From Oscillospiraceae bacterium (GTDB lineage: Bacteria; Bacillota; Clostridia; Oscillospirales; WRJC01): a stretch of DNA of 64,000 bases. Under the pieces are notes generated by a model. That model worked only from the letters and a program-made list of their open reading frames with translations, was not told the DNA's origin and did not search any database. The position numbers and the translations under genes are program-made. Positions within the stretch are counted from its first letter, which is position 1, and each line of letters starts with the position of its first letter. Positions 1 through 64,000 of the stretch are shown here, in pieces. Location of the stretch: positions 28,505 to 92,504 of the forward strand of contig WRMA01000001.1 in assembly GCA_009777355.1 (NCBI GenBank). The letters run 5' to 3'.

Positions 1-495
1 TTTCTGCGGGACTATATTTCGCCGAACGGGTTCGGATACGGAATACTTGCCGCAAGTCTCGTTTTATCGGTTATGGTTCTGCCGACCATCGTCAGCGTAA
101 GTTTCGACGCGCTTAACGCCGTGCCCAAAAGTTATTACGAGGGAGCTCTCGCTCTCGGAGCGACGAGCGAACAGAGCGTTTTTAAAGTTATGCTGCCCGC
201 CGCGAAGAGCGGCATACTCGCGGCCGTCGTTCTGGCGATCGGGCGGGCAATCGGCGAGACGATGGCCGTCATAATGGTTCTCGGCAACTCGCCGGTTATG
301 CCCAAAGGCTTATTTCAGTCGGTAAGGACAATGACGTCTAACATCGCGCTCGGAGCGACGGAATTATCCGGAGACGCGGCGACCGCGCTCGTTTCTACGG
401 GAGTCGTACTGTTCGCGTTTACTTTACTGTTGAATATCAGCTTTTCGTTATTGAAAGAACAAGGGGGAGGTAAGCGTGAGAAAAAACGCCCATAA
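1..495 (+). CDS. pstC: Phosphate ABC transporter permease PstC, 5'-truncated by the window edge
   Basis: Frame 1 is open from base 1. The C-terminal permease sequence (EAA-loop-like GRAIGETMAV) is followed by pstA and pstB. Confidence 0.85.
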   Translation, partial: FLRDYISPNGFGYGILAASLVLSVMVLPTIVSVSFDALNAVPKSYYEGALALGATSEQSVFKVMLPAAKSGILAAVVLAIGRAIGETMAVIMVLGNSPVMPKGLFQSVRTMTSNIALGATELSGDAATALVSTGVVLFAFTLLLNISFSLLKEQGGGKREKKRP

Positions 496-1330
496 AAGAC
501 AGATTCTTAAATTCGCTTTTTTTAAATACATATCGCGGGGAGCTCTTTTAATCAGTCTCGCCGCCCTTTCGTCGGTCGTTATATTTATTCTTCTCCGGGG
601 AATCCCGTATATTAATATGCATTTGATATTCGGCGATTTTACTTCGAAAAATCCGTCAATCAAACCCGCTCTCATAGGAACGTTTTACTTGATTTTGATT
701 TCCGTCGGAATCGCCGCGCCGGTCGGCATAGGCAGCGCGATTTTTTTAACGGAGTACACGAACTCGAAAAGCCGGCTTATTCGCATTGTCCGGGTCGCGA
801 CTGAGACCCTGGCGGGGATTCCGTCGATTGTTTACGGCTTGTTCGGCTATCTTATTTTTGTCGTCGCCCTTGGTCTGGGATATTCGCTGATTGGCGGCGG
901 CGTTACTCTCTCGATTATGATTTTACCCGTAATCGTCCGTTCGACCGAAGAAAATCTGCTTGCGGTGCCGGCGTCGCTGCGCGAGGGGAGCTTCGCGCTC
1001 GGCAGTTCGAAAGTACGGACGATTTTTTCGGTTATTCTGCCGTGCGCCGCCAGCGGAATCGTCACGTCCTTGATTTTAGCCGTCGGGCGGGTAATATCAG
1101 AATCCGCGGTGTTAATTCTAACTATCGGAATGGTGGTTGACAGGGCGCCGGATAATTTAATCTCGCCGGGAACGAGCCTCGCTCTCGACGTTTATTATTT
1201 CGGCTCTCACGGATATCCCGAACAGGCGGCGGCGACCGCCGTCGTTCTTCTTGTTTTAGTCATGGCAATCAATATTACGGCGACTGTCCTGGGTAAAATT
1301 TTCGGAAAGGGGGAACTTGCGAATGGATAA
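476..1330 (+). CDS. pstA: Phosphate ABC transporter permease PstA
   Basis: 284-aa multi-TM permease that overlaps the pstC stop and the pstB start. Context is pstB-phoU. Confidence 0.9.
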
Positions 1331-2084
1331 TAAATTTAATATAACGGTTAAGAACTGCGATTTATATTACGGCGATTTTCAGGCGCTGAAAAATATAAAT
1401 ATAGATATAGACGAACGCGAGGTGACCGCGTTTATCGGACCTTCGGGCTGCGGTAAATCGACTTTTATCAAAACTTTCAACAGAATGAACGATTTAATAG
1501 AGGACTGCAGAATTACGGGCGAAATAAAAATCGGGGGAGAGAATATTTACGCAAAGGGTACGGACGTGACTTTGCTGCGCAAAAATATCGGCATGGTGTT
1601 CCAGAAACCCAACCCGTTTCCCATGAGTATATATGACAACGTCGCGTTCGCGCCCCGGACTTTCGGAATAAAAAAGAAAACCGAACTTGACGCAATCGTC
1701 GAGCGTTCGCTTAAACAGGCTGGATTATGGGGAGAAGTAAAAGACAGACTGCGTAAAAACGCGATGGGCCTATCCGGAGGTCAGCAGCAGAGACTCTGCA
1801 TAGCGAGGGCTCTCGCGGCCGAACCGAAAATATTGTTGATGGACGAGCCCACAAGCGCGCTCGACCCGATTTCAACGGGTAAAATCGAGGAGTTAATCAA
1901 CGAACTGAAAGTCGATTACACAATCGTGATCGTAACGCACAATATGCAGCAGGCGACGAGAATATCGGATAAAACGGCGTTTTTTCTCCTGGGCGAGATT
2001 ATAGAGTACGCAAAAACGGGGGAATTGTTCTCGAATCCGAAAGATAAACGCGCGGAAAATTATATAACCGGACGTTTCGGATAA
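1317..2084 (+). CDS. pstB: Phosphate import ATP-binding protein PstB
   Basis: Walker [10 protein letters not shown], signature LSGGQQQRL, Walker B LLMDEP. The length is typical of PstB. Confidence 0.95.
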
Positions 2085-2116
2085 CTTACTTTTCTTTTTG
2101 CAAAAAGAAAAGTAAG
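2085..2116. repeat. AT-rich perfect palindrome CTTACTTTTCTTTTT-GC-AAAAAGAAAAGTAAG, member of a hairpin family
   Basis: 15-bp arms read directly. It starts right after the pstB stop. Related copies lie at 2169-2196, 16259-16292 and 29611-29638. Confidence 0.8.
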
Positions 2117-2168
2117 CAAAAGAAAAATGATAACGCTGTAAAGATTTATGTTTTATTCGTTTTTTTGT

Positions 2169-2196
2169 TTTACTTTTTTTTCGTAAAAAAAGTAAA
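2169..2196. repeat. AT-rich palindrome TTTACTTTTTTT-TCGT-AAAAAAAGTAAA
   Basis: 12-bp arms. It uses the same ACTTTT/AAAAGT core as 2085-2116. Confidence 0.7.
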
Positions 2197-2227
2197 GAAA
2201 TATTCATAAAATAGGAGTATAATTATT

Positions 2228-2887
2228 ATGTCGATAAGGGCGAAATACGAAAAAGAGCTGCAAGGCATTTTCGACAGTCTTGTTCTGATGTGCAGACATA
2301 TAGAAGCCGCGATAGAAAAATGCGTCAAGGCTCTTACGGACTGCGACTTCGAACTTGCGCGGGACGTCTTCGAGGAAGAAAAGCAAATCGACGAAATGGA
2401 GCGGAGCATCGAACAGGCGTGCTTTAAGATTCTGCTGATGGAAACCCCCGTCGCAAGGGATTTCCGGGAAGTTTCGGCCGCCTTGAAGATGATAACGGAC
2501 CTCGAGAGAATCGGCGACCAGGCGAGGGATATAGCCGAAATAGCGATTCAGTTCAAAGACGAGGGATATATAAAAAAGCTGACCGACATTACAAAAATGG
2601 CCGTAATAGTGATTCAAATGGTAAAGGACGGGGTACAGGCGTATATTAACAGGGATTTGGAGCTTGCGCGCTCGCTCGACGCGACCGACGATAAAGTAGA
2701 CGGACTGTTCAATAAAGTCATGGCGGACTGTATAGAGCTGGTAAAAAAAGACCCCGACAATGCGGAACAGGCCGTGATGCTCCTGATGATAAACAAATAT
2801 TTAGAACGCATAGGCGACCATGCGGTTAATATAGGCGAATGGGTCGAGTTTGCCTTAACCGGGTCTCACCCGAAAAAAATAAAATAG
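2228..2887 (+). CDS. phoU: Phosphate signalling regulator PhoU
   Basis: 219 aa with two PhoU repeats (ERIGDQARDIAE and ERIGDHAVNIGE), downstream of pstB. Confidence 0.9.
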   Translation: MSIRAKYEKELQGIFDSLVLMCRHIEAAIEKCVKALTDCDFELARDVFEEEKQIDEMERSIEQACFKILLMETPVARDFREVSAALKMITDLERIGDQARDIAEIAIQFKDEGYIKKLTDITKMAVIVIQMVKDGVQAYINRDLELARSLDATDDKVDGLFNKVMADCIELVKKDPDNAEQAVMLLMINKYLERIGDHAVNIGEWVEFALTGSHPKKIK

Positions 2888-2899
2888 AAGAGAGAGTTT

Positions 2900-3574
2900 A
2901 TGAAACAAATTATTTACGCGGTCGAGGACGACGCCGCTTTACAGGAATTATACGGATATTTGCTGGAGGACGATTTTGACTGCCGCTCGTTTTATGACGG
3001 CGGAACGCTTTTCGCCGAATTGTCAAAAGCTATTCCCGACCTTATTTTACTCGATATAATGCTGCCCGGAGACGACGGATTCGCGATATTATCGAGATTG
3101 AAAGCGGACAAGAAAACTTCGCATATTCCCGTTATTATGATTTCGGCGAAAGGCGAGGAAATATCAAAAGTCAAAGGCTTGAACATGGGAGCGGACGATT
3201 ATATAGCGAAACCGTTCGGAGTTCTCGAATTTACGGCGAGAATCAAAGCGAATCTGCGTAAGAATAATAAACGGGCGGCCGAAAATATTATCTATAAAGA
3301 TATAATTATCGATTTTTCCAAACATCAGATTACGGTAAATAATAATCAGATTCAGACGACGCTCAAAGAATATAATCTGCTGCGCTTACTATGCGGAAAC
3401 GCGGGAAAAGTGCAGGTTCGGGAGGTTATATTCGATAAAGTCTGGGGAGATAATTTTATAGGGGAAACCCGGACGCTCGATATTCACATAAAAGAACTGC
3501 GTAAAAAGCTGTCGGAAGCAGAAAGTCAGGTTACGATTCAAACGATACGAGGGGTGGGATATATGCTGATATGA
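2900..3574 (+). CDS. phoP: OmpR/PhoB-family response regulator (PhoP-like)
   Basis: Receiver domain (DLILLDIMLPGDDG) plus a winged-helix C-terminus (IQTIRGVGYML). The symbol is assigned from the pst-phoU context. Confidence 0.75.
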   Translation: MKQIIYAVEDDAALQELYGYLLEDDFDCRSFYDGGTLFAELSKAIPDLILLDIMLPGDDGFAILSRLKADKKTSHIPVIMISAKGEEISKVKGLNMGADDYIAKPFGVLEFTARIKANLRKNNKRAAENIIYKDIIIDFSKHQITVNNNQIQTTLKEYNLLRLLCGNAGKVQVREVIFDKVWGDNFIGETRTLDIHIKELRKKLSEAESQVTIQTIRGVGYMLI

Positions 3575-5262
3575 AGAAACGATTATTTTTTTACCCGATA
3601 CTGATTTTATTGCTCGGACTGAGCGTCTTTTTTACCGCGTCCGTTTATATAACGCGGGAAAATAATTTTAATATTGCCGAAAAGTCGGTTATTGAAATAA
3701 CGCATATACTTGCGGGATTATATAACCGGGATACGGAACCCGAATTATTCGTTCAGTCGGGAGATAACGCGAGAATCACGGTTATATCTCCGGACGGCGG
3801 GGTCTTAGCGGACAGCCGCCCGCTTGATTTAAACACGGCGGACAATCATCTCGACCGTCCTGAAATTCAGGCGGCGGCGAATGGTTTACCTGCCGCATAC
3901 GTCCGTTATTCCGAAACGCTCGGTATCGATTTAATCTATTACGCCTTAAAGGCTGAAACCGGCGGCGGCTATGTTTTTATCCGCGCCGCAGTTCCCGCGG
4001 AGGAAATAAACGCATATTTATATAAATCTCTGCCTTTATTAATCTCCGTATTGATTGCCGTCGCTTTGTTATGCTTCGTTTTTATCCGCGGCATGGTAAA
4101 CCGTATTACGAGACCGTTTACGGCCGTCGAGAGCAAATTACGGTTATTATCAAGCGGCGGATACGTTTCCGAACCCGCCGCCGGCAGTTATGAAGAAATA
4201 AATAAAATAGTAAGGGAAATCGACGAAATAGCCCTTGTTTTACAAGACAGCTTCGATTCGCTGGGGAACGAAAAAACCAAACTCGACTATATTCTAAATA
4301 ACATCGGGGACGGTATCTTTGCCGTCGACCAAAATAAAAACGTTACTTTGATAAATAACTCCGCGCTTAATATTTTCGGCGTGACGCCGGATATATCCGA
4401 TAAAAACTTAAATTATCTAACCTCGGATAAAATTCTTATCGGAGCGGTTGAGGACTGCGTTAAAACTTCAAACAACGCGCTTTTCGAGATTTTGATAAAC
4501 GGAAAAATATATCTTGTCACGGTAAAAAGACCTCCCGATACGAAACTGATTACGGCGGTTTTATCAGACGTTACGGAGAACCGGGAGAATGCCAAACGGC
4601 GCGAGGAATTTTTCGCGAACGCTTCGCATGAGCTTAAAACTCCCCTGACCGCGATTAAAGGTTTTAACGAATTGACCGCGATTAACAATAAAGACGATAA
4701 CATAAAAAAATATATCGACAGTATTACCCGCGAAACGGACCGTATGCTTTCGCTTATCGGCGATATGTTAAAATTGTCCGAACTTGAGAATGCGCGTAGC
4801 ATAAACCCCGCGCCGGTATCGCTTGCGGATATAGTGAAAGAAGTCGCCGATACGATGTCGGTTGCCGTCAACGAAAAAGGAATATCCCTGACTTTTACGG
4901 GAGACGGCGCGATTACGGCCGAGCAGGGACATATTTACGAACTTGTAAAAAATCTTGTCGAAAACGCGGCGCGTTACAACAATCAGGGCGGTAAGGTTTC
5001 GATTATTATCGAAAACTGTAATAAAACTGTGAAACTTACGGTTTCCGACGACGGCATAGGTATCTCTCCCGCAGAACAGACGAGAATATTCGAACGCTTT
5101 TACCGCGTCGAAAAAAGCCGCTCGCAGCGCGGCGGCGGCACGGGTTTGGGACTTTCGATAGTTAAGCATATATGCTCGCTGTACGACTGGAAATTATCAT
5201 TGAAAAGCAAACTCGGAGTCGGGACCGATATAACGGTGGATTTTAACCGCCGTATCCAATAG
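3571..5262 (+). CDS. phoR: Sensor histidine kinase (PhoR-like): two TM segments, extracytoplasmic domain, PAS, HisKA, HATPase
   Basis: H-box FFANASHELKTPLT and G-box GGGTGLGLSIV. There is a 4-nt ATGA overlap with the regulator gene. Confidence 0.75.
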   Translation: MKKRLFFYPILILLLGLSVFFTASVYITRENNFNIAEKSVIEITHILAGLYNRDTEPELFVQSGDNARITVISPDGGVLADSRPLDLNTADNHLDRPEIQAAANGLPAAYVRYSETLGIDLIYYALKAETGGGYVFIRAAVPAEEINAYLYKSLPLLISVLIAVALLCFVFIRGMVNRITRPFTAVESKLRLLSSGGYVSEPAAGSYEEINKIVREIDEIALVLQDSFDSLGNEKTKLDYILNNIGDGIFAVDQNKNVTLINNSALNIFGVTPDISDKNLNYLTSDKILIGAVEDCVKTSNNALFEILINGKIYLVTVKRPPDTKLITAVLSDVTENRENAKRREEFFANASHELKTPLTAIKGFNELTAINNKDDNIKKYIDSITRETDRMLSLIGDMLKLSELENARSINPAPVSLADIVKEVADTMSVAVNEKGISLTFTGDGAITAEQGHIYELVKNLVENAARYNNQGGKVSIIIENCNKTVKLTVSDDGIGISPAEQTRIFERFYRVEKSRSQRGGGTGLGLSIVKHICSLYDWKLSLKSKLGVGTDITVDFNRRIQ

Positions 5263-5289
5263 TTTTTATATAATTCAACTAATCCTCCG

Positions 5290-5319
5290 TTGACTTTTAT
5301 TAATAAACTATGATATAAT
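5290..5319 (+). promoter_or_regulatory. SigmaA-type promoter TTGACT-N18-TATAAT for the arabinofuranosidase gene
   Basis: Hexamers read directly, ~45 nt upstream of the GGAGG RBS and ATG at 5363. Confidence 0.55.
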
Positions 5320-5362
5320 TAGAAAAATTTATTATTTTTATAAACGGAGGATTTATATATTT

Positions 5363-6865
5363 ATGCTGAAAATGATTATATCGCATGATACCCCGGGTTC
5401 TAAAATCGACAAAAATATCTACGGGCATTTCAGCGAGCATCTCGGACGGTGCATTTACGGCGGCCTGTTTGTCGGCGAAGATTCGGATATTCCCAACGTC
5501 AACGGAATGAGAACCGACGTCGTAAACGCTCTCAAAGAAATAAAAATACCGGTATTGAGATGGCCGGGCGGCTGCTTCGCGGACGAATATCACTGGATGG
5601 ACGGAATCGGCGAGAAAGAAAAACGCAAAAAAATGATTAATACCCATTGGGGAGGAGTGGTCGAGGACAACAGTTTCGGGACCCATGAGTTTTTCGAGCT
5701 GTGCAGACAGCTTGAATGTGAGCCGTATATCTGCGGAAACGTCGGCAGCGGAACGGTAAGGGAGATGCAGGAATGGGTCGAGTATATAACTTTCGACGGA
5801 CTGTCTCCCATGTCGCAGACGAGACGGGATAACGGTCAGGAAAATCCGTGGAAAATCAAATACTGGGGAGTAGGCAACGAGAACTGGGGCTGCGGCGGAA
5901 ACATGACGGCCGAATATTACGCAAACGAATACAAGAGATACGCGACTTATGTCAGAAATTTCGCGGGGAATATAATCCGTAAAATCGCGTGCGGACCGAA
6001 CGCCGCGGATTATCGCTGGACAGAAGTTTTAATGCGCGAGGTAAGATACATGATGTGGGGTTTAACTCTGCATTATTATACTATACCCACGGGAGACTGG
6101 GGGAAAAAAGGCAGCGCGACCGATTTTGACGAGAAGATTTATTTCGACACTATGAAATCGACCCTCAAAATGGACGAGTATATAACCCGCCACAAAACGA
6201 TTATGGACAAATACGACCCGGACAAAGCCATAGCCCTGCTTGTGGACGAATGGGGAATCTGGACGGACGCCGAACCCGGAACGAACCCCGGATTTTTATA
6301 TCAGCAGAACAGTTTGAGAGACGCTCTGATTGCGGCCGTGAATTTTGACATATTCAATAAACATTCGGACAGGGTTAAAATGGCGAATATCGCCCAGACC
6401 GTAAACGTTCTTCAGGCAGTCGTCTTAACAGATAACGAAAAGCGGATTTCACAAATGCTGCTTACGCCGACTTATTACGCTTTTAAATTATACACGGTTC
6501 ATCACGACGCGAATTTACTTCCCGTTTATTTTAATTCCCCGGACTATTGGAACGAAAACGGCGGCGAGAAGATACCGGCGGTTTCAAACACCGCGTCGAT
6601 AAACAAATCCGGAGAGATAAATATAACGCTGACAAATATCGACGCGAATAAACCTCATGAACTCGAGATTGATTTGAGGGGTAAAGATTTGGACGCGAAT
6701 AATATCTCGGCGCAGATTTTAACGGGGGAATACGTAACGTCTCACAACACGTTCGAAAACGGCGGCAACGTTATAATTAAGCCGTACGCGAATTACGCGC
6801 TGAAAGATAGTAAGCTGAATGTCAGGCTCGAGCCGAAATCGCTGATATTATTAAAAATAAAATAA
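5363..6865 (+). CDS. abfA: Alpha-L-arabinofuranosidase, glycoside hydrolase family 51
   Basis: 500 aa. The N-terminal [30 protein letters not shown] and [12 protein letters not shown] motifs are typical of GH51. Confidence 0.9.
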
Positions 6866-6871
6866 ATATCT

Positions 6872-9337
6872 TTACGGTATGGTTAGTTCGTCTGTCTTCG
6901 CGGACGCGGGCTTCGATGCTGTCGCCGCCGCCCATACTACATACTTATCGCCCGTCTTTACTTCAATATCTTGTTTCGAAGCCCCTGTCGTCCGTACCTC
7001 GCCGCCGTTGACCGTGTAGTTCATGCTTGCCTTGAGTTTCATAATGCCGTTCTTTGCCGATACTTTCGGCGCTTTCGCGAGCGAACGGGCCGTTACCTTT
7101 TTGGGGCGCGGACTGGGGGTATATACGTTGCCTTCATACTTTGCGGCGGCTTTGATAAACCTTACGTCTTTTGCCTTTTCTGTTGTAAGAACCGGGATTC
7201 CGCCGTCAGATACCGGCGAATATACGGGAATGTCGGTCTTGTTCTCAATACGCTGCGATACTAATATTTTTTCCGCCGCCTCCGCCGCGGCCTTGCCGTC
7301 GGCTATTACCCAGCCGCCCGGTTCGCTCGCGCCCGCCGCTATCGCATAATTTATCGTCAACTTCCGCGTTTCTTTCGGACGGCCGTCTATTTTGGGGAAT
7401 TTAACGACGGCCGCGCCTTCTGCGGGTTTGCCTTTGTTATCGCCTTTTGCGGCGTCGAGTTCTCCGCTTGTCAAATGCAGCGTCGTCTCTTTATTTAACA
7501 GTTTCGCCAGCAGTTTGTCGTCGAACGGCTTACTCCATTTTTTCCATTTGACTCCGCCGTTAACGCTGTACGCCTTTACGGCGAAGCCGGCAAGGGTTAT
7601 TCTCTCCTGAGTCAGGTTGATGAAGATTCCGTCGTTATCCGACGGAACGATTACGTCTCCGGAATCGTTGATTCTTATGGGTTCTGCATTACGCAGAAAC
7701 GGATAGCCGTCGTTTTTTCCGTCTTCGATAGCCCATATAGTATCAAAGTCGAATCCGGCGAAAACAGCCGCGGCGGTCGCGGCGTTTTTCATCTGCTCCG
7801 TCGTGAGTCCGAAGCCCCACGTGTCGTTGAAGGTCGTCCAGCCGTGTCTGCGTTTAGGAACAGATTCTCCGTTTATTATTTGGTCGCTGTCCGTGTTCCA
7901 GTAAACGTTAGTAAACGTCGCGAGCCCCCAGCTGGCGCTGTCGTTCTGGCGACCGGTAATCGCTCCGGTGTACGCTCCGGTTTGCTGCTGGTCGCCGGCC
8001 GCCGTTCCCTTGGTATCCACTTCGATATTTCCGGTATTGTAACAGTTTGTATATGCCGCGTTACAGTCGGCTTCACCGGAGATTCCGCCCGTGTATGCGG
8101 TCGCCACGTTTTCGGTTTTGATATTTCCCGTATTGTAGCAGTTCGTAAGCTTGGATGAATTGGGATTATTTTGTATTCCTCTGGCGAACCCTATTATGCC
8201 GCCTACCCGAGCCGGCAAGGCCGTCCAGCGGGCATAGAAATTCGCGTATATATCGCCGCTGTTGAAACATTCGCCAATGATAAATATGGGGTTTTGGGTA
8301 ATCGCCATACCGCCGGCGATACCCCCGATGTAGTTGTTTCCCCCGCTTCCGTTTCCCGTAAGGGTAACGCGGGCGGCGTTGAAACTTCTCGTAAAAGTAT
8401 TTACGCCTCCGCTCGAGTGTCCGGCGATTCCGCCTATGACCCCGCTGCCTCCTCCCGTGAACCCGCTTACGCTTCCGAGGTTATAGCAGTTCGTAATAGT
8501 ATAACCGTCGCCGCTGCCGACGATTCCGCCCGCGTAGACGTCCCTGGCGAGGGAGGACGACGACGAATCGGATAGAATCGTTCCGGTATTATAGCAGTTT
8601 TCGATAACGCCGGAAGACATTCCCGCAATACCCCCGGCTGTGAAATATTGTCCTCTGACGCCGTTTCGGGCGGTAATATCGGCGGCGTTGTAGCTGTTGG
8701 AAATAGTTGCGCCGACAGATACGCGTCCGGCTATTCCTCCCGCCGCGCCCCAATGAATTTCGACGCGGTTTATAATACTGCCGGTCACGTAGCAGTTATC
8801 GATAACGGAAATTCCCCTGACCATGCCGGCAATTCCGCCCTGCGACTGATATTCTCCGGCGTAAGGCGATTCGCCTATTGTTTCCACTCCGGAAGAAACA
8901 TCCATGCCGACTCCCGTAAGGCCAAGGTTTCTGATTGTCGCGTCCTCGACGGCTCCGAACAGACCGGACTGGTCGAAACGCCCCGTTATTCTGAGACCTT
9001 CGATTGTGTTTCCCCGTCCGTCGAAAACTCCGGTAAAGGGCGCGTAAAAGTCACCGATCGGCTTCCATTCGCCGTCTAAAGTAATGCCGCCGCTCAAATG
9101 ATACGTACCGTTTAACGGGTATGACGGATTTGTTCCTATCATTGCCAATTCGGCCGCGGTTCCGACGGCTATGGAATCCGCCGGCGGACTGCCGGGGGAA
9201 ACGGCCGCGATAAAGCCGTTATTATTAGCTTTAACCGGACTTGCGGCGGCAGTCAAACCGCCGAAAGTAAAAAATGAGATAATCATTGCGAGAATCAGAG
9301 CAGCGCTTGCTATCCGCTTCGGTAAATTTGCTTTCAC
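6872..9337 (-). CDS. Secreted 821-aa protein with GLUG-type (NCYNTG...GGIAG) beta-helix repeats and C-terminal Ig-like region
   Basis: GTG start and signal peptide MKANLPKRIASAALILAMIISFFTFGGLTAAA. There are about 8 degenerate repeats ending in GGIAG/GGIVG, then a GLTTEQMK...DGYPFL segment. Confidence 0.8.
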   Translation of the reverse strand: MKANLPKRIASAALILAMIISFFTFGGLTAAASPVKANNNGFIAAVSPGSPPADSIAVGTAAELAMIGTNPSYPLNGTYHLSGGITLDGEWKPIGDFYAPFTGVFDGRGNTIEGLRITGRFDQSGLFGAVEDATIRNLGLTGVGMDVSSGVETIGESPYAGEYQSQGGIAGMVRGISVIDNCYVTGSIINRVEIHWGAAGGIAGRVSVGATISNSYNAADITARNGVRGQYFTAGGIAGMSSGVIENCYNTGTILSDSSSSSLARDVYAGGIVGSGDGYTITNCYNLGSVSGFTGGGSGVIGGIAGHSSGGVNTFTRSFNAARVTLTGNGSGGNNYIGGIAGGMAITQNPIFIIGECFNSGDIYANFYARWTALPARVGGIIGFARGIQNNPNSSKLTNCYNTGNIKTENVATAYTGGISGEADCNAAYTNCYNTGNIEVDTKGTAAGDQQQTGAYTGAITGRQNDSASWGLATFTNVYWNTDSDQIINGESVPKRRHGWTTFNDTWGFGLTTEQMKNAATAAAVFAGFDFDTIWAIEDGKNDGYPFLRNAEPIRINDSGDVIVPSDNDGIFINLTQERITLAGFAVKAYSVNGGVKWKKWSKPFDDKLLAKLLNKETTLHLTSGELDAAKGDNKGKPAEGAAVVKFPKIDGRPKETRKLTINYAIAAGASEPGGWVIADGKAAAEAAEKILVSQRIENKTDIPVYSPVSDGGIPVLTTEKAKDVRFIKAAAKYEGNVYTPSPRPKKVTARSLAKAPKVSAKNGIMKLKASMNYTVNGGEVRTTGASKQDIEVKTGDKYVVWAAATASKPASAKTDELTIP

Positions 9338-9474
9338 GTTAAAAATCCTCCTTAATTTCTTGCATACTGAAATATTTCTGAAAGGCTTACCCGCCCTCTT
9401 ATTTATTCTATCGAAAAAATTTATGCAATCTTTAAGGACGTTGCTCTCACCCCGTGTGAGTATTTCGCGAAATT

Positions 9475-10425
9475 TTATGATTTAACCCGGTTCTGCTTTT
9501 CTGTAACCGACAGGATTGTCACGACTGCCGGAACCGCGGCGAGCGTTATAATAGTCTCCGGCAGCATATACTGGAGATTATATATTATAGAATAAACCCA
9601 CGCGCCGACCGTGTGAACGTATTCGTTCCAGCTCTGCGTCTTGGTTATTTCATACCAGACGGCAGCCCCCACGATGACGTGAGCCGCGTATCTTAAAACG
9701 CAGACCAGAAGAGTCGCCGCCGACGCAATCACTATTTTTTTACCCTTGCTTTCCGCTTTTTTAACAAAACTCTTAAAAAATCCCGCCGTTCCTATAAGAG
9801 TGTACGCGAGTACATAATCGATAAGACTGCTGACGATTATGAGATTACGGCTTATGCCCGCGATTCCCGCGACGCTTCCGAGTCCGTATAGAAGCAAATA
9901 CGCCGCCGAATAAACGAACGCGGTAGCGTATCCCCATAAAACGCCCCGTCTCAACCCGATTATAATAAGGGGAACCATGCTGAACAGAGTGACAGAACCC
10001 CCGAGAGGAGCTCTCCAAATTTTTGTGTAAAGAGATAAAACCACTGCGACCGAAACCATTACCGAACATTCTATTATAATTCTCAGATTCTCCTGAGAAT
10101 TACGCTTAACGGCATTTGATTTGATAAACATTAAAATCAAAACCGAACCCGCGATAAACATCGCAAGCGATATAATCATTACCGCAATCGTTGAGATTTC
10201 AACCGCCGAAAGAGGATGCCTGAATCTGATTCTCTGTAAATTCTCCCTTATAATCTCTTCGTTCGCCTCCCAAAATCCACCGGCTAAAAAATCCTCTCCC
10301 AGAAATCTGATTTCCGAACCCCAGTTCATAATTACAATCGCGCATACCGTTCCGATAATTCCGGAAATTAACATTATTAACCCAACCGCCAAATCTTTTT
10401 TGTTTTTCATAAAAAAACGCGCCAT
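9475..10425 (-). CDS. thiT: Thiamine transporter ThiT-like membrane protein (ECF S-component) with ~110-aa N-terminal 2-TM extension
   Basis: The C-terminal ~200 aa looks ThiT/YuaJ-like by recall. A TPP riboswitch lies directly upstream on the same strand. Confidence 0.7.
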   Translation of the reverse strand: MARFFMKNKKDLAVGLIMLISGIIGTVCAIVIMNWGSEIRFLGEDFLAGGFWEANEEIIRENLQRIRFRHPLSAVEISTIAVMIISLAMFIAGSVLILMFIKSNAVKRNSQENLRIIIECSVMVSVAVVLSLYTKIWRAPLGGSVTLFSMVPLIIIGLRRGVLWGYATAFVYSAAYLLLYGLGSVAGIAGISRNLIIVSSLIDYVLAYTLIGTAGFFKSFVKKAESKGKKIVIASAATLLVCVLRYAAHVIVGAAVWYEITKTQSWNEYVHTVGAWVYSIIYNLQYMLPETIITLAAVPAVVTILSVTEKQNRVKS

Positions 10426-10562
10426 CCTTTCTTAAATTTTTAAATTTAAATAAATATATAAAAACCGCGCAAATAATCCCGATTCAATCGCGCGGTTCGC
10501 ATACGTTAAGAACAGCGGAGCCGGCTTTTTTTTTCAAAAAAAGCGGCTGTCCAAAACATAAT

Positions 10563-10650
10563 CTTCCCTACGTTGGCATTACCCATATCAGGTTATAAGG
10601 GACAGCGGATTTTTACTTAAATCCGCATCTCAGCCCTGCGGCGCCCCCGA
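10563..10650 (-). promoter_or_regulatory. TPP (THI-box) riboswitch
   Basis: The minus strand reads GGGGCGCCGCAGGGCUGAGAUGCGG...CCGCUGUCCCUUAUAACCUGAUAUGGGUAAUGCCAACGUAGGGAAG. It contains the CUGAGA and ACCUGAU..GGNUAAUGCC..CGUAGGGAA cores. Confidence 0.9.
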
Positions 10651-10696
10651 CTATTTAATTGCGGTTATTATTTTTTATGAGTTTCAGCAAAGTTTC

Positions 10697-10840
10697 TTAT
10701 TTCTTCTCGAAAACCGTTTTGATACCGTCGCCTTCAAGCGTCAGTTTATTCCCGTCGAGAGTTCCTTTTACGGTTTCTCCGCCGCTTGTTATCTCTATAG
10801 ACTTACCGTTTATTTCAAAATTTTTTATATTTATACCACT
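10697..10840 (-). pseudogene. 47-codon C-terminal gene remnant (..NFEINGKSIEITSGGETVKGTLDGNKLTLEGDGIKTVFEKK*) lacking any ATG/GTG/TTG start
   Basis: My own translation. The open frame is bounded upstream by TAA at 10841-10843 and has no canonical start. Confidence 0.45.
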
Positions 10841-10847
10841 TTAATCA

Positions 10848-10876
10848 ATTATAGCAGTATATTACTCTTATGTCAA
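10848..10876 (-). promoter_or_regulatory. Consensus promoter TTGACA-N17-TATAAT firing toward the remnant, TPP riboswitch and thiT
   Basis: -35 at 10871-10876 and -10 at 10848-10853, read on the minus strand. Confidence 0.6.
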
Positions 10877-10916
10877 TATATTTTTAAGCGAACGCCATAA
10901 ATTTTTTTATTTTTGC

Positions 10917-10945
10917 TTGACAATAATAAACAATCGTGATATAAT
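10917..10945 (+). promoter_or_regulatory. Consensus promoter TTGACA-N17-TATAAT for candidate antisense RNA (copy L)
   Basis: -35 at 10917-10922 and -10 at 10940-10945. Confidence 0.6.
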
Positions 10946-10951
10946 TAAATA

Positions 10952-11086
10952 TGCAAATGAAAGAAAGAGCGGTGTAACGCTCTCTCAATCAGCCGCGCCG
11001 GCCGCTTAAGGCGGCAGGCTTTGCGTAGTTTAAGTTTTAATTAAACGCCGCTAGTCCTTGCTGGGAGGGCGGCGTTTACTTTTTAT
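10952..11086 (+). ncRNA. Candidate ~135-nt antisense sRNA (copy L), convergent with the small ORF
   Basis: Bounded by the promoter above and by hairpin 11043-11077 followed by ACTTTTTAT. An internal hairpin at 10966-10983 is preserved by a compensatory change relative to copy R. Confidence 0.45.
11043..11077. terminator. Shared (bidirectional) hairpin AAACGCCGC...GCGGCGTTT at the 3' end of the small ORF
   Basis: 9-bp stem with a T-run on the plus-strand side. It overlaps the last codons of the ORF. Confidence 0.55.
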
Positions 11087-11167
11087 CACATTTATTATAT
11101 ATTTTACCGGTTCAATAAAATCCGGAAGAAAATATATTACTAAAAATAATATTTCGCAAACATACAT
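11051..11167 (-). CDS. Small ORF, 38 aa MYVCEILFLVIYFLPDFIEPVKYIINVIKSKRRPPSKD (hydrophobic N-terminus, basic tail); candidate type I toxin-like peptide
   Basis: RBS GAAAGGAG lies 7 nt before the ATG. Compared with copy R it shows 2 synonymous and 1 conservative change. Confidence 0.5.
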   Translation of the reverse strand: MYVCEILFLVIYFLPDFIEPVKYIINVIKSKRRPPSKD

Positions 11168-11310
11168 GAGCTTCACTCCTTTCAGTTGGATTTTTGCGAA
11201 GAAATAATATTCTTCAACCCTCCTTTCGGAACGCAAAGCCATGCCGCCCTTAACGCTGCGACGCGACATATATATTTTCTCATACTTCGACAGTTTTGTC
11301 AAGCGCTTTT

Positions 11311-12891
11311 TTATTTTTTCTGAAACGCAATCACAAAAGGCGCTTCGGGTATGTTTATAAGACGGTGATACAGACAGTCAAAAATTTTCCTGTCGAGATT
11401 TTCCGCAAATTCAAAAATTTTTTCGCCCTCTCTCGTTCCTTCCGAGTGTCCGGGATAAACGCAGACTACTATAACTCCTCCGGCTTTTAATATTTCAAGC
11501 GCGCCTTTTAAGCATATGAGCGTCGACTCTGTCAGGGTCGTTATCGATTTGTCTCCCCCGGGAAGATAACCGAGATTGAAAACCGCTCCGTCAAGCTCTG
11601 TTTCTTCCGGCATATATTTTCTGAAATTTCCGTGAGAATCGCGTATCAAATATATATTTTCATCAAAACAATTCTCGCTTTCAAGCCTTTCTTTTGTCGC
11701 TTCGAGAGCTTTTTGCTGTATGTCAAACGCATAAATTTCAGCTTTCGGACATTTCTTTTTTATATAAAGCGTATCGTGACCGTTACCCATGGTAAAATCG
11801 GCGTAAACTCCGCCGCCCGCCTCAAGGCTTCGGTTAATCGCGACGTCGAGCAGACGCTTCGCAAAGCTTAAAATATTCGTCAGTGATTTTTGTTCCGCCC
11901 CCCTTGCAGAAAGAGGCTGATGCGTTTCTCCTGATTTTTCTAATTTTTTCCCCTGATACGTTCCGCGTTTTGCCAACTCTTTGTCTATATCGTTTATAAC
12001 GGAAAATTTTTTGCTTACCCATTCCGGGAGGGTTTTATCGGATTTATCCGATATTTCGGGGTCTCCCGTAAGGCGCATTATAACTATTTCCGGCGGCAGT
12101 TCTTCAAGCTGCGATACGACAATATCTATATATTCTTCTTTTGACGGTAAATTTATTTTTCCCGAATTATATAAATCGTAAATTTCAGTTCCCGGCTCTA
12201 TATAAAGCGCATGGATTTTTACGCCGAGCGGCAAAGGGTCGAGACTTGCGATATATTTCGCGGTTTCAAGCATCATTTCATAATTTTCACCCGGCAGACC
12301 GTTTATAATATGAATAATTACCGGTATTTTATACTCCGCCAAAATTTTATACGCCTCTTCGAAAACTTCGAGCTTATATCCCCGGTTTATAATACCGGCC
12401 GTTTTATCGTGAAAAGTCTGCAATCCGAGTTCAACCGCCGTATCGAGCCCGGTTCTCACGCCTAATTCGCTTAAATATCCCGCGGTTTCGCCGGTTATAC
12501 AGTCCGGACGGGTCGCCGTATATATCCCGGCAAGATTATCTGTATCCAGAACGCTTTCGTAAACTCTTTTCAGTTCGTCAAGCGAAGCGAAAGTATTTGA
12601 CCCCGCCTGAAAATACGCGATATATTTAGTGTCTCTCCATTTTTTTGAGAGCGCTTCTTTTTTTATATCAAACTGTTTTACTATTTCCCCGGGAGACAGC
12701 AAACCCCCGTTTATATCCCCCGTCCGCGTTTGTATACCCCGGCAGAAAATACAGCCCCTTCCGGTCCGTTTTATATGAGGACAGGAAAAACCGGCGTCAA
12801 GCGCGATTTTCGCCGTCTTAACGCCGTATCTGTTTGCTAAATAATAATCGTAAGCGTGATAACGCTTGTTGTTCGGATATATAAAATTAAT
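11311..12891 (-). CDS. Fusion of a TIGR01212/YtqA-type radical SAM protein with a YtqB-type (PF06962-like) SAM methyltransferase; probable ATT start
   Basis: The C-terminal half has GNGHDT...FNLGYLPGGDKSITT. The Cys-cluster region (FSCPHIKRTGRGCIFC) lies in-frame upstream of the first canonical start at 12702. GGAGGA sits 7 nt before ATT at 12891. Confidence 0.8.
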   Translation of the reverse strand: MNFIYPNNKRYHAYDYYLANRYGVKTAKIALDAGFSCPHIKRTGRGCIFCRGIQTRTGDINGGLLSPGEIVKQFDIKKEALSKKWRDTKYIAYFQAGSNTFASLDELKRVYESVLDTDNLAGIYTATRPDCITGETAGYLSELGVRTGLDTAVELGLQTFHDKTAGIINRGYKLEVFEEAYKILAEYKIPVIIHIINGLPGENYEMMLETAKYIASLDPLPLGVKIHALYIEPGTEIYDLYNSGKINLPSKEEYIDIVVSQLEELPPEIVIMRLTGDPEISDKSDKTLPEWVSKKFSVINDIDKELAKRGTYQGKKLEKSGETHQPLSARGAEQKSLTNILSFAKRLLDVAINRSLEAGGGVYADFTMGNGHDTLYIKKKCPKAEIYAFDIQQKALEATKERLESENCFDENIYLIRDSHGNFRKYMPEETELDGAVFNLGYLPGGDKSITTLTESTLICLKGALEILKAGGVIVVCVYPGHSEGTREGEKIFEFAENLDRKIFDCLYHRLINIPEAPFVIAFQKK

Positions 12892-13680
12892 TTACGCGTC
12901 CTCCGGGTTTCTCTTTGTTATCTCATCGTAGAAAGCGGCCGAAATGATTCCCAGGAAAAGCGGCAGCAGAAGAGCCGCGGCAATAGCAAATATAATCAAA
13001 ACGACCATAAAAATAATACCGGCAACCGGTATCAGCGACAGCAGAAAGAGGATAAGCGCCGTAAGTCCGACTGCGAGACAGATAATAAAATCAACGAGGA
13101 ACATTTTGCCTTTATGGCCGTTCGTCTGAACCATGGATTTTTTCAAAGCCTCCGTCGCGGGTATATCGGGTTCGCCCAGCATTATGTAGGGAACAAATCT
13201 GTAAGAATAAGACTTGATAACGGCGAAAACGAATCCGGCGAACGGAATAAGCCCCCAGATAAACACCCACAGACTCATCCATGCCATCCCTCCCGCGTTA
13301 CGGAAAAATTTACTGCTGAATCCTTCGAAAAGCTGCGCCGAGCTTACTTGTTTGCCGCGGTATCCTTTGAGATAAATCGACGTCATGCCGAGCGAAAGAA
13401 CGAGCGTCACCGCGATTCCCAACCCCGGTATTCCCAGAAACATAAAGCTTGCAAGCATCGCCAAAATAGAGTAGAGAAGCGAAAGCCCCCAAAGCAGCAG
13501 GGGTTTTTTCAGAAGAAACCTCGCCGATTTTGAGACGACGTCTCCGACCATACCCGTTTTTTCAAGACTCTGAGTAATATTCCGGGTCTGTTTCGCTTCG
13601 CCTCCGCCGAGACTGCTCCCGCAGTCGCTGCAGAACAGGCTGCCGTCGTTGTTCTGAACTCCGCATTTTGAACAAAACAT
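12892..13680 (-). CDS. Membrane protein with N-terminal zinc ribbon (CSKCG...CSDCG) and DUF975-like multi-TM domain
   Basis: 262 aa with an AGGAGG RBS. CxxC-x14-CxxC is followed by 5-6 TM segments. Confidence 0.8.
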   Translation of the reverse strand: MFCSKCGVQNNDGSLFCSDCGSSLGGGEAKQTRNITQSLEKTGMVGDVVSKSARFLLKKPLLLWGLSLLYSILAMLASFMFLGIPGLGIAVTLVLSLGMTSIYLKGYRGKQVSSAQLFEGFSSKFFRNAGGMAWMSLWVFIWGLIPFAGFVFAVIKSYSYRFVPYIMLGEPDIPATEALKKSMVQTNGHKGKMFLVDFIICLAVGLTALILFLLSLIPVAGIIFMVVLIIFAIAAALLLPLFLGIISAAFYDEITKRNPEDA

Positions 13681-13745
13681 GATAAATCCTCCTTAAAAAT
13701 AATAATATTTACGTTATTTTATTAATATATTTTAAAATTACTTAA

Positions 13746-13775
13746 ATTATAACATAATATTATTAAATTTGTCAA
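13746..13775 (-). promoter_or_regulatory. Promoter TTGACA-N18-TATAAT for the zinc-ribbon/radical-SAM gene pair
   Basis: Hexamers read on the minus strand, ~65 nt upstream of the start at 13680. Confidence 0.55.
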
Positions 13776-13928
13776 GCAGTTATAAAAAAACTCTTGACAA
13801 AAATGTCGAAATGCGCGAAAATATATATGTCGCGTCGCAGCGTTAAGGGCGGCATGGCTTTGCGTTCCGAAAGGAGGGTTGAAGAAAACTATTTCTTCGC
13901 AAAAATCCAACTGAAAGGAGTGAAGCTC

Positions 13929-14036
13929 ATGTATGTTTGCGAAATATTATTTTTAGTAATATATTTCCTGCCGGATTTTATTGAACCGGTAAAATATATA
14001 ATAAATCTGATAAAAAGTAAACGCCGCCCCCAATAG
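13929..14036 (+). CDS. Small ORF, 35 aa MYVCEILFLVIYFLPDFIEPVKYIINLIKSKRRPQ; candidate type I toxin-like peptide
   Basis: RBS GAAAGGAG lies 7 nt upstream. A TTGACA box at 13794-13799 precedes a ~100-nt leader. Confidence 0.5.
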   Translation: MYVCEILFLVIYFLPDFIEPVKYIINLIKSKRRPQ

Positions 14037-14164
14037 CAAAGGTTTGCGGCGTTTATAAATTATAATCTACGCAAAGCCTGCCGCCTTAAGCGGCCGGCGC
14101 GGCTGATTGAGAGAGTGTTAGCAGCACTCTTTCTTTCATTTCTGTCTGTCGGACAGACAGGCAC
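14010..14164 (-). ncRNA. Candidate ~155-nt antisense sRNA (copy R)
   Basis: Runs from the consensus promoter at 14171-14199 to the shared hairpin. It has a 5' hairpin CCTGTCTGTCCGACAGACAG and the hairpin AGAGTG/CACTCT. Confidence 0.45.
14019..14054. terminator. Shared hairpin AAACGCCGC...GCGGCGTTT overlapping the ORF stop
   Basis: 9-bp stem. The T-run (ACTTTTTAT) is on the minus-strand side, so it fits termination of the antisense RNA. A second hairpin at 14112-14130 followed by TTCTTTCATTTCT fits the plus-strand mRNA. Confidence 0.55.
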
Positions 14165-14170
14165 ACACTA

Positions 14171-14199
14171 ATTATATCACGATTGTTTACTAATGTCAA
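14171..14199 (-). promoter_or_regulatory. Consensus promoter TTGACA-N17-TATAAT for the antisense RNA (copy R)
   Basis: -35 at 14194-14199 and -10 at 14171-14176 on the minus strand. Confidence 0.6.
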
Positions 14200-14231
14200 G
14201 CGAATATAAAAAAATAGATATCTGCAAAATA

Positions 14232-16220
14232 TTACCTCGATATTTTATACGCCGCCGCCGTTCTTTTCTCCAATATAAAATCAGATTTTTCTTCAGAATC
14301 CCTCTCTTTTTTCCAACCGCCGAATCTTTCCCACGACGTGTCCAGTATTTTTTTATAATTTCCGAATAAATTTTTTGATTTTAAGACCTCTCCGAAATCA
14401 TAGCTTCCGGATACGCGGAAATTAAACAGAAACAACAGATTATCTTTTTTGAACGCAATAATTTTCTCTTCCTCGCCTATATATAAACTCTCCGAATTAT
14501 ATTTTAATATATTATTTTTCCCCGCAAGCTTTATTAACGCTTCATCGAAATTCTGTAAATATTTATATTTTAAATCCTGATTATCAGCAAGACTCCAGAG
14601 TCTTCTCGCATAATGATAACTGTCGTTATTTTCCGGTCTGGGAAAGTCTATCCATTCGGGGTGTCCGAACTCGTTGCCCATAAAATTTAAATAGCCTTCA
14701 CCCGCGCACATACACGTTATCAGTCTTATTAATTTATGCAGGGAAACCGCCCGTTCTACAACTAAACTATCAGAATCCTCATGCATATTCCAGTACATTT
14801 CTTTGTCCGCGAGCCAGAACATAATAGTCTTATCCCCGACGAGAGCCTGGTCGTGCGATTCGCAGTAGCCTATGACTTTTTCTTTCGGACGTCTCTGCGT
14901 CAGTTCCCAGAATATATGCCCCATATGCCAGTCCTCGTCCTGTTTAGTCCTGAGATTTTTAACCCAGAAATCGGGCGTTCCCATACCCAGCCTGTAATCG
15001 AACCCCAAACCTCCCCATTTTACCGGCAGGCACATTCCCGGCATACCGCTCATATCTTCGGCAATTAATATGCAGTCCGGCTTAATTTCTTTGCACAAAT
15101 CAGACGCGAGCTGCAAGTAAGCGACGGACTCCAAATCTGTATTCGGCGAAAAATACTTATTATAATTATCAAAAGATTCCCCCAGACCGTGGTCATGATA
15201 CAGCATAGAAGTTACCCCGTCGAATCTGAACCCGTCGAATTTATATTCCTCAAGCCAGAATTTTAAATTGGACAAAAGAAAATGCAGAACCTCGCCTTTG
15301 CCGTAATCAAACAATCTCGTTCCCCACGTGGGGTGCGAGCCTCTTTCTCCCGCATGAAAATACTGATACTCCGTTCCGTCGAATTTCGCTAACCCTTCGT
15401 CGGCGTTCGGCGCGGCGTGCGAGTGAACCAAATCGAGCAGGACGGCGATTCCCATTTCGTGAGCCGTATCTATCAGCCGTTTTAATTCTTCGGGCGTTCC
15501 GAATCTCGACGAAACTGCGAAAAAATTAGATACCTGATAACCGAACGACCCGTAATACGGATGCTCTGCGATTGCCATAAGCTGAATCGTGTTATACCCC
15601 AGTTTCTTCACCCTCGGCAGAACAATATTTATATAGTCTGCAAATCCCGATACTTTTTCTTCTTCTCCGCACATTCCGACATGACTCTCATAAATCAGCG
15701 GCGTTTTGATTTTTTTTATGTCAAAATTTTCAACCCGCCATTTATATTTACTGTCCCAGACCTGACCGTAAAACTCGAAAGTCTCGGGATTCTGCTCAAC
15801 TCTTCTGCAATACGCCGGGATTCTGTCGAAGATTTCCCCGTTTGCCTTTATTCTTATTTTAATTTTTGATTCGTGAGGCAGGGAATTGATTCCCGGTATA
15901 AAAATCTCCCAAACCCCCGGGATTTGCGATTCGGACGGCTTTAATTTATGCGATTTGTCATTCCAGCCGTTAAACTCGCCGATAAGAGAAATCTCTTCGG
16001 CGTTCGGAGCCCATTCCCTATAATACCAGCCGTTATTTTTCTTTGATTTATGAAACCCGAAATATAAATGCCCGTTCGCGAAATCCGACAAACTTTTTGT
16101 ATTATTCAAAAGCTTTTTTTTAAGCTTCGCGTAATTTTTCATGCGCAGCTCTATATCGCCGCCGTAATCGTTCAGATATTTATCAATCTCAAGTATTTTA
16201 TATTTATATTTTTTACCCAT
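14232..16220 (-). CDS. glgB: 1,4-alpha-glucan branching enzyme (GH13)
   Basis: 662 aa with GH13 catalytic regions DLVHSHAA, GFRFDGVTSM and IAEDMSG, plus an N-terminal CBM48-like region. Confidence 0.9.
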   Translation of the reverse strand: MGKKYKYKILEIDKYLNDYGGDIELRMKNYAKLKKKLLNNTKSLSDFANGHLYFGFHKSKKNNGWYYREWAPNAEEISLIGEFNGWNDKSHKLKPSESQIPGVWEIFIPGINSLPHESKIKIRIKANGEIFDRIPAYCRRVEQNPETFEFYGQVWDSKYKWRVENFDIKKIKTPLIYESHVGMCGEEEKVSGFADYINIVLPRVKKLGYNTIQLMAIAEHPYYGSFGYQVSNFFAVSSRFGTPEELKRLIDTAHEMGIAVLLDLVHSHAAPNADEGLAKFDGTEYQYFHAGERGSHPTWGTRLFDYGKGEVLHFLLSNLKFWLEEYKFDGFRFDGVTSMLYHDHGLGESFDNYNKYFSPNTDLESVAYLQLASDLCKEIKPDCILIAEDMSGMPGMCLPVKWGGLGFDYRLGMGTPDFWVKNLRTKQDEDWHMGHIFWELTQRRPKEKVIGYCESHDQALVGDKTIMFWLADKEMYWNMHEDSDSLVVERAVSLHKLIRLITCMCAGEGYLNFMGNEFGHPEWIDFPRPENNDSYHYARRLWSLADNQDLKYKYLQNFDEALIKLAGKNNILKYNSESLYIGEEEKIIAFKKDNLLFLFNFRVSGSYDFGEVLKSKNLFGNYKKILDTSWERFGGWKKERDSEEKSDFILEKRTAAAYKISR

Positions 16221-16258
16221 TCTGTTTAGTTTCCCCTTTTTTTATCGTTTCTTTTTTG

Positions 16259-16292
16259 CTTACTTTTTTCTTTTCGTAAAGAAAAAAGTAAG
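16259..16292. repeat. AT-rich palindrome CTTACTTTTTTCTTT-TCGT-AAAGAAAAAAGTAAG
   Basis: 15-bp arms. Same family as 2085-2116. It lies between the chrA-like stop and the glgB start. Confidence 0.8.
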
Positions 16293-16293
16293 T

Positions 16294-16896
16294 TTACGCC
16301 CTCCATATAAGCCCGATTAAAGCTCCCGCAAGAATTATAATTGCCGGACTTAAATTAAAATATATGCTGAAAAAACACGCCAGACCCGCGACCGCGACGT
16401 ATATTATCGGGTCAATGCCGAATATTATAACGGTATAATTCCACGCGAGCATACAGATTAATCCCGCCGACAGTAGATTTATATACTTAACAGAATACTT
16501 AAACAATATATTTTTATATAGTTTCTCTCCGGTTTTTAATATAGCCGCGATAATCAGGACAGACGGGGTCATATATGCGATAACTCCCAGAATCCCGCCT
16601 AAAATCCCGAGATTCGTGTATGTTCCGAGATACGCCGCGAGCGTCATTCCCTGCGCGTAACCGCCGATTTGGGATATCGTCGCGACGTTTAGAATCTGTA
16701 TTTCCATTTGCTCAAACCTGAAGATAATCTCTTCGGATTTTATAATCTCCGGATTAGCGTCTATAACCGTATAAAATTTATCTATCCAGCCCCGGGCGAA
16801 CTCTTTCATAATATTGATTCCGCCGATACCTCCGCCGAAACTGCCGACTCCCGCGAGAAGCATTGCGAGTATGTATTCAAAAAAATTAACTATCAT
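16294..16896 (-). CDS. Chromate transporter family protein (second half-size subunit)
   Basis: 200-aa polytopic protein, 4 nt downstream of a paralogous half-size gene. Confidence 0.75.
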   Translation of the reverse strand: MIVNFFEYILAMLLAGVGSFGGGIGGINIMKEFARGWIDKFYTVIDANPEIIKSEEIIFRFEQMEIQILNVATISQIGGYAQGMTLAAYLGTYTNLGILGGILGVIAYMTPSVLIIAAILKTGEKLYKNILFKYSVKYINLLSAGLICMLAWNYTVIIFGIDPIIYVAVAGLACFFSIYFNLSPAIIILAGALIGLIWRA

Positions 16897-16900
16897 AATT

Positions 16901-17662
16901 TTACTCCTCGCCTCTGTATTTTCTCTTTTTCGCAGCCTCTTCCTCGAGCTGTTGCCTGCGTTTCTTTATCGTGTCGTCGTCTATATATTTTCTCAGCGCG
17001 TATTCTTCTTCCCTCAACTGACGCTCTCTTAATTTTTTGCCTTTTCTGCTGTACGGGTCTATATATTTTTTACTCGGGTTCTTCTCCCTGTATTCCAGTA
17101 ATTTTACGTGGATAATCCCGAATATTACCCCGAATATAACTACAGCGATAATATAAAACGGCATTAATATATGATTCCCGATTCCCGTAATATCGCTTAA
17201 AAAAATAAATATAAACGCGGACGGGATTATTACTGACAAAGACTTCGCGCCGGTTTTGTTAAAATAAACTATTTTAATCAAATGAGCGATAATTAAACCC
17301 AGAGCCGCCGCGTGCATACCCCTGACGGCCGAGTTTACAAAACTCCCCGCTCCTGAATAAAACAGATTATTATATACAAAATATAAAGCCGCGGCCGCGG
17401 CAATCACCGGGATAAACAACGCCGCGACAGAAACGCAAACCCCAATCGTTCCGTTTATTTTACCGCCGACGTACGCCGCGTATTTTATTCCCGCAGGTCC
17501 GGGAGTATCTCTCAAAAGCTGCTCTTTTTCGTCGAAATCTTCGGCCGGGAAATATTCGGGGCAGAATTTTGCCTTTATATAATCGTGCATATTATATTCG
17601 TCGCGGGGTTTAATCAGCCCGAATTTTAAAAACCAGACAAAAAGCATAAGATTTTTATTCAT
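16901..17662 (-). CDS. Chromate transporter family protein (first half-size subunit) with charged C-terminal tail
   Basis: Start reassigned to MNKNLMLF (RBS GGAGAAG). The longer ORF-track version would run through a plus-strand promoter. Confidence 0.75.
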   Translation of the reverse strand: MNKNLMLFVWFLKFGLIKPRDEYNMHDYIKAKFCPEYFPAEDFDEKEQLLRDTPGPAGIKYAAYVGGKINGTIGVCVSVAALFIPVIAAAAALYFVYNNLFYSGAGSFVNSAVRGMHAAALGLIIAHLIKIVYFNKTGAKSLSVIIPSAFIFIFLSDITGIGNHILMPFYIIAVVIFGVIFGIIHVKLLEYREKNPSKKYIDPYSRKGKKLRERQLREEEYALRKYIDDDTIKKRRQQLEEEAAKKRKYRGEE

Positions 17663-17706
17663 GAAAAATACTTCTCCGTTTTTTTGAAATTTAAAATAAA
17701 AAAATC

Positions 17707-17735
17707 TTGACATTAATAAATTAATATGATATAAT
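17707..17735 (+). promoter_or_regulatory. Consensus promoter TTGACA-N17-TATAAT for the candidate antisense RNA of the third module
   Basis: -35 at 17707-17712 and -10 at 17730-17735. Confidence 0.6.
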
Positions 17736-17741
17736 GGCAGC

Positions 17742-17865
17742 AAGGGAAACTGCGCGCTGATAACGCGCAAATCTCCCCTGAACCGCAAAGCGGCTTGGTA
17801 TTAGATTATTATTAAAATAAATTAACCGTAATCCAATTACCGGACTGGGGCGGTTAATTTACGTC
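17742..17865 (+). ncRNA. Candidate ~120-nt antisense sRNA (module 3)
   Basis: 5' hairpin GGGAAACTGCGCG..CGCGCAAATCTCCC, small hairpin CCGCAAAGCGG, an AU-rich tract, and terminator hairpin 17822-17857. Confidence 0.45.
17822..17857. terminator. Shared hairpin TTAACCG...CGGTTAA overlapping the stop codon of the 27-aa ORF
   Basis: 7-bp stem. On the minus-strand side it is followed by TTTATTTTAATAATAAT. Confidence 0.55.
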
Positions 17866-17937
17866 TATAGAAAATAATATCATAAGTATTAATACAATAA
17901 TAATTATTATTATCCATTTCAGTATCTTATTTTTCAT
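17854..17937 (-). CDS. Small ORF, 27 aa MKNKILKWIIIIIIVLILMILFSIDVN (single TM); candidate type I toxin-like peptide
   Basis: My own translation. SD GGGGG lies 8 nt before the ATG and is paired in the hairpin CCUCC-GAAA-GGGGG. Confidence 0.5.
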   Translation of the reverse strand: MKNKILKWIIIIIIVLILMILFSIDVN

Positions 17938-17992
17938 TGATTCACCCCCTTTCGGAGGAAAACCAAGCCGCCTCACAGTTTCTGCCGACTTT

Positions 17993-18021
17993 ATTATACA
18001 CTATGTTAAATAATTTGTCAA
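17993..18021 (-). promoter_or_regulatory. Consensus promoter TTGACA-N17-TATAAT for the 27-aa ORF mRNA
   Basis: -35 at 18016-18021 and -10 at 17993-17998 on the minus strand. Confidence 0.6.
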
Positions 18022-18056
18022 TATATGTTTTAGAGTATTTTTAAAACATATATTTT

Positions 18057-18941
18057 TTATTTAGCCCCAATCCATCTCGAAAAACCGCCGCACGGAAACG
18101 GAGTTTCCGTACTTTCAGAGAAAATCCCGATTTCGCCGCTTTCAACCGCTCCGCCTGAATTATTTTTGAATATCATCGACAGCATATATCCGACGCACGA
18201 CGGCGCGAGTCCCGCCGTATATAAATTCACGAGAACGAACAACGCCCTGTCCGACAGTAAATTTTTTATTAGTTTCAGTAAATTATATAAATCGTCCTCT
18301 ATTTTCCACGTCTCGCCGCCCGAACCCCTGCCGTACGACGGCGGGTCTAATATAACCCCGTCGTACTTTTTCCCCCGTCTGATTTCCCGAAGGACAAATT
18401 TAACGCAGTCGTCCGCGATATATCTTATATTCGCGTTTTCAAGTCCGGACAATCCTGCGTTTCGTTTCGCCGTATTTATAATATTTTTCTGCGCGTCGAC
18501 ATGGCAAACGTCCGCTCCCGCCCTTGCGCAGGCAAGCGTCGCTCCGCCCGTGTACGCAAAAAGATTGAGAATATTTAAATTCTGTTTATCATTTTCCCGA
18601 CTTCGCCGGATTATATCATGCATAAAATTCCAGTTCGCCGCCTGTTCGGGAAAAAGCCCGGTATGTTTAAATCCCATAGGCGAAATCTCAAAGCTTAAAT
18701 TTAAAGGCGTATATTCAACCGTCCATTTATCGGGGATTTTTGACTTAAAATCCCAGCTGCCTCCGCCTTTGTCCGAACGGGTATATACGGCGTCGGCTTT
18801 ACGCCATAAATCGCTGTTTTTTTCTGACCATATAGCCTGAGGGTCGGGTCTTATTAAAATATATTTTCCCCATCGTTCGAGTCTTTTGCCGTCCGAGACG
18901 TCGAGCAGCGCGTAATCTTCCCAGTTTTTTTCGTATATCAT
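18057..18941 (-). CDS. Class I SAM-dependent methyltransferase (RlmI/PF10672-like, no PUA domain)
   Basis: Start reassigned to MIYEKNWEDY. It has the motifs LNLFAYTGGATLA and VILDPPSYGRG. Confidence 0.8.
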   Translation of the reverse strand: MIYEKNWEDYALLDVSDGKRLERWGKYILIRPDPQAIWSEKNSDLWRKADAVYTRSDKGGGSWDFKSKIPDKWTVEYTPLNLSFEISPMGFKHTGLFPEQAANWNFMHDIIRRSRENDKQNLNILNLFAYTGGATLACARAGADVCHVDAQKNIINTAKRNAGLSGLENANIRYIADDCVKFVLREIRRGKKYDGVILDPPSYGRGSGGETWKIEDDLYNLLKLIKNLLSDRALFVLVNLYTAGLAPSCVGYMLSMIFKNNSGGAVESGEIGIFSESTETPFPCGGFSRWIGAK

Positions 18942-18998
18942 TTTTTTAAGCACCAGAATTACAGCTTTAAATAATTTAAAATTATTTTTAAATTTTCG

Positions 18999-19027
18999 TT
19001 GACAAACAATAAAATATGTGTTAAAAT
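18999..19027 (+). promoter_or_regulatory. Promoter TTGACA-N17-TAAAAT with a ~275-nt leader before the 68-aa ORF
   Basis: Hexamers read directly. It is divergent from the methyltransferase gene. Confidence 0.5.
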
Positions 19028-19308
19028 ACCTCAAAGAGAAATAATAAATGCGGGAAGCCCGTAAAGTGAAGCAAACACTTTGCGAAATGCGTCCGGTACA
19101 GTCCACCATACACATTGATTTTCTCGAATCCCGCGATTATATTATACATCAATTAAAGCATATAGTCAAGTGTATTTTTAGTCGCGTAATAAAAAATTTA
19201 GGGATAATTTTTTATTGATGTTTTTTCGCCGTGCGTGGGTTTATTTTCCATACCCGGCATTTATTATTTCTCGGAGTGTGTGAAGTAATAAAAAAAGGGG
19301 GGAATTAA

Positions 19309-19515
19309 ATGGCAAATGACGACTTAATGCAAGGACTACAGGTGCTTCGTAATAGAGGAAATTCTGGTGATGTAGATGCGATGAAACGATTAGTAATGAT
19401 TTTCACAGGCATTATGGAACAGGCAACAAACGCTCGTGATTATTCAGCCGCAATTTCCGCGCGAGACGAAGGACAATATTGGTTAGACAAGTTGGAAAAA
19501 GCAGGTATTCGTTGA
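19309..19515 (+). CDS. Small helical protein, 68 aa, weak Sel1/TPR-like pattern
   Basis: Strong RBS AAGGGGGG and a downstream rho-independent terminator. Codon choice looks atypical for the window. Confidence 0.5.
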   Translation: MANDDLMQGLQVLRNRGNSGDVDAMKRLVMIFTGIMEQATNARDYSAAISARDEGQYWLDKLEKAGIR

Positions 19516-19553
19516 GGCAGATGGCTACCATAAACGATTTATTAAACATAATC

Positions 19554-19579
19554 AGAGCGGCTAATTCGCCGCTCTTTTT
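19554..19579 (+). terminator. Rho-independent terminator AGAGCGG-CTAATTCG-CCGCTCT-TTTT
   Basis: 7-bp GC-rich stem followed by a T-run. Confidence 0.7.
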
Positions 19580-19619
19580 GTTATCACGGGTTACGCGCTT
19601 GATGTATTTACTATCCTTG

Positions 19620-19787
19620 CCCTCTTTCGTAAAGAGGGTGGCACGAAGTGACGGGTGTTTTCGTCTCCCCGTACGCAACATCAAATTTCAAATCCCCCTG
19701 CGGCTTCGCCGCTTTCCCTCTTTGTAAAAGGGGGCTTAAAACACCCGTCAGCCGCTTACGCGACTGCCACCCTCTTTAAAAAAGAGG
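19620..19787. repeat. Composite nested palindrome (arms CCCTCTTT..AAAGAGGGTGGCA..GACGGGTGTTTT / AAAACACCCGTC..TGCCACCCTCTTT..AAAGAGGG)
   Basis: ~45-bp imperfect inverted arms. Each arm contains its own CCCTCTTT-N4-6-AAAGAGGG hairpin, and a third such hairpin sits in the centre. Confidence 0.65.
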
Positions 19788-19827
19788 GCTTTGGCGTAAA
19801 TTTAAACAATGCGCGGAACTTGAATAT

Positions 19828-21204
19828 TTATATATCCCCCAACTTCTCCAGAATCACCCTCTCTATATCTCTTGCGTATTCTGTGATAACGTCTTGTTCT
19901 TCTCCCTCGAGCATGATTCTTACAAGCGGTTCCGTTCCCGACGCTCTCAATAATACCCGTCCGTTGCCGTTTAATAAATTCTCGGCGTTTTTTACGGCAT
20001 CTAAAACTTTTCCGTCCGTCATAATCTCTTTTTTCCTGTCGTTCGCGACTTTTACGTTAAGCGCAATTTGGGGATAAGATTTCATCGCGTTGAAAATCCC
20101 GCTCGCTTTTTGACTTGGGTCAAGAGATTTATATTTTCTCAGTACGCCCAAAATTAAAACCGCAGTCAACTGTCCGTCTCCCGTCGTCGCATAGTCTGAA
20201 ACTATTATATGCCCCGACTGCTCCCCGCCTATATTCATGCCTTTTTCAAGCATACGCTCCAGAACGTATCTGTCGCCGACGTCAGTCTGTTCAACGTTTA
20301 TATTTTTATTTTCGCAGAACTTATGCAGTCCCATATTCGATAATTTAGTCACGACGACAGAATTATTTTTTAATAGTCCGCTTTTTTTCATATCTTCTGC
20401 GAGAATACAGATTATTTTATCGCCGTCTATGATTTCGCCCGTTTCATCAACAGCCAGGCATCTGTCCGCGTCGCCGTCAAAGGCGAATCCTATGTCGTAA
20501 TCCCCCATTTTCATGCGTTTTATAAGTCCGTCCATATGAGTAGAACCGCAGTTATCGTTTATATTTATACCGTTCGGTTCTGCATTTATTATACTGTAAG
20601 AAACTTTCTCTCCCCCGAATATTTTTTCAGCCGTAGCCGAAGCCGAACCGTTTGAACAGTCCGCCAGAACTTTTAAATTATATCTCGAATCTATAATTTT
20701 ATTTACGCCGGATATATTATCTATATATTTTTCGGTGAGTTTTTCGTCTCTTGTTACCCTGCCGATAAATCCGCCTGTTTTCAGCTCTATTTCCGTATAA
20801 TTATCTATGGCGTTCTCTATTTCATCTTCAAGTTCGTCGGGGATTTTATATCCCTGCGGACCGAATATTTTTATGCCGTTGTCATAAGCCTGATTATGCG
20901 ACGCGGAAATCATAACTCCCGCGGCAAAACCGCAGTCTTTGACTAAAAACGCGACAGCCGGAGTGGGAACTACCCCGCATAAAACGACGTCGCACCCTCC
21001 CGCGCATATCCCCGAAGCAATGGCGGCCTCGAACATATCTCCCGATATACGGGTGTCTTTGCCGATTAAAATCCTCGGCTTTTTATTATTTATGTTTCTT
21101 GTTAAGATATTTGAAGCCGAGAGACCTATTTTATAAGCGAGTTCAACGCTCAAATCTTTATTCGCCGTTCCTCTGACTCCGTCCGTACCGAAATATTTAC
21201 CCAT
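19828..21204 (-). CDS. glmM: Phosphoglucosamine mutase
   Basis: 458 aa with MGKYFGTDGVRG, active-site SASHN, and DGDADR. Confidence 0.95.
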   Translation of the reverse strand: MGKYFGTDGVRGTANKDLSVELAYKIGLSASNILTRNINNKKPRILIGKDTRISGDMFEAAIASGICAGGCDVVLCGVVPTPAVAFLVKDCGFAAGVMISASHNQAYDNGIKIFGPQGYKIPDELEDEIENAIDNYTEIELKTGGFIGRVTRDEKLTEKYIDNISGVNKIIDSRYNLKVLADCSNGSASATAEKIFGGEKVSYSIINAEPNGININDNCGSTHMDGLIKRMKMGDYDIGFAFDGDADRCLAVDETGEIIDGDKIICILAEDMKKSGLLKNNSVVVTKLSNMGLHKFCENKNINVEQTDVGDRYVLERMLEKGMNIGGEQSGHIIVSDYATTGDGQLTAVLILGVLRKYKSLDPSQKASGIFNAMKSYPQIALNVKVANDRKKEIMTDGKVLDAVKNAENLLNGNGRVLLRASGTEPLVRIMLEGEEQDVITEYARDIERVILEKLGDI

Positions 21205-21248
21205 GTGTTTAAAATTCTCCTTTTTTATATTATTATTTTATTTTTATA

Positions 21249-22376
21249 TTATATCCCCGATTCGCCGTCAATCAGCGACATTTGCCATGAGTTCGCCGCT
21301 CTGTACTCTATCTTTAAATGCTCGTACGCGATTCTCGTCGCGCACCTTCCCCGGGGAGTCCTGTTCAAGAACCCGATTTGCATCAGAAACGGCTCGTAAA
21401 CGTCTTCCAGAGTTATCGCCTCTTCGTTGATTGTCGCCGCGAGAGTATCGAGCCCTACCGGTCCGCCGTCGAAAAATTTTATAATCGCCTCAAGCATCCT
21501 TCTGTCCGTCGAATCGAGCCCCAGCTTGTCAATCTCAAGCATATTCAGCGCTTTGTCCGCAATATCCTTGTCTATCACCCCGCTGCCCTTTACCTGCGCG
21601 AAATCCCGCACGCGCTTTAAAATCCTGTTTGCTATACGCGGGGTTCCCCTCGAACGCGACGCGATTTCAAACGCTCCGCCCTCGTCTATTTCCATTCCCA
21701 GAATCCCCGCGCTTCTCTTGACTATTATCGCCAGATGCTCCGGCGGATATAAATCCAGCCTCTGAATCACGCCGAATCTATCCCTCAGGGGAGCCGAAAG
21801 CTGTCCCGCTCTCGTCGTCGCGCCGACAAGCGTAAATTTAGGCAGGTCTATTCTGATACTTCTCGCGGCTGGACCTTTGCCGATTATTATATCAAAAACG
21901 AAATCTTCCATCGCGGGATACAGAACCTCTTCGACGACTCTCGAAAGTCTGTGAATCTCGTCGATAAACAAAACGTCGCCGTCTGACAAACCCGATAAAA
22001 TCGCCGCCAAATCTCCCTGACGCTCAATCGCCGGCCCCGACGTTATTCTTAAACTCACTCCCATTTCGTTCGCGATAATCGACGACAGACAAGTCTTACC
22101 CAATCCGGGCGGACCGTACAGCAAAACATGGTCGAGACTTTCTCCCCGTTCTTTCGCCGCGTCTATAAAAATTTTAAGATTCTCTTTAACTTTTTCCTGA
22201 CCTATATATTCGCGTAAATTTTTAGGTCTGAGCGATAATTCGGCGTTGCCGTCGTCGTCCTGATATTTCGTCGAGACAACCCTGGTTCTCTCTTCGCCGT
22301 CATATTCGCCGTAATCGTCACTATTATTATATTCAATTTCTTGATTCTTGTTTTCTTCCATAAATAATTTATCCAA
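21249..22376 (-). CDS. ruvB: Holliday junction branch migration helicase RuvB (with ~35-aa acidic N-terminal extension)
   Basis: [12 protein letters not shown], Walker A GPPGLGKT, and DEIHRL. Confidence 0.95.
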
Positions 22377-22399
22377 TCGTATATTATTTTATAATTATT

Positions 22400-23026
22400 C
22401 TAAAATTTCGCCGAATTTTTCAGTCCGGTTTTTATTATATCTTCGAGAGGTTTCGTAAAGTCCGCGTCTTTAAGAGCGTCGCCGGCTTCGTTTCTCGAAT
22501 ATCCCAGGGCAATCAGAGCGTTTATCGCGTCTCCTCTGATATTTCCCGCGGCGGGCGTAGAATCGAACCCTCCCGGCGTAAACTGAGCGTCGGACTTACC
22601 CGATTTCTTCTGGACTGTGTTTTCTTTGTCTATTTTGTCTTTCAGTTCAAGAATTATTTTCTGCGCCGTTTTCGCGCTTACGCCCTGCGCCGTCGCGATT
22701 TCTTTATAATCTCCGGAGACGACCGCGTACGCGAATCTCTCCGGAGATAAAACGGACAGAACGGCAAGCGCTGATTTTACGCCGATTCCCGAAATAGAAA
22801 GCAGCATTAAAAAAGCGTTTTTCTCTGCCAAATCCCCGAAGCCCAGTAAATCGAGCGCGTCGTCTTTAACTACCAAATGCGTAAACAATTTAACTTGTTT
22901 TCCAATTTCGGGCAGTCTCGAATAAGTAGTATAAGTTATATTTAATTTATAGCCAACTCCGCCGCAATCGACGACCGCGAGATTCGCGTCTTTATAAGAC
23001 AGTTCGCCTTGTATATGATAGTACAT
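22400..23026 (-). CDS. ruvA: Holliday junction DNA-binding protein RuvA
   Basis: 208 aa. MYYHIQGEL..VDCGGVGYKL followed by an HhH region ISGIG. Lies upstream of ruvB. Confidence 0.9.
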   Translation of the reverse strand: MYYHIQGELSYKDANLAVVDCGGVGYKLNITYTTYSRLPEIGKQVKLFTHLVVKDDALDLLGFGDLAEKNAFLMLLSISGIGVKSALAVLSVLSPERFAYAVVSGDYKEIATAQGVSAKTAQKIILELKDKIDKENTVQKKSGKSDAQFTPGGFDSTPAAGNIRGDAINALIALGYSRNEAGDALKDADFTKPLEDIIKTGLKNSAKF

Positions 23027-23068
23027 GATTTATATATCTCCTTGATTTTTTTATATTTTAAGTTTCTA

Positions 23069-23097
23069 TTGACAAACATGAATATACGTGTTATAAT
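23069..23097 (+). promoter_or_regulatory. Consensus promoter TTGACA-N17-TATAAT antisense to the ruvA 5' region
   Basis: -35 at 23069-23074 and -10 at 23092-23097. Confidence 0.6.
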
Positions 23098-23103
23098 TAT
23101 AAT

Positions 23104-23220
23104 ATAATAAATGAAGAAGTTAAGGTAAACAGCAGAGATAATCAGTCCAGACTGCCGGGTGGACCGTTTTTCGGTTCTTGCGATGAAGGGGTGACTGTCC
23201 TTCTGCCTTAACTTCTTTTT
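23104..23220 (+). ncRNA. Candidate ~115-nt structured RNA closed by a 12-bp helix AAGAAGUUAAGG/CCUUAACUUCUU plus a U-run
   Basis: The promoter, closing helix (23114-23125 with 23206-23217), T7 tract and internal hairpins were all read directly. I recognise no known RNA class. Confidence 0.45.
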
Positions 23221-23513
23221 TTCATTCTTTTGAGATTATTGTCGTTAATTTTCATCAAATGCACTATTTCAAAGCAGTTTTTAAGTTCAGACATTTCGAC
23301 CAGCGCCAATGAATTATCTCTGTCATTTATTTTGGCGACTAAATTAATATAATTATTTTTAAGACCGGGAAAATATGAGGGATTATTATATAACGACTGT
23401 CCGAGTAAATAATTATATTCTTTTTTGTCAATTTCGGGGTGTCTCGATAAATTCCGGTCAATAATACTCTTTTTCAGCAGCACCGGCTTGCTTGATTTCC
23501 CTAGTTTATCCAA
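23208..23513 (-). CDS. 101-aa ORF (TTG start) resembling the C-terminal nuclease-like (PBECR-type) module of phage/ICE polyvalent proteins; possibly a truncated remnant
   Basis: The pattern LG..KPVLLKKSII.RN..RHPEI...NP......LVAK....N.LALVE....FEIVH matches by recall only. The frame is open upstream to 23640 with no start. Confidence 0.4.
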   Translation of the reverse strand: MDKLGKSSKPVLLKKSIIDRNLSRHPEIDKKEYNYLLGQSLYNNPSYFPGLKNNYINLVAKINDRDNSLALVEMSELKNCFEIVHLMKINDNNLKRMKKRS

Positions 23514-23640
23514 ATCTTCTTTATTCAGTTCGGGCAGTATATTATCGCGGTCAAAGTCGATACGTATATTATCGGCTTTTTTCTGTTTTTCAGCTTCTGA
23601 CGTTATTTCTGATATATTATCACTTTCTTCCTTGATTTTT

Positions 23641-24147
23641 TTATATTTTCGCGTTTAATATATTAAACAGAGAATTTGTCGATTTCGAGTGCGCGTGGCA
23701 TATACCAATCGCCAAAGCGTCCGCCGCGTCGTCCGGTTTGGGCATTTTTTCAAGATTCAATATATTCTTCACCATTGTCTGAACCTGGATTTTATCCGCT
23801 CTGCCGTAACCCACTACAGACTGTTTTACTTGCAGCGGCGTATACTCGCCTATATCGAGCCTGTTCTGATACGCGCACAGCAAAACGACTCCTCTCGCCT
23901 CGCATACTGAAATAATAGTCTTCTGATTCGTGTTATAAAATAATTCTTCTATTGCGAGGTCGTCGGGTTTATACATATCTATTAAATTTTTGATTTCGTC
24001 GTATATCGTTTTAAGACGTTCATGCACGGGGGTTTTCGGGGGGGTTATTATTACCCCGTAATTAATCGTCGTGAATTTATTTCTCTCAAATTTTAATACG
24101 CCGTAACCGACCGTCGCGAGTCCGGGGTCTATTCCCAAAATAATCAC
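23641..24147 (-). CDS. ruvC: Crossover junction endodeoxyribonuclease RuvC
   Basis: GTG start. ILGIDPGLATVGYG, then DAADALAIGICH at the C-terminus. Confidence 0.9.
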   Translation of the reverse strand: MIILGIDPGLATVGYGVLKFERNKFTTINYGVIITPPKTPVHERLKTIYDEIKNLIDMYKPDDLAIEELFYNTNQKTIISVCEARGVVLLCAYQNRLDIGEYTPLQVKQSVVGYGRADKIQVQTMVKNILNLEKMPKPDDAADALAIGICHAHSKSTNSLFNILNAKI

Positions 24148-24189
24148 TTTTTTATTTTCTCTTTTATTATAATTATATTTCCTGCAAAT

Positions 24190-24218
24190 ATTATAGCATA
24201 TTTTTGTTCCCCTGTCAA
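24190..24218 (-). promoter_or_regulatory. Consensus promoter TTGACA-N17-TATAAT for ruvC
   Basis: Hexamers read on the minus strand, ~40 nt upstream of the ruvC start. Confidence 0.6.
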
Positions 24219-24267
24219 ATTTTTTATTATATTAAAAAAAATTTTTAAAAAATTTTGTTTGACCCCC

Positions 24268-24296
24268 TTGACAAATTAAATTGACCGTGATATAAT
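24268..24296 (+). promoter_or_regulatory. Consensus promoter TTGACA-N17-TATAAT for the TetR/ABC operon
   Basis: Hexamers read directly. Confidence 0.6.
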
Positions 24297-24300
24297 AACT

Positions 24301-24329
24301 ATTGACCAGTTAAATTATAATTGGTCAAT
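24301..24329. promoter_or_regulatory. Probable TetR operator: palindrome ATTGACCA-N13-TGGTCAAT, with a third ATTGACC half-site inside the promoter spacer
   Basis: 8-bp inverted arms immediately downstream of the -10 box. Confidence 0.5.
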
Positions 24330-24357
24330 ATCAGAAAATTATTTAATAAAACCGGGG

Positions 24358-25011
24358 GTGATTTTATTGATTGGGCGGTTTGATTTATTTTACTCGCTCG
24401 AACCCGAAAAGCAGAAACAGATTATAGATTCGGCAATGACGGAGTTCGGCGAAAAAGGTTTCAGGCGGGCTTCGACTAACGCAATCGTCGAAAACGCGGG
24501 CATAAGCAAGGGCATATTGTTTTATTACTTCGGCAGCAAAGAAGAACTCTTTGATTTTTTGTGCGAATATACGCTCGAATTTTGGAAAGCTGAATACGCG
24601 CATAATTTTTCTTCAAAAAAATCCGGCGATTTTCTCGAACGCTGCAAGATTTTATCTGAATTTAAACGCAGGGCCATAACGGAGTTTCCCGTAATAATAA
24701 GATTTTTCGAGTGTATTTATCTTCCGGAAAACGAGGAGCGCATGAAAAAACATCAGGAAGCCGCGGCCGGGCTTCGCGAAGATATCAGAAGAAATCTCTA
24801 CGACGATATAGATTATTCTCTGTTTCGGGACGATATTGACCCTCAAAATATTATAAAATACACAAAATGGCTGATGGACAGTTACGAAGCTTCCGTTATG
24901 CAGAAAGTAAAAAGCGAGAATTTAAAGTACGACATGAAGAATTTCGACGAAGAATGGAAGAATTTCTATGATTTAATGGACGATTTGAGAAAAATATTCT
25001 ATAAAAATTAA
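24358..25011 (+). CDS. TetR/AcrR family transcriptional regulator
   Basis: N-terminal HTH FRRASTNAIVENAGISKGILFYYFGSKEELF. The start could be TTG at 24367. Confidence 0.85.
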   Translation: MILLIGRFDLFYSLEPEKQKQIIDSAMTEFGEKGFRRASTNAIVENAGISKGILFYYFGSKEELFDFLCEYTLEFWKAEYAHNFSSKKSGDFLERCKILSEFKRRAITEFPVIIRFFECIYLPENEERMKKHQEAAAGLREDIRRNLYDDIDYSLFRDDIDPQNIIKYTKWLMDSYEASVMQKVKSENLKYDMKNFDEEWKNFYDLMDDLRKIFYKN

Positions 25012-25045
25012 TTTTAAAAATTTTAAGAAGGGAGCGGTATTTATT

Positions 25046-25789
25046 ATGAAAGTAATTGAAATTAAAGAACTCGTGAAAAAATTCGGCAGGTTTACGGCTT
25101 TGGACGGCGTAAATTTAAATTTAGACGGCGGCGAGGTTCTCGCGTTTATGGGACCGAACGGCGCGGGAAAAACGACTACTATAAGAGCGCTTCTCGGTAT
25201 TATCAGGGCGACCTCCGGCAGCGTCGAGATGTTCGGCGAGGACGCCTGGGCAAACGCCGTAAAGCTTCACAGACGTATTTCTTTTGTTCCGGGAGACGTG
25301 AATCTATGGAGCAATTTAACCGGGGGTGAAGTCATAGATTTATTTATGGCTATGCGTAAAGGCGGCAAGCCCGACCGGAAAAGACGCGAGGAATATATCC
25401 AGAGATTTGAGCTTGACCCGTCGAAAAAATGCCGGACGTACTCAAAAGGAAACAGGCAGAAGGTCGCTCTCGTTTCGGCTTTTGCGTCGGACGCGGATTT
25501 ATTTATTCTCGACGAACCCACAAGCGGTCTCGACCCGTTAATGGAAAATATATTCCACGACTGCATACGCGAACAGAAAAAAGACGGGAAAAGCGTTTTA
25601 TTATCCAGTCATATTATGAGCGAGGTCGAAAAACTCGCGGACAAAATTATAATTATAAGAGAAGGCAAAATAGTCGAGAGCGGGGTAATGTCTGAAATTC
25701 TCGAGAAATTCAACGGAAGAACCCTCGAAGAGTTTTTCTTAAGCAAATATAATAAAAACGGGGGAGGCGATAAAAATGACGCAGGTTAA
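25046..25789 (+). CDS. ABC transporter ATP-binding protein
   Basis: Walker A GPNGAGKTT, signature YSKGNRQK, Walker B LFILDEPTSGLD. Confidence 0.9.
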   Translation: MKVIEIKELVKKFGRFTALDGVNLNLDGGEVLAFMGPNGAGKTTTIRALLGIIRATSGSVEMFGEDAWANAVKLHRRISFVPGDVNLWSNLTGGEVIDLFMAMRKGGKPDRKRREEYIQRFELDPSKKCRTYSKGNRQKVALVSAFASDADLFILDEPTSGLDPLMENIFHDCIREQKKDGKSVLLSSHIMSEVEKLADKIIIIREGKIVESGVMSEILEKFNGRTLEEFFLSKYNKNGGGDKNDAG

Positions 25790-27470
25790 GGGTTTTTGCC
25801 TATATTCTAAATTCATATTCAGAAGGGAACGCATAACGAGTTTAATTTGGACAATGAGCATAATATTGTTTAATACTGTCGTTGCGGCGGCGTTTATGCA
25901 GCTTTTCCCGGACGACGTTTCTATGCGTCAGATGGTCGAGACTCTGTCTATGCCGGCGATGCAGGCTATTGTCGGTCCGATTTACGGACCTTCTGTAAAT
26001 ATGCTTTACGCTTCTGAACACGTCGCTATGGTTTTCGCGCAGGAAATGCTCGTATTTATGATGCTCGCCTCTGTTATTATGAATATATTTCTAATCAACA
26101 GGCACACGAGAGCAGACGAAGAACTCGGAAGAATCGAGATGATTCGTTCTCTTCCCGCCGGCAGGCTCACGGTTTCCGTATCGGCTCTGGTTTTCGCTTT
26201 CGGACTTAATATATTCATATCTGTTTTGACGGCTTTGGCTATGCTTTTAATAAATATCGCAGGAACGACTGTTGCGGGGGCGTTTATTTACAGCTTTGCC
26301 ATTGGAGCCGTCGGTTTTTTGTTCGCGTGCATAACTTTACTTACGGCGCAGGTTTTCCAGAACGCGAGAAGCGCGTCGGCGTGGGCGTTCGCTCTGCTCG
26401 GGATATTTTACGGAGTAAGGGCTTACGCCGATATGTCCGGAGAAATAATATTTAATTATATCTCGCCTCTCGGTCTCGGACTGCATGTCCATGCGTTCCA
26501 CGCAAATAGAATTATGCCGCTGATTATATTATTTATACAGGGATTAATTTTAGCGTTTATTTCTCTTGTAATCTGCGCGAAGCGCGATTTAGGCGAAGGC
26601 GTTATCCCCGCGAAAAAAGGCAGAAGAAACGCATCCGTATTTTTAAAAAGCCCTCTCGGTCTCGCGTGGCGTTTATCAAAAGGTTCTGTCATTGCGTGGG
26701 TTATAACTATGCTCGCGCTCGGCGCGACTTACGGCGCGGTTATCGGCGATATAGGCGGCTTTGTCGAAACTAACGAAATGTTTAATCAGTTAATAGTCGG
26801 CGGAGACGAAGAACTCGCGGCGTTACTCGAATATTTAGCCGAAAATCCCGAGGCCGCCGAAGCTTTCGCCGAAGAAGCCAATAAAAAAATGGCCGATAAT
26901 TTTATCGCTTTTATCTATTTGATAACAGCGCTGCTCGCGACCGTTCCGGTTATAACTATATCGGGGAAAATAAACGCCGAAGAAAAACGCGGCAGACTCG
27001 AAGGTATATTCGCGAGGTCGGTAAGCCGTCCGGCAATGTTCTGCAGTTATTTATTGATTGCTATAGTCGGCGGCGCGTTATTTATGATTTGCGGCGCGCT
27101 GGGGATTTACGCGGGAACGGCGTCCTCCGGGCTTGCCGAAGCCGGCGATTTAATTTCCGCTTCCCTGACATATATTCCGTCGCTTTTGGTCATGACGGGT
27201 ATAAACGTTTTATTAATCGGGTTAGCGCCGAAAATAAAGGCGTTGATTTGGGCGGTGTTCGCATATTCTTTTATAACCGTTTATTTCGGCAAACTGCTTG
27301 ACCTGCCTGAAATCCTCCCGAAAATGACCCCGTACGGAGTAATACCGCAGTATACCGATATAGTAAGCCGAAATATTGATATAAAATCTATAATTATCTT
27401 AACCGCAATATCAGCGGTACTGACCGTATCCGGAGTTCTGGCGTTTATGAGGCGCGACATAAAACAGTAG
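25776..27470 (+). CDS. ABC-2 type exporter permease (12 predicted TM)
   Basis: 564-aa polytopic protein that overlaps the ATPase gene stop. Confidence 0.8.
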   Translation: MTQVKGFCLYSKFIFRRERITSLIWTMSIILFNTVVAAAFMQLFPDDVSMRQMVETLSMPAMQAIVGPIYGPSVNMLYASEHVAMVFAQEMLVFMMLASVIMNIFLINRHTRADEELGRIEMIRSLPAGRLTVSVSALVFAFGLNIFISVLTALAMLLINIAGTTVAGAFIYSFAIGAVGFLFACITLLTAQVFQNARSASAWAFALLGIFYGVRAYADMSGEIIFNYISPLGLGLHVHAFHANRIMPLIILFIQGLILAFISLVICAKRDLGEGVIPAKKGRRNASVFLKSPLGLAWRLSKGSVIAWVITMLALGATYGAVIGDIGGFVETNEMFNQLIVGGDEELAALLEYLAENPEAAEAFAEEANKKMADNFIAFIYLITALLATVPVITISGKINAEEKRGRLEGIFARSVSRPAMFCSYLLIAIVGGALFMICGALGIYAGTASSGLAEAGDLISASLTYIPSLLVMTGINVLLIGLAPKIKALIWAVFAYSFITVYFGKLLDLPEILPKMTPYGVIPQYTDIVSRNIDIKSIIILTAISAVLTVSGVLAFMRRDIKQ

Positions 27471-27519
27471 GGGCGATTATTAATCGCCCGCGCCGCCTAA
27501 CGTAAAAATTTTGCGAATG

Positions 27520-27635
27520 TAGGGCGCGGCTTCCATGCCGCGCCGTGAATTTCAATCAAGCGTTGGCGGTATTTTGCGGCGCGCCGGGGATTTTCGCCAA
27601 TTTTACACGGCGCGGCATGGAAGCCGCGCCCTACA
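27520..27635. repeat. GTAGGG-type extragenic palindrome: perfect 29-bp inverted arms GTAGGGCGCGGCTTCCATGCCGCGCCGTG / CACGGCGCGGCATGGAAGCCGCGCCCTAC, 58-bp spacer
   Basis: Arms at 27520-27548 and 27607-27635. Each arm is itself a hairpin. Confidence 0.85.
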
Positions 27636-27668
27636 ATAAAGATTTATTTTGTTTAATATAACATTTTT

Positions 27669-28916
27669 TTATTTATACCCCAAAATTCTTATAAATCTGA
27701 TTTGCCGCCATTGATACGTGTCGAGAGCCCTGTTGTCCGAATCGAACGAATGGGCGCATATTTTTATTCCACCGTAGGAAACCTCCCCCGAAGGCTCGCG
27801 TCTGACAGATATTATAAACGGCGTGTGTTGGAAATTTTTGCCGTTAAACGAAAGCTGAACTATATCTCCCGCTTCAACTTCGTTCAAATCAATTTCAGAC
27901 GCGATTACTCCGTGAGTTTTTTCTCTTACGAGATAATTATACAAATGCTCGACTCCCGTCCACGACGGGCTTTTATCGTTGGCAGTATTATAATACCAAC
28001 CGTAAACCGGAGAATTTCTGTCCATTTTGCATCCTCCCGCAAGCAGAATCTGCGAGACATAATTCGTACAGTCTCCCCCGATTTCCTCAAAGTTATAATA
28101 ATCCGGGTTTCTGTCGAGAGACCAGCGTCTCGCATATTCGACGGCTTTCTCCCGGTCAAACGGATTAATGCCGGAATGTTCTGATAAAACCGGCGGTTCG
28201 TTTGCTATTATCTCTTCTTGCTTATGCTCTTGTATTTGCTCCTGTATTTCTTCATGCTCCCGGATTTCTTCTTTATCTGAGTGAACCGGCGCGAAAACCG
28301 GAACTGTATCATGCCAATCCTCTATATGCATATGTACGGGAATCTCTATCTTTATTTCTTCCGGCTCTGTTTCTAACTCTAACTCTAATTCACGCTCTTC
28401 TATATATTTTGTCTCTTCAATCTCTATTTCTTCTTCCTCTTCTTCGCCGTAATATCCGGCATAATCATAGTCAAATCCGCTTGATTCTTCTTGTTCGGCA
28501 GAATAAACCGGCCTGACGAAATATCCGCCGTTTTCTGTTCTTTTAGACGCTTCTTCCATCGCTCTTATGTCTTCCTCCTCTTCTTTTCTTGACTCTATCG
28601 CTATTATCTCTTCAATTAATTCGGGCGGTTCGGGTAATTCAAACGCTTCGAGCGTTTCGGCTGTCTCCGTAATATCTGTTGCAACCGCAGCTTCCGGCTC
28701 TTTTATCGGTTCGGACGGTTCGTAAATCATACCGGCGGCGCTGCGTATGTAATATTCCTGCGCGGCTTCTTTTTCTTCCTCGCGTAATTCTTCTTCCGCT
28801 TCTTTTATTTCCTCTTTCTGGATTATTTCGCACTTTTCCCGTTGGTTCATAATTTTGAGTTCTTCGTCTGTATAAAATTCGGGGTAAAAACGCCGCCTGT
28901 TTCTATGTTTTGACAT
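27669..28916 (-). CDS. Protein with a highly acidic E-rich N-terminal half and a C-terminal putative amidase domain (Amidase_6-like)
   Basis: C-terminal AVEYARRWSLDRNPDYYNF..GGDCTNYVSQILLAGG...SPSWTGV. Confidence 0.7.
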   Translation of the reverse strand: MSKHRNRRRFYPEFYTDEELKIMNQREKCEIIQKEEIKEAEEELREEEKEAAQEYYIRSAAGMIYEPSEPIKEPEAAVATDITETAETLEAFELPEPPELIEEIIAIESRKEEEEDIRAMEEASKRTENGGYFVRPVYSAEQEESSGFDYDYAGYYGEEEEEEIEIEETKYIEERELELELETEPEEIKIEIPVHMHIEDWHDTVPVFAPVHSDKEEIREHEEIQEQIQEHKQEEIIANEPPVLSEHSGINPFDREKAVEYARRWSLDRNPDYYNFEEIGGDCTNYVSQILLAGGCKMDRNSPVYGWYYNTANDKSPSWTGVEHLYNYLVREKTHGVIASEIDLNEVEAGDIVQLSFNGKNFQHTPFIISVRREPSGEVSYGGIKICAHSFDSDNRALDTYQWRQIRFIRILGYK

Positions 28917-29007
28917 TTTATTGCAATCCTCCGTTAATTATTAAAGATAATAATAAATTATATAAAATTAGCCTTATATAAACATTTTATGCGTTGAATT
29001 TTAAAAA

Positions 29008-29036
29008 TTGACAAAAACTTTATTTTGGTGTATAAT
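29008..29036 (+). promoter_or_regulatory. Consensus promoter TTGACA-N17-TATAAT (TG-extended) for iscU
   Basis: Hexamers read directly. Confidence 0.6.
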
Positions 29037-29087
29037 AATATTCAGATATGAATTTGTTAAAAAAGACATAAAGGAGAAAAGATTTTT

Positions 29088-29525
29088 ATGTATAGTGAAA
29101 AAGTCATGGAGCATTTTGCAAATCCCCGCAACGTAGGAGAAATAGAAAACGCCGACGGAATCGGCGAAGTAGGCAACGCCAAGTGCGGCGACATTATGAA
29201 GATTTTTCTGAAAATAGAAGATAATATTATAAAAGATATAAAATTCAAGACGTTCGGCTGCGGCGCGGCAATCGCGTCGTCGTCCGTTATGACGGAAATG
29301 ATTCTGGGAAAAAGCATTGAAGAAGCCCTCGCCCTCACGAACAAAGACGTCGCCGCCGCTCTTGACGGACTGCCCGCCGCGAAGATGCACTGCTCGGTTC
29401 TCGCCGAAGAAGCAATCAAAAACGCCGTCGGCGATTACTACAGAAAAAATAATATCCCCGTGGATTTTAAATCCGGATGCGACGGGCGCTGCGGAGGCTG
29501 CGGCGTAAACGACGGCGCGGAATAG
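29088..29525 (+). CDS. iscU: Fe-S cluster assembly scaffold IscU/NifU-like
   Basis: MYSEKVMEHFANPRNVG, with GNAKCGD, FGCGAAIASS and MHCSVLA cysteines. Confidence 0.85.
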   Translation: MYSEKVMEHFANPRNVGEIENADGIGEVGNAKCGDIMKIFLKIEDNIIKDIKFKTFGCGAAIASSSVMTEMILGKSIEEALALTNKDVAAALDGLPAAKMHCSVLAEEAIKNAVGDYYRKNNIPVDFKSGCDGRCGGCGVNDGAE

Positions 29526-29568
29526 TATCAAGTCAAACGCCGCCCTTTAGCGATAGAGCGGGGGATTT

Positions 29569-29598
29569 TTAAGGGGAATCGCGGCCAATTCCCCTTAA
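29569..29598. repeat. Palindrome TTAAGGGGAAT-N8-ATTCCCCTTAA
   Basis: 11-bp arms, downstream of iscU. Confidence 0.7.
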
Positions 29599-29610
29599 AT
29601 TTCTTTTTTG

Positions 29611-29638
29611 GTACTTTTTGTGAAACAACAAAAAGTAC
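29611..29638. repeat. AT-rich palindrome GTACTTTTTGT-GAAACA-ACAAAAAGTAC
   Basis: 11-bp arms with an ACTTTT/AAAAGT core like the 2085 family. Confidence 0.7.
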
Positions 29639-29661
29639 ACATATTAATATTATAATTATAA

Positions 29662-30120
29662 TCACAAATAATTTCTGAGCCTGTTTATGCTCTTCTGTTC
29701 AAAATAAATCGCCTCGCAGCCAATCTGCGAAATCTCGCAGTCGAGATTCCTGCACCGGTTGTATATTTTCTGCGCTTCGATTAGTCCCGACGTCGAGTTT
29801 TCGATTATAACCTCCGCAAGATGACTTTCGGAGTCGTCCACGTATACTTTCAGTTTCATATACGCCATAGACGGAATCCTACTTAATATAAACAAATCGC
29901 TCGGACTTTCGTCTATATCGTCGAATTTTGACGAAACTCTGTTTATAAATTTAAAATAACCCGCCATCTGCGACGCTAAATCTTTTTTTAAATTAGAGTT
30001 CTTTATCCTCGGCAGAATATAATCTATCGAATCTATTCCCGTTTTTGAATTTTGATATACTGTATTTAGCAAATCCGCGTTCGAAGTATTTGAATCCCCG
30101 TATATTTCTCTAATCTGCAT
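29662..30120 (-). CDS. Hypothetical 152-aa helical protein
   Basis: Long ORF with RBS GGGAGG. I recognise no family. Confidence 0.5.
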   Translation of the reverse strand: MQIREIYGDSNTSNADLLNTVYQNSKTGIDSIDYILPRIKNSNLKKDLASQMAGYFKFINRVSSKFDDIDESPSDLFILSRIPSMAYMKLKVYVDDSESHLAEVIIENSTSGLIEAQKIYNRCRNLDCEISQIGCEAIYFEQKSINRLRNYL

Positions 30121-30274
30121 TTTTTTAGAACCTCCCGTTTTTTTAACTTTTCTATATTATTTTATGATAAAAAAAATTTTTTATTCGGAGAGTAATAACA
30201 TCTTGCAAAATATGCCGGTTAATGATAGAATTAATAAAAGTCAAATAATTATATCAGGAGGTAAAAATAAAATC

Positions 30275-31858
30275 ATGACAAAATCAAAGCCGAATCAGAA
30301 CCGGCGCTATATTTACGAATCCAATAATTTATTAAATAGTTTCGACGTTATTATAATCGGCTGCGGTATCGCGGGGATTTACGCCGCCCTGCATATAGAC
30401 AAGACAAAAAAAGTCGCGCTCGTAAACAAAGGTTCTGAAATCAAATCCGGCAGTTCTTATTACGCCCAGGGAGGAATCGCCGCCGTCATGACCGAAAGCG
30501 ACAGCTGCGACCTGCATATAGAAGACACTCTAAACGCCGGAGCGGGACTCTGCAACGCCGAAGCCGTTAAAGTTCTTGTAAACGAAGGTCCGGAAAATAT
30601 AAGAACTCTCGTCGATTTAAACGTGCCCTTCGACGTAAATTCAGAGGGCGAGCTGTTGTTTACAAGAGAAGGCGGACACACAAAACGCAGAATCGTTCAC
30701 TGCGGAGGCGACGCTACGGGCAAAGAAACGACGGACAGATTATATAATATAGCAAAAGAAAGAGAAAATATAGAGTTTTTTTTCGGTACTGCCTTAATAG
30801 ATATAATTTCCGGCGAAAAAGAAAACAAAGTCTCCGGGGTTATACTCCAGGAAACTGAAACGGAAAAAATATTTATACTGGGGAGTGAAAATATAATCCT
30901 CGCGACGGGAGGCATAGGTCAGGTCTATAACAGCACGACGAACCCGAAGGGCGCGGTCGGCGACGGTATTGCCGCGGCGTACAGGGCGGGCGCGGTAATC
31001 GAAAGCATGGAAATGGTACAGTTCCATCCGACCGCTCTGGTCCCACAGTACGAGAGCGACAGGCTGTTTTTGATTTCTGAAGCCGTTCGCGGAGAGGGAG
31101 GTATCCTCAGGAACAGAACGGGCGAAGCGTTTATGCGCGGAGTTCACCCGATGGCGGACCTCGCCCCGAGAGATATCGTCACGAGAGCGATATATAAAGA
31201 ACTGCTTAAAACCGGAGATAATTTCGTCTTTATCGACGCGGGAAGCATGACAAAAGATTTTTTTATTAAAAGATTCCCGACTATATACGCCGAATGTATG
31301 AAATTCAATATAGACGTTCCCGTTGATTTTATCCCCGTAAGCCCGGCGCAGCATTATCAGATGGGCGGTATAAAAACAGACTTATACGGCAGGACAAACA
31401 TAGGCGGCCTTTACGCCTGCGGAGAAGCCGCGAGTACGGGCATACACGGAGGAAACAGACTCGCGTCGAACAGCGTTCTCGAATGTCTTGTTTTCGGCAG
31501 ACGCTGCGCGCTCGATATAAATTCAAGAAAAAACTTATCAAAACGTCAAGGCGTAAATATCAGCCGTGAAAATATTATTCGGACTGCTGGAAGAAAACTC
31601 GATTTATATCAAATCGAAGGGTTTACGAAAGAAATAAGGACGATTATGAGTTTATACGCGGGAGCGGTGAGAAAAACCGACGGATTATTATTCGCTCTCG
31701 AGAGAATAAACAGAATCATGGATTACGCAGATGAAACAGACATAGAAACGTTCGGCGGAGCGGAGTTTTATAACATGACCCAGACGGCGAAGCTTGTCGT
31801 CGAATCGGCTCTCGAACGCAAAGAAAGCGCGGGAGCTCATTATATAGAAGATTTATAA
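30275..31858 (+). CDS. nadB: L-aspartate oxidase
   Basis: Start reassigned to MTKSK (RBS AGGAGG). FAD motif DVIIIGCGIAG, plus FHPTAL and RLASNS. Confidence 0.9.
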   Translation: MTKSKPNQNRRYIYESNNLLNSFDVIIIGCGIAGIYAALHIDKTKKVALVNKGSEIKSGSSYYAQGGIAAVMTESDSCDLHIEDTLNAGAGLCNAEAVKVLVNEGPENIRTLVDLNVPFDVNSEGELLFTREGGHTKRRIVHCGGDATGKETTDRLYNIAKERENIEFFFGTALIDIISGEKENKVSGVILQETETEKIFILGSENIILATGGIGQVYNSTTNPKGAVGDGIAAAYRAGAVIESMEMVQFHPTALVPQYESDRLFLISEAVRGEGGILRNRTGEAFMRGVHPMADLAPRDIVTRAIYKELLKTGDNFVFIDAGSMTKDFFIKRFPTIYAECMKFNIDVPVDFIPVSPAQHYQMGGIKTDLYGRTNIGGLYACGEAASTGIHGGNRLASNSVLECLVFGRRCALDINSRKNLSKRQGVNISRENIIRTAGRKLDLYQIEGFTKEIRTIMSLYAGAVRKTDGLLFALERINRIMDYADETDIETFGGAEFYNMTQTAKLVVESALERKESAGAHYIEDL

Positions 31859-31886
31859 AAATTTTAAATTCAGGAGATTTTTAATT

Positions 31887-32729
31887 ATGAACATAAATAA
31901 TATAATAATCGACGAAATCATAATAAACGCGCTGAAAGAAGACATAGGCGCGGGAGATATAACGACAAATTCCATAATCGACGAAAACCAAAAAATCACG
32001 GGAGAATTTACGGCGAAAGCAAACGGGATTATATGCGGACTGGATATTTGCCGCAGGGTTTTTGAAATACTTGACGAAGATATAATATTTTCGCCGTATA
32101 AAAAAGACGGCGAAGAAGTTAAAACCGGCGAAGCGATTGCAAAAGTCAGCGGGAACGCGAAAAGTCTCTTGACCGGCGAGAGAACGGCTATAAATTTACT
32201 GCAGAGAATGTCCGGGATTTCTACGCAGACGGCAGAATCTGTCAGGAAAATTTCGGGAACGAAGGCTAAAATCGCCGACACCAGAAAAACAACCCCCGGA
32301 CTTCGGGTTCTTGAAAAATACGCCGTTAAAGCAGGCGGCGGAACAAATCACAGATTTAACCTGTCCGACGGGATTTTAATCAAAGACAATCACATAACCG
32401 CCGCGAACGGGATAGTAAACGCCGTAAAAAAAGCCCGCGGAAATTCTCCTCACACGCTTAAAATCGAAGTCGAGTGCGAAAATCTTAAATCCGTCGAAGA
32501 AGCCGTCCAAGCGAAAGCCGATATAATAATGCTCGATAATATGCCCGCTGAAGAAATGAGAAAAGCCGTTGAATTTATCAACGGCAGGGCATTGACAGAG
32601 GCGTCGGGCAATATGGACGAAAAAGATTTGCTCGAAGTCGCGAAAACAGGCGTCGATATAATCTCAATCGGCGCGCTTACCCACTCTGTCAGAAGTCTGG
32701 ATATAAGCCTGAAATTTGTTATGAAATAA
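31887..32729 (+). CDS. nadC: Nicotinate-nucleotide diphosphorylase (quinolinate phosphoribosyltransferase)
   Basis: 280 aa. LLTGERTAINLLQRMSGI, DTRKTTPG, and LDNM. Confidence 0.9.
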   Translation: MNINNIIIDEIIINALKEDIGAGDITTNSIIDENQKITGEFTAKANGIICGLDICRRVFEILDEDIIFSPYKKDGEEVKTGEAIAKVSGNAKSLLTGERTAINLLQRMSGISTQTAESVRKISGTKAKIADTRKTTPGLRVLEKYAVKAGGGTNHRFNLSDGILIKDNHITAANGIVNAVKKARGNSPHTLKIEVECENLKSVEEAVQAKADIIMLDNMPAEEMRKAVEFINGRALTEASGNMDEKDLLEVAKTGVDIISIGALTHSVRSLDISLKFVMK

Positions 32730-32731
32730 AT

Positions 32732-35221
32732 TTAAACGCCGCGTTTTGCCTCGTCTATTTTCCCGACCTCGGTCATATCCGTCGTCGGGATATAGTTTTT
32801 TATAGGCATGATTTTCTGGTGCAGCGCGTCTATAAACCAGTCTGTCTGCGGGAAAAAATATTTTTCAAGTTCAAACGCCGGGGTTATCCAGTTTTTCGAG
32901 CCCAAAACAACGGGCGGCGCGTCAAGATAATCAAAGCAAAATTCCGTTATATTCGCCGCAAGCTCCTTCATAAACGAACCCCTCTCGCAAGCGTCTCCCG
33001 CGATTATTATTTTCCCGGTCTTTTTAACCGACTCTATAACTAAACTGTAATCAAAAGGCGCGAGAGAACGAGCGTCTATAACCTCGGCCGATATATTATA
33101 TTTTTCCTGCAAAATTTCAGCCGCTTCTATCGCCCTGTATAATATCGCGCCGATTGTCAGAATCGTAACGTCGCTTCCCCGGCGTTTTATATCGGGTTCG
33201 CCTATTTTCACTTCGTAATATTCGTCCGGTCCCGGAACTCCGCCTTTTTTAAACATCTCGCCTACGTCGTAAATTCGCTGGCTCTCGAAGAAAATCACGG
33301 GGTCGGAGCCGTTCAGCGCCGCGTTCATCAAGCCTTTCGCATCATAAGGCGTCGCCGGAAATACAACTTTAAGCCCGGGTATATGCGAAGTCAGAGCCGT
33401 CCAGTCCTGGGAGTGCTGCGCGCCGTACTTCGACCCCACGGAAACTCTTATTACAACCGGCATTTTTAAAACCCCCGCGCTCATCGACTGCCATTTCGAG
33501 ACCTGATTGAAAATCTCGTCGCCCGCTCTGCCGATAAAATCCGCGTACATCAGCTCCGCAATCACCCGGCCTCCGCACATCGCGTAACCCACCGCAGAAC
33601 CTATAATCGCCGCCTCTGAAATCGGCGAGTTGAAAAATCTGTGATACGGCAGCGATTCTGTCAAACCCCTGTAAACCGCGAACGCTCCTCCCCAGTCCCT
33701 GTTATCTTCGCCGTATGCGATAAGCGTAGGGTCTTCGTAAAATTTATCAAGAATCGCTTCAAACAATGCGTCTCTTAACAAAAACTGCTTTAATTTAGGT
33801 ACGGGCTTATTATTTTTGTCAAAAACGCTTCTCGCTTTCGTCAATAGCTGCTTAACTCTCGGATTATCCTGTTTTTCTGTCAGAACGTCGGGGGTTCTGC
33901 CCGACTCTGAATCAAATTTTCTAATAGTCTGATTCGAGAACATGAGTTTCGCGACCGCGTCCGGCTCTCTGCCCAAATCCATTCTGGGCGATATGCCGCC
34001 GTCAATCGCAAGCTTGCAGATTTTCGTCATTTTCAGGCTTATTCCCGCGTGAATATTTTCTATATCGCCTTTTATGCAGATATTATTATTTATTAATTTA
34101 TCAGAAAACTCTTTTAGACTATCTTGATTTTTCCACGCTTCTATTTCTTCGGGGGTTCTGTAAGTAGACGAATCAGACGGGGAATGTCCTGTGACGCGAT
34201 AAGTCACGACGTCGAGCATAGCCGGACCTTTACCGTCGAGCAGAATCTTTTTTTTGCGCGAGACCGCGTCGATTACGGCCAGCGGATTATATCCGTCTAT
34301 TCTCTCCGTATGCATCTGCTCGGGATTTATCCCCGCGCCGATTCTCGCGGGCATATCGTAACCCATAGTCTCTCCCCTCGTCTGACCTCCCATGCCGTAC
34401 TGATTATTAAATATATTAAACAAAACCGGCAGACCTCCGTTGTGTTCTTTGTCCCACAACCGTTTGACCTGGTCCATGCAAGCCATGTTAAACGCCTCCC
34501 ACACGGGTCCGCAGCCGAGAGCTCCGTCGCCGAAATTCGCGATAATTATCCCCGGCTTTTTATTCGCTCTCTTAAATAACGCCGCGCCGAGGGCTACGGG
34601 CGCGGCTCCGCCGACGATCGCGTTGTTGGGGTAAATCCCGAACGGCGTAAAAAATGCGTGCATAGAACCTCCGAGACCTTTGTTAAACCCCGTCTCCCTC
34701 GCGAATATCTCAGCCAGCGCGCCGTATAACAAGAAGTCGACCGCCAAATCTTTAACGTCGCCTTTTATTTCTTCTTTACCCTCGACGGCTTTTAATATAC
34801 TCCCGCCGAAAAAACCCCGCATTATATCATATAGTTCGTCTTCGTCGAGTTTATATATAGCGGACAGACCCTTCGCGAGAATTTCGCCGTGGCTTCTGTG
34901 CGAACCGAAGATAAAATCCTCCGGGTCAAGAGAATACGCCTGACCGACCGCGGACGCTTCCTGACCGAGCGATAAATGGGCGGGTCCCGGGTTATTATAC
35001 TCAACCCCGTTATAGACGCTCTTCGTCTTAATCTCGTTGAGCATAGTTTCAAACTCGCGGATTACGGCCATATCGTGATATATTCTCAAAAAATCCTTTC
35101 TCGAATATATATTTCTTTCTTCGGCTAAAGTTTTTTTATACTGATTGACGGGAATATCCGAAAATTTAATCCAGCCCGGAGCTCTTAACTCTTCCGGGTC
35201 TGCAAACTGTGATTTAGGCAT
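32732..35221 (-). CDS. Fused alpha/beta E1 component of a TPP-dependent 2-oxoacid (acetoin/pyruvate/BCKA-type) dehydrogenase
   Basis: 829 aa. The N-terminal half is E1-alpha-like (GDGALGCGPVWEAFNMA). The C-terminal half is E1-beta/transketolase-like. Confidence 0.85.
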   Translation of the reverse strand: MPKSQFADPEELRAPGWIKFSDIPVNQYKKTLAEERNIYSRKDFLRIYHDMAVIREFETMLNEIKTKSVYNGVEYNNPGPAHLSLGQEASAVGQAYSLDPEDFIFGSHRSHGEILAKGLSAIYKLDEDELYDIMRGFFGGSILKAVEGKEEIKGDVKDLAVDFLLYGALAEIFARETGFNKGLGGSMHAFFTPFGIYPNNAIVGGAAPVALGAALFKRANKKPGIIIANFGDGALGCGPVWEAFNMACMDQVKRLWDKEHNGGLPVLFNIFNNQYGMGGQTRGETMGYDMPARIGAGINPEQMHTERIDGYNPLAVIDAVSRKKKILLDGKGPAMLDVVTYRVTGHSPSDSSTYRTPEEIEAWKNQDSLKEFSDKLINNNICIKGDIENIHAGISLKMTKICKLAIDGGISPRMDLGREPDAVAKLMFSNQTIRKFDSESGRTPDVLTEKQDNPRVKQLLTKARSVFDKNNKPVPKLKQFLLRDALFEAILDKFYEDPTLIAYGEDNRDWGGAFAVYRGLTESLPYHRFFNSPISEAAIIGSAVGYAMCGGRVIAELMYADFIGRAGDEIFNQVSKWQSMSAGVLKMPVVIRVSVGSKYGAQHSQDWTALTSHIPGLKVVFPATPYDAKGLMNAALNGSDPVIFFESQRIYDVGEMFKKGGVPGPDEYYEVKIGEPDIKRRGSDVTILTIGAILYRAIEAAEILQEKYNISAEVIDARSLAPFDYSLVIESVKKTGKIIIAGDACERGSFMKELAANITEFCFDYLDAPPVVLGSKNWITPAFELEKYFFPQTDWFIDALHQKIMPIKNYIPTTDMTEVGKIDEAKRGV

Positions 35222-35264
35222 AATTTTTATCCTCTCCTGTAAATTTAATTTTTTTGTTTTTGAT

Positions 35265-35690
35265 TCAAGAAACGAAGTCCGGACGTAAATAGATATTTAT
35301 AATTTCAAGTTTGCTTTCGATTATTTGTCCGTCGCTTAAATCCTCGCTCAGCAAATAAGCGCACCCGCTTTCAAGAGCGGCGGCAATAACAAGACTGTCG
35401 TAATATGAATACCCGTAGCGTTTCTTTATGTCTAACGCTTTTTTTATCCATTCCTGCCGTATTACTACAACTTCGCAGGTTGATAATACTGCGTCAATAA
35501 ATTGTTTCGTTAAGTCAATATCTACGGCAAATTGTTTCGTGAATACATTGCATATCTCACTCAAAACCTGCGCGCTTGTTATGCAATTAAGATTATTAAT
35601 CGCTAATTCGGACAGTTCTTTTTTTTGTTTCCCTTTTTCAGACTGCATATAAATAAAAACATTAGTGTCCACAAAAACTCTATCGTTCAT
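35265..35690 (-). CDS. vapC: PIN-domain ribonuclease toxin VapC
   Basis: MNDRVFVDTNVFIY..., with conserved D/E/D positions. It overlaps the antitoxin stop by 11 nt. Confidence 0.8.
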   Translation of the reverse strand: MNDRVFVDTNVFIYMQSEKGKQKKELSELAINNLNCITSAQVLSEICNVFTKQFAVDIDLTKQFIDAVLSTCEVVVIRQEWIKKALDIKKRYGYSYYDSLVIAAALESGCAYLLSEDLSDGQIIESKLEIINIYLRPDFVS

Positions 35691-35880
35691 TAGCTTCCTC
35701 CCTGTCAAATTTATATCCGGTTGTGTCTATCGTAAAATCGGGAAAAAGACTTTTTTTATCCGGTACGGATTCTTCAGTTAATACGATAACTTTAATTTTT
35801 GAGATAATTTTTTTCTTGTACTCGTCAGGTATGGGTATAATTCCGTTATGAACGAAAGTTTGAAATTCGTATGCCCGCAT
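35680..35880 (-). CDS. Small antitoxin partner of VapC (66 aa)
   Basis: Position and overlap are typical of type II TA. The fold was not recognised. Confidence 0.6.
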   Translation of the reverse strand: MRAYEFQTFVHNGIIPIPDEYKKKIISKIKVIVLTEESVPDKKSLFPDFTIDTTGYKFDREEANER

Positions 35881-35913
35881 ATATTTTTCCTCCGGTCAGT
35901 TTAATTTTTTTAT

Positions 35914-37425
35914 TTAAAACAATCTGTCCTGGTTTCTGTCTTTCAGCATTACGTCGTGCGCTCCGCCTTCCACTATGCTCGTCGACGAAACCAGCGTTAT
36001 TTTCGCTTTTTGATGCAGCTCCGGTATGCTTAACGCTCCGCAGTTGCACATCGTCGAACGCACTTTGCTGAGCGACGTCTCGACGTTGTCTTTTAATCTG
36101 CCCGCATAGGGAACGTACGCGTCGACGCCCTCCTCAAACGTAAGGCCGCCGCTTCCCCCCGAGTCGTATCTCTGCCAGTTCTGCGCCCTGTTCGTCCCCT
36201 CTCCCCAGTATTCTTTCATGTAACTGCCGTTTATATTTATTATATTAGTCGGACTTTCGTCGAAACGCGAGAAATATCTTCCGAGCATGATAAAATCCGC
36301 GCCCATCGCGAGAGCCAGGGTCATGTGATAATCCTGCGCCACTCCGCCGTCCGAACAAATGGGAATATATACCCCGGTCTTCTCAAAATATTCGTCTCGC
36401 GCGGCCGCGACCTCGATAATCGCGGTCGCCTGTCCTCTGCCTATCCCTTTCTGCTCTCTCGTTATGCAAATCGCTCCGCCGCCGATTCCCACTTTTATAA
36501 AATCCGCTCCCGCCTCCGCAAGAAATAAAAACCCGTCTTTATCGACGACGTTCCCCGCGCCTATTTTAACTTTTTCCCCGTATTTCTCCCGTATATATAA
36601 AATCGCCCTCTTCTGCCATTCTGTGAAGCCGTCCGAGCTGTCTATACACAAGACGTCCGCTCCCGCTTCGACGAGAGCGGGAACTCTCTCTTCGTAATCC
36701 CTCGTGTTAATCCCCGCCCCGACCATAAATCTCTTCGAATCGTCTATCAACTGATTCTCGTTTTCTTTGTCCGAATCATAGTCTTTTCTGAAAACAAAAT
36801 ATTTTAATCTCTGTTCTCCGTCTATTAACGGCAGACAGTTCAATTTATTCTTCCATATAATATCGTTCGCCTCTCTTAACGTCGTGTTCTCCCCCGCGTA
36901 AATCAAATTCTCGAACTTCGTCATAAATTCGCTTACTTTCGTGTCCAAAGCCATTCGGCTCACCCTGTAATCCCTTCCCGTAACGATTCCGGCAAGTTTA
37001 CCCGAAAGAGTACCGTCCGACGTAACCGCGACCGTCGAATGGCCCGTCTTTTCTTTGAGCGCCAAAATATCCGCAAGAGTCTTGTCCGGTGATATATTAG
37101 AGTTGCTAACGACGAATCCCGCCTTGTAGCTTTTGACCTTCGCGACCATATTCGCCTGACTTTCGACCGGCTGCGAACAGTAAATAAACGACATCCCCCC
37201 CTCTCTCGCGAGAGCCGTCGCCATTTTGTCGTCCGAAACCGACTGCATAATCGCCGAAACCAACGGGATATTAATCTTAATCTCGCTTTCTCCGCCTTTA
37301 TTATATTTAACCAGCGGGGTTTTCAAGCTCACCCGCGACGGTACGCAGTCCGCCGAGGAATAACCCGGTACGAGAAGATATTCCCCGAAAGTATGCGACT
37401 GTTCCAAAAATAACGCCATAATCAA
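35914..37425 (-). CDS. guaB: IMP dehydrogenase family protein (with CBS pair)
   Basis: Catalytic loop [16 protein letters not shown] region, SDGG. The start may be ATG at 37419. Confidence 0.8.
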
Positions 37426-37453
37426 ATCGACCTCCTTAATTTATAATTAAATA

Positions 37454-38641
37454 TTAATTTTCCATATCCAGTTTAATCTGGCTGTCTCTTAAATCCTCAG
37501 CCAGCGCTTTTATTTTATCTACGGGGTCAAGAAGGCCGCTTATCGAATGGTCGCAGTTAAGCGCGTCTATAATCTTCGCGAGATATTTCGACACGTCCAC
37601 GTCGCAGAACCACGGCCTTGATTTTACTTCGTCCGATTTGTAATTAGTCCCGGCTACGAAAATTTTATGTATTTCCTTTTTTTCGTACGCCTCGTCGAAT
37701 TTGTCCGGTCCGGAGCTGAACTGTCCGAACGTTATAAACACGAATACCCTTCTCGCTCCCATTTCTTTAAGCTTTCTCGCGACCTCCAGAATAGATTCCC
37801 CGCTGGCGATTATATCGTCTATTATTATAACGTCCTTGCCTTTAACGTCTTTGACAGAGCCCAGAAAATCATGGCTTATTATGGGATTCCTGCCCTTTAT
37901 CACTTTGCTGTAATCGCGTCTTTTATAGAACATTCCGATATTAAGACCAAGATACGACGAGTATTTTAGACACCTCGACATCCCCCCCTCGTCCGGAGAA
38001 ATAATAAGAGCCTTATCAGAGGTGAGTTCGATATCGTCCACGTTACTGTATAACGCCTTAATCATCTGGTAGGACGGACGTATCGTGTCAAACCCGCTTA
38101 ACGGGATTGCGTTCTGCACTCGCGGTTCGTGCGCGTCGAACGTCAGTATATTTGACACACCCATTCTGACAAGCTCCTGGAGTGAAATCGCGCAGTCGAG
38201 CGATTCCCTCTGCGTTCTGTTGTCCTGCCTGCTGCTGTAGAGCATAGGCATAATTACGTTTATTCTTCTCGCTTTCCCGTTTAAGGCGCCGATAGTTCTG
38301 ATTAAATCCCTGTAATGGTCGTCGGGACTCATCCAGGTGTCCCTGCCGTACATTTTATAAGTCACGCTGTAATTATAGCAGTCGCACAGTATAAAAACGT
38401 CGCAGCCCCGAACGCTGTCCCCGATAATCGCCTTCGCCTCTCCCGTGTTAAATCTCGGGCACGACGATTTAAGTAAAAAATCAGCGTTTTCCTCAAATCT
38501 GAATTCGTTCAGATAAGCGTTGATTTTCTCCCCGGTCTCTTCGCAGCCGCGCATCGCTATCACCCCGAGATTCCCGAGCGTCGAAAAGTCGTCCACCATC
38601 TCCGCTATCGGCGGACCGTACGAAACACCCGTAACGTCCAT
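37454..38641 (-). CDS. Ribose-phosphate pyrophosphokinase family protein, long (395 aa) form
   Basis: PRPP-binding loop VIIIDDIIASGESI and a Prs N-terminal domain. It is longer than the canonical ~315 aa. Confidence 0.75.
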   Translation of the reverse strand: MDVTGVSYGPPIAEMVDDFSTLGNLGVIAMRGCEETGEKINAYLNEFRFEENADFLLKSSCPRFNTGEAKAIIGDSVRGCDVFILCDCYNYSVTYKMYGRDTWMSPDDHYRDLIRTIGALNGKARRINVIMPMLYSSRQDNRTQRESLDCAISLQELVRMGVSNILTFDAHEPRVQNAIPLSGFDTIRPSYQMIKALYSNVDDIELTSDKALIISPDEGGMSRCLKYSSYLGLNIGMFYKRRDYSKVIKGRNPIISHDFLGSVKDVKGKDVIIIDDIIASGESILEVARKLKEMGARRVFVFITFGQFSSGPDKFDEAYEKKEIHKIFVAGTNYKSDEVKSRPWFCDVDVSKYLAKIIDALNCDHSISGLLDPVDKIKALAEDLRDSQIKLDMEN

Positions 38642-38774
38642 TTTAATCCTCTCCCCCTCTGTTTTTTTAAATTTTTATAACAAAAAAATTCCCGTATCAT
38701 ATATGCCAAATCGTTTCGGTTACCCGGATAAGATTATATGTTAGAGAAATTTTTCATAAATTTATGATTTTACT

Positions 38775-38850
38775 TGGTGCCTCCGGTCGGAATTGAACCA
38801 ACGACACGGGGATTTTCAGTCCCCTGCTCTACCAACTGAGCTACAGAGGC
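38775..38850 (-). tRNA. tRNA-Phe (anticodon GAA), CCA encoded
   Basis: The minus strand reads GCCTCTGTAGCTCAGTTGGTAGAGCAGGGGACTGAAAATCCCCGTGTCGTTGGTTCAATTCCGACCGGAGGCACCA. The cloverleaf was checked by hand. Confidence 0.95.
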
Positions 38851-38888
38851 AAGACCTTTCGTCATGCGCGCCGCAACGGGATAAAGAC

Positions 38889-38917
38889 ATTATACACGAT
38901 ATTTTTTCGTTTGTCAA
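38889..38917 (-). promoter_or_regulatory. Consensus promoter TTGACA-N17-TATAAT for tRNA-Phe (and downstream prs-like/guaB-like genes)
   Basis: Hexamers read on the minus strand, ~38 nt upstream of the tRNA 5' end. Confidence 0.6.
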
Positions 38918-38982
38918 GGGGTAAACCCAAATTTTTTATAAAAAAAGCTGAGGAATTTTACGCCCCGCGGTTTTTTTATTAT

Positions 38983-39492
38983 TCACACCCTGATTATCTT
39001 CGCGCATATATTATCCCCGGTTATATCGATCGCGCAGTACGAGCGTCCTTCGCCGCTCCTGTCGAAGCTTACCGAACCCGGACAGATTATATAAGTTCCG
39101 TCGTGATAGTCTTCTCTCGGTATGTGCGTGTGTCCGTATAAAATAATATCGCAGTTTCTCTGTTCCGCGATTGATTTAAGAGAATCGAGCGAGAAATTAT
39201 AGGCGTTTATATTCCGGGTGTGTCCGTGGAGAATAAAAAATTTTTTCCCCCCGATTTCAAATTCTTTTTCGAAATCGCTCCGGTTATAAGAAAAATCGCC
39301 GTTGCCGTAAATATATATCACGGGTATATCGGGGAAAATTCCCCGCAAATATTCAGCGTCGCGTACTAAATCCCCCAAATGGATAATATAATTTAGTGCG
39401 GCGTTTTTTGCCTTGAACCGTTTTATAATATCAATCATCTTTTCGCGTTTATTATGCGAATCGGAAAAAACAAGAACTTTCATCACAATCAA
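38983..39492 (-). CDS. YfcE/MJ0936-family metallophosphoesterase
   Basis: VFSDSHN, HLGD, GNGD, LHGH and GHTH motifs. Confidence 0.8.
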   Translation of the reverse strand: MIVMKVLVFSDSHNKREKMIDIIKRFKAKNAALNYIIHLGDLVRDAEYLRGIFPDIPVIYIYGNGDFSYNRSDFEKEFEIGGKKFFILHGHTRNINAYNFSLDSLKSIAEQRNCDIILYGHTHIPREDYHDGTYIICPGSVSFDRSGEGRSYCAIDITGDNICAKIIRV

Positions 39493-39601
39493 ACCTCCGG
39501 AATATATTTAATATAATAATATCATAAAAAAACTAAAAACATATAATAATTATATAAATATTTTTTTAAAATTTATTATAAATTCCGGAGGTCTGCATAA
39601 T

Positions 39602-39853
39602 ATGCAAATAGATAAAGAAAAATTAAGGCAATTACTGAGTTTGAGCGAAGACGACCTGAAGAAAAAAGTGACGGACGCGGTAAACGCGGTCAGTTTCGAC
39701 AAAAAAGACAAAGAACATATAGACAAAGCTCTGAAAAACATGAAAGATATAAAAAAAACTCTCGGAAGTATAGACGAGGAAAGCATAAAAAAAGCTATGG
39801 ACGCGCTCGGCGGGGATAAAATAGAAGAACTGAAGAAAAATCTGAAAAAATAG
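39602..39853 (+). CDS. Hypothetical 83-aa K/E/D-rich helical protein
   Basis: ORF with RBS GGAGG. Confidence 0.55.
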   Translation: MQIDKEKLRQLLSLSEDDLKKKVTDAVNAVSFDKKDKEHIDKALKNMKDIKKTLGSIDEESIKKAMDALGGDKIEELKKNLKK

Positions 39854-39892
39854 AGGTTTTTTTGATTATGAAACAGAAAGGAGCGTTAAAAT

Positions 39893-40513
39893 ATGGAAAA
39901 TAACGGCATTTCAGAGATGCTTAACAGCGTTTTGTCCAATCCCGAGGCAATAAGCAAAATAATGACGATGATGCCCGCGGTAGCCCAGATGATGAACAAC
40001 AGCAATAATAATAATAATAACGGCGGCTCATCTGATAAAATATCGCAACCAAGTGAAAAAACAGAGAGAATAATCGAAACTGCGGCGTCGGCGAACACCC
40101 CCGCGTCCGGCGATATAATGGCAAACGCCGAAGTCGCGAACGCGCTCAAAAATCTTGTAGCCGCCCTGAATTCAGCGTCCGGAACAGCAAATAATACAAA
40201 TAATAATATAAATAACGGTCCGGATAATTCAGAAGAAAAAGAAGAAGCGATACCGGCTTTCTCTCAATCTGAAATAAATAATAATAACACGCCGGATACC
40301 GGCGATTTTTCAAGCGCGAGAATAGAGAAGACGCTCGACACTTTAAAAAACTTTTCAAGCGCGACGAGCCCCGAAAGCGATAACCGCTCAAAGCTTCTTC
40401 TCGCGCTCAAGCCGTTTCTCAAAGACGGCAGGAAAACCAAAATAGACACCGCGATAAAATACATGAACGCGGCAAAAATAATCACTATGTTCGGTAAAAA
40501 CGGATTTGTATAA
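39893..40513 (+). CDS. Hypothetical 206-aa low-complexity (N/S-rich) protein
   Basis: ORF with RBS AGGAG, in the same operon as its neighbours. Confidence 0.55.
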   Translation: MENNGISEMLNSVLSNPEAISKIMTMMPAVAQMMNNSNNNNNNGGSSDKISQPSEKTERIIETAASANTPASGDIMANAEVANALKNLVAALNSASGTANNTNNNINNGPDNSEEKEEAIPAFSQSEINNNNTPDTGDFSSARIEKTLDTLKNFSSATSPESDNRSKLLLALKPFLKDGRKTKIDTAIKYMNAAKIITMFGKNGFV

Positions 40514-40551
40514 ATTATTAATATACGCAGATATAACACGGGTAAAGATAT

Positions 40552-40983
40552 ATGTACATGAGAAACAATAAATACTCAAGATATAATATAGACGGTTTCC
40601 CGCCTAACTATTCGGGGCAGCTTAACGAACCCGAGATTACGGGACGCGGCGAAAACGAAAAAGAAAAAGACCCCGAAGAAACCGGCGGAAATACGGAAAA
40701 AACAGAGAGAACGGAAAAATCCGGGAAAAGAGAGGAATCAAAAAAAGACCACTCTCTTTTCGGCGGTCTGTTCGGAAATAAAGACGGAAACAAAGACGGC
40801 AGAAAAGGCGGTCTTTTATCCGGTTTGTTCAATAAAGGCGGAGTCCATGACAAGGACGGGGGTTTTCTGTCAAATATAGAACTCGAGGATTTGATTCTTC
40901 TCGCAGTCATATTTTTTCTTCTCAAAGACGGTTTCGAGGACGACCTGATTATAATACTGGCTATTATTTTATTCTCGTCTTAA
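40552..40983 (+). CDS. Hypothetical 143-aa protein, charged G/K-rich region plus C-terminal hydrophobic segment
   Basis: ORF only. Confidence 0.5.
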   Translation: MYMRNNKYSRYNIDGFPPNYSGQLNEPEITGRGENEKEKDPEETGGNTEKTERTEKSGKREESKKDHSLFGGLFGNKDGNKDGRKGGLLSGLFNKGGVHDKDGGFLSNIELEDLILLAVIFFLLKDGFEDDLIIILAIILFSS

Positions 40984-40997
40984 TATAAATTTATAAT

Positions 40998-41903
40998 CTA
41001 TCTTATATCAAACAGGGAATCCCGGATTAATATGCCCCCGGACGTATCCGGAAGAATATCCCCGTCGTAATACGCCTCTATAACTGACGTAACGCTCTCG
41101 TAATACAGGTCGTAATGCTCGCCCGCATAGCTTCGCGCTCTCATCGCGATACCCGTGTCAAGCGATATTTCTATAAGCTCGCTCTGCTCTGAACCGGGGA
41201 TAATATATTTGATTTCGACTATGTTCGCGTCCCTGTCCTGACGCGACCAAACGTTCGCAAGCTCGCTCGATTCAAGGCGTTCAAGTAAATCGAGATAATA
41301 ATTTATATTCGCAATATGCGGTATATTGTCAAACGAAAACGCCTCCGGCGAGGATTTTCTCAATCTGCCGCCGGTGTTAAAATTTTCGATAAGCTCAGTT
41401 TCCGAATTATTTATATAAGATTCCTGAATGATATCGTTTACGGCAAGCGTATATTTATATTTTTTGTCTTTCTTCCAGAGAAGCATCTCTTCGGTTCTCG
41501 TTATTACGCCGTTTATATAATAACGCGCGACGGTTTCAAGATGCAGATTATCCGGCAGTCTTGTCTGCGATATTACCTCTCTTATATTATCCAGCGTAAT
41601 TTCGAGAACGAAGCCTTCGTCTCCGTTATTTTCCCCGCCGGTTTGGGAAGAATCGCCCGGGCGCAGGATATCATAGAAATTCAGGCCGTCGCCGCCAAGG
41701 GGAGTTTCCCCGCCGTCCGAAGTAAAAAAAATATTTTTTATAAACTGCGGAAATTCAAACAGGCCGAATCTGTACAGCCCCGTTATTATAAACGCGAAAA
41801 GCCCGAACATAATCAAAAACAGAAACGCAATAGATATTGTCTTCGTGAGTATGTTATTACCGCCGATTATTTCTCTGAACGATTTATTATTAAGCTTGCC
41901 CAT
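40998..41903 (-). CDS. Hypothetical membrane-anchored protein (301 aa, one N-terminal TM)
   Basis: Overlaps the upstream tagO-like stop by 14 nt. Confidence 0.6.
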   Translation of the reverse strand: MGKLNNKSFREIIGGNNILTKTISIAFLFLIMFGLFAFIITGLYRFGLFEFPQFIKNIFFTSDGGETPLGGDGLNFYDILRPGDSSQTGGENNGDEGFVLEITLDNIREVISQTRLPDNLHLETVARYYINGVITRTEEMLLWKKDKKYKYTLAVNDIIQESYINNSETELIENFNTGGRLRKSSPEAFSFDNIPHIANINYYLDLLERLESSELANVWSRQDRDANIVEIKYIIPGSEQSELIEISLDTGIAMRARSYAGEHYDLYYESVTSVIEAYYDGDILPDTSGGILIRDSLFDIR

Positions 41904-43056
41904 CTTCCGAACCCTTGTCTTTATTATGATTATGCCCGTTGCCGTTTTCGGGAATAATACCGCTCTCCGTTTTCATTTTTTCGTCTCTGAAAATAATCCA
42001 CATAGCAAAGGATATTCCCAGAGATATCGCTATTATTACAAGCGCGTAAATTATTTTATGCGTTACGAACATGATTGAGGAAACGCCGAGCAGCGCGCTT
42101 ACCGCGTATAAAATCCTCACGGTCTGCTTTTTATTGAACCCCATGTCTATGAGTCTGTGATGAAGATGACCCCTGTCCGCGGAAAACGGATGCCTCCCCG
42201 TAATCACCCTGCGTATAATCGCGAAAGTAGTGTCGAAAATCGGCACCGCAAGAATCAAAAACGGAATAATAAAAGTAATAACCGCCTGGGCTTTGAATAA
42301 TCCCTGAATCGATACGACCGCGAGTATATATCCGAGAAACGTCGCTCCGGTGTCGCCGATAAAAATTTTCGCCGGATTTATATTGAACGGCAGAAATCCG
42401 AGACACGACCCCGCAAGTATCGCAATCAGAAGCGCGAGCCTGAAATCGCCGAGCAGAATAGTGACGAGAAGCAGCGAAACCGCAGATATAGTCGCAATCC
42501 CGCAGGACAATCCGTCGAGACCGTCGATAAGATTGACGGCGTTTATAATCCCGACTATCCAGAACACGGTCAGAGGAACGGAGAAATAACCGAAGTGTAT
42601 ATACCGGCCGAAAATATTCACCCGTTCGATTAAAACTTCGCCCTGCCAAACTACTAATCCCGCCGCCGCGATTTGCACCAGCAGTTTTATTACCGCGCGT
42701 ATTTTATCCCTGAAAACGTCGTCGAGTATTCCCACTATTATAAGAAGAAACGCTCCGGCAATCATGCTCAAAGTAAAATTAGAAACGCCGTAAAAGAGAA
42801 AAACCGAAACGACGAAAGAGAAGAAAACCGCGAGTCCCCCGAGTCTGGGAGTCGGGGTTTTGTGCATTCTCCTGTTATCTCTTTTTGGGTCGTCCACCGC
42901 GCCTGTTTTAAACGCTATGACCCTGACTATCGGCGTCGTCACGAACGCCATGAGCGCGGCGAAAATCACCGCCGTAACGGCGTTCAGAAACCCGTACACA
43001 CTCACGCTGCCGAAAGTCAGGTCTATTATCTCCTCTAAATTTTCTATGTTATCCAT
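41890..43056 (-). CDS. Glycosyltransferase family 4 (MraY/WecA/TagO-like undecaprenyl-phosphate GlcNAc-1-P transferase)
   Basis: 388 aa and polytopic. AVNLIDGLDGL and IFIGDTGA motifs. Confidence 0.85.
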   Translation of the reverse strand: MDNIENLEEIIDLTFGSVSVYGFLNAVTAVIFAALMAFVTTPIVRVIAFKTGAVDDPKRDNRRMHKTPTPRLGGLAVFFSFVVSVFLFYGVSNFTLSMIAGAFLLIIVGILDDVFRDKIRAVIKLLVQIAAAGLVVWQGEVLIERVNIFGRYIHFGYFSVPLTVFWIVGIINAVNLIDGLDGLSCGIATISAVSLLLVTILLGDFRLALLIAILAGSCLGFLPFNINPAKIFIGDTGATFLGYILAVVSIQGLFKAQAVITFIIPFLILAVPIFDTTFAIIRRVITGRHPFSADRGHLHHRLIDMGFNKKQTVRILYAVSALLGVSSIMFVTHKIIYALVIIAISLGISFAMWIIFRDEKMKTESGIIPENGNGHNHNKDKGSEDGQA

Positions 43057-43081
43057 TTTTTTATCATGCCTCTCTTTTTGA

Positions 43082-43354
43082 TTAACAGTAAAATTTTATA
43101 CTGCCGAAAAATTTTTCCCATTCATTGCATATATTTAAATATTCTATTTCAATAATTCTTTTTAAATGAAATAAATTATTTTGAGGTATTTTCCCTTTGT
43201 TATGCGCTACAATACAGCCGCCGTTGCGGGTGAGCCATACTTTTGTCGCATTGGGAATCGGTTTCCCTTTTGAAATATGAACATGAATCGACTCTCCGGT
43301 TTCATTTGACCAAAAGAAAATATAATATCCGGCGATTTTATATAGCTTCGGCAA
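43082..43354 (-). CDS. DUF4160-like small protein (TTG start)
   Basis: YYIFFWSNETGESIHVHISKG core. GGGGGT lies 7 nt before the TTG. It overlaps the upstream ORF stop. Confidence 0.6.
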   Translation of the reverse strand: MPKLYKIAGYYIFFWSNETGESIHVHISKGKPIPNATKVWLTRNGGCIVAHNKGKIPQNNLFHLKRIIEIEYLNICNEWEKFFGSIKFYC

Positions 43355-43619
43355 AAGGTATACCCCCAATCTCTGCGTAATAGAAGAAATTGTGAGCGTG
43401 TCTCGCAGCGAAATCCTCAAATCCCTTAATTTCATCGTCGGTAAATCCGTCTCTCATTATCCATTCGTAAGACGGCAGAGAACAACGGGCGCTTTCAAAA
43501 AATTTAGTCTCCGAAGGCCGCTCAAAATAAACCTCTACGGTTTTCATTCCGTTTTTTTCAATTAAATGCGAGTGAACGATTTCAGTTTCGTCGGCAAGCG
43601 TAATATACGGATACATCAT
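43338..43619 (-). CDS. Hypothetical 93-aa protein, partner of the DUF4160 gene
   Basis: Start reassigned to MMYPYITL (RBS GGGAGA). Confidence 0.5.
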   Translation of the reverse strand: MMYPYITLADETEIVHSHLIEKNGMKTVEVYFERPSETKFFESARCSLPSYEWIMRDGFTDDEIKGFEDFAARHAHNFFYYAEIGGIPFAEAI

Positions 43620-43650
43620 ATTTTTATCTCCCGTTAAATAAATCAAAAAT

Positions 43651-44667
43651 CTATATCTGTAAAAACCCGATTTTTTTATAAACTTTCGCGAGAGTCCTGT
43701 CCGCTCTGCGCGACGCTCTCTGAGCTCCGTCCTTCAAAATCTTCTCAAGTTCGGTTCTGTCGCTCATCAATTCGCCGAATTTTTTCTGTATCGGCATAAG
43801 CGCGTCCGCGACCGCTTCGCCGACGGCGAGCTTGAAATCCCCGTAGCCTTTACCCGAAAATTCACGCTCAATCTCGTCGTAGCTTTTACCCGTCGCGCAC
43901 GAATAAATCGTCATAAGATTATTTACGCCGTCTTTTCCCTCCGCGAATCTTACGGCAGTATCCGAATCGGTCACCGCCCTCTTGAATTTTTTTATTATAT
44001 CGTCTTTTTTATCGAAAAGCAAAACCGTGGCGTTTACGTTTTTGTCGCTTTTGCTCATTTTTTTTGCGGGCTCTTGCAGAGAGCATATTTTCGCGCTTTT
44101 CTCTTTCGATATATACGGCTCGGGAACTGTGAAAACATCGCCGTAAACAGAATTAAATCTAACCGCTATATCTCTCGAAAGCTCAAGATGCTGCTTCTGG
44201 TCCGCTCCGACGGGAACTAAATGCGCGTTATAGATTAATATATCCGCGGCTTGTAAAACAGGGTATGTGAATAATCCCGCGTTTATATTATCAGAATGTT
44301 GTTCCGATTTTTCTTTGAACTGCGTCATTCTCGAAAGCTCCCCGAACATCGCGTAGCAGTTCAAAACCCACGCGAGCTGCGCGTGAGCGGGTACGTGACT
44401 CTGGACAAAAAGCGCGCATTTTTCCGGGTCGAGCCCGCACGCGATATAACCCGCCGCGACCTCCAGAGTCCTGCGTCTCAAAACAGACGGGTCCTGCCTT
44501 ACAGTTATTGCGTGCATATCGACTATGCAGAAATAATTTATATAATCGTTTTGTAATTTCACCCAGTTTTTCAAAGCCCCGAAATAAGTGCCGATGTTTA
44601 AATCTCCGCTCGGCTGTATCCCCGACAATACTATTTTTTTGCCGTTATTATTTATATTATTATCCAT
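43651..44667 (-). CDS. trpS: Tryptophan--tRNA ligase
   Basis: 338 aa. SGIQPSG..NIGTYFGA (HIGH region) and KMSKS. Confidence 0.95.
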   Translation of the reverse strand: MDNNINNNGKKIVLSGIQPSGDLNIGTYFGALKNWVKLQNDYINYFCIVDMHAITVRQDPSVLRRRTLEVAAGYIACGLDPEKCALFVQSHVPAHAQLAWVLNCYAMFGELSRMTQFKEKSEQHSDNINAGLFTYPVLQAADILIYNAHLVPVGADQKQHLELSRDIAVRFNSVYGDVFTVPEPYISKEKSAKICSLQEPAKKMSKSDKNVNATVLLFDKKDDIIKKFKRAVTDSDTAVRFAEGKDGVNNLMTIYSCATGKSYDEIEREFSGKGYGDFKLAVGEAVADALMPIQKKFGELMSDRTELEKILKDGAQRASRRADRTLAKVYKKIGFLQI

Positions 44668-44689
44668 AAAATCCCCTCCTGAATCAAGA

Positions 44690-45895
44690 TTATTGACCGC
44701 GCAGCAAATCCATAGCGCTCCTTGCCAGAATATCGACCCCGGCTATTATCTGTTCGTTTGACGGATAGGAGAAATTCACCCTGAACGAACGCGAAGCCTC
44801 CCTCTCGTCCGCCAAAAACGTTCCTCCCGGAACGACCGCCGCCTTTCTCTCTAAACAAAGCTTAACAAATTCGGACAAATCTATACTCTCCGGCAAATCG
44901 CACCACAAAAACAACCCGCCGTCCGGCTCCGTGTATTTTATCCCTGTGTTACCGAACTTTTTATTCATCTCGCCGAGCATAAGCAAACACTTGTCTTTAT
45001 ATAAGACTCTTATTTTCTCAATATGTTCGTCTATATTATATCTCTCTAAAAATAAATCGCAGATTAACTGGAAATATATATTCGTGTGAACGTCGCTGAC
45101 CTGCTTCGCGACGATTATTTTGCTTGCGAGTTCAGACGGGGCGGAGAGATAACCCACTCTGATTGCCGGAGCTATTATCTTCGAGAACGACGAACAGTAA
45201 ACGACGGAGCCGCCGCCGTTATCAAGACTTTTTAGAGTAGGCAGCTCTTCCCCCCTGAACCTCAGCTCCCCGTAGGGATTATCCTCGAGAATTATAACCC
45301 CGTATTTTTTCGCGAGAGCCAAAACGGCCCTGCGTTTTTCAAGAGAAAGCGTACTCCCCGACGGATTCTGGAAAGTCGGTATAAGATATATTATCTTCGC
45401 GTTCTTATACTCAATCAACGCTTTTTCCAATTTTTCTATAGAAATGCCGTCGAAGTTTGACTCGATTTGAACGGGAATCGCTCCGTTCGCCTTAAACGCA
45501 TTGAGCGCGCCTATAAAAGTAGGCTTTTCGCACAGGACGACATCCCCTTCGTCGCACATGACTTTACTTGTCAAATCAATCCCCTGCTGACCTCCCGCGA
45601 CTATAATCGTCGTATCGTTTCCGCAGTCTATATTAAATTTATCTTTCATGCGCAGTCTTATTTTTTCGACGAGAGGAGCGTATCCCTCCGTAATCCCGTA
45701 CTGCAAAGCCAAAACCGGCGTCTTTTCATAGACTATTTTTGAAAGTTCGCTGATTTGCCCAAGCGGAAAAGCGTCCGGCGAAGGATTCCCCGCCGCGAAA
45801 GAAATCACCGAAGGGTCGCTTAAAGCCTTGAAAATCTCCCGGATTGCCGACGGTTTTATACTAACCATTTTATCGCTTATTTTATATTCCCGCAT
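44690..45895 (-). CDS. PLP-dependent aminotransferase, class I/II
   Basis: 401 aa. NPSG, SFSK (Lys) and R near the C-terminus. Confidence 0.85.
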   Translation of the reverse strand: MREYKISDKMVSIKPSAIREIFKALSDPSVISFAAGNPSPDAFPLGQISELSKIVYEKTPVLALQYGITEGYAPLVEKIRLRMKDKFNIDCGNDTTIIVAGGQQGIDLTSKVMCDEGDVVLCEKPTFIGALNAFKANGAIPVQIESNFDGISIEKLEKALIEYKNAKIIYLIPTFQNPSGSTLSLEKRRAVLALAKKYGVIILEDNPYGELRFRGEELPTLKSLDNGGGSVVYCSSFSKIIAPAIRVGYLSAPSELASKIIVAKQVSDVHTNIYFQLICDLFLERYNIDEHIEKIRVLYKDKCLLMLGEMNKKFGNTGIKYTEPDGGLFLWCDLPESIDLSEFVKLCLERKAAVVPGGTFLADEREASRSFRVNFSYPSNEQIIAGVDILARSAMDLLRGQ

Positions 45896-45926
45896 AATAA
45901 TTCACTCCGTTTAATTTATATATTAG

Positions 45927-45952
45927 TAGGGGCGATTGATAATCGCCCCTAC
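45927..45952. repeat. GTAGGG-type palindrome GTAGGGGCGATT-GA-AATCGCCCCTAC
   Basis: 12-bp arms, between the SBP gene stop and the aminotransferase start. Confidence 0.8.
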
Positions 45953-45979
45953 GTTTGACGATGTGGTTTCGCAATGGGT

Positions 45980-47524
45980 TTAATCCAGATTCTGTATTTT
46001 ATCGATTAACAAATCTATCTGCCTGTTTACCCTGTTTTCGTTTCTTTCGTAGAACGTGGCCAAAGCCCTGTCGTTGTTGTTCGCGCGTCTGTAAAATTCT
46101 ATGCCGAAATCCGCGAAATTATATACATCGCCGATGTCGAGAACCCTGTTCGCCAGTATAATATCCAGCATCTCGCTCGACTCGTCGTCCCTTATTCCTT
46201 TTGTCCTGAGCGACACGTCGTAATACGCGGGCGTAAGCGTGTATTTCGATTCGGCCGCGAGAGCTTCCATGATTACGGTCGTCCTCTCTATTATTTCTGA
46301 TTTTCCCGCCGAATTAATGGGGATTGCGAGAGCGCACGAAGTATGGACGTTTACAGTCGAATAATACATAGTATCGTTGGATTCGTATATTTTCGGGATG
46401 GGCAGTATGCCGAAGTCCGCGTCCATTCCCCTGAGACGGGGAACCCAGCCGAGTCTGAGCCAGCCGAAGGCCGCCCTGTTGTCGCTGAATATATTTTCGA
46501 AAGCTAAATCGGACCAGTCGGAGAACAAAGCCTTCTGAACGTTTCCCGTCACGTCCTCGTCGTAAAGCAAATCCATTACTTTGTCCATCGCGGTATAAGT
46601 CTGCTGATTATTAAAAGATAAGAACGGCAGGTCGTTTTCGTCCTTGCTGACCAGTCTCTGACCGGCGGAGTGAAGATAGGATATCATAGCGTCTCCCCAT
46701 ATCAGATAGCCGAACTGCGAATCTGAAGGGTGCATCAATCCGTTATTGTTAAATCTCGCCGTCTCTTTCGCCATTTCGTAAAGCTTGTCTACCGTCCATT
46801 TACCCTCTCTTACAAGAGAATAAGGGTCGCCCAGACCGTGGTCCTGCAAAATCTTCTTGTTAAAAACGGTTATCGTCGTAGCGTTGTTGTCTGAAAGCAA
46901 TATATCCGACAGTAATATAAACAATCTGTTGTCTATACTCATTTCGGCTATAGCCTGCTGATTATACCAGGGTTTATCCAAATCGAGATGCTCGATTTCG
47001 GAACTGAACAGATTCATGAAAAATCCGTCCTGCATAAATCCCGCGCTTTCTATGACCCGGGGGCTGAATAAATCATATTCGTTCGTTCCCGCCCTGACTT
47101 CGTTTCTTAGAGCGTTTCTGAAATCGTCGTCGTATCTGTGTACCTGATTGAGCGTAATATTATATTTCGATTCGACTACGGCGTTTCTTCTGAAAACCGC
47201 GTCGCCTATGACGTTGCCTTCGTCAAGCTCCGGGTTCAAATCGATATTTTCCCATTCGTGCGAACCCTGAACCCCGAAAGTCAGGATATTAAACGTATGA
47301 CCTCCGAAATCCAGAGCGGGAAGATTCGGCAGTATTTTTTCTTCGCCCTGATTTTCAGCTTCTCCGCCGCCCTGAATATCCGAGTCCGCGTCGGGCAGGT
47401 CTCCCGCGCCTCCGGTATTTGCTTCAGGCTCTCCTCCGCACGCCGCGAGCAGCCCGAGTAATATAACCAGTATAACCGAACCCGATATAATTTTAAGCGC
47501 GTTTGCAAGTTTTGTTTCTTTCAT
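45980..47524 (-). CDS. Extracellular solute-binding lipoprotein (ABC substrate-binding, orphan)
   Basis: Lipobox LLAACGG. 514 aa. No adjacent permease genes. Confidence 0.8.
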   Translation of the reverse strand: MKETKLANALKIISGSVILVILLGLLAACGGEPEANTGGAGDLPDADSDIQGGGEAENQGEEKILPNLPALDFGGHTFNILTFGVQGSHEWENIDLNPELDEGNVIGDAVFRRNAVVESKYNITLNQVHRYDDDFRNALRNEVRAGTNEYDLFSPRVIESAGFMQDGFFMNLFSSEIEHLDLDKPWYNQQAIAEMSIDNRLFILLSDILLSDNNATTITVFNKKILQDHGLGDPYSLVREGKWTVDKLYEMAKETARFNNNGLMHPSDSQFGYLIWGDAMISYLHSAGQRLVSKDENDLPFLSFNNQQTYTAMDKVMDLLYDEDVTGNVQKALFSDWSDLAFENIFSDNRAAFGWLRLGWVPRLRGMDADFGILPIPKIYESNDTMYYSTVNVHTSCALAIPINSAGKSEIIERTTVIMEALAAESKYTLTPAYYDVSLRTKGIRDDESSEMLDIILANRVLDIGDVYNFADFGIEFYRRANNNDRALATFYERNENRVNRQIDLLIDKIQNLD

Positions 47525-47679
47525 AAATAAATAACCTCCGTAAATAAATATTTTTTTTATTTTATCTTAATTATAATATTTATATTTGAATTTATTGTCA
47601 AGGCTTAATGAATTTTTTCGCATAATATAAGCGTTTTACAGAGATAATAATATAAAAAATACAATCGAGGTAAATATTT

Positions 47680-47835
47680 ATGGCAAAAGCAGGCATGAGA
47701 CGTCCCGACCCGAAAGAACCTCACGGTACTGAGAGCAATAAAAAAACGCATATCAAAAAAAACGACGCTCCTCCCGTACCCGAAATTCAGGGCAAGGCGA
47801 AAAGCGGAAAGCAAAAAGCGGGCAGACCCGGATAA
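47680..47835 (+). CDS. Small basic 51-aa ORF MAKAGMRRPDPKEPHGTESNKKTHIKKNDAPPVPEIQGKAKSGKQKAGRPG
   Basis: My own translation (below the ORF-track cutoff). RBS GAGG lies 9 nt upstream and a terminator lies downstream. Confidence 0.4.
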   Translation: MAKAGMRRPDPKEPHGTESNKKTHIKKNDAPPVPEIQGKAKSGKQKAGRPG

Positions 47836-47861
47836 AATAAAACGGCAGATTAATAAATTAT

Positions 47862-47888
47862 GCAGGGACGCGCAACGCGCGCCCCTGC
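47862..47888. terminator. GC-rich hairpin GCAGGGACGCGC-AAC-GCGCGCCCCTGC between convergent genes
   Basis: Read directly. Confidence 0.6.
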
Positions 47889-47898
47889 GATTTATACA

Positions 47899-48210
47899 TT
47901 ACCCCTCAAACATCTGTATAATTTTATCTTTCGGTTTTACTCCCGACGAAATATTCACCACTCTGCCGTCTTTTATTACCGCGAACGACGGTATATTCTT
48001 TATATTAAACGCTCCCGCTAGCTCTGGCTGTTCGTCGACGTTGATTTTACATATTTTTTTGTCGCCGCTCTCGTCGGCGATTTCGTCAATCACCGGCGAA
48101 ACAATCCGGCACGGTCCGCACCAGTCCGCCCAGAACTCAAGCAGCGCCGGCTTGTCTGATTTTATCACTTCCGTTTCAAAATTTTCCATTGTTATATTAA
48201 CCGCGGGCAT
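47899..48210 (-). CDS. trxA: Thioredoxin
   Basis: 103 aa with WCGPC. Confidence 0.9.
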   Translation of the reverse strand: MPAVNITMENFETEVIKSDKPALLEFWADWCGPCRIVSPVIDEIADESGDKKICKINVDEQPELAGAFNIKNIPSFAVIKDGRVVNISSGVKPKDKIIQMFEG

Positions 48211-48242
48211 ATATTTATTTTCCTCCCGTAATTTATTATATA

Positions 48243-50354
48243 TTAATTTTTATAATCCAAGCCCAGCGATTCGCGAAGCCCGCCGATACTGCTTACCGGA
48301 GGCTTGCACACGCTGTTTTCGCATATATAAACTTCAGATTTGTTTTTAGTATTATAATTATTATAATAGCCGCCGTAAAACTCTATGTCTGCGGCGAGGT
48401 CTTTACCGGCGTGAGCGATTGTCGCGAACGGATTATAAACGGAATTTATTTCAGACAAATAATCTATGAAATATTTGTCGCCTAGTTCTCCCGTTATTAT
48501 AATCTCCCTCGAAAGATATTCGAGATGCATGAGTCCGCACAGCGCGAAGCTGTGACCGTAAGGCGCGCTCCCGAGATTCTCCGAAAAAAACCTTATGATT
48601 TCAACCGCCATCTCCTCAAGTCTGTGTTCACCGAAGAAACGCGAAAGCTTTATGAAATTGCTTATGCTTACGCTGTTTGCCGACGGAACCGCCCCGTCGT
48701 ATATCTCCCGGGTTCTCGATATTAACTTTTCGCTTTTTCTGCCGCTTAGATATAACGCTCCGTTCTCCCAGAAATTTTCTATTAATATTTTATTTAAATT
48801 ATACGCAGCGAGAAGATAGATTTTATCAAACGTACTCTGATATAATTCTATGAGACCCCATATCATAAAAGCGTAATCGTCCGAAACTCCGCTGAATTTC
48901 GCCTCGCCGTCCCTGTATCTCGTAAAAAGTTCCCCGTCTCTGTCCGTCATCTTTTCGAGAACGAAATCCGCGGCGTTTCTTGCCGAATCTATATATTTTT
49001 TATTATTTAAAACCCTGCCGCCGTAAGCGAGCGCGCATATCATAAGCCCGTTCCATGACGCGGTTATTTTATCGTCTTTGAACGGGCGGACTCTTTTTTC
49101 CCTGTATTTAAACAGCTTTTTTCTGCAGCCTTCGAAAAACTCCCCGGATTTTTCGCCGTCATATTCGCCGTAATCGAACGCGCTCGATTTTATCAGGTTT
49201 AAAATATTTTCTCCCTCAAAATTGCCTTCTTCCGTTATATCGTATCTCGCGCAGAATTTTTCTCCGTCTTTTTCACCCAGTATTTTTATTGCTTCTTCTT
49301 TCGCAAATATATAGAATTTGCCCTCGATTCCTTCGGAATCCGCGTCCTCGGCGTTGTAAAATCCGCCTTCGCCTTTATTTATATCAGAAGTCATATCTCT
49401 GATTATATACTCAAAGATTTCTTCGGCGGCGCGAGCGTAAAATAAATCTTTCGTACACTGATACGCCTCGCAGTACGCAAGAGCCAGCAGAGCGTTGTCA
49501 TAGAGCATTTTCTCAAAATGCGGAACGAGCCACGTTCTGTCCGTCGAATATCTGCAGAACCCGAATCCTATATGGTCGTAAATTCCTCCGTTATACATAC
49601 TCTTTAAAGTCTTTTCCGCGATTTCGAGGGCTTCGGAGTCTTTTTTGCAGTAATAATATCTAATCAAAAATATAAGATTGTGCGGCGACGGGAATTTCGG
49701 CGCGTTTCCGAATCCGCCGTATTCTTTATCGAAAATCTTTTTGAACTGATTACAGCCTTTCGTTATAATTTTTTCATAGTCAATATCGATATTTGCGTTT
49801 GCTCTCCGTATATCGGGCGTATTTAATTTATTCATTTCTTCTATTACGGCTATGCCGCTGTCGAAAAGGCGCTGTCTGCTGTTACGCCATAAACGCGCGA
49901 GCGTTTCCAGAATCTCTGTAAATCCCGGACCCCGGCCGCCGAAGCCGCCGTTTTTCGGAAAGTACGTCCCGGCATATATCGGACGCTTGTCAGTATCCAT
50001 AAAAACGGACAGAGGCCAGCCTCCGCCGCCGCTGATAATCTGCGCCGCGTTCATATATACGGCGTCGATATCGGGGCGTTCCTCTCTGTCTACTTTTACA
50101 CAAACAAAATATTTGTTTAAAATTCCGGCGACTTCTTCGTCCTCGAAAGATTCCCTCTCCATTACGTGACACCAATGGCACGCGGAATATCCGACGGAAA
50201 GAAAAATCGGCTTATCCTCGCGTTTTGCCTTTAAAAACGCTTCGTCGCGCCACGGATACCAATCCACAGGATTATATGCGTGCTGCAAAAGATAAGGCGA
50301 TTTTTCATCTATTAATCTGTTAGGCGTTTTAGTTAAACTTGCAGAATTTATCAT
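48243..50354 (-). CDS. Thioredoxin-domain (DUF255) / six-hairpin glycosidase-like protein, YyaL family
   Basis: Start reassigned to [24 protein letters not shown] and [13 protein letters not shown]. Confidence 0.85.
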
Positions 50355-50392
50355 GACAATATCTCTTTTCTTTAAAAATTTTGGGATTAAAA

Positions 50393-50460
50393 GTAGGGAC
50401 GAACTGTGTTCGTCCGTCAAATCCATACAATACCCGCGGACGAACACAGTTCGTCCCTAC
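50393..50460. repeat. GTAGGG-type palindrome: perfect 24-bp arms GTAGGGACGAACTGTGTTCGTCCG / CGGACGAACACAGTTCGTCCCTAC, 20-bp spacer
   Basis: Arms at 50393-50416 and 50437-50460. Confidence 0.85.
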
Positions 50461-50511
50461 TCCCCCAATTTAAAAATTTATTAATTTAGAAATATTGTCC
50501 CCTTGACCCGG

Positions 50512-51429
50512 CTAAATTATACGGGAAAATTCTTTTAGAAACTTTTTGAAATCTTCCCCGGTTTCGGGATGCTTAACTCCCTCGATTACGTTTGCCGTAA
50601 GAAATCCGAGTTTCGAACCCATGTCGTGGCGTTCTCCCGAGAAAACTTTAGCGAGCATTTTCGCGGGTTCGTTCTTTTCTTCACAGGCTTTTTTAACCAG
50701 GGTTTTCATAGCGTCCGTAAGCTGGATTTCGTTGTTTACCCCCGGTTTCTGCTCTCTTAAAATATCGAAAATTTCACGGGTTAATATAACCCTGCCCAAA
50801 ATAGAATAATTGGAAAAAATCTCTTCGTCCGTCTTTGGTTTTTCGTTCATGTCGTAAACGTAAAATTCGCTGTTATCGCCGCAGTTTTCAACGGGCGTAA
50901 CTTTAAGCGAACAGTATTTTCGGACTTGTTCGGCCGGCACTTCTTTTACTGCCGCAACGCAGATATTTTTGTTTTTATTATAGACGTCAATCAACTGTCC
51001 GGACGCGGGAGTTTCGCCTATAATTATATCGTCTCCGTACATGACTAAAAAATCGTCGCTCCCGATAAAAGATTCCGCGCGCAGAACCGCGTGCCCCAAG
51101 CCTTTCGGTTCTTTTTGACGTATATAATAAATATTAGCGAGTTCGGGAATATTTCTCAAAATCTCAAGATTTTTAACGCCGCCTTTATTTTTTAACGCGC
51201 TCTCGTATTCCGGCGAGTAATCAAAATAATTTTCGATTGAACTTTTATCCCGTCCGGTAACTATTAAAATATCGGTAATCCCCGACGCGGCCGCTTCTTC
51301 GATATTATACTGCATCGCGGGTTTATCGACAATCGGCAGCATTTCTTTAGGTACGGCTTTCGCAACGGGCAGCATCCTCGTGCCCAGACCTCCCGCCAGT
51401 ATAACCGCTTTCGTTATTTTTTTTGACAT
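50512..51429 (-). CDS. galU: UTP--glucose-1-phosphate uridylyltransferase
   Basis: KAVILAGGLGTRMLP..KEMLPIVDKP. Confidence 0.9.
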   Translation of the reverse strand: MSKKITKAVILAGGLGTRMLPVAKAVPKEMLPIVDKPAMQYNIEEAAASGITDILIVTGRDKSSIENYFDYSPEYESALKNKGGVKNLEILRNIPELANIYYIRQKEPKGLGHAVLRAESFIGSDDFLVMYGDDIIIGETPASGQLIDVYNKNKNICVAAVKEVPAEQVRKYCSLKVTPVENCGDNSEFYVYDMNEKPKTDEEIFSNYSILGRVILTREIFDILREQKPGVNNEIQLTDAMKTLVKKACEEKNEPAKMLAKVFSGERHDMGSKLGFLTANVIEGVKHPETGEDFKKFLKEFSRII

Positions 51430-51447
51430 AATAATTATATCCCCATT

Positions 51448-51984
51448 CTATAATTTTAAATATCTTAAATCAAATTTTATACCGTCCTCCGAAACTAATA
51501 TATCAGCTAAATTTTTATCCTCGATTCTTTTCTGCCCATAGTAACATTCAACCGTATTCGAATCCTGTTCTATATACCATTGTTCCGTGACGGGGCTCGT
51601 TGAATATAAATATTTCTTGAACGCCCTGTCGGCCGGACTGTTATCGTCGGACCACACTTCCGCGATTAAATCCGGATAACCCGCGACTCTTGTCTCTTTT
51701 TTGTTTATTAAATATTTATTATTCTTAAAGTGCATATAATCCGGCGTTACTATATTTAACTCTCCCATTACGTCCTCTGTGAACTTTTCTGTATTTGTTA
51801 TATCGTCAAGATTCACAAGCTCGCACAAAGACAATTCTTTTTTATTGCCGTAATAAACTAACGACGAAGATTCCGAAAAATTTATTATTTCTTTTTTCTC
51901 GAACAGCTCAAAAGTCGATTTGATTAAATAATCCAACAGTCTGCCGTGTCTTGCCGTCGTTCCTGTTTCAAAAATATTATTCAT
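51448..51984 (-). CDS. Uma2 (DUF820)-like putative restriction-endonuclease-fold protein
   Basis: PDLIAEVWS...K...Y......EQWYIEQ pattern, by recall. Confidence 0.5.
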   Translation of the reverse strand: MNNIFETGTTARHGRLLDYLIKSTFELFEKKEIINFSESSSLVYYGNKKELSLCELVNLDDITNTEKFTEDVMGELNIVTPDYMHFKNNKYLINKKETRVAGYPDLIAEVWSDDNSPADRAFKKYLYSTSPVTEQWYIEQDSNTVECYYGQKRIEDKNLADILVSEDGIKFDLRYLKL

Positions 51985-52012
51985 AAAATTTTGTCCCCCG
52001 AATTATTTTTTC

Positions 52013-53530
52013 TCACTTTCTTATTTCAGTTATCTTCTCTATGCTAATCCCGGTGTAAAACGCCTTTAATATATCCTGATATTTTAACCCCGCAAGAGCC
52101 ATGTCGTACATTCCCCACTGGCTCAGCCCGACTCCGTGACCCCAGCCTCTCCCGTCGAAAATAAAATCGCTCCCCGAAGAATACGCGCTTACTGAATATC
52201 TGCCGTTACCCGTCAAAATATGCAGCTTCCCGTCGCCCGGTGTCGACACAGTAAGCCCGTTCGCCGTTAATATATGCGTCACGCCCGACTCTATATCCCG
52301 ATTTATTATATTATTACTCCCCGAAATCATAAAACTTCTGAATTTTGAATCCTTATATATATCCATGTTCGCGCTGTTCGCATATTTTGAAAACGCGCTC
52401 CTCACAGTATCAGAATTCTGAATCCCGACGCTGTTGCCGTTTATGTCCGTAACCCTTACCCCTTTTATATAATTAGACGACGGAGACCTTTCCGTTATTA
52501 CTATACTCGCGATATCAGAGTCGAGCCTTCCCCGGAATCTCGAAGCCTGGCCGCTCTCTCCCGTAAGATAGGCGAACAGAGCCGACGGCGAAACTCTGTT
52601 TGTCCAAAGCGAGTTGTTTCTTCCCGGGGTATCGTATTTTTCAAGCGGAACTTTTACGCTCGACAAATACGGCAAGCGCATCTGACCTCCCCATGCGTCG
52701 TTGTGATTTTCAGTAACCCCTCCGCTCGAAGAGTGATAAACCGATTCTATTATTTGATTATTATAAACGGCGGCTAAATCTTTTGTCGAATCGACGGCAG
52801 AATCGGACGCCGCAGTCGCCCTTCTCGCTCCCGCGTAAAACTGGCAGTGCGTACTGTTGCACAGCATAAACCCCGCGTCCGCGTGCCTGCCTGCCGACCT
52901 TAAAGAATAAGACCGTACGGCAACAGAAAACGCCTTCTGCGACTCTTCGGGCCAGCTCGGGGATATTTCATACGGCAGCACGCCTTTTATATAATCCTCC
53001 AGGCTTATAAGATTTATAACTTCAATTCCCGAACCCGCAGGTCTGTAAATAAACGCTCCCGTATTTAAATTATTCGCGGGAGTAGTGATAAATCCCGCGT
53101 TTTCCGACGACAGTTCATAAATCGCATCGCCCGCGCTTAAATTTTTATTTGATTCTGCCGCCGCCGCGGCCGCAAAATTATTTTCGCCGTCTTCATATTC
53201 CAGGATTATATCTCCCGTATCGGGATTTACAACTCTTAAAATATTATTACCCGCATGTGAGACTAATATTTTACGGCTGTCCGTATAAAATAAAACATTG
53301 AATTTATCCGATGAGTTTCTGCCTACGTAACCCAGTAAAAAACCCGTCTCCGAAGAAGTCTGGAAACTCGTAACCGCGCCGCTCCCGTAAATCAGGCCGA
53401 TTTTCATATTGGGATTCGATTCGAAAAATTCACCGTCGCTTCCGTAAACGTAAACCGTACCCGAATATATAATATCCGAGCAAAAATAAACGCAGATTAA
53501 AATCATAACGACAGCTTTAATATATCTCAT
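52013..53530 (-). CDS. SpoIID/LytB domain protein
   Basis: EDYIKGVLPYEISPSW, CNSTHCQFY and YHSSSGGVTE. Confidence 0.8.
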   Translation of the reverse strand: MRYIKAVVMILICVYFCSDIIYSGTVYVYGSDGEFFESNPNMKIGLIYGSGAVTSFQTSSETGFLLGYVGRNSSDKFNVLFYTDSRKILVSHAGNNILRVVNPDTGDIILEYEDGENNFAAAAAAESNKNLSAGDAIYELSSENAGFITTPANNLNTGAFIYRPAGSGIEVINLISLEDYIKGVLPYEISPSWPEESQKAFSVAVRSYSLRSAGRHADAGFMLCNSTHCQFYAGARRATAASDSAVDSTKDLAAVYNNQIIESVYHSSSGGVTENHNDAWGGQMRLPYLSSVKVPLEKYDTPGRNNSLWTNRVSPSALFAYLTGESGQASRFRGRLDSDIASIVITERSPSSNYIKGVRVTDINGNSVGIQNSDTVRSAFSKYANSANMDIYKDSKFRSFMISGSNNIINRDIESGVTHILTANGLTVSTPGDGKLHILTGNGRYSVSAYSSGSDFIFDGRGWGHGVGLSQWGMYDMALAGLKYQDILKAFYTGISIEKITEIRK

Positions 53531-53990
53531 AGTCGCCCCTCGCCATTATATAAGCGTTTTCAGAAACTATCGAAATCCCCCTGCCGTCCGCCCTGGGAAT
53601 CAAGACGAGATGATTAGTCGGTACGCTGTCCCCCTCGAGCAGTTCAAGCCCCGAAGTAAGGTCGGCGAGACCCACCCCGACGTCGCTGCGCTGCGATATA
53701 ACCGTCGCGGCATATCCCGGACGGAGAATAATCTCCAGCGAGTTTGTCCTCGCCCTGATTTTCTGCCCCCTCCGCAGTTCAATAGTCGCATAACCGCCGG
53801 AATCTGAAGAATTACCCGGCAAAACGCCGTTTAAATAACTTAAAGTAATAAGCGGGTCGTCCGCCGAACCCGCCGCCGCATCGGACGCTTGACCGGCGTT
53901 TGCGCCAAGCGTCACCGACAGCAGCAAAGCCAGACAGAAAGCAAGAAAAACAAGAACTATTTTTATTTTCAAATCATTATTTTTTAACAT
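53517..53990 (-). CDS. Hypothetical secreted protein (157 aa, signal peptide)
   Basis: N-terminal TM/signal sequence. It overlaps the SpoIID-like start by 14 nt. Confidence 0.6.
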   Translation of the reverse strand: MLKNNDLKIKIVLVFLAFCLALLLSVTLGANAGQASDAAAGSADDPLITLSYLNGVLPGNSSDSGGYATIELRRGQKIRARTNSLEIILRPGYAATVISQRSDVGVGLADLTSGLELLEGDSVPTNHLVLIPRADGRGISIVSENAYIMARGDYEIY

Positions 53991-54049
53991 ATATTAACTT
54001 TCCTTTTTTTTTACGCGCGTCAAATAATCAAACCATAAACTTAAACGAA

Positions 54050-55411
54050 CTATATCATAAAACAGCCTTCGCGTATGACTTCGCATACGGTCGGGTGGGG
54101 GAAAACGATTTTTTGTACATCCTCAAATCTCATTTTCGTTCCTATCATCATCGCCGCGCCGTAAATTATTTCAGACGCGTAACTGCCTATTATATGCAGA
54201 CCGATTATGTTTCCCGTGTTTTTTTCGGTAATTATTTTAACTATCCCGTCTCCCGATGAATTTTCCGCAATATATCTGCCGCTGTATTTTAAACTGAACG
54301 AGTGGATATTTGCCGCCAATCCCTTTTGCTTCACGCTTTCTGTCGTTTCGCCGACCCCCGCGACCTCCGGATTTGTATATATGACCGACGGAACAGAATT
54401 ATAATTCACCCTGTCTTTTATACCCAGAATATTATTGACGCAGACCTCGCCTTCGCGATACGCCGTATGGGCGAGCATAGATTTGCCGTTTACGTCGCCC
54501 GCCGCATAGACGTTCGCCGCGCTCGTTCTGCCGTAATCGTCCGTAATAATCGCGCCGCGTTCAGTCAGGACGTTTATATTCTCAAGTCCGAGATTTTGGG
54601 TCGACGCCCTGCGTCCGACAGAAACCAAGACTTTATCCGTTTTGAGTTCAGAAACTTTTCCCCCGGATTCATATACGACAATATTATTTTTTATTGCCGT
54701 GACTTTCGCCCCGAGCTTAAACTCCACGCCTTTTTTAACATAATTTTTATATAATATATCTGCAATTTCACCGTCTATATACCCGCCGATTTTGTCAAGC
54801 ATTTCTATAACCGTCACTTTTGAGCCGATGGAGTTAAAATAAGACGCCATTTCGAGCCCAATCACTCCGCCCCCGATTACGGCAAGACTTCCCGGAACTT
54901 CTTTTAAACTTAAAATCTCGCGGTTAGTCAGACAGAAATTATCCGCGACGCCCTCTTTAATTCCCGGAACAGGCGGCGCGACGGCTTCCGAACCCGTACA
55001 GATTAATAAATATTTGCCCGAATAAATTCTGCCCGAAACTTCTATATTAAACCCGTTCTCATCCCTGCCTTTAATAAAAGCCGCGCCGTTTATGACTTCA
55101 GCCTTTGCTTTTTTCAGCTTCGACGCAATCCCCGATACAAGACTTTTCACGATTTTATCTTTTCTGTCTATAACGAACGAATGGTCTATTTCCGCTCCCT
55201 GAAAACTCACGCCGTAATCTCCGCCGTATTTTGCGTAATCATAGATTTTCGCCGAATACAGCAGGGTTTTCGTCGGGATACAGCCCTCGTTGAGGCAAAC
55301 TCCTCCGAGAGATTTTTTCTCGACGAGCAGCGTTTTCAATCCGTTGTGAGCGGCGCGTTCGGCTGCGTTATATCCCGCCGGCCCGCCGCCTATTATAATT
55401 AAATCATACAT
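54050..55411 (-). CDS. lpdA: Dihydrolipoyl dehydrogenase (E3)
   Basis: GGGPAGY and redox-active GGVCLNEGCIPTK. Confidence 0.9.
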   Translation of the reverse strand: MYDLIIIGGGPAGYNAAERAAHNGLKTLLVEKKSLGGVCLNEGCIPTKTLLYSAKIYDYAKYGGDYGVSFQGAEIDHSFVIDRKDKIVKSLVSGIASKLKKAKAEVINGAAFIKGRDENGFNIEVSGRIYSGKYLLICTGSEAVAPPVPGIKEGVADNFCLTNREILSLKEVPGSLAVIGGGVIGLEMASYFNSIGSKVTVIEMLDKIGGYIDGEIADILYKNYVKKGVEFKLGAKVTAIKNNIVVYESGGKVSELKTDKVLVSVGRRASTQNLGLENINVLTERGAIITDDYGRTSAANVYAAGDVNGKSMLAHTAYREGEVCVNNILGIKDRVNYNSVPSVIYTNPEVAGVGETTESVKQKGLAANIHSFSLKYSGRYIAENSSGDGIVKIITEKNTGNIIGLHIIGSYASEIIYGAAMMIGTKMRFEDVQKIVFPHPTVCEVIREGCFMI

Positions 55412-55426
55412 ATAAAATTTCCCCCT

Positions 55427-56734
55427 CTACTTCGCAAGCAGCAAATCGAAGTTTTCAAGATTCGCGCATAACTCTTTTAAAAATCTCGCGGCGGGAGCGC
55501 CGTCCAGCGCTCTGTGGTCGAACGTCAGAGACAGAGCCATACAGTCGTAGAAAATATCCTGATTATTAACCTGCTTAACCCTTCTCGTTATGTTATTAAC
55601 CCCCAGAATACACGTCTGCGGCGGATTTATTACCGGAGTGAAACTCTCTATCCCGAGCGAACCGAGATTTGTAACGGTAAACGTACCGCCCTTTAATTTA
55701 TCGGGGGCGAGCGAACCGTTCTGCGCTTCGGATATAATTTTTTTCGTTTGTTTCGCAAGCTCGTTGAGCGAAAGTTTTTCCGCGCCGGATATAACCGGAA
55801 CGACAAGACCCCGTTTCGTATCCGCGGCAATGCCGAGATTAACGGCGTTAAAATATCTTATTACTCCAATATCTCCGAGATAATGAGCGTTTACGTCTCT
55901 GTGATTTACAAGGGTTTTAGAAACCGCGTATAAAATTATATCGTTGAGCGTGATGTTTTCAAGTTCCAGACTCTGCGCGTTATTTTTAAGCTTTTGCCTG
56001 AAATTTAATATCGCCGAAGCGTCGAAGCTTGAATTTAACGTAAGCTGCGCCATTTCAGACAGAGACGTATGCATCGCTTTCGCTATAATTTTACGTATGT
56101 TCGGCAGTTTAACGTCGGTATATAATTCTAATAATTCTGATTCTTTTACCGGAATATTATTATTTTCTTCAGGGAGAAGCGCTGCGGTATCTTCGGTAAC
56201 GCCGGCGGCGCTATCGTCCGCGAAGCGTTCCCCTCCGCTAACTTTTATCAGCTCCGCTATATCCCTTTCTATTATACGACCGTTCGGACCCGTCGGAACA
56301 GCCTTGGCAAAATCGACGCGGGCTTGCTTCGCGTAATCTCTCGCGCGCGGTGAAATTTTTACTTCGCCGCCGGAACTCGCCGTAACGCTCGCCGACGCGG
56401 TAAAATCCGCTTTTTTTTCTGCAACTTCTTCCGGTTTATTATTATCATTATTATCCTGAATTTTATTCTGCGTCAAAAACGCAGATATATCCTCGCCTTC
56501 TTTCCCTATTATCATGACGGAATCGAGACAAGCGACATCGTCTCCCTCTTCGAACAAAACGGAAAGAACCGTTCCCGATAATTTAGACTCTTCGTCAAAA
56601 GCGGATTTATCCGTCTCGTAAGAAAATAAAATATCCCCCGTCTCAACAACGTCGCCTTGTTTTTTATTGATTGCCGTAATCAGGCAGCTTTCGACGCTCT
56701 GACCCTGTCTCGGCATTATTACAGCTTCGGCCAT
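55427..56734 (-). CDS. Dihydrolipoamide acyltransferase (E2): lipoyl domain, E3-binding domain, catalytic domain
   Basis: ETDKSAF lipoyl-Lys, PRARDYAKQ, and the catalytic DHRALDG. Confidence 0.9.
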   Translation of the reverse strand: MAEAVIMPRQGQSVESCLITAINKKQGDVVETGDILFSYETDKSAFDEESKLSGTVLSVLFEEGDDVACLDSVMIIGKEGEDISAFLTQNKIQDNNDNNKPEEVAEKKADFTASASVTASSGGEVKISPRARDYAKQARVDFAKAVPTGPNGRIIERDIAELIKVSGGERFADDSAAGVTEDTAALLPEENNNIPVKESELLELYTDVKLPNIRKIIAKAMHTSLSEMAQLTLNSSFDASAILNFRQKLKNNAQSLELENITLNDIILYAVSKTLVNHRDVNAHYLGDIGVIRYFNAVNLGIAADTKRGLVVPVISGAEKLSLNELAKQTKKIISEAQNGSLAPDKLKGGTFTVTNLGSLGIESFTPVINPPQTCILGVNNITRRVKQVNNQDIFYDCMALSLTFDHRALDGAPAARFLKELCANLENFDLLLAK

Positions 56735-56892
56735 ATGATTTATACCTCCCCTAAAGCTAATAAAACTATTTTATAGAAAATATATTATCATATATTAGAC
56801 TTTTAGTCAAGAATTGTTTATAAATATATTGTAATATTAAGATTAATAATTTATTTTTTCTGTTTTTTATATTTAAAAGGAGTTATATTTTT

Positions 56893-57993
56893 ATGAAATT
56901 CACAAAAAATCCGTTCTCAAAAACAATCCCCGACGAGAGCTTTGAACTGTCGATGAGAAGATACGAAGCGTTTTTTAACGGCGAAGTATACGACAGACCT
57001 CCCGTAAGCGTTACTTTCTGGAAAGGGAATAAAGACGCGGTAAAACCCGAGGACAAAACTTACGCCTCTCATCGCGAACGCTGGCTCGACGTTGAACACA
57101 GAGCTAAACAGGCGGACTATCACTTTGCCTGCGCTGAATTTTACGCGGACGCTATGCCCGCTTATTTCCCGAATCTCGGTCCGGAAATATTTTCGGCGAT
57201 ATGCGGCTGCAAATATCATTTTATGCCCGAAACGACATGGACAGAGCCGAATATTATTAACTGGGAAAAAGATATTGACAAAGCCGTAGTGAACCGTTCA
57301 AGCGAATATTTTATCGCTCTTGATAAATTTATAAGAGAGCTTTTGAAATATTCAAAAGATAAATTCGCGGTCGGCTTTACGGATTTACACGCGGGAGGCG
57401 ACCATCTCGCGGCTCTGCGCGACCCCGAGATTTTATGCCTCGATTTATACGACAACCCCGAATTTGTAAAGTCTAAAATAAAATCTTCATACGAAGAGTA
57501 TTTTAAACTATACGAATATTTCTATAATTTAACGACTCTCGAAGGCGAGCCTACGACCTCGTGGATAGGTCTCGTCGTAAACGGCAGATATAACGTAGTG
57601 CAGAACGATTTTTCGTGCATGATAAGCAAAAAGATGTTCGACGAGTTTTTTCTCGAAGGCTTAATTACAGAGTGCGAAAAACTCGACAGGAGCATATATC
57701 ATCTGGACGGACCGGACGCGGTAAAGCATCTCGACTCTCTTCTTGAAATAAAAAAGTTAAACGCGGTCCAGTGGGTATGCGGCGCGGGCAACGAAGGTTT
57801 TATGCGCTGGCTCGACGTTTATAAGAGAATACAGAAGGCTAAAAAAGGCGTACATCTGCATATTAACCTTAATGAACTTGACGACGTTTTCGCCAATTTA
57901 AAGCCCGACGGCATATGGTTCTCTCACATAGACGGCATAAGAGACAGGGAAACGGCGGCAAAAGTCATAGAGAGAATAAAAAACTGGAAATAA
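56893..57993 (+). CDS. Hypothetical 366-aa protein, possibly uroporphyrinogen-decarboxylase-like fold
   Basis: Good ORF and RBS. The family assignment is a weak recollection only. Confidence 0.5.
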   Translation: MKFTKNPFSKTIPDESFELSMRRYEAFFNGEVYDRPPVSVTFWKGNKDAVKPEDKTYASHRERWLDVEHRAKQADYHFACAEFYADAMPAYFPNLGPEIFSAICGCKYHFMPETTWTEPNIINWEKDIDKAVVNRSSEYFIALDKFIRELLKYSKDKFAVGFTDLHAGGDHLAALRDPEILCLDLYDNPEFVKSKIKSSYEEYFKLYEYFYNLTTLEGEPTTSWIGLVVNGRYNVVQNDFSCMISKKMFDEFFLEGLITECEKLDRSIYHLDGPDAVKHLDSLLEIKKLNAVQWVCGAGNEGFMRWLDVYKRIQKAKKGVHLHINLNELDDVFANLKPDGIWFSHIDGIRDRETAAKVIERIKNWK

Positions 57994-58003
57994 AAAATAT
58001 ATC

Positions 58004-58032
58004 TTGACAACGTATAGCAATTAATATATAAT
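58004..58032 (+). promoter_or_regulatory. Consensus promoter TTGACA-N17-TATAAT for the dinJ-yoeB pair
   Basis: Hexamers read directly. Confidence 0.6.
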
Positions 58033-58056
58033 AGCTGTACAAAAGGAGGTGAAACA

Positions 58057-58332
58057 ATGGCGCAGATAAATATAAGAATAGACGACGACTTAAAAAACAA
58101 CGCGGAAACTTTGTTTGCCGATTTGGGACTTAATATAACGACGGCGATAAATATGTTCATACGTCAGGCAGTCCGTCAGAGAGGCATACCGTTTGAAGTA
58201 ACAAAAAATGCCGACCCGTTCTGGAACGACGCAAATCAGGCTCATCTGAGAAAAGTTATAGCGGAATTTGAATCCGGCAAAGGAAAGTTTATAGAAAAAA
58301 CAATAGAAGAGTTAGAGGCGATGGAAGAATGA
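58057..58332 (+). CDS. RelB/DinJ-family antitoxin
   Basis: MAQINIRIDDDLKNNAETLFADLGLNITTAINMFIRQ. 4-nt overlap with the toxin gene. Confidence 0.8.
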   Translation: MAQINIRIDDDLKNNAETLFADLGLNITTAINMFIRQAVRQRGIPFEVTKNADPFWNDANQAHLRKVIAEFESGKGKFIEKTIEELEAMEE

Positions 58333-58598
58333 GAAAAATATTGCAATTTATGTCGCAAGGCTGGGAAGATTATTTATATTGGCAGACTCAGGATAAAAAG
58401 ATTCTCAAACGAGTCAATAAATTAATACGGGATATTGAACGGAACGGATATGAGGGTATTGGAAAACCGGAACCGTTAAAACACGGTTTATCGGGATACT
58501 GGAGCCGCGAAATAGACGAAACAAACAGAATAGTATATAAAATTACGGACGATGAAATTGTTATTTTTTCCTGTCGTACTCACTACGGAGATAAATAA
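58329..58598 (+). CDS. yoeB: Txe/YoeB-family mRNA interferase toxin
   Basis: WEDYLYWQ..DKK...RVN.LI.DI.R...EGIGKPEPLK..LSGYWSR.ID..NR.VY. Confidence 0.85.
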   Translation: MRKILQFMSQGWEDYLYWQTQDKKILKRVNKLIRDIERNGYEGIGKPEPLKHGLSGYWSREIDETNRIVYKITDDEIVIFSCRTHYGDK

Positions 58599-58621
58599 AA
58601 AATATATCGAAAAAACCCATA

Positions 58622-58645
58622 GGGGCGGGATTATTTTCCCGCCCC
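58622..58645. terminator. GC-rich hairpin GGGGCGGGA-N6-TCCCGCCCC after yoeB
   Basis: 9-bp stem. Confidence 0.55.
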
Positions 58646-58772
58646 CTGAATTTTACGCCGCATAGCGCGCCGGATTTATACAACTGTTATAAAACCGTTG
58701 TTATATAACGAGCGAGCAATATTTGATATTATTGAAGTGTTGCATAACGGTTATATAACAGAGGTGGTATTT

Positions 58773-58958
58773 TTGCCGACAAATAAAGCTCCGTTTGGCT
58801 TTAATCTGGAATACGAATATTTACTGAAAATAAAATTTATCGCGAAAAGAGAAACGAGAAGTTTAAGCAATCTTCTCGAACATCTTTGCAAACTGCATAT
58901 CGAGCAGTACGAAGAAAAATACGGAGAAATAGATATTTCGAAGGAAATAAAGAAATGA
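58773..58958 (+). CDS. Small ribbon-helix-helix-like protein (61 aa, TTG start) translationally coupled to comEC
   Basis: RBS AGAGGTGG. Its stop overlaps the comEC ATG (ATGA). Confidence 0.45.
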   Translation: MPTNKAPFGFNLEYEYLLKIKFIAKRETRSLSNLLEHLCKLHIEQYEEKYGEIDISKEIKK

Positions 58959-61444
58959 TTTTTGCGGAACGTCGTCTCGCGGCGGCATTAAGCGTATTTA
59001 TGCTGACCGTGTTTTTTCTGCGCGTTCTTGAATATAAATTTATAACGGCTGCGGTTATAATCTCGGCTGTTTTGACCGCCGCGTTTATCGCCCTGCGTTT
59101 TTCTGTAAAAAATTTAAAAAGCTTTTGCGCTTTGGCTGTAATTTTTAATTTATCTATGTTCGCCGCTCTGCTTTTCTGTTTTGTTCACTATAATATATAT
59201 CAGAAACCCGTCTTGAATTATGCCGAAAAATACGGGGATAATCCGGTTTATATAAAAGCGGAAATAAAAAACGCCTCAAGTCTTGCTTTTATGTCGTCGT
59301 TTGATTTGAAAGTCCTTGAAATAAACGGTGAAAAAGTAAGAAAATTTAATCTTTTGCTCGATATATACGGCGAAGTCGGCGCGGATTACGACGAAATAGA
59401 TTATATACTTGAAACTTATATTATATTCAAAAGTTTACTGGACGACGTTCCGTCATCTTCAAGCGGGTCTTACTATAAATCCGGAGGGTATTATATATCC
59501 GCCGAACACGCCGATATTACCAATATTTCAAATGCGGACGAAGAAGACGAAGAAGACGAAGAAAATCAAACTGGAGACAGGCTTGAATCTCCCGCGTATA
59601 AAATCACTCCGCCGAAATCGAGAAGCCTGAATTATTACCTCGAATTAACAAGAAGGCGCGCCGGAAATATATTTTTCAGGAGCGTAAAAATAAAGCCGGG
59701 AGACTACGGAACGACTGAATCGGCCGTCGTTTACGGCATATTCACAGGGAATAAAAATTATATACCCCAAAATATAATAAACGATTTCAGAAAATCCGGA
59801 ATCGCTCATATACTCGCGGTCTCGGGTATGCATCTCGCGATATTATGCGGGATTATATTCGAGCTTTTAAATTATATTAAAACGCATAAAAAAATAATAT
59901 GCATGATTATAATTTTATTCTGCCTGATTTTTATGGCGTTCACGGGTTTTTCGGTTTCCGTAATCAGAGCGGGAATCATGACGGTTTTATTTTATTCGGC
60001 TTTTCTTCTGGGCAGAAAAAGCGACCCTCTCACTTCTCTGCTTATCGCCGGAGTATTTATAGTTTTATTAAATCCCAATAATATTTTAAATACGGGATTC
60101 CAGCTCTCGTTCAGCGCGACTCTGGGGATTATACTGATAGTTAATAACGGTAACGTGAAAATCCCCAGAATCGCATACGACCGGAACAGACGCTTGTTTT
60201 TCAGAATATTTATTAAAATTTTAAACGGCGTAATTTCTGTTCTGGCAGTTACGGTCGCGGCGACCCTGTTTACCCTGCCGTTCGCCGCGTATAATTTTAA
60301 AGCCCTGAGTCTCGTTTCCCCGATTGCGAATATAATAGCCGCGCCGCTTGTTACCGCGATATTATTTTTGTCTCTGTGTATTATGATATTTTCGTTGATT
60401 ATGCCGTTTGCGGCCGGAGTTTTCGCCGCGCCCGCTTATTTTATCACAAAAATACTGCTGTCGCCGGCAAATTATCTGGCCTCGCTTAAATATTCTTATA
60501 TCTCTGTCGAAAGTACGAATTTTACGGGGTTTTATTATTTCGCGGCGGCTTTAATCGTCATGATAATATTCTGCTTTTTATTTAAAAGGCGGCTATTATA
60601 TTTTCTAACCGTAATTATTTTAATTATAACGTCCGGAACGCTGATATATCCGAGAATTATATTCAAAGACAGCGTCCGCTTCGCTTATTATTCGGATTAC
60701 AGAAACCAGAATATAATAATATTTAACAAAGATTATGATTCTGCCGATATAATAGATATAACCCACGGAAATCTCGCGCATATAAGACCCGTTTATAATA
60801 TTATTTCCCGAAACGGCGCTATGCGTATAAATTCTCTGATACTAACGGATTACAGAAAAAGGCACGTCCAGATGATAAGGAGATACTTTAACTATTCGGA
60901 GATAAAAAAAGTTTACGTTCCCGCGCCGTTAAACGATTATGATTTTGAAGTGTTAAATATGATTTATAATCTGACAGTTACGGGTTCTTTAAATTTTGAG
61001 CTTATAAACTACGGAAATTTATTAAAATCGGATAATATTTTAATAAATATTAAAAATTTCGAATATAATAAAATGGCGCATACTTTAGTTGAAATAGACA
61101 TAGATACGGAAAATACGGTAAGAAAATTATTATATCTGGGAATAGGCTACAAAGAAGGCTATGAAATATATACCGATACGGCAAATAATAATTACGATAT
61201 TGTTTTTTACGGCTCTCACAAGCATAATTTAAGAGACGACGACTATATAACGGATACCGCCGGTTCTTATGCGGGCGTGTTGTCGGAATATCTTGACAAT
61301 AATAAAAATATAACGTCGCAGAAGCTCGAAAAAAACGCGGTCGTAACTTACCTTTCGGATTCGGTTCTGTTTTTGGGAGGGGAATCGGGCTCGCCCGTTT
61401 TCGAGGCAAAAAAAACCGGGGTTATGAAATATTATCTGAAATAA
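58955..61444 (+). CDS. comEC: ComEC/Rec2 DNA internalisation-related competence protein
   Basis: Start reassigned to MIFAERRL. Competence domain SGIAHILAVSGMHLAIL. The C-terminal lactamase-like region appears degenerate. Confidence 0.85.
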   Translation: MIFAERRLAAALSVFMLTVFFLRVLEYKFITAAVIISAVLTAAFIALRFSVKNLKSFCALAVIFNLSMFAALLFCFVHYNIYQKPVLNYAEKYGDNPVYIKAEIKNASSLAFMSSFDLKVLEINGEKVRKFNLLLDIYGEVGADYDEIDYILETYIIFKSLLDDVPSSSSGSYYKSGGYYISAEHADITNISNADEEDEEDEENQTGDRLESPAYKITPPKSRSLNYYLELTRRRAGNIFFRSVKIKPGDYGTTESAVVYGIFTGNKNYIPQNIINDFRKSGIAHILAVSGMHLAILCGIIFELLNYIKTHKKIICMIIILFCLIFMAFTGFSVSVIRAGIMTVLFYSAFLLGRKSDPLTSLLIAGVFIVLLNPNNILNTGFQLSFSATLGIILIVNNGNVKIPRIAYDRNRRLFFRIFIKILNGVISVLAVTVAATLFTLPFAAYNFKALSLVSPIANIIAAPLVTAILFLSLCIMIFSLIMPFAAGVFAAPAYFITKILLSPANYLASLKYSYISVESTNFTGFYYFAAALIVMIIFCFLFKRRLLYFLTVIILIITSGTLIYPRIIFKDSVRFAYYSDYRNQNIIIFNKDYDSADIIDITHGNLAHIRPVYNIISRNGAMRINSLILTDYRKRHVQMIRRYFNYSEIKKVYVPAPLNDYDFEVLNMIYNLTVTGSLNFELINYGNLLKSDNILINIKNFEYNKMAHTLVEIDIDTENTVRKLLYLGIGYKEGYEIYTDTANNNYDIVFYGSHKHNLRDDDYITDTAGSYAGVLSEYLDNNKNITSQKLEKNAVVTYLSDSVLFLGGESGSPVFEAKKTGVMKYYLK

Positions 61445-61476
61445 TAATATTTTTTTAAAATAATTTCAAATTGCTA

Positions 61477-61505
61477 TTGACAATAAAAAATTATTGTGTT
61501 ATAAT
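61477..61505 (+). promoter_or_regulatory. Consensus promoter TTGACA-N17-TATAAT for the T-box leader
   Basis: Hexamers read directly. Confidence 0.6.
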
Positions 61506-61511
61506 TACTTT

Positions 61512-61960
61512 TGTGAAAATTTAATAACGCCGTTAAATCGTTGATTAAGAGTAGTAAAAACGTAGGAAGACGTTCACAGAGAGCCGTCGCGAGGTGAAAG
61601 CCGGCAGCGTCGCGCGTTTTGAATGGGCTTATGAGAGCGGAGCGAACAGAATAATTAATAATTATTAATTATTTTAAGTAGTAGCCGACGGGAGCCGACC
61701 GTTATATCGGTAAGCATATAATAACCGGATTGTTTTTGATGTATAAATCCGGCGCGAGTATGCGTTAAGCAGGGTTTGGGCATGATTTTGCGTTTTAGTC
61801 TATAATTCGCGGACCGCGCCGCAGACCAATGTGGGTGGTACCGCAGAGATTTTTATTTTTTATATTTTAAAAATAATTAACCTTTGTCCCATTTGTTTAT
61901 TGTTTATAATAGACATGGGCTGAGGTATTTTTTATTTAATAATTTTTATTTAATTTCAAG
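61512..61960 (+). promoter_or_regulatory. T-box leader, probable Trp specifier (UGG at 61624-61626)
   Basis: Stem I elements (AGAGAG, GGUGAAAG), a specifier-loop GAAUGGG, and the T-box AAUGUGGGUGGUACCGCAG at 61828-61846. Confidence 0.8.
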
Positions 61961-61972
61961 GAGGAAAAAAAC

Positions 61973-63352
61973 ATGAAAAATATCCCGCGCAAAATATATC
62001 TTCAGGAGAACGAAATCCCGAAAGTATGGTATAATATAGTTCCCGATATGCCGGAAAAACAAGCGCCGTTTATTCATCCCGGCAAACTCAAACCCGTAGA
62101 ACTCGAGGATTTGCTTCCCGTTTTCTGCGAAGAACTCGCAAAGCAGGAGCTCGACGAAACCACGAGATATTTCGAGATACCGGAAGAAGTGAGGGAATAC
62201 TACAAGACGTTCAGGCCTTCGCCTCTCGTAAGGGCGTATAATCTCGAGAAAGAACTTAAAACCCCCGCTAAAATATATTATAAATTCGAGGGTAACAACA
62301 CCTCGGGCAGCCATAAGTTAAATTCGGCCGCCGCTCAGGTTTATTACTGCAAGAAACAGGGACTCACAAAACTCACGACCGAAACCGGAGCGGGTCAGTG
62401 GGGAACCGCCCTCGCTATGGCGTGCGCGTATTTCGAAATGGATTTGACCGTTTATATGGTTAAAGTATCGTTTGAACAGAAACCGTTCAGAAAAGCCGTT
62501 ATCCAGACTTACGGCGCGAATGTAATAGCGAGCCCGTCCGACACGACGGATATAGGCAAAAAAATACTCGCGCAGAATCCCGGCACCGGGGGAAGCCTCG
62601 GCTGCGCGATTTCAGAAGCGATTGAAGCCGCGGTCAAGACAGACAACTGCCGCTACGTTCTCGGCTCGGTTTTGAATCACGTCCTTCTGCACCAGTCGGT
62701 AATCGGACTCGAAACGAAAGCGGCTTTCGAAAAAATAGACGAGTATCCCGATATAATTATCGGCTGCACAGGCGGCGGTTCAAATTCCGGCGGACTTATG
62801 ACCCCGTTCATAAAAGACAAGCTCGACAAAAAACAGTCGCCGTATTTTATACTCGCGGAACCCGTGTCGTGCCCGTCGTTCACGAGGGGAAAATTCACGT
62901 ACGATTTCTGCGATACCGGAAATATAACCCCTCTCGCGAAAATGTATACGGTAGGCAACGGATATATCCCGTCGGCAAATCATGCCGGAGGACTTCGTTT
63001 CCACGGAATGTCGCCGATTATGTCGAAGCTCTATCACGATAAAATCATCGACGAGGCGAGAGCCGAGGAACAGACCAGCGTTTTTGAAGCGGCGACGCTT
63101 TTCGCGAAATGCGAAACCATACTTCCCGCGCCCGAATCTTCCCACGCAATCAGGGTAGCGATAGACGAGGCTCTGAAATGCAGGGAAACCGGAGAGGCGA
63201 AAACGATATTGTTCGGACTTTCCGGAACGGGATACTTCGACATGAACGCTTACGAGCAGTTCATGGACAAAACGATGACGGACCATATTCCGACGGACGA
63301 GGAACTCGAAGCGGGATTCGCGTCTATCCCGAAATTCCCGGGAATAGAATAA
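61973..63352 (+). CDS. TrpB2-type tryptophan synthase beta-subunit-like PLP enzyme
   Basis: 459 aa. A long N-terminal extension (IPKVWYNIVPD), GSHKLN (PLP Lys) and GGGSN. Confidence 0.9.
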   Translation: MKNIPRKIYLQENEIPKVWYNIVPDMPEKQAPFIHPGKLKPVELEDLLPVFCEELAKQELDETTRYFEIPEEVREYYKTFRPSPLVRAYNLEKELKTPAKIYYKFEGNNTSGSHKLNSAAAQVYYCKKQGLTKLTTETGAGQWGTALAMACAYFEMDLTVYMVKVSFEQKPFRKAVIQTYGANVIASPSDTTDIGKKILAQNPGTGGSLGCAISEAIEAAVKTDNCRYVLGSVLNHVLLHQSVIGLETKAAFEKIDEYPDIIIGCTGGGSNSGGLMTPFIKDKLDKKQSPYFILAEPVSCPSFTRGKFTYDFCDTGNITPLAKMYTVGNGYIPSANHAGGLRFHGMSPIMSKLYHDKIIDEARAEEQTSVFEAATLFAKCETILPAPESSHAIRVAIDEALKCRETGEAKTILFGLSGTGYFDMNAYEQFMDKTMTDHIPTDEELEAGFASIPKFPGIE

Positions 63353-63377
63353 ATAATATTAAAATATCAAAGCAAAG

Positions 63378-63404
63378 GGGCGGGGTTTTATTATAATCCC
63401 GCCC
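63378..63404. terminator. Hairpin GGGCGGG-N13-CCCGCCC after trpB2
   Basis: 7-bp GC stem. Confidence 0.5.
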
Positions 63405-63453
63405 TTGATTATATTAGCCCTTTTGCGAAATCACGTTACAATCACGTTATTAT

Positions 63454-63532
63454 GTAGGGGCGGCCATTGGCCGTCCGTCTGAAAAACGTCAAAACTGCGT
63501 TGATTTTGCGGACGCGCAATGCGCGCCCCTAC
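63454..63532. repeat. GTAGGG-type element: GTAGGGGCGGCCATTGGCCGTCCG ... CGGACGCGCAATGCGCGCCCCTAC
   Basis: The termini GTAGGGG/CCCCTAC and CCG/CGG are conserved, while the internal hairpins differ. Confidence 0.75.
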
Positions 63533-63573
63533 AATCAGGATTTTAATTTCGCAAGAAGTCTATTGTAATATTA

Positions 63574-64000
63574 TCAGGTCATGGCTTTGTTGCGGAGTCT
63601 TAAATTATCCGCGACCATCGCGATAAATTCGGAGTTTGTCGGTTTCCCTCTCGAACTCTGTATAGTATACCCGAATATTTCGGTAATCGTGTCGTAATCC
63701 CCCCTGTCCCAGGCTACTTCGATGGCGTGCCTTATCGCTCTCTCAACCCTTGAAGAAGTCGTCGAAAACGTCTTGCCTATCGAAGGGTAAAGCCGCTTCG
63801 TGACCGAGTTTATTATGGCCGCGTCCTGCATAACGAGAAGAATCGCGGTTCTCAAATACTGATAGCCTTTTATATGCGCGGGAACCCCGATTTGATGTAT
63901 CATTTTCGTCACCTGGGTTTCAATATCGGGAGAATTGCGCATACCCTGCTCGTTCATCGCCGAAACGCTCTCCCCCCGAGGGAAGAAAGATTTGTCCCCG
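63574..64000 (-). CDS. spo0A: Sporulation master regulator Spo0A, C-terminal DNA-binding domain (5' part outside the window)
   Basis: [20 protein letters not shown]...[15 protein letters not shown]. The frame remains open to the window edge. Confidence 0.85.

What the first reader, a model, noticed from the sequence alone, without database searches (positions are those of the whole stretch)
17700..18025. Third, diverged member of the same family next to the chromate-transporter genes: 27-aa TM peptide with sequestered SD plus convergent sRNA
**Minus strand:**
- A perfect TTGACA-N17-TATAAT promoter lies at 18021-17993.
- The leader is GGCAGAAACUGUGAGGCGGCUUGGUUUUCCUCCGAAAGGGGGUGAAUCA-AUG.
- The ORF encodes MKNKILKWIIIIIIVLILMILFSIDVN (17937-17854).
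- The SD GGGGG is paired with CCUCC across a GAAA loop.

**Plus strand:**
- A second perfect promoter (17707-17735) is convergent and would give a ~120-nt RNA.
- That RNA ends at hairpin 17822-17857, which contains the ORF stop codon.

**Homology to the 10.9/13.9-kb copies, seen by eye:**
- Leader: GGCGGC[A/U]UGG[C/U]UUU...[U/C]UCCGAAAGG[A/G]GG
- Antisense RNA: small hairpin ending in GCGGC, then UAGAUUAU[A/U]AUU..AUAAA before the terminator

The peptide itself is unrelated to the other two. Its ATG sits where those copies retain only an orphan SD. This suggests a modular RNA scaffold carrying different small ORFs.
Basis: partly seen in the sequence, partly recalled or inferred. Interest (0 to 1): 0.7.

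Follow-up and report, generated by a model that had tools for sequence, protein, structure and literature searches.

The report
bsrG/SR4-like type I toxin-antitoxin module
This 330-base intergenic stretch most likely carries a small membrane-peptide "toxin" gene and a convergent antisense RNA that silences it, built like the known bsrG/SR4 system of Bacillus subtilis, so it is a new member of a known kind and not a new type of element.

Summary

Two things were missed:
- The 5' end of the minus-strand RNA pairs over 19 bp with a segment beyond that hairpin (helix P1). A second hairpin follows directly. The mRNA is therefore probably about 245 nt, and the antisense RNA covers its whole 3' part.
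- This layout, P1 enclosing SL1 (SD), SL2 and SL3 (stop), then SL4, is that of bsrG mRNA. Rfam's BsrG model matches copies A, B and C end to end and nothing else in 11 kb. The scores of 19.5-24.8 bits are far below the 55-bit gathering score.

Leader similarity to A/B is significant. Antisense-RNA sequence similarity is not. A motif scan of metagenomes found 17 loci with the same leader, a start codon placed as in C, convergent promoters, and unrelated peptides.

Proposed mechanism, by analogy and by folding only: antisense binding opens P1, the SD stem lengthens, and the duplex is degraded. No transcript or toxicity data exist. Read-through into chrA is not excluded.

Source: an Oscillospiraceae metagenome-assembled genome (MAG).

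The parts
17993..18021 (-). Promoter of the peptide mRNA (TTGACA-N17-TATAAT, 12/12)
17938..17986 (-). 5' untranslated leader. The transcription start is inferred at about 17986, 7 nt after the -10 box.
   Evidence: The Rfam BsrG model match starts at 17988.
17962..17980 (-). 5' strand of long-range helix P1 (AACUGUGAGGCGGCUUGGU)
   Evidence: 19 bp, duplex -35 kcal/mol, 0 of 500 shuffles as good
17945..17958 (-). SL1: CCUCC-GAAA-GGGGG hairpin whose 3' arm (17949-17945) is the Shine-Dalgarno sequence
17854..17937 (-). 27-aa ORF MKNKILKWIIIIIIVLILMILFSIDVN, the putative membrane toxin, including the stop codon
   Evidence: No homologue found.
17817..17862 (.). SL3 of the mRNA, and the terminator hairpin of the antisense RNA on the other strand. 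The stop codon lies in its 5' arm. On the minus strand it is followed by UUUAUUUU.
17781..17799 (-). 3' strand of helix P1 (ACCAAGCCGCUUUGCGGUU). Its complement gives the antisense RNA a same-sense copy of the mRNA 5' end (GCGGCUUGGU).
17742..17779 (-). SL4: second hairpin directly after P1, the likely but weak terminator of the mRNA (inner stem 17770-17750, tail UUUCCCUUGC)
17707..17735 (+). Promoter of the antisense RNA (TTGACA-N17-TATAAT, 12/12, with TG extended -10)
17742..17865 (+). Putative antitoxin antisense RNA, about 120-125 nt: 5' hairpin, small CCGC-AAA-GCGG hairpin, AU-rich spacer, terminal hairpin. The 3' end is uncertain because there is no U-tract.

Best explanation
Locus C is a chromosomal type I toxin-antitoxin module built like bsrG/SR4 of Bacillus subtilis prophage SPbeta.

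**Shown by the sequence and by folding**
- A consensus promoter at 18021-17993 would give a minus-strand RNA of about 245 nt.
- Its 5' end (17980-17962) pairs with 17799-17781 to form helix P1.
- P1 encloses three stem-loops. SL1 locks the SD sequence GGGGG in a 5-bp GC stem. SL2 is the body of the 27-aa hydrophobic ORF. SL3 carries the stop codon.
- P1 is followed directly by hairpin SL4.
- A convergent consensus promoter at 17707-17735 would give an antisense RNA of about 120 nt. That RNA is complementary to SL4, to the 3' strand of P1, to the spacer and to SL3.

**Inferred by analogy with bsrG/SR4 and from constrained folds**
- The antisense RNA first contacts the SL3 loop with its own terminal loop, then zips along the 3' part of the mRNA.
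- This displaces the 5' strand of P1. The freed UUGGUUU then pairs with GAAUCAA just upstream of the AUG.
- The SD stem lengthens from 5 bp (plus 2 flanking pairs) to 12 bp, which blocks ribosome binding.
- The long RNA duplex is a substrate for RNase III.
- If the antisense RNA is lost, the peptide is made, inserts into the membrane and harms the cell.
For: **Promoters and ORF**
- Both promoters are perfect and are the only such convergent pair in the window.
- The ORF has an SD 7 nt upstream of the ATG and a 17-residue uncharged core.

**Helix P1**
- P1 in C is 19 bp. The full-length fold has z = -6.8, and the duplex is -35 kcal/mol, matched by 0 of 500 shuffles.
- P1 is also present in A and B (-56.7 kcal/mol, 0 of 500). 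It is present in four metagenome modules whose strands differ in sequence but stay complementary.

**Comparison with bsrG**
- The probed structure of bsrG mRNA is P1 (nt 1-35 with 232-262), SL1 with the SD in a 4-bp stem, the start codon at SL2, the stop codon in SL3, and terminator SL4 right after P1.
- SR4 binding frees the 5' strand and extends the SD stem from 4 to 8 bp. It also triggers RNase III decay (PMC3834814).
- The minimum-free-energy (MFE) folds of SPbeta bsrG and of C have the same abstract shape, []. The AUG and the stop codon sit in the same places.
- The Rfam BsrG model aligns end to end (positions 1-259) with C at 17749-17988 on the minus strand (19.5 bits, E = 0.01 in 331 nt). 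It aligns likewise with A (21.7 bits) and B (24.8 bits). It hits nothing else in 11 kb on either strand.

**Mechanism**
- With the antisense-bound region blocked, the mean probability that SD..AUG is unpaired falls from 0.46 to 0.21 in C, from 0.51 to 0.14 in A, and from 0.48 to 0.14 in B.
- The antisense RNA has no special complementarity to the mRNA 5' region. Any effect on translation must therefore be indirect.

**Independence from chrA**
- The module is absent upstream of chrA in relatives that keep the chrA-chrA-glgB order.
- Copies A and B, with the same scaffold, have no co-directional downstream gene.
Against: - No transcript, translation or toxicity data exist.
- The peptide has no homologue anywhere I could search. 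Selection on the ORF therefore cannot be shown.
- The BsrG model scores are far below Rfam's gathering score of 55 bits. The probabilities are modest, and A and B count as one observation.
- The antisense RNA lacks a good U-tract after its hairpin.
- SL4 on the mRNA strand is a weak terminator, and chrA has no promoter of its own scoring 9/12 or better. The minus-strand RNA may therefore continue into chrA.
- SL3 is followed by UUUAUUUU on the mRNA strand. Part of the transcripts may stop there, lack the 3' strand of P1, and overlap the antisense RNA by only about 45 nt.
- In the metagenome modules the computed change in SD accessibility is small and goes both ways.
Confidence: 0.72

Rival explanations
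1. The minus-strand RNA is mainly the regulated leader of the chrA-chrA-glgB operon. The small ORF would act as a leader peptide whose translation, with its stop codon inside the SL3 stem, decides whether transcription stops at SL3 or SL4 or reads on. The antisense RNA would modulate this. This reading can coexist with a toxin-antitoxin origin.
For: - No promoter scoring 9/12 or better lies between SL4 and the chrA ATG at 17662. The best candidates score 8/12 with poor -10 boxes.
- SL3 is followed by UUUAUUUU on the mRNA strand and contains the stop codon.
- SL4 has a weak U-tract.
- 11 of the 27 codons are Ile.
Against: - Relatives with the same chrA-chrA-glgB order have plain AT-rich intergenic DNA 23-268 bp long upstream of chrA, and no such element.
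- Copies A and B have the same scaffold but no co-directional downstream gene.
- The 17 metagenome relatives sit in unrelated contexts.
- chrA is not an amino-acid biosynthesis gene.
Confidence: 0.15
2. It is a par/Fst-type or SprA1-type module, in which the antisense RNA acts by pairing directly with the 5' region of the mRNA (SD and start codon). The shared hairpin would serve only as the first contact.
For: The transcripts converge on a shared bidirectional hairpin. A 10-14-nt motif (GCGGCUUGGU) is present near the 5' end of the mRNA and inside the antisense RNA.
Against: - The shared motif has the same sense in both RNAs, so it is not complementary.
- The best duplex between the antisense RNA and the mRNA 5' region is no better than shuffles. 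For C, z = +1.7 and 491 of 500 shuffles do as well. For A and B, z = -0.2 and -0.3.
- The motif is explained by helix P1.
Confidence: 0.04
3. It is a chance combination of promoter-like hexamers, a short ORF and hairpins in AT-rich intergenic DNA, or a decayed non-functional copy.
For: - The peptide has no homologue.
- The antisense-RNA similarity to A/B is not above chance.
- The ORF is made largely of AT-rich Ile codons.
Against: - There are two 12/12 promoters in convergent orientation.
- P1 is matched by 0 of 500 shuffles.
- The leader alignment is matched by 0 of 1000 shuffles.
- The BsrG model hits only the three modules.
- The ATG lies at the position conserved in 17 metagenome relatives.
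- The region is identical in a second assembly that differs at 16 other sites.
Confidence: 0.06

Closest known systems
[quoted passage not shown]
   Same: - The order of elements is the same: promoter, 5' strand of P1, SL1 with the SD as its 3' arm and GAAA in the loop, AUG, hydrophobic ORF, SL3 with the stop codon, 3' strand of P1, then SL4.
- The MFE shape is identical, [].
- The antisense RNA is convergent, and its terminal hairpin is the complement of SL3.
- The predicted lengthening of the SD stem when the 3' part is occupied matches bsrG (compared).
- The Rfam model gives a global but weak match.
   Different: - The score is 19.5 bits. The gathering score is 55 bits, and the real bsrG scores 210 bits.
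- The peptide is 27 aa rather than 38 aa and is unrelated in sequence.
- P1 is 19 bp rather than about 31-35 nt per strand.
- Here the antisense promoter abuts SL4, so the whole antisense RNA is complementary to the mRNA. In the SPbeta sequence the apparent SR4 promoter lies further downstream of the bsrG terminator, by my reading. Part of SR4 is reported as not complementary to bsrG.
- The setting is chromosomal and non-prophage, in an Oscillospiraceae MAG (Clostridia).
Copies A (10905-11315) and B (13782-14215) of the same window, and a fourth copy D (P0002) in the same MAG
   Same: - The leader motif is shared: GGCGGC[A/U]UGG[C/U]UUU..UCCGAAAGG[A/G]GG..UGAA.
- P1, SL1, SL3, SL4 and a convergent 12/12 promoter are all present.
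- All match the Rfam BsrG model.
   Different: - The peptide is unrelated.
- A/B carry a roughly 48-nt insertion or duplication, so the first SD-like hairpin is orphaned and the ATG lies 45 nt further on.
- P1 is about 32 pairs in A/B against 19 in C.
- The toxin promoter scores 10/12 in A/B against 12/12 in C.
- The antisense RNA sequence is not significantly similar.
txpA/RatA and the other Gram-positive type I systems with a 3'-overlapping antisense RNA (BsrE, BsrH, YonT, SprG/SprF), and the Clostridioides difficile systems (CD2517.1-RCd8 and others)
   Same: [quoted passage not shown]
   Different: - There is no sequence similarity.
- RatA binding is reported not to change the txpA SD stem.
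- The C. difficile toxins are 50-53 aa with Lys-rich tails.
hok/sok (fold-back inhibition) and aapA/IsoA of Gram-negative bacteria
   Same: A long-range 5'-3' pairing in the full-length toxin mRNA keeps it translationally inert. This comparison rests on my own knowledge of these systems.
   Different: In those systems the antisense RNA binds the 5' part of a 3'-processed mRNA. Here it is encoded opposite the 3' part, and it competes with the 5' strand for the same partner.

Membership tests
Type I toxin-antitoxin systems (general) | Small ORF (under about 60 aa) encoding a hydrophobic, membrane-type peptide | tested here: met
   27 aa, 17 uncharged residues in a row, GRAVY 1.9
Type I toxin-antitoxin systems (general) | Antisense RNA gene with its own promoter that overlaps or pairs with the toxin mRNA | tested here: met
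   A 12/12 promoter at 17707-17735 converges on the ORF and shares hairpin 17817-17862. This is sequence evidence only. Expression was not tested.
Type I toxin-antitoxin systems (general) | The peptide is toxic on overexpression, and the RNA neutralises it | not testable with these tools
   Needs expression experiments.
bsrG/SR4 (Rfam RF01412 BsrG) | Covariance-model score at or above the gathering score of 55 bits | tested here: not met
   C scores 19.5 bits, A 21.7 and B 24.8. The real bsrG scores 210.4 bits.
bsrG/SR4 (Rfam RF01412 BsrG) | mRNA architecture: P1 (5' end paired with 3' part) enclosing SL1 (SD), SL2 (start) and SL3 (stop), with terminator SL4 right after P1 | tested here: met
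   compared with the probed structure in PMC3834814. The folds here are predictions.
bsrG/SR4 (Rfam RF01412 BsrG) | Toxin belongs to the TxpA/BsrG peptide family | tested here: not met
   No BLASTP alignment with BsrG at E <= 100. No Pfam or NCBIfam toxin family matched.
bsrG/SR4 (Rfam RF01412 BsrG) | Antitoxin binding to the 3' part lengthens the SD stem and triggers RNase III decay | tested here: inconclusive
   Constrained folds predict that the SD stem grows from 5 bp (plus 2 flanking pairs) to 12 bp, and that P(unpaired) falls from 0.46 to 0.21. There are no experimental data.
Same RNA family as window copies A and B | Shared leader sequence beyond chance | tested here: met
   32-nt local alignment. 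0 of 1000 shuffles reached it for the leader, and 2 of 1000 for the whole module. The motifs are confined to the three loci.
Same RNA family as window copies A and B | Same set and order of helices, and a convergent promoter | tested here: met
Same RNA family as window copies A and B | Homologous antisense RNA sequence | tested here: not met
   For the 3' part of C against that of B, 130 of 1000 shuffles score as well.
Same RNA family as window copies A and B | Homologous peptide | tested here: not met
   No BLASTP alignment.
par/Fst-RNAII type | Antisense RNA complementary to the 5' region of the toxin mRNA (direct repeats) | tested here: not met
   The duplex energy is no better than shuffles. 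The shared motif has the same sense in both RNAs.
Leader-peptide transcription attenuator | Conserved position upstream of the regulated operon, with alternative terminator and antiterminator | tested here: not met
   The element is absent upstream of chrA in syntenic relatives. Copies with the same scaffold lack a downstream gene. Read-through itself could not be tested.

The most novel reading that the evidence does not exclude
The GGCGGC...CCGAAAGGRGG-UGAA leader, with P1 and a convergent antisense promoter, may mark a large unannotated superfamily of bsrG-like RNA chassis in gut Clostridia. On this reading it is remotely homologous to Bacillus bsrG. It repeatedly exchanges its small ORF, which includes peptides that are not membrane-like at all (MRITFHVGKYT.., GRAVY -1.15). 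The chassis would then be a general antisense-controlled cassette for small proteins rather than only a membrane-toxin system. The leader motif would give a sequence handle for finding type I-like modules that protein searches miss.
Probability: 0.3. Interest if true: 0.6.

Novelty: new member of a known kind. Interest (0 to 1): 0.42.

Why it matters
- **Hard to find by homology.** Type I toxin-antitoxin modules are difficult to detect this way. The review I checked does not mention Oscillospiraceae, Ruminococcaceae or Lachnospiraceae. Neither the ORF nor the RNAs of this locus are annotated or in Rfam.
- **Reach of the bsrG design.** If the reading is right, the bsrG/SR4 design extends well beyond Bacillus prophages. 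That design is a 5'-3' clamp that the antitoxin opens so that the SD stem tightens.
- **A practical search motif.** The conserved leader found relatives in 17 metagenome contigs, including ones labelled human gut.
- **Annotation of the chrA operon.** Its only consensus upstream promoter belongs to the module.

Tried and rejected
1. **Strict-pattern scan of GTDB genomes** (GGCGGCNTGGNTTTN{1,6}TCCGAAAGG). It gave 4 hits, and the two I read lay inside GC-rich coding sequence. The pattern later proved too strict, so this says nothing about absence.
2. **Viral contigs.** The second pattern found 0 hits.
3. **Peptide searches.** The 40-aa extended ORF found no candidate in 5.8 billion protein clusters. 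The exact peptide is not in the collection. Pfam and NCBIfam gave nothing meaningful.
4. **blastn of the module.** The plasmid search gave only AT-rich chance hits, and the phage search gave none.
5. **DNA of the fourth copy.** The contigs encoding P0001 and P0002 are not on record, so copy D could not be read.
6. **Alignment of nine modules including bsrG.** MAFFT misaligns the P1 strands between groups. I therefore did not run RNAalifold, count pairs, or build a covariance model on it. No structure-aware aligner was available.
7. **Rfam on the metagenome relatives.** There were no matches at gathering score, and no BsrG match at E <= 5.
8. **par/Fst-like pairing at the 5' end.** Rejected.
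9. **Conserved chrA leader.** Rejected from synteny.
10. **Ile leader-peptide attenuation.** Considered and judged unlikely.

Full report
**1. The observation**

All stated features are in the sequence.
- The minus strand carries TTGACA-N17-TATAAT at 18021-17993. The plus strand carries the same consensus at 17707-17735, with a TG extended -10.
- In the whole 64-kb window there are 12 perfect promoters of this kind. This is the only convergent pair scoring 11/12 or better with 150-500 nt between them.
- The leader reads GGCAGAAACUGUGAGGCGGCUUGGUUUUCCUCCGAAAGGGGGUGAAUCA-AUG.
- The ORF from ATG 17937 to the stop at 17856-17854 encodes MKNKILKWIIIIIIVLILMILFSIDVN. It has a run of 17 uncharged residues.
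- CCUCC-GAAA-GGGGG forms in every predicted fold.
- The hairpin at 17817-17862 contains the stop codon.

**2. Relation to copies A and B**

A (10905-11315, mRNA on the minus strand) and B (13782-14215, mRNA on the plus strand) are a 92-95% inverted repeat.
- The two leader motifs occur only in the three loci. GGCGGCWTGGYTTT gave 9 matches against 1.8 expected. YTCCGAAAGGRGG gave 4 against 0.5.
- A local alignment of C with A gives a 32-nt block, GGCGGC.TGG.TTT..TCCGAAAGG.GGG.TGAA. None of 1000 dinucleotide shuffles reached it for the leader, and 2 of 1000 did for the whole module.
- The 3' part, which is the template of the antisense RNA, is not significantly similar: 130 of 1000 shuffles score as well.
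- MAFFT aligns C's SD and ATG with the true SD and ATG of A/B. It also shows that A/B contain an internal duplication, GAAAGGAGGGTTGAAG ... GAAAGGAGTGAAG.
- The peptides are unrelated.

**3.

- When the minus-strand RNA is folded beyond the shared hairpin, its 5' end (17980-17962) pairs with 17799-17781 over 19 consecutive pairs. A second hairpin (17779-17742) follows directly. The fold has z = -6.8.
- The same holds in A and B, with about 32 pairs and z = -9.2 and -7.8.
- As a bimolecular test, the 5' part against the 3' part gives -35.0 kcal/mol for C and -56.7 for A and B. None of 500 shuffles was as good in any case.
- This helix explains why the antisense RNA carries a same-sense copy of the mRNA 5' end, GCGGCUUGGU at 17790-17799. 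It is the complement of the 3' strand of the helix.
- The antisense RNA has no special complementarity to the mRNA 5' region. A par/Fst-like mode is therefore rejected.

**4. Identification**

- A permissive Rfam search of 17600-18100 gave one notable match. RF01412 BsrG aligned over model positions 1-259 with 17749-17988 on the minus strand, at 19.5 bits and E = 0.016. E was 0.01 when only 331 nt were searched.
- A gave 21.7 bits with E = 0.0036.
- In 11 kb (9000-20000, both strands), the BsrG model hit only A, B (24.8 bits) and C, each on the mRNA strand.
- All three are far below the gathering score of 55 bits. The real bsrG of phage SPbeta scores 210 bits.
- Jahn and Brantl (PMC3834814) probed bsrG mRNA. 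Nucleotides 1-35 pair with 232-262 in helix P1. P1 encloses SL1 (SD in a 4-bp stem), SL2 (start codon) and SL3 (stop codon). Terminator SL4 follows P1 after one nucleotide.
- In the same study the SR4 terminator loop first contacts loop 3. In the complex the 5' strand of P1 is single-stranded and the SD stem grows from 4 to 8 bp, which blocks translation. RNase III degrades the duplex.
- The MFE folds of SPbeta bsrG and of C have the same abstract shape, []. In both, the AUG lies just after SL1 and the stop codon lies in the 5' arm of SL3.
- SL1 is also alike in sequence: bsrG has CCCCUAUGAAAGGGGUG and C has CCUCCGAAAGGGGGUG.

**5. Mechanism (inferred)**

- I blocked the region complementary to the antisense RNA and refolded. 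The mean probability that SD..AUG is unpaired falls from 0.46 to 0.21 in C, from 0.51 to 0.14 in A, and from 0.48 to 0.14 in B.
- The opening energy rises from 8.7 to 10.7, from 4.4 to 9.7, and from 5.5 to 9.1 kcal/mol.
- In C the freed UUGGUUU pairs with GAAUCAA next to the AUG. This lengthens the SD stem from 5 bp (plus 2 flanking pairs) to 12 bp.
- This mirrors the SR4 effect, but it is a prediction only.
- In the metagenome modules the computed change is small and goes both ways.

**6. Relatives elsewhere**

- *Source.* The window comes from an NCBI MAG named Oscillospiraceae bacterium (locus tags FWH10_), on a 110,777-bp contig. A second assembly (ENA ERZ27257348) is identical across the locus. 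A fourth A-type copy exists on another contig of the MAG (P0002).
- *chrA relatives.* Relatives at 54-66% amino-acid identity keep the chrA-chrA-glgB order. Upstream of chrA they have plain intergenic DNA of 23-268 bp.
- *GTDB scan.* A strict motif scan of GTDB genomes gave 4 hits, and the two I read lay in coding sequence.
- *Metagenome scan.* A second pattern (GGCGGCN{8,14}TCCGAAAGGRGGN{0,2}TGAA) hit 32 contigs. Seventeen of them show the same kind of module. Wherever the contig extends far enough, these have:
  - an ATG 2-5 nt after the TGAA (offset 3 in C, 45 in A/B);
  - a 25-37-aa ORF whose end overlaps a hairpin;
  - in most of them, a convergent promoter scoring 11-12/12, placed 152-209 nt downstream.
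- *With and without P1.* Four of these modules (L023, L028, L033, L039) also have a significant P1 built from different sequence, matched by 0 of 500 shuffles each. The group from contigs labelled human gut (L016, L026) does not.
- *Peptides.* They are mutually unrelated, and some are not hydrophobic. Two of them are present in the protein collection, and the only name a source gives is "hypothetical protein".
- *Circularity.* The search pattern was derived from A and C, so sharing the motif is not independent evidence. The ORF position, the hairpin, the promoters and P1 are independent.

**7. Caveats and rivals**

- No promoter scoring 9/12 or better lies between SL4 and the chrA start, and SL4 has a weak U-tract. 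Read-through from the module into chrA is therefore possible.
- SL3 is followed by UUUAUUUU on the mRNA strand. A shorter RNA lacking the 3' strand of P1 may also be made, and in that form the SD stem is already long.
- The antisense RNA has no good U-tract.
- The peptide has no detectable homologue.
- Nothing here shows expression or toxicity.

**8. Verdict**

The finding is real. It is a new, sequence-divergent member of the Gram-positive type I toxin-antitoxin kind, with the bsrG/SR4 architecture. It does not qualify as a member of Rfam BsrG or of the BsrG peptide family. The wider leader-defined family in gut metagenomes is the most interesting lead.

Noticed in passing
window 10905-11315 and 13782-14215: Copies A and B form a 92-95% inverted repeat. 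They bracket two genes (11311-12702, a radical-SAM/rRNA-methylase fusion, and 12892-13680, a zinc-ribbon/DUF975 protein), rather like a composite element.
   Followed up: partly
window 10547-10658 (-), with promoter 10876-10848 (-): A TPP riboswitch (66.7 bits) lies upstream of a ThiT/YuaJ-type thiamine transporter gene (9475-10425). It is driven by its own perfect promoter, placed just downstream of copy A.
   Followed up: partly
window 17655-17790 (-): chrA (ATG at 17662) has no promoter of its own scoring 9/12 or better. The nearest consensus promoter on its strand is that of the small-ORF RNA at 18021.
   Followed up: partly
L039 4424-5034 (- strand of the locus): Two tandem copies of a related module (peptide MSINVTIRWRGYIFMFRVTRDNRHPAR) are present. 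I could not find a -10 box for the toxin promoter of the first copy, while the second has TTGACA-N17-TAAAAT.
   Followed up: partly
L014 about 170-500 and L034 (- strand) about 240-566: In two contigs the related module breaks off at its SL3 hairpin. It is followed by an ORF starting MSNKLSPEEKYEIVKRCISGELSQRHAAEMYNV..., possibly an insertion sequence landed in the module. I did not check this against Pfam.
   Followed up: no
L016 222-480, L026 (- strand) 1051-1315, also L015, L027, L037: A group of modules from contigs labelled human gut shares the SD-hairpin leader and a perfect convergent promoter. It lacks the long-range helix and has two local 5' hairpins instead. The peptides are MIELIIMLFVALRRDTKSITITVRKK and MLELIIALILALKHEIETITIIKFRHK.
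   Followed up: partly
L001 43-224 = window 18274-18455: Thirteen of the 16 differences between the window and the ENA contig cluster within 182 bases at the contig end, inside the methyltransferase gene. Most are changes to A, which may be assembly-end errors.
   Followed up: no
window 19493-19586 (+): There are weak sub-threshold Rfam matches, L20_leader at 19.7 bits and STnc50 at 25.8 bits. They are probably chance.
   Followed up: no
P0002 (MAG contig of 23,676 bp, not retrievable): A fourth, A-type copy is present in the same genome, with peptide MYVCDLLFLIIYFLPDFIEPARYITMIIKSKRRPK. Its differences from A and B are mostly conservative, which hints at selection on the A-type peptide.
   Followed up: partly

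Follow-up and report, generated by a model that had tools for sequence, protein, structure and literature searches.

A phage-related LPD13 gene and a skipping-rope-like antisense RNA in the ruvC-ruvA junction of an Oscillospiraceae bacterium

What separates ruvC from ruvA in the window, a 64,000-nucleotide stretch of DNA from an Oscillospiraceae bacterium? The ruvC, ruvA and ruvB genes are co-oriented and, as claimed in an earlier note on this sequence, 614 bp (23027-23640) lie between the first two. The note described a start-less, nuclease-like open reading frame (ORF) in the gap, accompanied by an antisense RNA, and offered two origins for it: a toxin-like domain domesticated within the operon, or a decaying fragment of a mobile-element protein. 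Analysis of the junction, of the protein and RNA families, and of their distribution in other genomes and phages supports neither origin, and points to a two-gene cassette of probable phage ancestry.

An insertion at the ruvC-ruvA junction

The host genes and the boundaries of the additional DNA are as follows.

21249..22376, minus strand: ruvB, taken from the ORF list
22400..23026, minus strand: ruvA, the downstream host gene (Pfam RuvA_N, HHH_5 and RuvA_C in the 99% identical copy at locus L004)
23641..24147, minus strand: ruvC, the upstream host gene (the identical protein P0030, from an NCBI Oscillospiraceae MAG, is named RuvC; Pfam PF02075)
23629..23649: left copy of a 21-bp target duplication, whose minus strand reads AAAATATAAAAAAATCAAGGA
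23039..23059: right copy of the duplication, now supplying the functional ruvA Shine-Dalgarno sequence

In three relatives with RuvC proteins 81-86% identical to that of the window (L026, L028, and L029), the ruvC-ruvA spacer measures 34-35 bp, compared with 614 bp here. The comparison of spacing proposed in the earlier note hence finds an empty junction, the opposite of what an ancestral, normally initiated ruv-operon gene would leave in close relatives. The extra DNA is a 590-bp insertion, flanked by a perfect duplication of 21 bp of the ruvC-stop/ruvA-ribosome-binding-site region. The duplication is visible as a direct repeat, TCCTTGATTTTTTTATATTTT, at 23039-23059 and 23629-23649 (repeat family D3, 100% identical, spacing 590), the left copy of which comprises, on the minus strand, the final ruvC codons, the TAA stop and a Shine-Dalgarno sequence. 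A chance repeat is excluded, as the copies are identical at 21/21 positions, span both the ruvC stop and the ruvA Shine-Dalgarno sequence, and flank a site that is empty in relatives.

The cassette is neither an IS nor a MITE: it contains no transposase or integrase, its content being limited to the ORF and the RNA, and no inverted repeats lie at its ends. At 21 bp, the duplication is also long for the short, fixed-length target duplications of IS, MITE or integrative elements. The lack of a transposase, integrase or terminal inverted repeats to explain mobility equally counts against viewing the insertion as a mobile cassette. Relatives carry other insertions at the same junction: L025 has a 176-bp element bounded by terminal inverted repeats, and L027 an APH-like gene.

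One further element of the insertion faces the downstream host genes.

23096..23123, minus strand: promoter-like site TTAACT-16 nt-TATAAT (10/12), pointing out of the cassette towards ruvA

Speculatively, this site may restore ruvAB transcription; other copies of the cassette do not clearly conserve it, and the surrounding region is AT-rich.

The LPD13 gene and its relatives

The protein-coding half of the insertion consists of a domain-length gene preceded by a very short frame.

23208..23606, minus strand: LPD13 (PF18825) gene, 132 codons plus stop, supported by profile match, homologue alignment and structural model
23603..23623, minus strand: six-codon mini-ORF GTG ATA ATA TAT CAG AAA TAA, read directly from the sequence

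The frame is open down to 23208, as described in the earlier note, but begins at 23654, overlapping the last 14 nt of ruvC, and not just after the ruvC stop (23640). The peptide quoted in the note is present in its translation, the first canonical start is indeed the TTG at 23513 (giving 101 aa), and the start position of the family lacks a canonical start codon, being occupied by ATA (23606-23604) where homologues have ATG. An independent metagenome contig, the 99% identical L004, carries the same ATA, which is therefore no read error. A search for full-length relatives, also suggested in the note, identified intact homologues of 128-167 aa whose ATG start aligns exactly with the ATA of the window; among the closest, three run to 132 aa from ATG to stop (P0002, P0003, and P0001, the latter counted from an internal Met). 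Because ATA replaces ATG, the LPD13 gene is probably silenced here or only leakily translated. The mini-ORF sits behind the duplicated ruvA Shine-Dalgarno sequence and its stop overlaps the ATA; with ATG in that position, the two frames would be joined by AUGA stop-start coupling, and a comparable ATGA overlap connects the upstream gene and the LPD13 gene at L002. A fusion of RuvC and LPD13 through frameshifting or read-through is unsupported, the ORF lying in frame +1 relative to ruvC and AUA UAA A being no known shift site.

The ORF matches the Pfam family LPD13 (PF18825, "Large polyvalent protein-associated domain 13") with 52.7 bits (E=5.3e-14, profile positions 18-138 of 139; the gathering score is 27 bits), and PF18825 is present in 27/27 homologues that have a precomputed Pfam entry. 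Judged by its sequence, it is a full-length member of a stand-alone family of ~132-aa genes under strong purifying selection: it has no frameshift or internal stop, keeps every family-invariant residue, and belongs to a family with dN/dS values of 0.06-0.11, including on branches that contain the window copy. The suggestion that it broke off a larger mobile-element protein is not borne out. Invariant positions in the family alignment are His67, which adjoins helix 57-66, Glu124 in the last strand, Tyr84, Asn63, and a KPVLLKK motif.

The AlphaFold model of the protein (pLDDT 91.9) has a core of one helix and four strands, in keeping with BECR domains as described, which have an N-terminal helix and four strands. 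In a structure search of BFVD, the model resembles phage MuF-C-domain proteins (E 1e-4 to 1e-3), with minor-capsid and PolyVal proteins also among the matches. Matches in the PDB are weaker and are to toxins of the RelE superfamily, BrnT (probability 0.93), HigB, and YoeB/ParE, all with E>0.01; no ToxN or Kid/MazF-type proteins are among the structural neighbors. Since the model resembles both MuF-C and RelE/BrnT/HigB, the earlier proposal of a PBECR-type module of MuF and ICE polyvalent proteins came close, being right as to the polyvalent-protein repertoire and a predicted BECR-like fold; by profile, the family is LPD13 and not a PBECR family. No PBECR model matches the window ORF in a Pfam search even at E<=10, hhalign against a PBECR3-like protein gives a probability of 1.4%, and a single homologue (L015) has a sub-threshold PBECR2 match of 22.4 bits (cut-off 27.1). 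The putative active site would also differ: the conserved LPD13 residues suggest His/Glu(/Tyr), unlike the His...Thr/Ser described for PBECR, and no conserved C-terminal Thr/Ser was identified. No usable match for the window protein came from PHROGs, NCBIfam, or PADLOC, the family profile found nothing among PDB sequences, and nothing pertinent to LPD13 came up in the literature searched.

Like the PBECR and MuF-C domains of polyvalent proteins treated by Iyer et al. (2017, PMC5512222), whose main text does not take up LPD13, the family occurs both within giant polyvalent proteins and solo. The domain is internal in an open frame of >1821 aa (L024) and in proteins of 1801-5064 aa (P0182, P0213, and P0228), while in most of the best 150 of 631 representative relatives it lies at or near the C-terminus. 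Four loci (L014, L015, L017, and L023) have LPD13 fused to Phage_portal or Phage_portal_3 according to Pfam, and a portal or MuF protein with a C-terminal effector is the architecture that Iyer et al. give for PBECR (PMC5512222). IMG/VR contains 17 LPD13 loci in all. Eight viral contigs (L031-L034 and L036-L039) have open frames of ~590-700 aa ending in an LPD13 domain, and are candidate portal fusions; in viral contigs the domain is also found as a solo gene. Searches by tblastn yielded no match for the window protein or P0017 among GenBank phages (INPHARED), and none for P0017 among PLSDB plasmids, and the family has so far been seen solely in metagenomic and MAG data.

An antisense structured RNA paired with LPD13

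The second gene of the cassette converges on the first, and encodes a small structured RNA with its own promoter.

23069..23097, plus strand: small-RNA promoter TTGACA-17 nt-TATAAT with TG extension, a perfect (12/12) sigma-70 match
23104..23222, plus strand: skipping-rope-like small RNA, ~115 nt (covariance-model match 23113-23218; 5' end placed from the promoter)
23116-23127/23204-23215, plus strand: helix P1
23132-23135/23152-23155, plus strand: helix P2
23161-23166/23172-23177, plus strand: helix P3
23185-23189/23199-23203, plus strand: helix P4
23143-23147/23193-23197, plus strand: loop-loop pseudoknot
23216-23222, plus strand: U-tail

The complement of the LPD13 stop codon (23208-23210) falls within the 3' strand of P1, so that the terminator stem overlaps the stop. 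Across an alignment of 16 RNAs, 95.4% of cells are paired and compensatory changes are seen at 19/26 pairs. Pairing in the pseudoknot reaches 100%, four of its five pairs covary, and none of 500 shuffled controls reached the observed values of pairing and covariation. The G-U pairs are compatible with the antisense strand only. Loop and junction nucleotides (GCAGA..AAU, CUGCCG, and CGAUG) are conserved across phyla, the promoter is conserved in all seven aligned group-A and RNA-only copies, and the RNA remains 89-93% identical between copies with saturated synonymous sites (pS 0.57-0.78). It is the most conserved part of the cassette, and in the window its gene is intact, unlike the start-codon-less LPD13 gene beside it.

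Rfam has no match at the RNA, either at the gathering threshold on the whole window or at E<=10 on 22900-23750. The link to a known family is visible through homologous loci alone, whose only Rfam match is the skipping-rope motif (RF02924), at 32.6 bits for L022 and 28.5 bits for L014, both below the gathering score of 36.7 bits. Sequence and structure place the window RNA as a divergent relative, or subclass, of skipping-rope that the Rfam model misses. Weinberg et al. (2017, PMC5737381) report this motif, for which no function is known, from several phyla and phages, found no self-cleavage, and associate it with one protein domain encoded nearby. Like skipping-rope, the window RNA is closed by a P1 stem that also serves as the Rho-independent terminator, and it has three hairpins inside this stem, a conserved GAUG junction, hairpin loops complementary to each other, and a 3' U-tail; it shares as well the consistent association with a protein domain, here LPD13. 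Unlike canonical skipping-rope, its subclass has a longer L2 and a different P3, and is always antisense with its terminator over the LPD13 stop codon.

The pairing with an antisense RNA claimed in the earlier note proves to be general, the RNA being located at the 3' end of LPD13 genes elsewhere. A covariance model finds it at the 3' end of every complete C-terminal LPD13 gene in 19 genome and metagenome modules, and in 16/16 complete viral LPD13 loci, none of which was used in building the model; it is antisense, with the terminator stem over the stop codon, in 35/35 LPD13 loci. No C-terminal LPD13 gene without the RNA was found among the complete loci examined. The reverse scan, with the RNA pattern, recovers LPD13 contigs only, plus one false match. 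The RNA is LPD13's obligate partner; no RNA partner is known to have been described for LPD13 or PBECR. Candidate RNA loci at L007 and L053 were rejected as chance pattern matches inside coding regions, that at L053 lacking a covariance-model match. Variations on the pairing include L006, an RNA-only copy with intact structure and promoter in a foreign, high-GC contig; L008, with two tandem modules whose N-terminal 47 aa are identical and whose C-terminal halves and RNA types differ together; and tandem RNA copies in some phages (L038 and L046). At L020 and L044 a canonical skipping-rope RNA is in sense orientation to the gene it follows, which encodes a different protein, only weakly PBECR-like; the partner rule therefore appears broader than LPD13. 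A canonical skipping-rope match is present in 1/17 viral loci, as a different RNA beside a different gene.

The same cassette occupies unrelated operons, which, together with the empty junction in relatives, argues against domestication within the ruv operon. It directly follows an MR_MLE gene at L001, stands between ABC permease genes or overlaps them at L002 and L003, and precedes rnmV at L008 and rmuC at L010; in every case it shares the orientation of the upstream gene and lies 0-22 nt downstream of it. Conservation extends from the ATG to just past the -35 box of the RNA promoter. The 21-bp duplication cannot be generalized to these insertions: a degenerate duplication of ~45 bp is seen at L002 only, and none is detectable elsewhere.

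Possible functions of the module

We hold with moderate confidence that the cassette is a phage-derived LPD13 effector or toxin with an RNA immunity (antitoxin-like) partner, hitch-hiking in host operons. A cassette of ~570 bp, in our reading mobile and ultimately phage-derived, has entered a 35-bp ruvC-ruvA spacer and duplicated 21 bp of the junction. Of its two convergent genes, the promoter-less LPD13 gene would be read from the host operon transcript, directly behind the upstream gene. LPD13, with its predicted RelE/BrnT/MuF-C (BECR-like) helix and four-stranded sheet, is taken as an effector or toxin because phages carry it as a portal C-terminal appendage or solo gene; it would probably be a metal-independent RNase. 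The RNA may bind or occupy the domain, acting as a structured decoy much as type III antitoxins do. The cell or lysogen that makes it would thereby be protected, and the module, being so tightly paired, could maintain itself selfishly. An antitoxin role is consistent with the RNA-only copy that has kept its structure, with the absence of C-terminal LPD13 genes lacking the RNA among the loci examined, and with the joint change of C-terminal half and RNA type at L008. By analogy, the position of the RNA gene, in the slot of MuF polymorphic-toxin immunity genes (PMC5576092, PMC12226406), is consistent with it as well.

The MuF polymorphic toxins of temperate phages are head-associated proteins whose C-terminal toxin domain varies (Jamet et al. 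2017, PMC5576092; PMC12226406). As with these, a protective gene is expected directly after the toxin domain, and copies are also found in chromosomal prophage remnants; unlike them, the carrier is the portal itself, or none, and the immunity slot is filled by an antisense structured RNA and no protein-coding gene. The proposed logic is that of type III toxin-antitoxin systems (ToxIN, CptIN, and TenpIN), in which an RNA binds a protein endoribonuclease directly and neutralizes it, the two forming a compact selfish module tied to phage-host conflict. Type III antitoxins are tandem repeats that precede the toxin on its own strand and are processed by it, whereas the present RNA is a single pseudoknotted molecule of ~115 nt on the opposite strand, downstream and convergent, with a promoter of its own.

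Several observations weigh against the immunity model. Physical linkage alone would co-inherit protein and RNA variants, and portal-fused copies belong to a lytic late operon, in which there may be no need for self-protection. Fold matches in the PDB are weak, and the window protein has no PBECR profile or PADLOC match. The canonical skipping-rope RNAs in sense orientation at L020 and L044 stand behind a different protein, and the window LPD13 copy has no start codon.

Convergent small RNAs lying over the 3' end of a toxin gene are familiar from the type I pairs txpA/RatA, bsrG/SR4, and RalR/RalA of prophage regions, and the window RNA, convergent and overlapping the LPD13 stop codon, shares this layout. 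It could accordingly act by pairing with the 3' end or 3' UTR of the LPD13 mRNA, causing degradation or blocked expression, its structure serving for stability only. The invariable antisense arrangement in all 35 LPD13 loci fits such control, as do the full complementarity of the RNA to read-through mRNA (from ruvC to ruvA here) and the strong constitutive promoter on the RNA next to an ORF with none. Antisense control needs no architecture of conserved loops and junctions with a pseudoknot covarying across phyla, in a region where the complementary mRNA is non-coding, and it does not account for canonical skipping-rope RNA in sense orientation to its partner gene, relatives of the RNA working in either orientation, or for an RNA-only copy with no target mRNA. 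The toxin of type I systems is usually a small membrane peptide, and LPD13 is predicted to be a soluble 132-aa BECR-like domain, not a small hydrophobic peptide. We regard this explanation as rather improbable. Loss of function altogether, with a decaying mobile-element gene fragment, functionless here and elsewhere, beside an accidental antisense promoter and hairpin, is very improbable. The ATA at the family start position, the lack of a canonical start upstream of codon 43, and a junction that took other junk in relatives (L025 and L027) would suit inert debris; a full-length ORF with its invariant residues, dN/dS of 0.06-0.11, an RNA far more conserved than synonymous sites and with compensatory changes, and a conserved consensus promoter would not.

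The RNA might instead be a cofactor, guide or passenger of LPD13 and not its inhibitor. It could be tethered to the C-terminal domain of the portal and be packaged or ejected with phage DNA, loosely as the portal-bound pRNA of phage phi29, or be processed or used by the domain. The presence of LPD13 at the C-terminal end of portals from two families, the strict pairing of the RNA with one protein domain, and the tandem RNA copies in some phages favor a ribonucleoprotein or cargo role, as does the view of Weinberg et al. (PMC5737381) that the complexity of the motif suggests a "sophisticated biochemical function." Solo cassettes in ordinary bacterial operons, distant from phage packaging genes, speak against this, and an intact structure and promoter at L006 would be unexpected for the cofactor of an absent protein; within Rfam, the RNA also resembles neither pRNA nor any family other than skipping-rope. 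On balance, such a role is unlikely. The effector-immunity reading can be extended, tentatively and with some doubt, to the proposal that skipping-rope-class RNAs are antitoxins for portal- or head-mounted, cell-delivered BECR-fold effectors (LPD13 and PBECR-like); the minimal two-gene unit would spread as a promoter-less operon parasite, for example in ruvCAB, and RNA-only copies would be acquired immunity against phage effectors.

Skipping-rope has been an orphan since 2017, complex and widespread, but lacking both a known function and a partner identified by name. What the window adds is a divergent subclass, locked antisense over the stop codon to the LPD13 C-terminus, a RelE/MuF-C-like fold for LPD13 (from the model), and the fusion of LPD13 to portal proteins by phages. 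One Pfam domain and one Rfam motif, both of unknown function, are thereby brought into a single testable two-component system. For genome annotation, the case shows that an unusual gap within a conserved operon can turn out to be a selfish cassette of 0.6 kb without a recombinase of its own. If the antitoxin reading is true, the module would be a new pair of protein toxin and structured RNA, neither type I nor classical type III; and if the RNA is an immunity factor, it would represent an RNA-based branch of phage polymorphic-toxin and immunity biology, and a new RNA-antitoxin architecture.

An insertion at the ruvC–ruvA junction

The ruv genes of this Oscillospiraceae MAG are all encoded on the minus strand, and ruvC and ruvA are parted by 614 bp, as the earlier note had described. 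The relevant features are listed below.

Features of the ruv region (window positions)
24147..23641, minus: ruvC, host gene upstream of the insert
23026..22400, minus: ruvA, host gene downstream of the insert
22376..21249, minus: ruvB, after ruvA
23039-23059 and 23629-23649: 21-nt perfect direct repeat, copies 590 bp apart
23654 to 23208, minus: open frame of the LPD13 ORF; first canonical start TTG 23513, giving 101 aa
23623 (GTG) to 23603 (TAA), minus: six-codon mini-ORF behind the duplicated ruvA Shine–Dalgarno sequence; its stop overlaps the ATA codon discussed below
23069-23097, plus: sigma-70 promoter of the small RNA, 12/12 consensus with TG extension
23123..23096, minus: promoter-like site, 10/12, not conserved
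24218..24190, minus, and 24268..24296, plus: 12/12 consensus promoters beside ruvC

On the gene strand the direct repeat reads AAAATATAAAAAAATCAAGGA and comprises the final ruvC codons, the TAA stop and a Shine–Dalgarno sequence. Deletion of one copy and the intervening 569 bp leaves a ruvC–ruvA spacer of 35 nt. In relatives with an empty junction, whose RuvC proteins are 81–86% identical, this spacer is 35 bp (L026) or 34 bp (L028, L029); a RuvC identical to that of the window is represented by P0030. Because the repeat is perfect, its removal restores the spacer, and relatives share the same short spacer, the extra DNA is truly an insertion, at an operon junction that is conserved. The hairpin and convergent promoter it carries should interfere with read-through from ruvC to ruvA, for which the 10/12 site at 23123..23096 could compensate.

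Other DNA is found at the same junction elsewhere. Contigs L025 and L026 encode identical RuvC proteins (P0031); the junction is empty in L026 (3005-3039, 35 bp), and in L025 (3005-3215) it holds a MITE-like element of 176 bp, which is bounded by terminal inverted repeats (CCTAAATAACCAGTTAAAA ... TTTTACTGGTTATTTAGG) and accompanied by a TAAATAA duplication. In L027 (735-1712, RuvC 84% identical) ruvC and ruvA flank a gene for a 325-aa APH/choline-kinase-like protein. Foreign DNA seems to have landed at this junction repeatedly. Upstream of ruvC lies a divergent TetR-family gene (24358-25011), and the intervening segment 24190-24330 contains the two 12/12 promoters, back to back, and a 13-nt inverted repeat (TATTGACCAGTTA/TAATTGGTCAATA, 24300-24330) resembling a TetR operator (putative).

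The LPD13 protein gene and its predicted fold

The earlier note had described a nuclease-like ORF resembling PBECR-type modules, open from 23640 to 23208, with a TTG at 23513 (101 aa) as its only canonical start. The first canonical start and the lower end of the frame were as described, and the upstream limit lies further out, at 23654. In Pfam, the 143-aa frame matches no PBECR family; it matches the polyvalent-protein-associated PF18825 ("Large polyvalent protein-associated domain 13", LPD13; 52.7 bits, cut-off 27), and nothing else in Pfam, NCBIfam or PADLOC.

Database searching returned 29 relatives, the closest being stand-alone proteins of 128–167 aa. The homologues' ATG aligns with an ATA at 23606-23604 in the window ("MTTEEEKQKK.." and "ITSEAEKQKK..", respectively), and the same ATA is present in contig L004, which comes from a different sample and is 99% identical. 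Counted from this codon, the gene has 132 codons, as in the intact homologues P0002 and P0003, is free of frameshifts, and retains all family-invariant residues (N33, L35, P36, L38, N39, K51-K56, N63, H67, L83, Y84, E124). Pairwise dN/dS against three homologues is 0.06–0.11, with synonymous sites close to saturation. The ORF is a real protein gene; either its start codon was lost recently or its translation is now only leaky. Initiation at AUA in E. coli reaches about 1% or less of that at AUG. With ATG in place of ATA, the overlap with the mini-ORF would be an AUGA stop–start coupling; in L002 the LPD13 gene is coupled in this way to the permease gene that precedes it. In L012 (3540-3690) the LPD13 gene (P0013) is a frameshifted copy that stops early (..NLHWSYD*), its usual Lys-rich tail running on in another frame to the RNA P1 stem; the accompanying RNA nonetheless reaches 40.9 bits.

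With 631 representatives (50% identity) in a set of 1.84 billion proteins, the family is small, and tblastn gave no match among GenBank phage genomes (window protein and P0017) or PLSDB plasmids (P0017). A short motif, (W)[DE]ES[KE]HPR..[DN]G[KQR]F, precedes the domain in phage-type and portal-fused versions (P0017, P0024, L015, L016, L023, L019, L020). The short cassette protein of the window lacks this motif, which could serve in capsid targeting or as a processing signal.

AlphaFold2, supplied with a 26-sequence alignment, gave a confident model (pLDDT 91.9, pTM 0.83) in which N-terminal helices and short strands are followed by helix 72-84, four antiparallel strands and a C-terminal helix. 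The best matches among predicted viral structures are annotated "Phage MuF C-terminal domain-containing", "Minor capsid protein" and "PolyVal ADP-ribosyltransferase" (E 1e-4 to 1e-3, prob 1.0). The PDB search gave no significant match; below significance, the compact matches are RelE-superfamily toxins, namely BrnT (3u97, prob 0.93, TM 0.63 per target), HigB and YoeB/ParE. PBECR2 scores below threshold in one portal-fused homologue. PBECR/MuF-C domains, which occur fused to MuF and portal proteins, are described as predicted RNases of the BECR fold, with an N-terminal helix and four or five strands (Iyer et al., PMC5512222). Given these neighbours, the PBECR2 score and that fold description, the PBECR resemblance proposed in the earlier note was a good structural lead; by profile the protein is an LPD13 member, predicted to be BECR/PBECR-like by fold only.

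A convergent structured RNA accompanies LPD13

Downstream of the 12/12 promoter at 23069-23097 lies a stably folding segment of ~115 nt with a terminal U-run. RNA segment and promoter are 89–93% identical among homologous cassettes, against 74–80% for the coding DNA, despite saturated synonymous sites. When 16 RNAs from different loci are aligned, four elements find support: P1 (12 bp), an invariant P2, P4, and a five-pair pseudoknot joining the P2 and P4 loops. Paired cells amount to 95.4%, with compensatory changes in 19 of 26 pairs; the pseudoknot is 100% paired and four of its five pairs covary. The observed pairing was approached by 0/500 shuffles and by no slid register. Since many pairs are G-U, the structure exists solely on the strand antisense to the ORF. 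The P1 3′ strand includes the complement of the ORF stop codon, and the U-tail is the complement of the sequence encoding the Lys-rich C-terminus.

In Rfam the window RNA goes unreported even at E<=10; the only gathering-level matches in the window are a TPP riboswitch (10547-10658, minus, 66.7 bits) and a tRNA gene (38778-38850, minus). The RNAs of L022 (32.6 bits) and L014 (28.5 bits) match RF02924 "skipping-rope" (gathering score 36.7) and share its helices and GAUG junction. Weinberg et al. (PMC5737381) described this motif as highly conserved, with a 3′ terminator, without self-cleavage and associated with a protein domain. The window RNA is a divergent skipping-rope variant under the Rfam threshold. 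A 19-nt inverted repeat (89% complementary, 23068-23086/23414-23432), away from the cassette ends, relates the RNA promoter −35 region to a stretch within the LPD13 ORF, probably by chance in AT-rich DNA.

With a covariance model trained on these 16 RNAs, an RNA was located directly 3′ of the gene, in antisense, at every locus with the C-terminal domain. The pairing with an antisense RNA described in the earlier note was borne out in 19 genomic and metagenomic modules (window, L001, L002, two in L008, L010, L012-L023; including the non-seed L012, L020 and, weakly, L017) and in 16/16 complete viral loci, none of which was used in model building. Searched in reverse with the RNA pattern, IMG/VR yielded seven contigs with LPD13 and a single false positive, and a model scan found one module copy in the window. 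The LPD13–RNA pair is obligate and phage-derived. More distant GTDB relatives (labelled Oscillospiraceae, Christensenella, Mailhella, Brachyspira, "Proteobacteria" and "Rickettsiales") carry LPD13 alone or as the C-terminus of phage portal proteins (PF04860 or PF06381), and in 8 of 17 further IMG/VR loci it ends open frames of ~590–700 aa.

The cassette extends from the ATG as far as a point slightly beyond the RNA −35 box. It occupies unrelated sites: it follows an MR_MLE gene in L001, separates ABC permease genes in L002 and L003, and precedes rnmV in L008 and rmuC in L010, always in the orientation of the upstream gene and 0–22 nt behind it. It contains no recombinase or terminal inverted repeats; the only target duplications detected are the 21-bp one in the window and a degenerate ~45-bp one in L002. 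L008 (879-2040) holds two tandem modules whose proteins, P0015 and P0001, are identical over the first 47 residues and whose C-terminal halves and RNA subtypes differ jointly, which suggests recombination swapping the C-terminal half along with its RNA. On the high-GC contig L006 (8776-8894, plus), an RNA-only copy, flanked by a hemN-like gene and one of metallo-beta-lactamase fold, retains promoter, terminator and intact P1 and P3 pairing, and only ~25 nt of the LPD13 ORF 3′ end are recognisable.

Viral contigs L038 (3371-3590) and L046 (3445-3883) have two adjoining RNA matches downstream of one LPD13 gene, and partner RNAs are therefore tandem or duplicated there. In L020 (186-938; L044 is identical here) a 220-aa ORF with PBECR3, MuF_C and PBECR2 matches, all sub-threshold, is followed immediately by a canonical skipping-rope RNA (53.8 bits) in sense orientation. 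This viral contig also carries an LPD13 gene, whose antisense RNA is very divergent (30.7 bits with the 16-RNA model).

A possible immunity module

The analysis shows a promoter-less gene for a BECR-like domain, a convergent pseudoknotted RNA that has its own promoter and overlaps the gene's stop codon, their strict co-occurrence, fusions to phage portals, and survival of the RNA without the protein. Portal/MuF "ejected head protein" architectures are interpreted by Iyer et al. and Jamet et al. as toxins that enter with the DNA (PMC5512222, PMC5576092). From its fold neighbours and its place in such architectures, LPD13 may be a phage effector or toxin, likely a metal-independent RNase with a His/Glu site. 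The RNA would be its immunity or antitoxin partner through direct binding. The convergent overlap would also suit pure antisense control of LPD13. Direct binding is preferred to antisense control because the tertiary structure is conserved, a canonical relative lies in sense beside a weakly PBECR-like gene (L020, L044), and the RNA stands alone in L006. It is also possible that the RNA is a cofactor or cargo bound to the portal. In this genome the LPD13 gene is probably off, given its ATA, and the RNA gene looks fully functional; loss of the protein before the RNA is the usual order of toxin–antitoxin decay. We hold the identity of the insert with high confidence and offer the immunity mechanism tentatively, as somewhat less probable than its negation; identity and mechanism taken together are slightly favoured.

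In its proposed way of working the module would resemble type III toxin–antitoxin and polymorphic-toxin/immunity pairs; however, it has neither the RNA repeats of the former nor the immunity protein of the latter, and so belongs to neither class. Association of skipping-rope RNAs with a protein domain had been reported before. Apparently new in the literature searched are LPD13 as the partner, its fold and portal fusions, the invariant antisense stop-codon overlap, the sub-threshold RNA subclass and the free-moving cassette. The ruvCAB insert is itself a modest curiosity, but it makes two orphans, a structured RNA and a phage domain, directly accessible to experiment.

What the first reader, a model, noticed from the sequence alone, without database searches (positions are those of the whole stretch)
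23069..23220. Promoter- and terminator-bounded structured RNA antisense to the ORF101-ruvA junction
- A perfect TTGACA-N17-TATAAT promoter (23069-23097) lies on the strand opposite the ruv operon.
- It is followed by ~115 nt whose ends form a 12-bp helix (AAGAAGUUAAGG at 23114-23125 with CCUUAACUUCUU at 23206-23217), then a run of seven T.
- Inside are further helices: CAGA/UCUG, GUCCA-N10-UGGAC and GGACCG-UUUUU-CGGUUC.
- The 3' helix overlaps the last codons and the stop of the 101-aa ORF. The body of the RNA is antisense to the ruvA 5' untranslated region.
- The only internal ATG opens a 5-codon frame without an RBS.
- I can't assign it to any known RNA family.
- Possible roles are an antitoxin-like antisense RNA for ORF101, or an antisense regulator or attenuator of ruvAB expression.
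Basis: partly seen in the sequence, partly recalled or inferred. Interest (0 to 1): 0.55.

Follow-up and report, generated by a model that had tools for sequence, protein, structure and literature searches.

The report
Structured RNA partner of phage RNase domain
The flagged RNA gene is real, but it has no connection to ruvAB: it belongs to an uncatalogued, widespread class of about 100-nt structured RNAs that always sit tail-to-tail with a predicted RNase domain (LPD13) of phage portal proteins, most likely as that RNase's RNA inhibitor, and here the RNA-plus-RNase cassette was inserted between ruvC and ruvA.

Summary
**Observation.** Confirmed. There is a perfect extended-minus-10 promoter, a closing helix and a U-tract.

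**Locus.**
- "ORF101" is really a 143-codon LPD13 frame (Pfam PF18825). Its ATG has become ATA.
- A 590-bp LPD13+RNA cassette, flanked by a 21-nt duplication, interrupts a ruvC-ruvA junction that is intact in relatives.

**The RNA class.**
- The same RNA lies convergent to LPD13 genes, 0-15 nt from their last codon, in Oscillospiraceae, Christensenellaceae, Proteobacteria, Mucispirillum and Brachyspira MAGs and in viral contigs. There are 63 distinct sequences.
- In those phage contigs LPD13 is the C-terminal domain of the portal protein.
- Covariation supports a four-way junction (P1-P4) plus a loop-loop pseudoknot: 90% of pair cells are paired, against 38-55% in slid controls.
- No Rfam family reaches threshold. 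The closest is the orphan "skipping-rope" motif, with weak reciprocal matches.

**The protein.** LPD13 folds like BECR/RelE RNases (BrnT, MuF-C).

**Interpretation.**
- Best reading (inferred): an RNA immunity or antitoxin factor for the LPD13 RNase.
- Supporting genetics: orphan RNAs, decayed LPD13 genes that keep the RNA, tandem RNA arrays, and joint swapping of the RNase core with the RNA.
- The ruvAB-regulator idea is rejected.
- Simple antisense control is unlikely.

The parts
23069..23097 (+). Sigma-70 promoter of the RNA gene: TTGACA (23069-23074), 17-nt spacer with TG at 23089-23090, TATAAT (23092-23097)
   Evidence: A promoter with at least 9/12 matches lies upstream of 23 of 32 distinct homologous RNAs.
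23104..23223 (+). Predicted RNA transcript. The start at about 23104 is inferred from the -10 position. The covariance-model match spans 23114-23221.
   Evidence: 91.5 bits, E 4.6e-22
23114..23127 (+). P1 5' arm (AAGAAGUUAAGGUA)
   Evidence: All 14 pairs show double changes across homologues; 93% of cells are paired.
23204..23217 (+). P1 3' arm (UGCCUUAACUUCUU). Overlaps the stop and last codons of the LPD13 frame.
23130..23135 (+). P2 5' arm (CAGCAG). It is followed by the conserved A-rich loop start, AGAUAAU here and AGAAAAU in most homologues.
   Evidence: GCAG/CUGC becomes GCUG/CAGC in L011.
23152..23157 (+). P2 3' arm (CUGCCG, nearly invariant)
23143..23147 (+). Pseudoknot / kissing-loop 5' half (CAGUC), located in the P2 loop
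   Evidence: Strong covariation, e.g. GC12/UA9/AU6 and CG18/UA6/AU2/GC2. Replicated in the metagenome set.
23193..23197 (+). Pseudoknot / kissing-loop 3' half (GACUG), located in the P4 loop
23161..23177 (+). P3 hairpin (GGACCG-UUUUU-CGGUUC). Its sequence is hypervariable between homologues.
23180..23190 (+). Conserved J3/4 'CGAUG' (its last G starts P4) plus the P4 5' arm (GAAGGG, 23185-23190)
   Evidence: GAAGG/CCUUC, GGAGG/CCUCC and GAGGG/CCCUC variants are all seen.
23198..23203 (+). P4 3' arm (UCCUUC). It abuts the P1 3' arm with no linker.
23216..23222 (+). U-tract (7 T). On the other strand it is the A-run encoding the C-terminal lysines of LPD13.
   Evidence: A T-run of at least 4 follows P1 in 29 of 32 homologues.
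23208..23639 (-). LPD13 (PF18825) reading frame, open for 143 codons. The homologous start codon is ATA (23606-23604) instead of ATG. All invariant residues are retained. The first-stage 'ORF101' (TTG at 23513) is a truncated call.
23039..23059 (.). Direct repeat, copy 1 (TCCTTGATTTTTTTATATTTT): the duplicated ruvC-stop / ruvA-RBS junction
23629..23649 (.). Direct repeat, copy 2 (identical; contains the ruvC stop codon)
23060..23628 (.). The inserted LPD13 + RNA cassette. Together with one repeat copy it measures 590 bp.
   Evidence: The ends match the limits of homology with the cassettes in L001, L017 and L019.

Best explanation
The RNA at about 23104-23223 (+) is a member of a previously uncatalogued, widely distributed class of about 90-130-nt structured small RNAs.

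**Architecture.**
- A long closing helix (P1) that also serves as the terminator stem.
- Three hairpins (P2, P3, P4) around a four-way junction.
- A 5-6-bp Watson-Crick interaction between the P2 and P4 loops.
- Near-invariant single-stranded motifs: GAAC, AGA(A/G)AAU, CUGCCG and CGAUG.

**Partner.** The RNA is the dedicated genetic partner of LPD13.
- LPD13 is a 130-aa domain with a BECR/RelE-like RNase fold.
- In phages it forms the C-terminus of the portal protein.
- It also occurs as a promoter-less stand-alone ORF inserted into host operons.

**Most likely mechanism (inferred, not shown).**
- The RNA is made constitutively from its own consensus promoter.
- It binds and neutralises the cognate LPD13 RNase. 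It would be an RNA immunity factor or antitoxin that acts on the protein (type III-like), not by antisense pairing.
- This would protect the phage-producing cell and the lysogen, or the host of a stand-alone cassette.

**In this window.**
- A 590-bp LPD13+RNA cassette was inserted between the ruvC stop codon and the ruvA ribosome-binding site of an Oscillospiraceae genome.
- The insertion duplicated 21 nt.
- The LPD13 start codon has since decayed (ATG to ATA), while the RNA gene and its promoter remain intact.

**How sure.** The stated confidence (0.5) is for the whole statement, including the inhibitory mechanism. That the RNA is a conserved structured RNA, that it is the partner of LPD13, and that it sits here through an insertion, I hold at about 0.9.
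For: **Shown: the RNA is real and conserved.**
- The covariance model R1 scores the window RNA at 91.5 bits.
- It finds 34 + 58 matches in the fetched genome, viral and metagenome loci, giving 63 distinct sequences.

**Shown: the structure.**
- 90.0% and 90.6% of pair cells are paired in two data sets. Controls with partners slid by 1-3 columns give 38-55%.
- 24-25 of 32 pairs have compensatory changes on both sides, and 0 of 500 shuffles reach the observed values. The pseudoknot pairs covary too.
- P3 is present in 26 of 30 homologues with hypervariable sequence.

**Shown: linkage to LPD13.**
- Every full LPD13 locus from the genome scan carries the RNA convergently.
- All 12 true RNA matches in IMG/VR lie beside a BECR-domain ORF, while the 20 chance pattern matches do not.
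- The RNA 3' end lies 0-15 nt from the last LPD13 codon in 28 of 34 and 35 of 58 matches.

**Shown: the nature of LPD13.**
- Pfam LPD13, E = 5e-14.
- AlphaFold2 model with pLDDT 90.7.
- Foldseek hits to BrnT (probability 0.98, TMt 0.62), HP0892, HigB2 and YoeB/ParE, and to MuF-C-terminal and polyvalent proteins (probability 1.0, TMq 0.5-0.58).
- Sub-threshold Pfam PBECR2 hits.
- An invariant His67 after a helix, preceded by Lys56/57, and EIVH on the last strand. This fits the colicin-like BECR active-site layout described in bioRxiv 10.64898/2026.08.28.747851.
- Portal fusions, and the order TerL, portal::LPD13, RNA, MuF, capsid in L021.

**Genetics that fit an immunity/antitoxin role (inference).**
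- The 590-bp cassette has no room for a protein antitoxin.
- Orphan RNAs lie among ordinary chromosomal genes: L068, L070, L074, L084, L091.
- LPD13 has decayed to 40-73-aa fragments, or lost its start codon, while the RNA stays intact.
- Co-transcribed arrays of 2-3 RNA units occur in L040 and L043.
- In the tandem cassettes of L017, the N-terminal part of LPD13 (93% identical) and the promoter (93%) are kept, but the RNase core (38%) and the RNA body were exchanged together.
- RNA divergence tracks the RNase core (Mantel r = 0.48, p = 2e-4) more closely than the N-terminal part (r = 0.21).
- The same RNA class also accompanies a PBECR1-domain ORF in L035/L077.

**The insertion.**
- A 21-nt perfect direct repeat with 590-nt spacing.
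- The window minus the cassette aligns colinearly with the intact ruvC-34 nt-ruvA junction of relatives.
Against: - No experiment or expression data are available. Transcription, RNA-protein binding, RNase activity and toxicity are all inferred.
- LPD13 has never been shown to be an RNase or to be toxic. Its Pfam PBECR hits are below threshold and its PDB fold matches are modest (TMq 0.36 for BrnT).
- Iyer et al. 2017 (PMC5512222) treated phage PBECR effectors as weapons against the host that need no immunity factor, and listed LPD13 as uncharacterised.
- The RNA core is better conserved (70-80% identical) than the protein core (30-40%). That fits mimicry of, or action on, a universal cellular component at least as well as cognate-specific inhibition.
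- A tight genetic pair is equally expected if the RNA is a cofactor, substrate or cargo of LPD13.
- Known type III antitoxins are tandem short repeats co-oriented with the toxin gene. This RNA is usually single and convergent.
- How the cassette moves is unexplained. Only the window copy has a long flanking repeat.
Confidence: 0.5

Rival explanations
1. The RNA is a cofactor, substrate or cargo of LPD13 rather than its inhibitor. Under this view LPD13 is an RNA-binding or RNA-processing domain that forms a ribonucleoprotein with the RNA. In phages, for example, the RNA would be loaded on the portal's C-terminal domain and delivered with the DNA, or it would direct or activate the nuclease.
For: - There is strict genetic pairing and a fixed tail-to-tail geometry.
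- The RNA core is more conserved than the protein.
- The junction and loop nucleotides are invariant, as in RNAs with a defined binding partner.
- Iyer et al. proposed RNA-binding roles for inactive PBECR domains in MuF.
- Weinberg et al. judged the related skipping-rope motif likely to have a 'sophisticated biochemical function'.
Against: - Orphan RNAs without any LPD13 nearby, and RNAs retained next to decayed LPD13 genes, are hard to explain if the RNA works only with the protein.
- The RNA has a constitutive promoter independent of the late operon.
- LPD13 keeps catalytic-type His, Lys and Glu residues.
Confidence: 0.2
2. The RNA is a type I-like antisense regulator. Pairing across the convergent 3' overlap would destabilise or terminate the LPD13 (or portal) mRNA, as in txpA/RatA or bsrG/SR4 of Bacillus subtilis (from established knowledge of those systems).
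For: - The genes are arranged convergently, and the RNA 3' end overlaps the stop region in most loci.
- The P1 helix flanked by A- and U-tracts could act as a bidirectional terminator.
Against: - The overlap is only 0-16 nt, and it is absent in several loci (L043, L060; the promoter-proximal units in L040 and L099).
- Selection acts on a covarying four-way junction and pseudoknot that lie outside the overlap.
- The protein is a 130-aa soluble domain, not a small membrane peptide.
- Orphan RNAs exist with nothing to pair with.
Confidence: 0.1
3. The RNA is an independent phage or host small RNA, such as a decoy against a host defence or a regulator of another target. Its linkage to LPD13 would be positional only, through hitch-hiking in the same mobile module.
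For: - Orphan copies occur.
- The RNA core is very highly conserved across phyla.
- The class also occurs next to a different BECR family, PBECR1.
Against: - The 0-15 nt abutment to the LPD13 stop is kept across at least five phyla and across very different contexts.
- The RNase core and the RNA are swapped together in L017.
- All partners belong to one fold class, BECR.
Confidence: 0.1
4. The RNA is a packaging RNA like phi29 pRNA. The complementary P2 and P4 loops would pair between molecules to build a ring docked on the portal through LPD13.
For: - LPD13 is fused to portal proteins.
- Two loops have covarying 5-6-nt complementarity.
Against: - Stand-alone cassettes and orphan RNAs occur in chromosomes without any portal.
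- These phages carry ordinary TerL terminases.
- There is no Rfam pRNA match.
- The loop-loop pairing can equally form within one molecule.
Confidence: 0.04
5. This is the first reader's alternative: an antisense regulator or attenuator of ruvA/ruvB expression.
For: - The RNA lies in the spacer upstream of ruvA on the opposite strand.
- The insertion may well have polar effects on ruvAB.
Against: - The RNA travels with LPD13, not with ruv. Identical or similar RNAs sit in unrelated operons and in phage head modules.
- Relatives with intact ruvC-ruvA junctions lack it.
- One relative carries an unrelated gene at the same junction, and another carries a 211-nt spacer.
Confidence: 0.02

Closest known systems
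skipping-rope RNA motif (Rfam RF02924; Weinberg et al. 2017, PMC5737381)
   Same: **Same order of elements.**
- A closing helix, a short A-rich junction, then hairpin 1 whose loop starts with AAA.
- Hairpin 2, then a junction ending in GAU followed by G.
- A G-rich/C-rich hairpin 3 that abuts the closing helix, then a 3' terminator.

**Weak but reciprocal matches, co-extensive and on the same strand.**
- The L004 RNA scores 15.4 bits against RF02924.
- My model R1 aligns a bona fide skipping-rope RNA (L009 860-938, 53.8 bits) over its full length at 13.5 bits, E = 0.0017 in a 241-nt search.

**Similar genomic company.**
- That bona fide skipping-rope RNA lies 12 nt from a PBECR-like ORF carrying the same HPRDxDGKF linker.
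- The motif is described as terminator-ended, not self-cleaving, and tied to a nearby protein gene in either orientation. Its function is unknown.
   Different: - The score is far below the Rfam gathering score of 36.7. The window RNA gives no hit at all at E <= 10, and none of more than 13 homologues in 144 kb reaches any family threshold.
- The conserved sequences differ (GAAC.GCAGA, CUGCCG).
- P1 is longer, at 12-14 bp, and doubles as the terminator stem.
- A 5-6-bp loop-loop pseudoknot is prominent here.
- The protein partner is LPD13.
- The orientation is fixed: convergent, abutting the stop codon.
Type III toxin-antitoxin systems (ToxIN, CptIN, TenpIN)
   Same: - An RNase-type protein is genetically paired with a structured, pseudoknotted RNA and no protein antitoxin.
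- The RNA has stronger, independent expression.
- Multi-unit RNA arrays occur in some loci.
- The modules are associated with phages and mobile elements.
   Different: - The toxin fold is BECR/RelE-like, not ToxN/AbiQ-like.
- The RNA is a single unit of about 100 nt, not 2-5 short (34-36 nt) tandem repeats.
- The genes are convergent, not an RNA followed by a terminator and then the toxin gene on one strand.
- Binding, processing and toxicity are untested.
Polymorphic-toxin / MuF-toxin plus immunity modules of temperate phages, and PBECR effectors (Iyer et al. 2017, PMC5512222)
   Same: - A C-terminal BECR RNase domain sits on a virion protein (portal or MuF) behind a conserved linker.
- It is followed immediately by a small dedicated gene.
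- The toxin core and its downstream partner are exchanged together between conserved flanks (L017).
- Orphan 'immunity' copies occur.
   Different: The downstream partner is an RNA, not a protein. No RNA immunity factor is described for such systems in the literature I could search.
Type I TA pairs with 3' overlap (txpA/RatA, bsrG/SR4)
   Same: The transcripts are convergent and overlap at their 3' ends. The RNA has its own strong promoter.
   Different: - The overlap is only 0-16 nt.
- The protein is a soluble RNase-fold domain, not a hydrophobic peptide.
- What is conserved in the RNA is its structure, not the region of complementarity.

Membership tests
skipping-rope RNA (RF02924) | Score at or above Rfam's gathering threshold (36.7 bits) | tested here: not met
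   - The window RNA gives no hit at E <= 10.
- The L004 homologue scores 15.4 bits.
- There is no gathering-threshold (GA) hit on 33 loci that carry the RNA.
skipping-rope RNA (RF02924) | Multistem junction closed by a long helix, with conserved junction nucleotides (..GAU|G before the last hairpin) and a 3' intrinsic terminator | tested here: inconclusive
   The element order is the same, and the weak matches are reciprocal and co-extensive. That is resemblance, not proof of homology.
skipping-rope RNA (RF02924) | Association with one specific nearby protein domain | tested here: inconclusive
   One bona fide skipping-rope RNA lies next to a PBECR-like ORF. The original supplement that names the domain is not held.
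Type III toxin-antitoxin | Antitoxin is an array of short tandem RNA repeats upstream of, and co-oriented with, the toxin gene | tested here: not met
   - There are no tandem repeats at the locus.
- The RNA is a single unit and is convergent.
- Arrays of 2-3 full units occur only in some loci.
Type III toxin-antitoxin | Toxin of the ToxN/AbiQ endoribonuclease fold | tested here: not met
   The fold matches are to BECR/RelE-type proteins: BrnT, HigB2 and MuF-C.
Type III toxin-antitoxin | RNA binds and inhibits the protein toxin directly | not testable with these tools
   This needs co-expression and binding assays.
Type I toxin-antitoxin (3'-overlap class) | Small hydrophobic toxin peptide, and extended antisense complementarity | tested here: not met
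   The protein is a 130-aa soluble alpha/beta domain. The overlap is 0-16 nt.
LPD13 (Pfam PF18825), for the ORF | Score above Pfam's gathering threshold (27 bits) | tested here: met
   The window frame scores 52.7 bits, E = 5.3e-14, covering 121 of 139 profile positions. All 23 aligned homologues match.
BECR / PBECR RNase superfamily, for the ORF | BECR fold (helices followed by a 4-stranded antiparallel sheet) with a conserved His before or after the core helix and a second His on the last strand | tested here: inconclusive
   - The fold and the residue layout fit.
- Pfam PBECR2/3 hits are sub-threshold.
- Catalysis is untested.
phi29-type pRNA (RF00044) | Rfam match; phi29-like phage with protein-primed DNA; intermolecular loop-loop pairing | tested here: not met
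   - There is no Rfam hit.
- The phage contexts have TerL, portal and MuF head modules.
- Whether the loop pairing is inter- or intramolecular cannot be tested here.
tRNA / tmRNA | Recognised by ARAGORN or the Rfam tRNA model | tested here: not met
   Only the topology recalls a cloverleaf: four arms, with the first and third hairpin loops touching.

The most novel reading that the evidence does not exclude
These RNAs, and by extension the orphan skipping-rope motif, are RNA immunity factors for virion-delivered BECR RNase effectors of phages.

Under this reading they form a new class of protein-targeting RNA antitoxins built as a cloverleaf-like four-way junction. They would protect the producer cell and the lysogen, and would exclude superinfecting relatives.

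They would also spread through bacterial chromosomes as 0.6-kb promoter-less toxin / constitutive-RNA cassettes, or as orphan immunity RNAs.
Probability: 0.35. Interest if true: 0.85.

Novelty: new variant of a known kind. Interest (0 to 1): 0.78.

Why it matters
- **An orphan RNA class gets a partner.** This RNA class is highly structured, found in several phyla and absent from Rfam. The work gives it a defined protein partner and a testable function. It probably does the same for the nine-year-old orphan skipping-rope motif.
- **An unknown domain gets a fold.** LPD13, listed since 2017 as a domain of unknown function, is reassigned to the BECR RNase fold. It is shown to be a recurrent C-terminal appendage of phage portal proteins.
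- **If the RNA inhibits the RNase, three things follow.**
  - It would be the first RNA immunity factor for a virion-borne or polymorphic-type toxin.
  - It would define a new family of protein-targeting RNA antitoxins with a RelE-like toxin.
  - It would account for very small (0.6 kb) selfish cassettes that use host operons for toxin expression.
- **Practical use.** The covariance model allows this RNA to be annotated in gut and prophage genomes, where the locus is currently called a short hypothetical ORF.

Tried and rejected
1. **Rfam.** A whole-window gathering scan and permissive local scans found only a tRNA and a TPP riboswitch elsewhere, plus noise at the locus (mir-4742, IS009). Later sub-threshold hits to RT-12 and others were dismissed as chance.
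2. **Defence and annotation libraries for the ORF.** PADLOC, NCBIfam and PHROGs gave nothing.
3. **Solved structures.** A PDB sequence-profile search gave nothing meaningful. The CorA hits in Foldseek are long-helix artefacts (rmsd 13 Å).
5. **Cultured collections.** tblastn with two LPD13 variants found no match in INPHARED phages or PLSDB plasmids.
6. **Transposon-like ends.** Only the window copy has a long flanking repeat. 19 other stand-alone cassettes have repeats of at most 12 nt, which is chance level; the long repeats flanking the two L017 units reflect their tandem duplication.
7. **Empty site by exact RuvA look-up.** This returned only the same insertion. The empty site came from 75%-identical relatives instead.
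8. **First IMG/VR DNA pattern.** It was too loose: 20 of 32 hits were chance matches inside coding DNA. Adding the GAAC anchor fixed this: 48 of 49 stretches gave a covariance-model match.
CAGA/UCUG and GUCCA/UGGAC were tested on the alignment and rejected.
10. **Other RNA types.** tRNA-like and tandem-repeat (ToxI-like) readings were rejected.
11. **Literature.** Searches for LPD13, PBECR plus RNA, RNA antitoxin plus portal, type III plus BECR, and DUF3800 gave no description of this pair. One 2026 preprint on ncRNA-protein co-evolution could not be opened.
12. **PBECR1 versus LPD13.** A profile comparison of the L035 PBECR1 protein with LPD13 showed no sequence relationship. The RNA therefore pairs with two distinct BECR families.
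Full report
**1. What is at the coordinates**

The + strand carries TTGACA-N17-TATAAT at 23069-23097, with a TG two bases before the -10 hexamer. The window holds 12 such perfect sites against none in 100 shuffles. Consensus promoters are therefore this organism's normal idiom.

About 7 nt downstream of the -10 hexamer begins a stretch whose ends pair: 23114-23127 with 23204-23217. A run of seven T follows at 23216-23222.

The + strand folds to -39.9 kcal/mol (z = -3.5; 0 of 200 shuffles fold as well). The complement reaches only -31.7 kcal/mol.

No Rfam family matches, even at E <= 10. ARAGORN and Tandem Repeats Finder find nothing.

**2. The neighbouring ORF is not a 101-aa orphan**

- On the - strand the frame is open for 143 codons (23208-23639).
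- It matches Pfam LPD13 (PF18825) with E = 5e-14 over residues 23-142.
- Homologues of 130-200 aa start at an ATG that aligns with an ATA codon in the window (23606-23604).
- The only canonical in-frame starts lie downstream. The gene has therefore most likely lost its start, although every invariant residue is intact.

**3. The locus is an insertion**

- A perfect 21-nt direct repeat (23039-23059 and 23629-23649) brackets a 590-bp unit.
- The repeat comprises the last codons and stop of ruvC plus the ruvA ribosome-binding site.
- Removing the unit and one repeat copy gives a junction that aligns colinearly with the uninterrupted ruvC-34 nt-ruvA junction of related Oscillospiraceae.
- At the same junction one relative has an aminoglycoside/choline-kinase-like gene. 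Another has a 211-nt spacer with terminal inverted repeats. The site is therefore a hot spot.
- None of these relatives has the RNA.

**4. The RNA travels with LPD13**

A 76%-identical LPD13 gene in a different operon (L001, after a racemase gene) has the same promoter and RNA, convergent, with a compensatory change in the P3 stem.

*Genome scan.* An LPD13 profile scan of one genome per species returned 15 loci. They come from Oscillospiraceae, Christensenellaceae, Proteobacteria/Rickettsiales-labelled MAGs, Zoogloeaceae, Mucispirillum, Brachyspira and Muribaculaceae. Every locus with a terminal LPD13 has a recognisable RNA just past the stop codon.

*Viral contigs.* A DNA pattern taken from the conserved core found 32 places in IMG/VR.
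- The 12 that have the full RNA anatomy all lie next to a BECR-domain ORF.
- The 20 others are chance matches in coding DNA.

*Metagenomes.* A tighter pattern found 49 metagenome stretches, and 48 of them gave covariance-model matches (58 matches in all).

*Geometry.* The RNA 3' end lies 0-15 nt from the last LPD13 codon in 28 of 34 and 35 of 58 matches. The RNA's U-tract is the complement of the A-run that encodes the lysine-rich C-terminus of LPD13.

**5. Structure of the RNA**

A model built from 15 sequences scores the window RNA at 91.5 bits. In all, 63 distinct sequences were collected.

On the two model-guided alignments:
- 90.0% and 90.6% of pair cells form standard pairs. With partners slid by 1-3 columns the figure is 38-55%.
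- 24 and 25 of 32 pairs have changes on both sides.
- None of 500 shuffles reaches the observed values.

These alignments were fitted to the model, which favours the structure. However, the pairing was already visible in a plain MAFFT alignment.

| Element | Window coordinates | Note |
|---|---|---|
| P1 | 23114-23127 / 23204-23217 | Closing helix; doubles as terminator stem |
| P2 | 23130-23135 / 23152-23157 | Loop starts with the conserved A-rich segment |
| P3 | 23161-23166 / 23172-23177 | Hypervariable sequence; present in 26 of 30 |
| P4 | 23185-23190 / 23198-23203 | Abuts the P1 3' arm with no linker |
| Loop-loop pairing | 23143-23147 / 23193-23197 | Pairs the P2 loop with the P4 loop |

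The loop-loop pairs covary strongly, for example GC12/UA9/AU6 and CG32/GC5/AU4/UA2.

The consensus is ...uGAACnGCAGAaAAuCngccncGnCUGCCG-[P3]-CGAUGnnGgg...ggcnGUCCnnCC... followed by Un.

A conserved G.U closing pair in P4 would be an A.C mismatch on the other strand, which fixes the functional strand.

**6. Expression signals are conserved**

- 23 of 32 distinct RNAs have a sigma-70 match of at least 9/12 within 60 nt upstream, and many score 11-12/12.
- 29 of 32 end in a T-run of at least four.
- Units without a promoter are the second or third units of co-oriented arrays (L040 has 2, L043 has 3).

**7. What LPD13 is**

*Fold.*
- The AlphaFold2 model is confident (pLDDT 90.7). It shows helices followed by a four-stranded sheet and a C-terminal helix.
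- The only compact Foldseek matches in the PDB are RelE/BECR-type RNase toxins: BrnT (probability 0.98), HP0892, HigB2, YoeB/ParE and Cami1.
- Matches among viral models are MuF-C-terminal-domain, minor-capsid and polyvalent proteins (probability 1.0, TMq 0.5-0.58).
- Portal-fused members give sub-threshold Pfam PBECR2 hits.

*Residues.* The invariant residues are K56, N63, H67, Y84 and E124, plus EIVH on the last strand. They fit the colicin-like BECR active-site layout described in a 2026 preprint.

*Architecture.* In many loci LPD13 is the C-terminal domain of a 590-720-aa phage portal protein (Phage_portal or Phage_portal_3). It sits behind a linker of the type E(S/E)xHPRDxxGKF or GNxxHxGRPGxxGGS. 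In L021 the gene order is TerL, portal::LPD13, RNA (convergent), MuF, DUF2213, cement protein, major capsid protein.

*Prior literature.* Iyer et al. 2017 described PBECR domains fused to MuF and portal proteins as injected RNase effectors, but left LPD13 uncharacterised.

*Family size.* The family has 631 clusters at 50% identity. I found none in cultured-phage or plasmid collections.

**8. Clues to function (all inference)**

- **(a) No protein antitoxin.** The 590-bp cassette contains nothing but the LPD13 frame and the RNA gene, so there is no room for one.
- **(b) Expression asymmetry.** Stand-alone LPD13 ORFs have no promoter. They sit immediately after the stop codon of a host gene, co-oriented, in some cases with overlapping stop and start codons. 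The RNA has a consensus promoter.
- **(c) Orphan RNAs.** They occur among ordinary genes: YkuD, an HtrA-like protease, an ABC transporter and a copper amine oxidase-domain protein.
- **(d) Decay of the protein gene only.** Several RNAs sit next to LPD13 remnants of 40-73 aa. The window copy has lost its start codon but keeps a perfect promoter and a top-scoring RNA.
- **(e) Joint module exchange.** In the tandem cassettes of L017 about 150 nt of the 5' coding region are identical. Overall the N-terminal part is 93% identical in protein and the RNA promoter is 93% identical. The RNase core (38% identical) and the RNA body differ, so they were exchanged as one module.
- **(f) Co-divergence.** Across 24 pairs, RNA divergence correlates with divergence of the RNase core (Mantel r = 0.48, p = 2e-4) more than with the N-terminal part (r = 0.21). 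Shared ancestry contributes to both correlations.
- **(g) A second BECR partner.** The same RNA class also sits convergent to a PBECR1-domain ORF (L035/L077).

This is the genetic grammar of toxin-immunity and toxin-antitoxin modules, with an RNA in the place of the immunity protein.

**9. Proposed mechanism**

The RNA is made constitutively and binds the LPD13 RNase. It probably presents one of its invariant single-stranded segments to the His/Lys site, and so keeps the enzyme inactive.
- In phages this would spare the producer cell's translation until the portal-borne domain is enclosed in the capsid. It would also make lysogens immune to the effector of incoming relatives.
- In chromosomes the cassette behaves as an addictive or protective module. 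The RNA can outlive the toxin gene, as seems to have happened here.

Shown: identity, structure, linkage, fold and insertion. Inferred: transcription, binding, inhibition, toxicity and injection.

**10. Rivals**

- **Cofactor, substrate or cargo.** This fits the tight pairing and the unusually high conservation of the RNA core (70-80% identical when the protein core is 30-40%). It does not explain orphan RNAs or decayed partners.
- **Antisense control through the 3' overlap.** This is unlikely: the overlap is 0-16 nt and sometimes absent, the conserved features lie outside it, and portal-fused LPD13 has no start site of its own.
- **pRNA-like ring on the portal.** The covarying loop complementarity does not exclude it, but stand-alone and orphan copies do not fit.
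- **ruvAB regulator.** Refuted as a dedicated role by the comparative data.

**11. Closest known**

The nearest family is the skipping-rope motif (RF02924). [quoted passage not shown] 2017. The paper reports that it does not self-cleave, that it is associated with a nearby protein gene in either orientation, and that its function is unknown.

- The L004 homologue aligns to it co-extensively, with the same order of elements, at 15.4 bits against a threshold of 36.7.
- My model aligns a bona fide skipping-rope RNA over its full length at 13.5 bits (E = 0.0017 in 241 nt).
- That skipping-rope RNA lies 12 nt downstream of an ORF with the same HPRDxDGKF linker and sub-threshold PBECR3/MuF_C/PBECR2 matches. 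It sits in the same prophage-like region as an LPD13+RNA pair.

I therefore regard the LPD13-associated RNA as a sister class of skipping-rope, not a member.

**12. Verdict**

- The finding opens onto an uncatalogued RNA class with a defined protein partner and a testable mechanism.
- I found no description of this pair in the searchable literature. One possibly relevant 2026 preprint could not be read.

Noticed in passing
window 23096-23129 (- strand): Promoter-like sites face ruvA: TTAACT-16-TATAAT (23123 to 23096, 10/12) and a second at 23129 to 23101. They use the palindromic TTATAATTATAA that also holds the RNA's -10 hexamer. They could restore ruvAB transcription downstream of the inserted cassette. 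This feature is not obviously conserved in L001.
   Followed up: partly
L103 484-1461; L104/L105 1290-1500; L106 1466-1501: The ruvC-ruvA spacer is an insertion hot spot in related Oscillospiraceae. One relative has an APH/choline-kinase-like gene there. Another has a 211-nt spacer bounded by inverted repeats of about 17-18 nt (CTAAATAACCAGTTAAAA / TTTTACTGGTTATTTAG), which looks MITE-like. Others have an intact 34-nt spacer.
   Followed up: partly
L009 860-938 (+) and ORF 186-848 (+): A bona fide skipping-rope RNA (53.8 bits) lies 12 nt downstream of an ORF. That ORF has an HPRDGDGKF linker and sub-threshold PBECR3/MuF_C/PBECR2 matches. The pair sits about 1.8 kb from an LPD13+RNA pair, with Bro-N and S24-peptidase genes in between. 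This suggests that skipping-rope RNAs also partner phage BECR domains.
   Followed up: partly
L035 907-1002 with ORF 1190-1804 (-); also L077, L090, L095: The same RNA class lies convergent to a PBECR1-domain ORF, about 190 nt from its stop, rather than to LPD13. In L095 the similar ORF appears frameshifted. The content of the 190-nt gap was not examined.
   Followed up: partly
L043 313-702 (same as L080); L040 3859-4078 (same as L099, L073): Arrays of three (L043) or two (L040) divergent RNA units are co-oriented behind a single promoter. The array ends next to the LPD13 stop codon. One unit (L043 313-450) carries a large insertion in the P2 loop.
   Followed up: partly
L017 879-1993 (same as L062, L018); L023/L093: Two LPD13+RNA cassettes lie in tandem. 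The 5' coding parts and the RNA promoters are near-identical, but the RNase cores and RNA bodies are divergent. This is module swapping typical of toxin-immunity loci.
   Followed up: yes
L003, L004, L005, L011, L013, L021, L040 and P0008-P0016: Recurrent linker motifs sit just upstream of LPD13 and of other BECR domains: E(S/E)xHPRDxxGKF and GNxGHxGRPGxxGGS. They may be processing or attachment signals of virion-borne effectors.
   Followed up: no
window 10547-10658 (-); 38778-38850 (-): A TPP riboswitch (66.7 bits) and a tRNA (anticodon loop reads CUGAAAA, presumably Phe-GAA; not checked with ARAGORN). These are the only Rfam gathering-level hits in the window.
   Followed up: no
window, 12 sites (e.g. 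10848-10876 -, 10917-10945 +, 24190-24218 -, 24268-24296 +): There are twelve perfect TTGACA-N17-TATAAT promoters in 64 kb (0 expected). Most have a TG or GTG before the -10 hexamer. Several form divergent pairs, for example between ruvC and the TetR-like gene at 24358.
   Followed up: no
window 29563-29608 (+): A weak second match to the RNA model (13.6 bits, E = 0.43, only 46 nt). It is probably noise.
   Followed up: no
L014 1-5463: An 1821-aa polyvalent protein (Muribaculaceae MAG) has an internal LPD13 domain. The RNA model gave no match at E <= 0.1 anywhere in the 6.3-kb locus, which includes about 0.8 kb beyond the ORF's 3' end. A more divergent partner RNA was not looked for.
   Followed up: no
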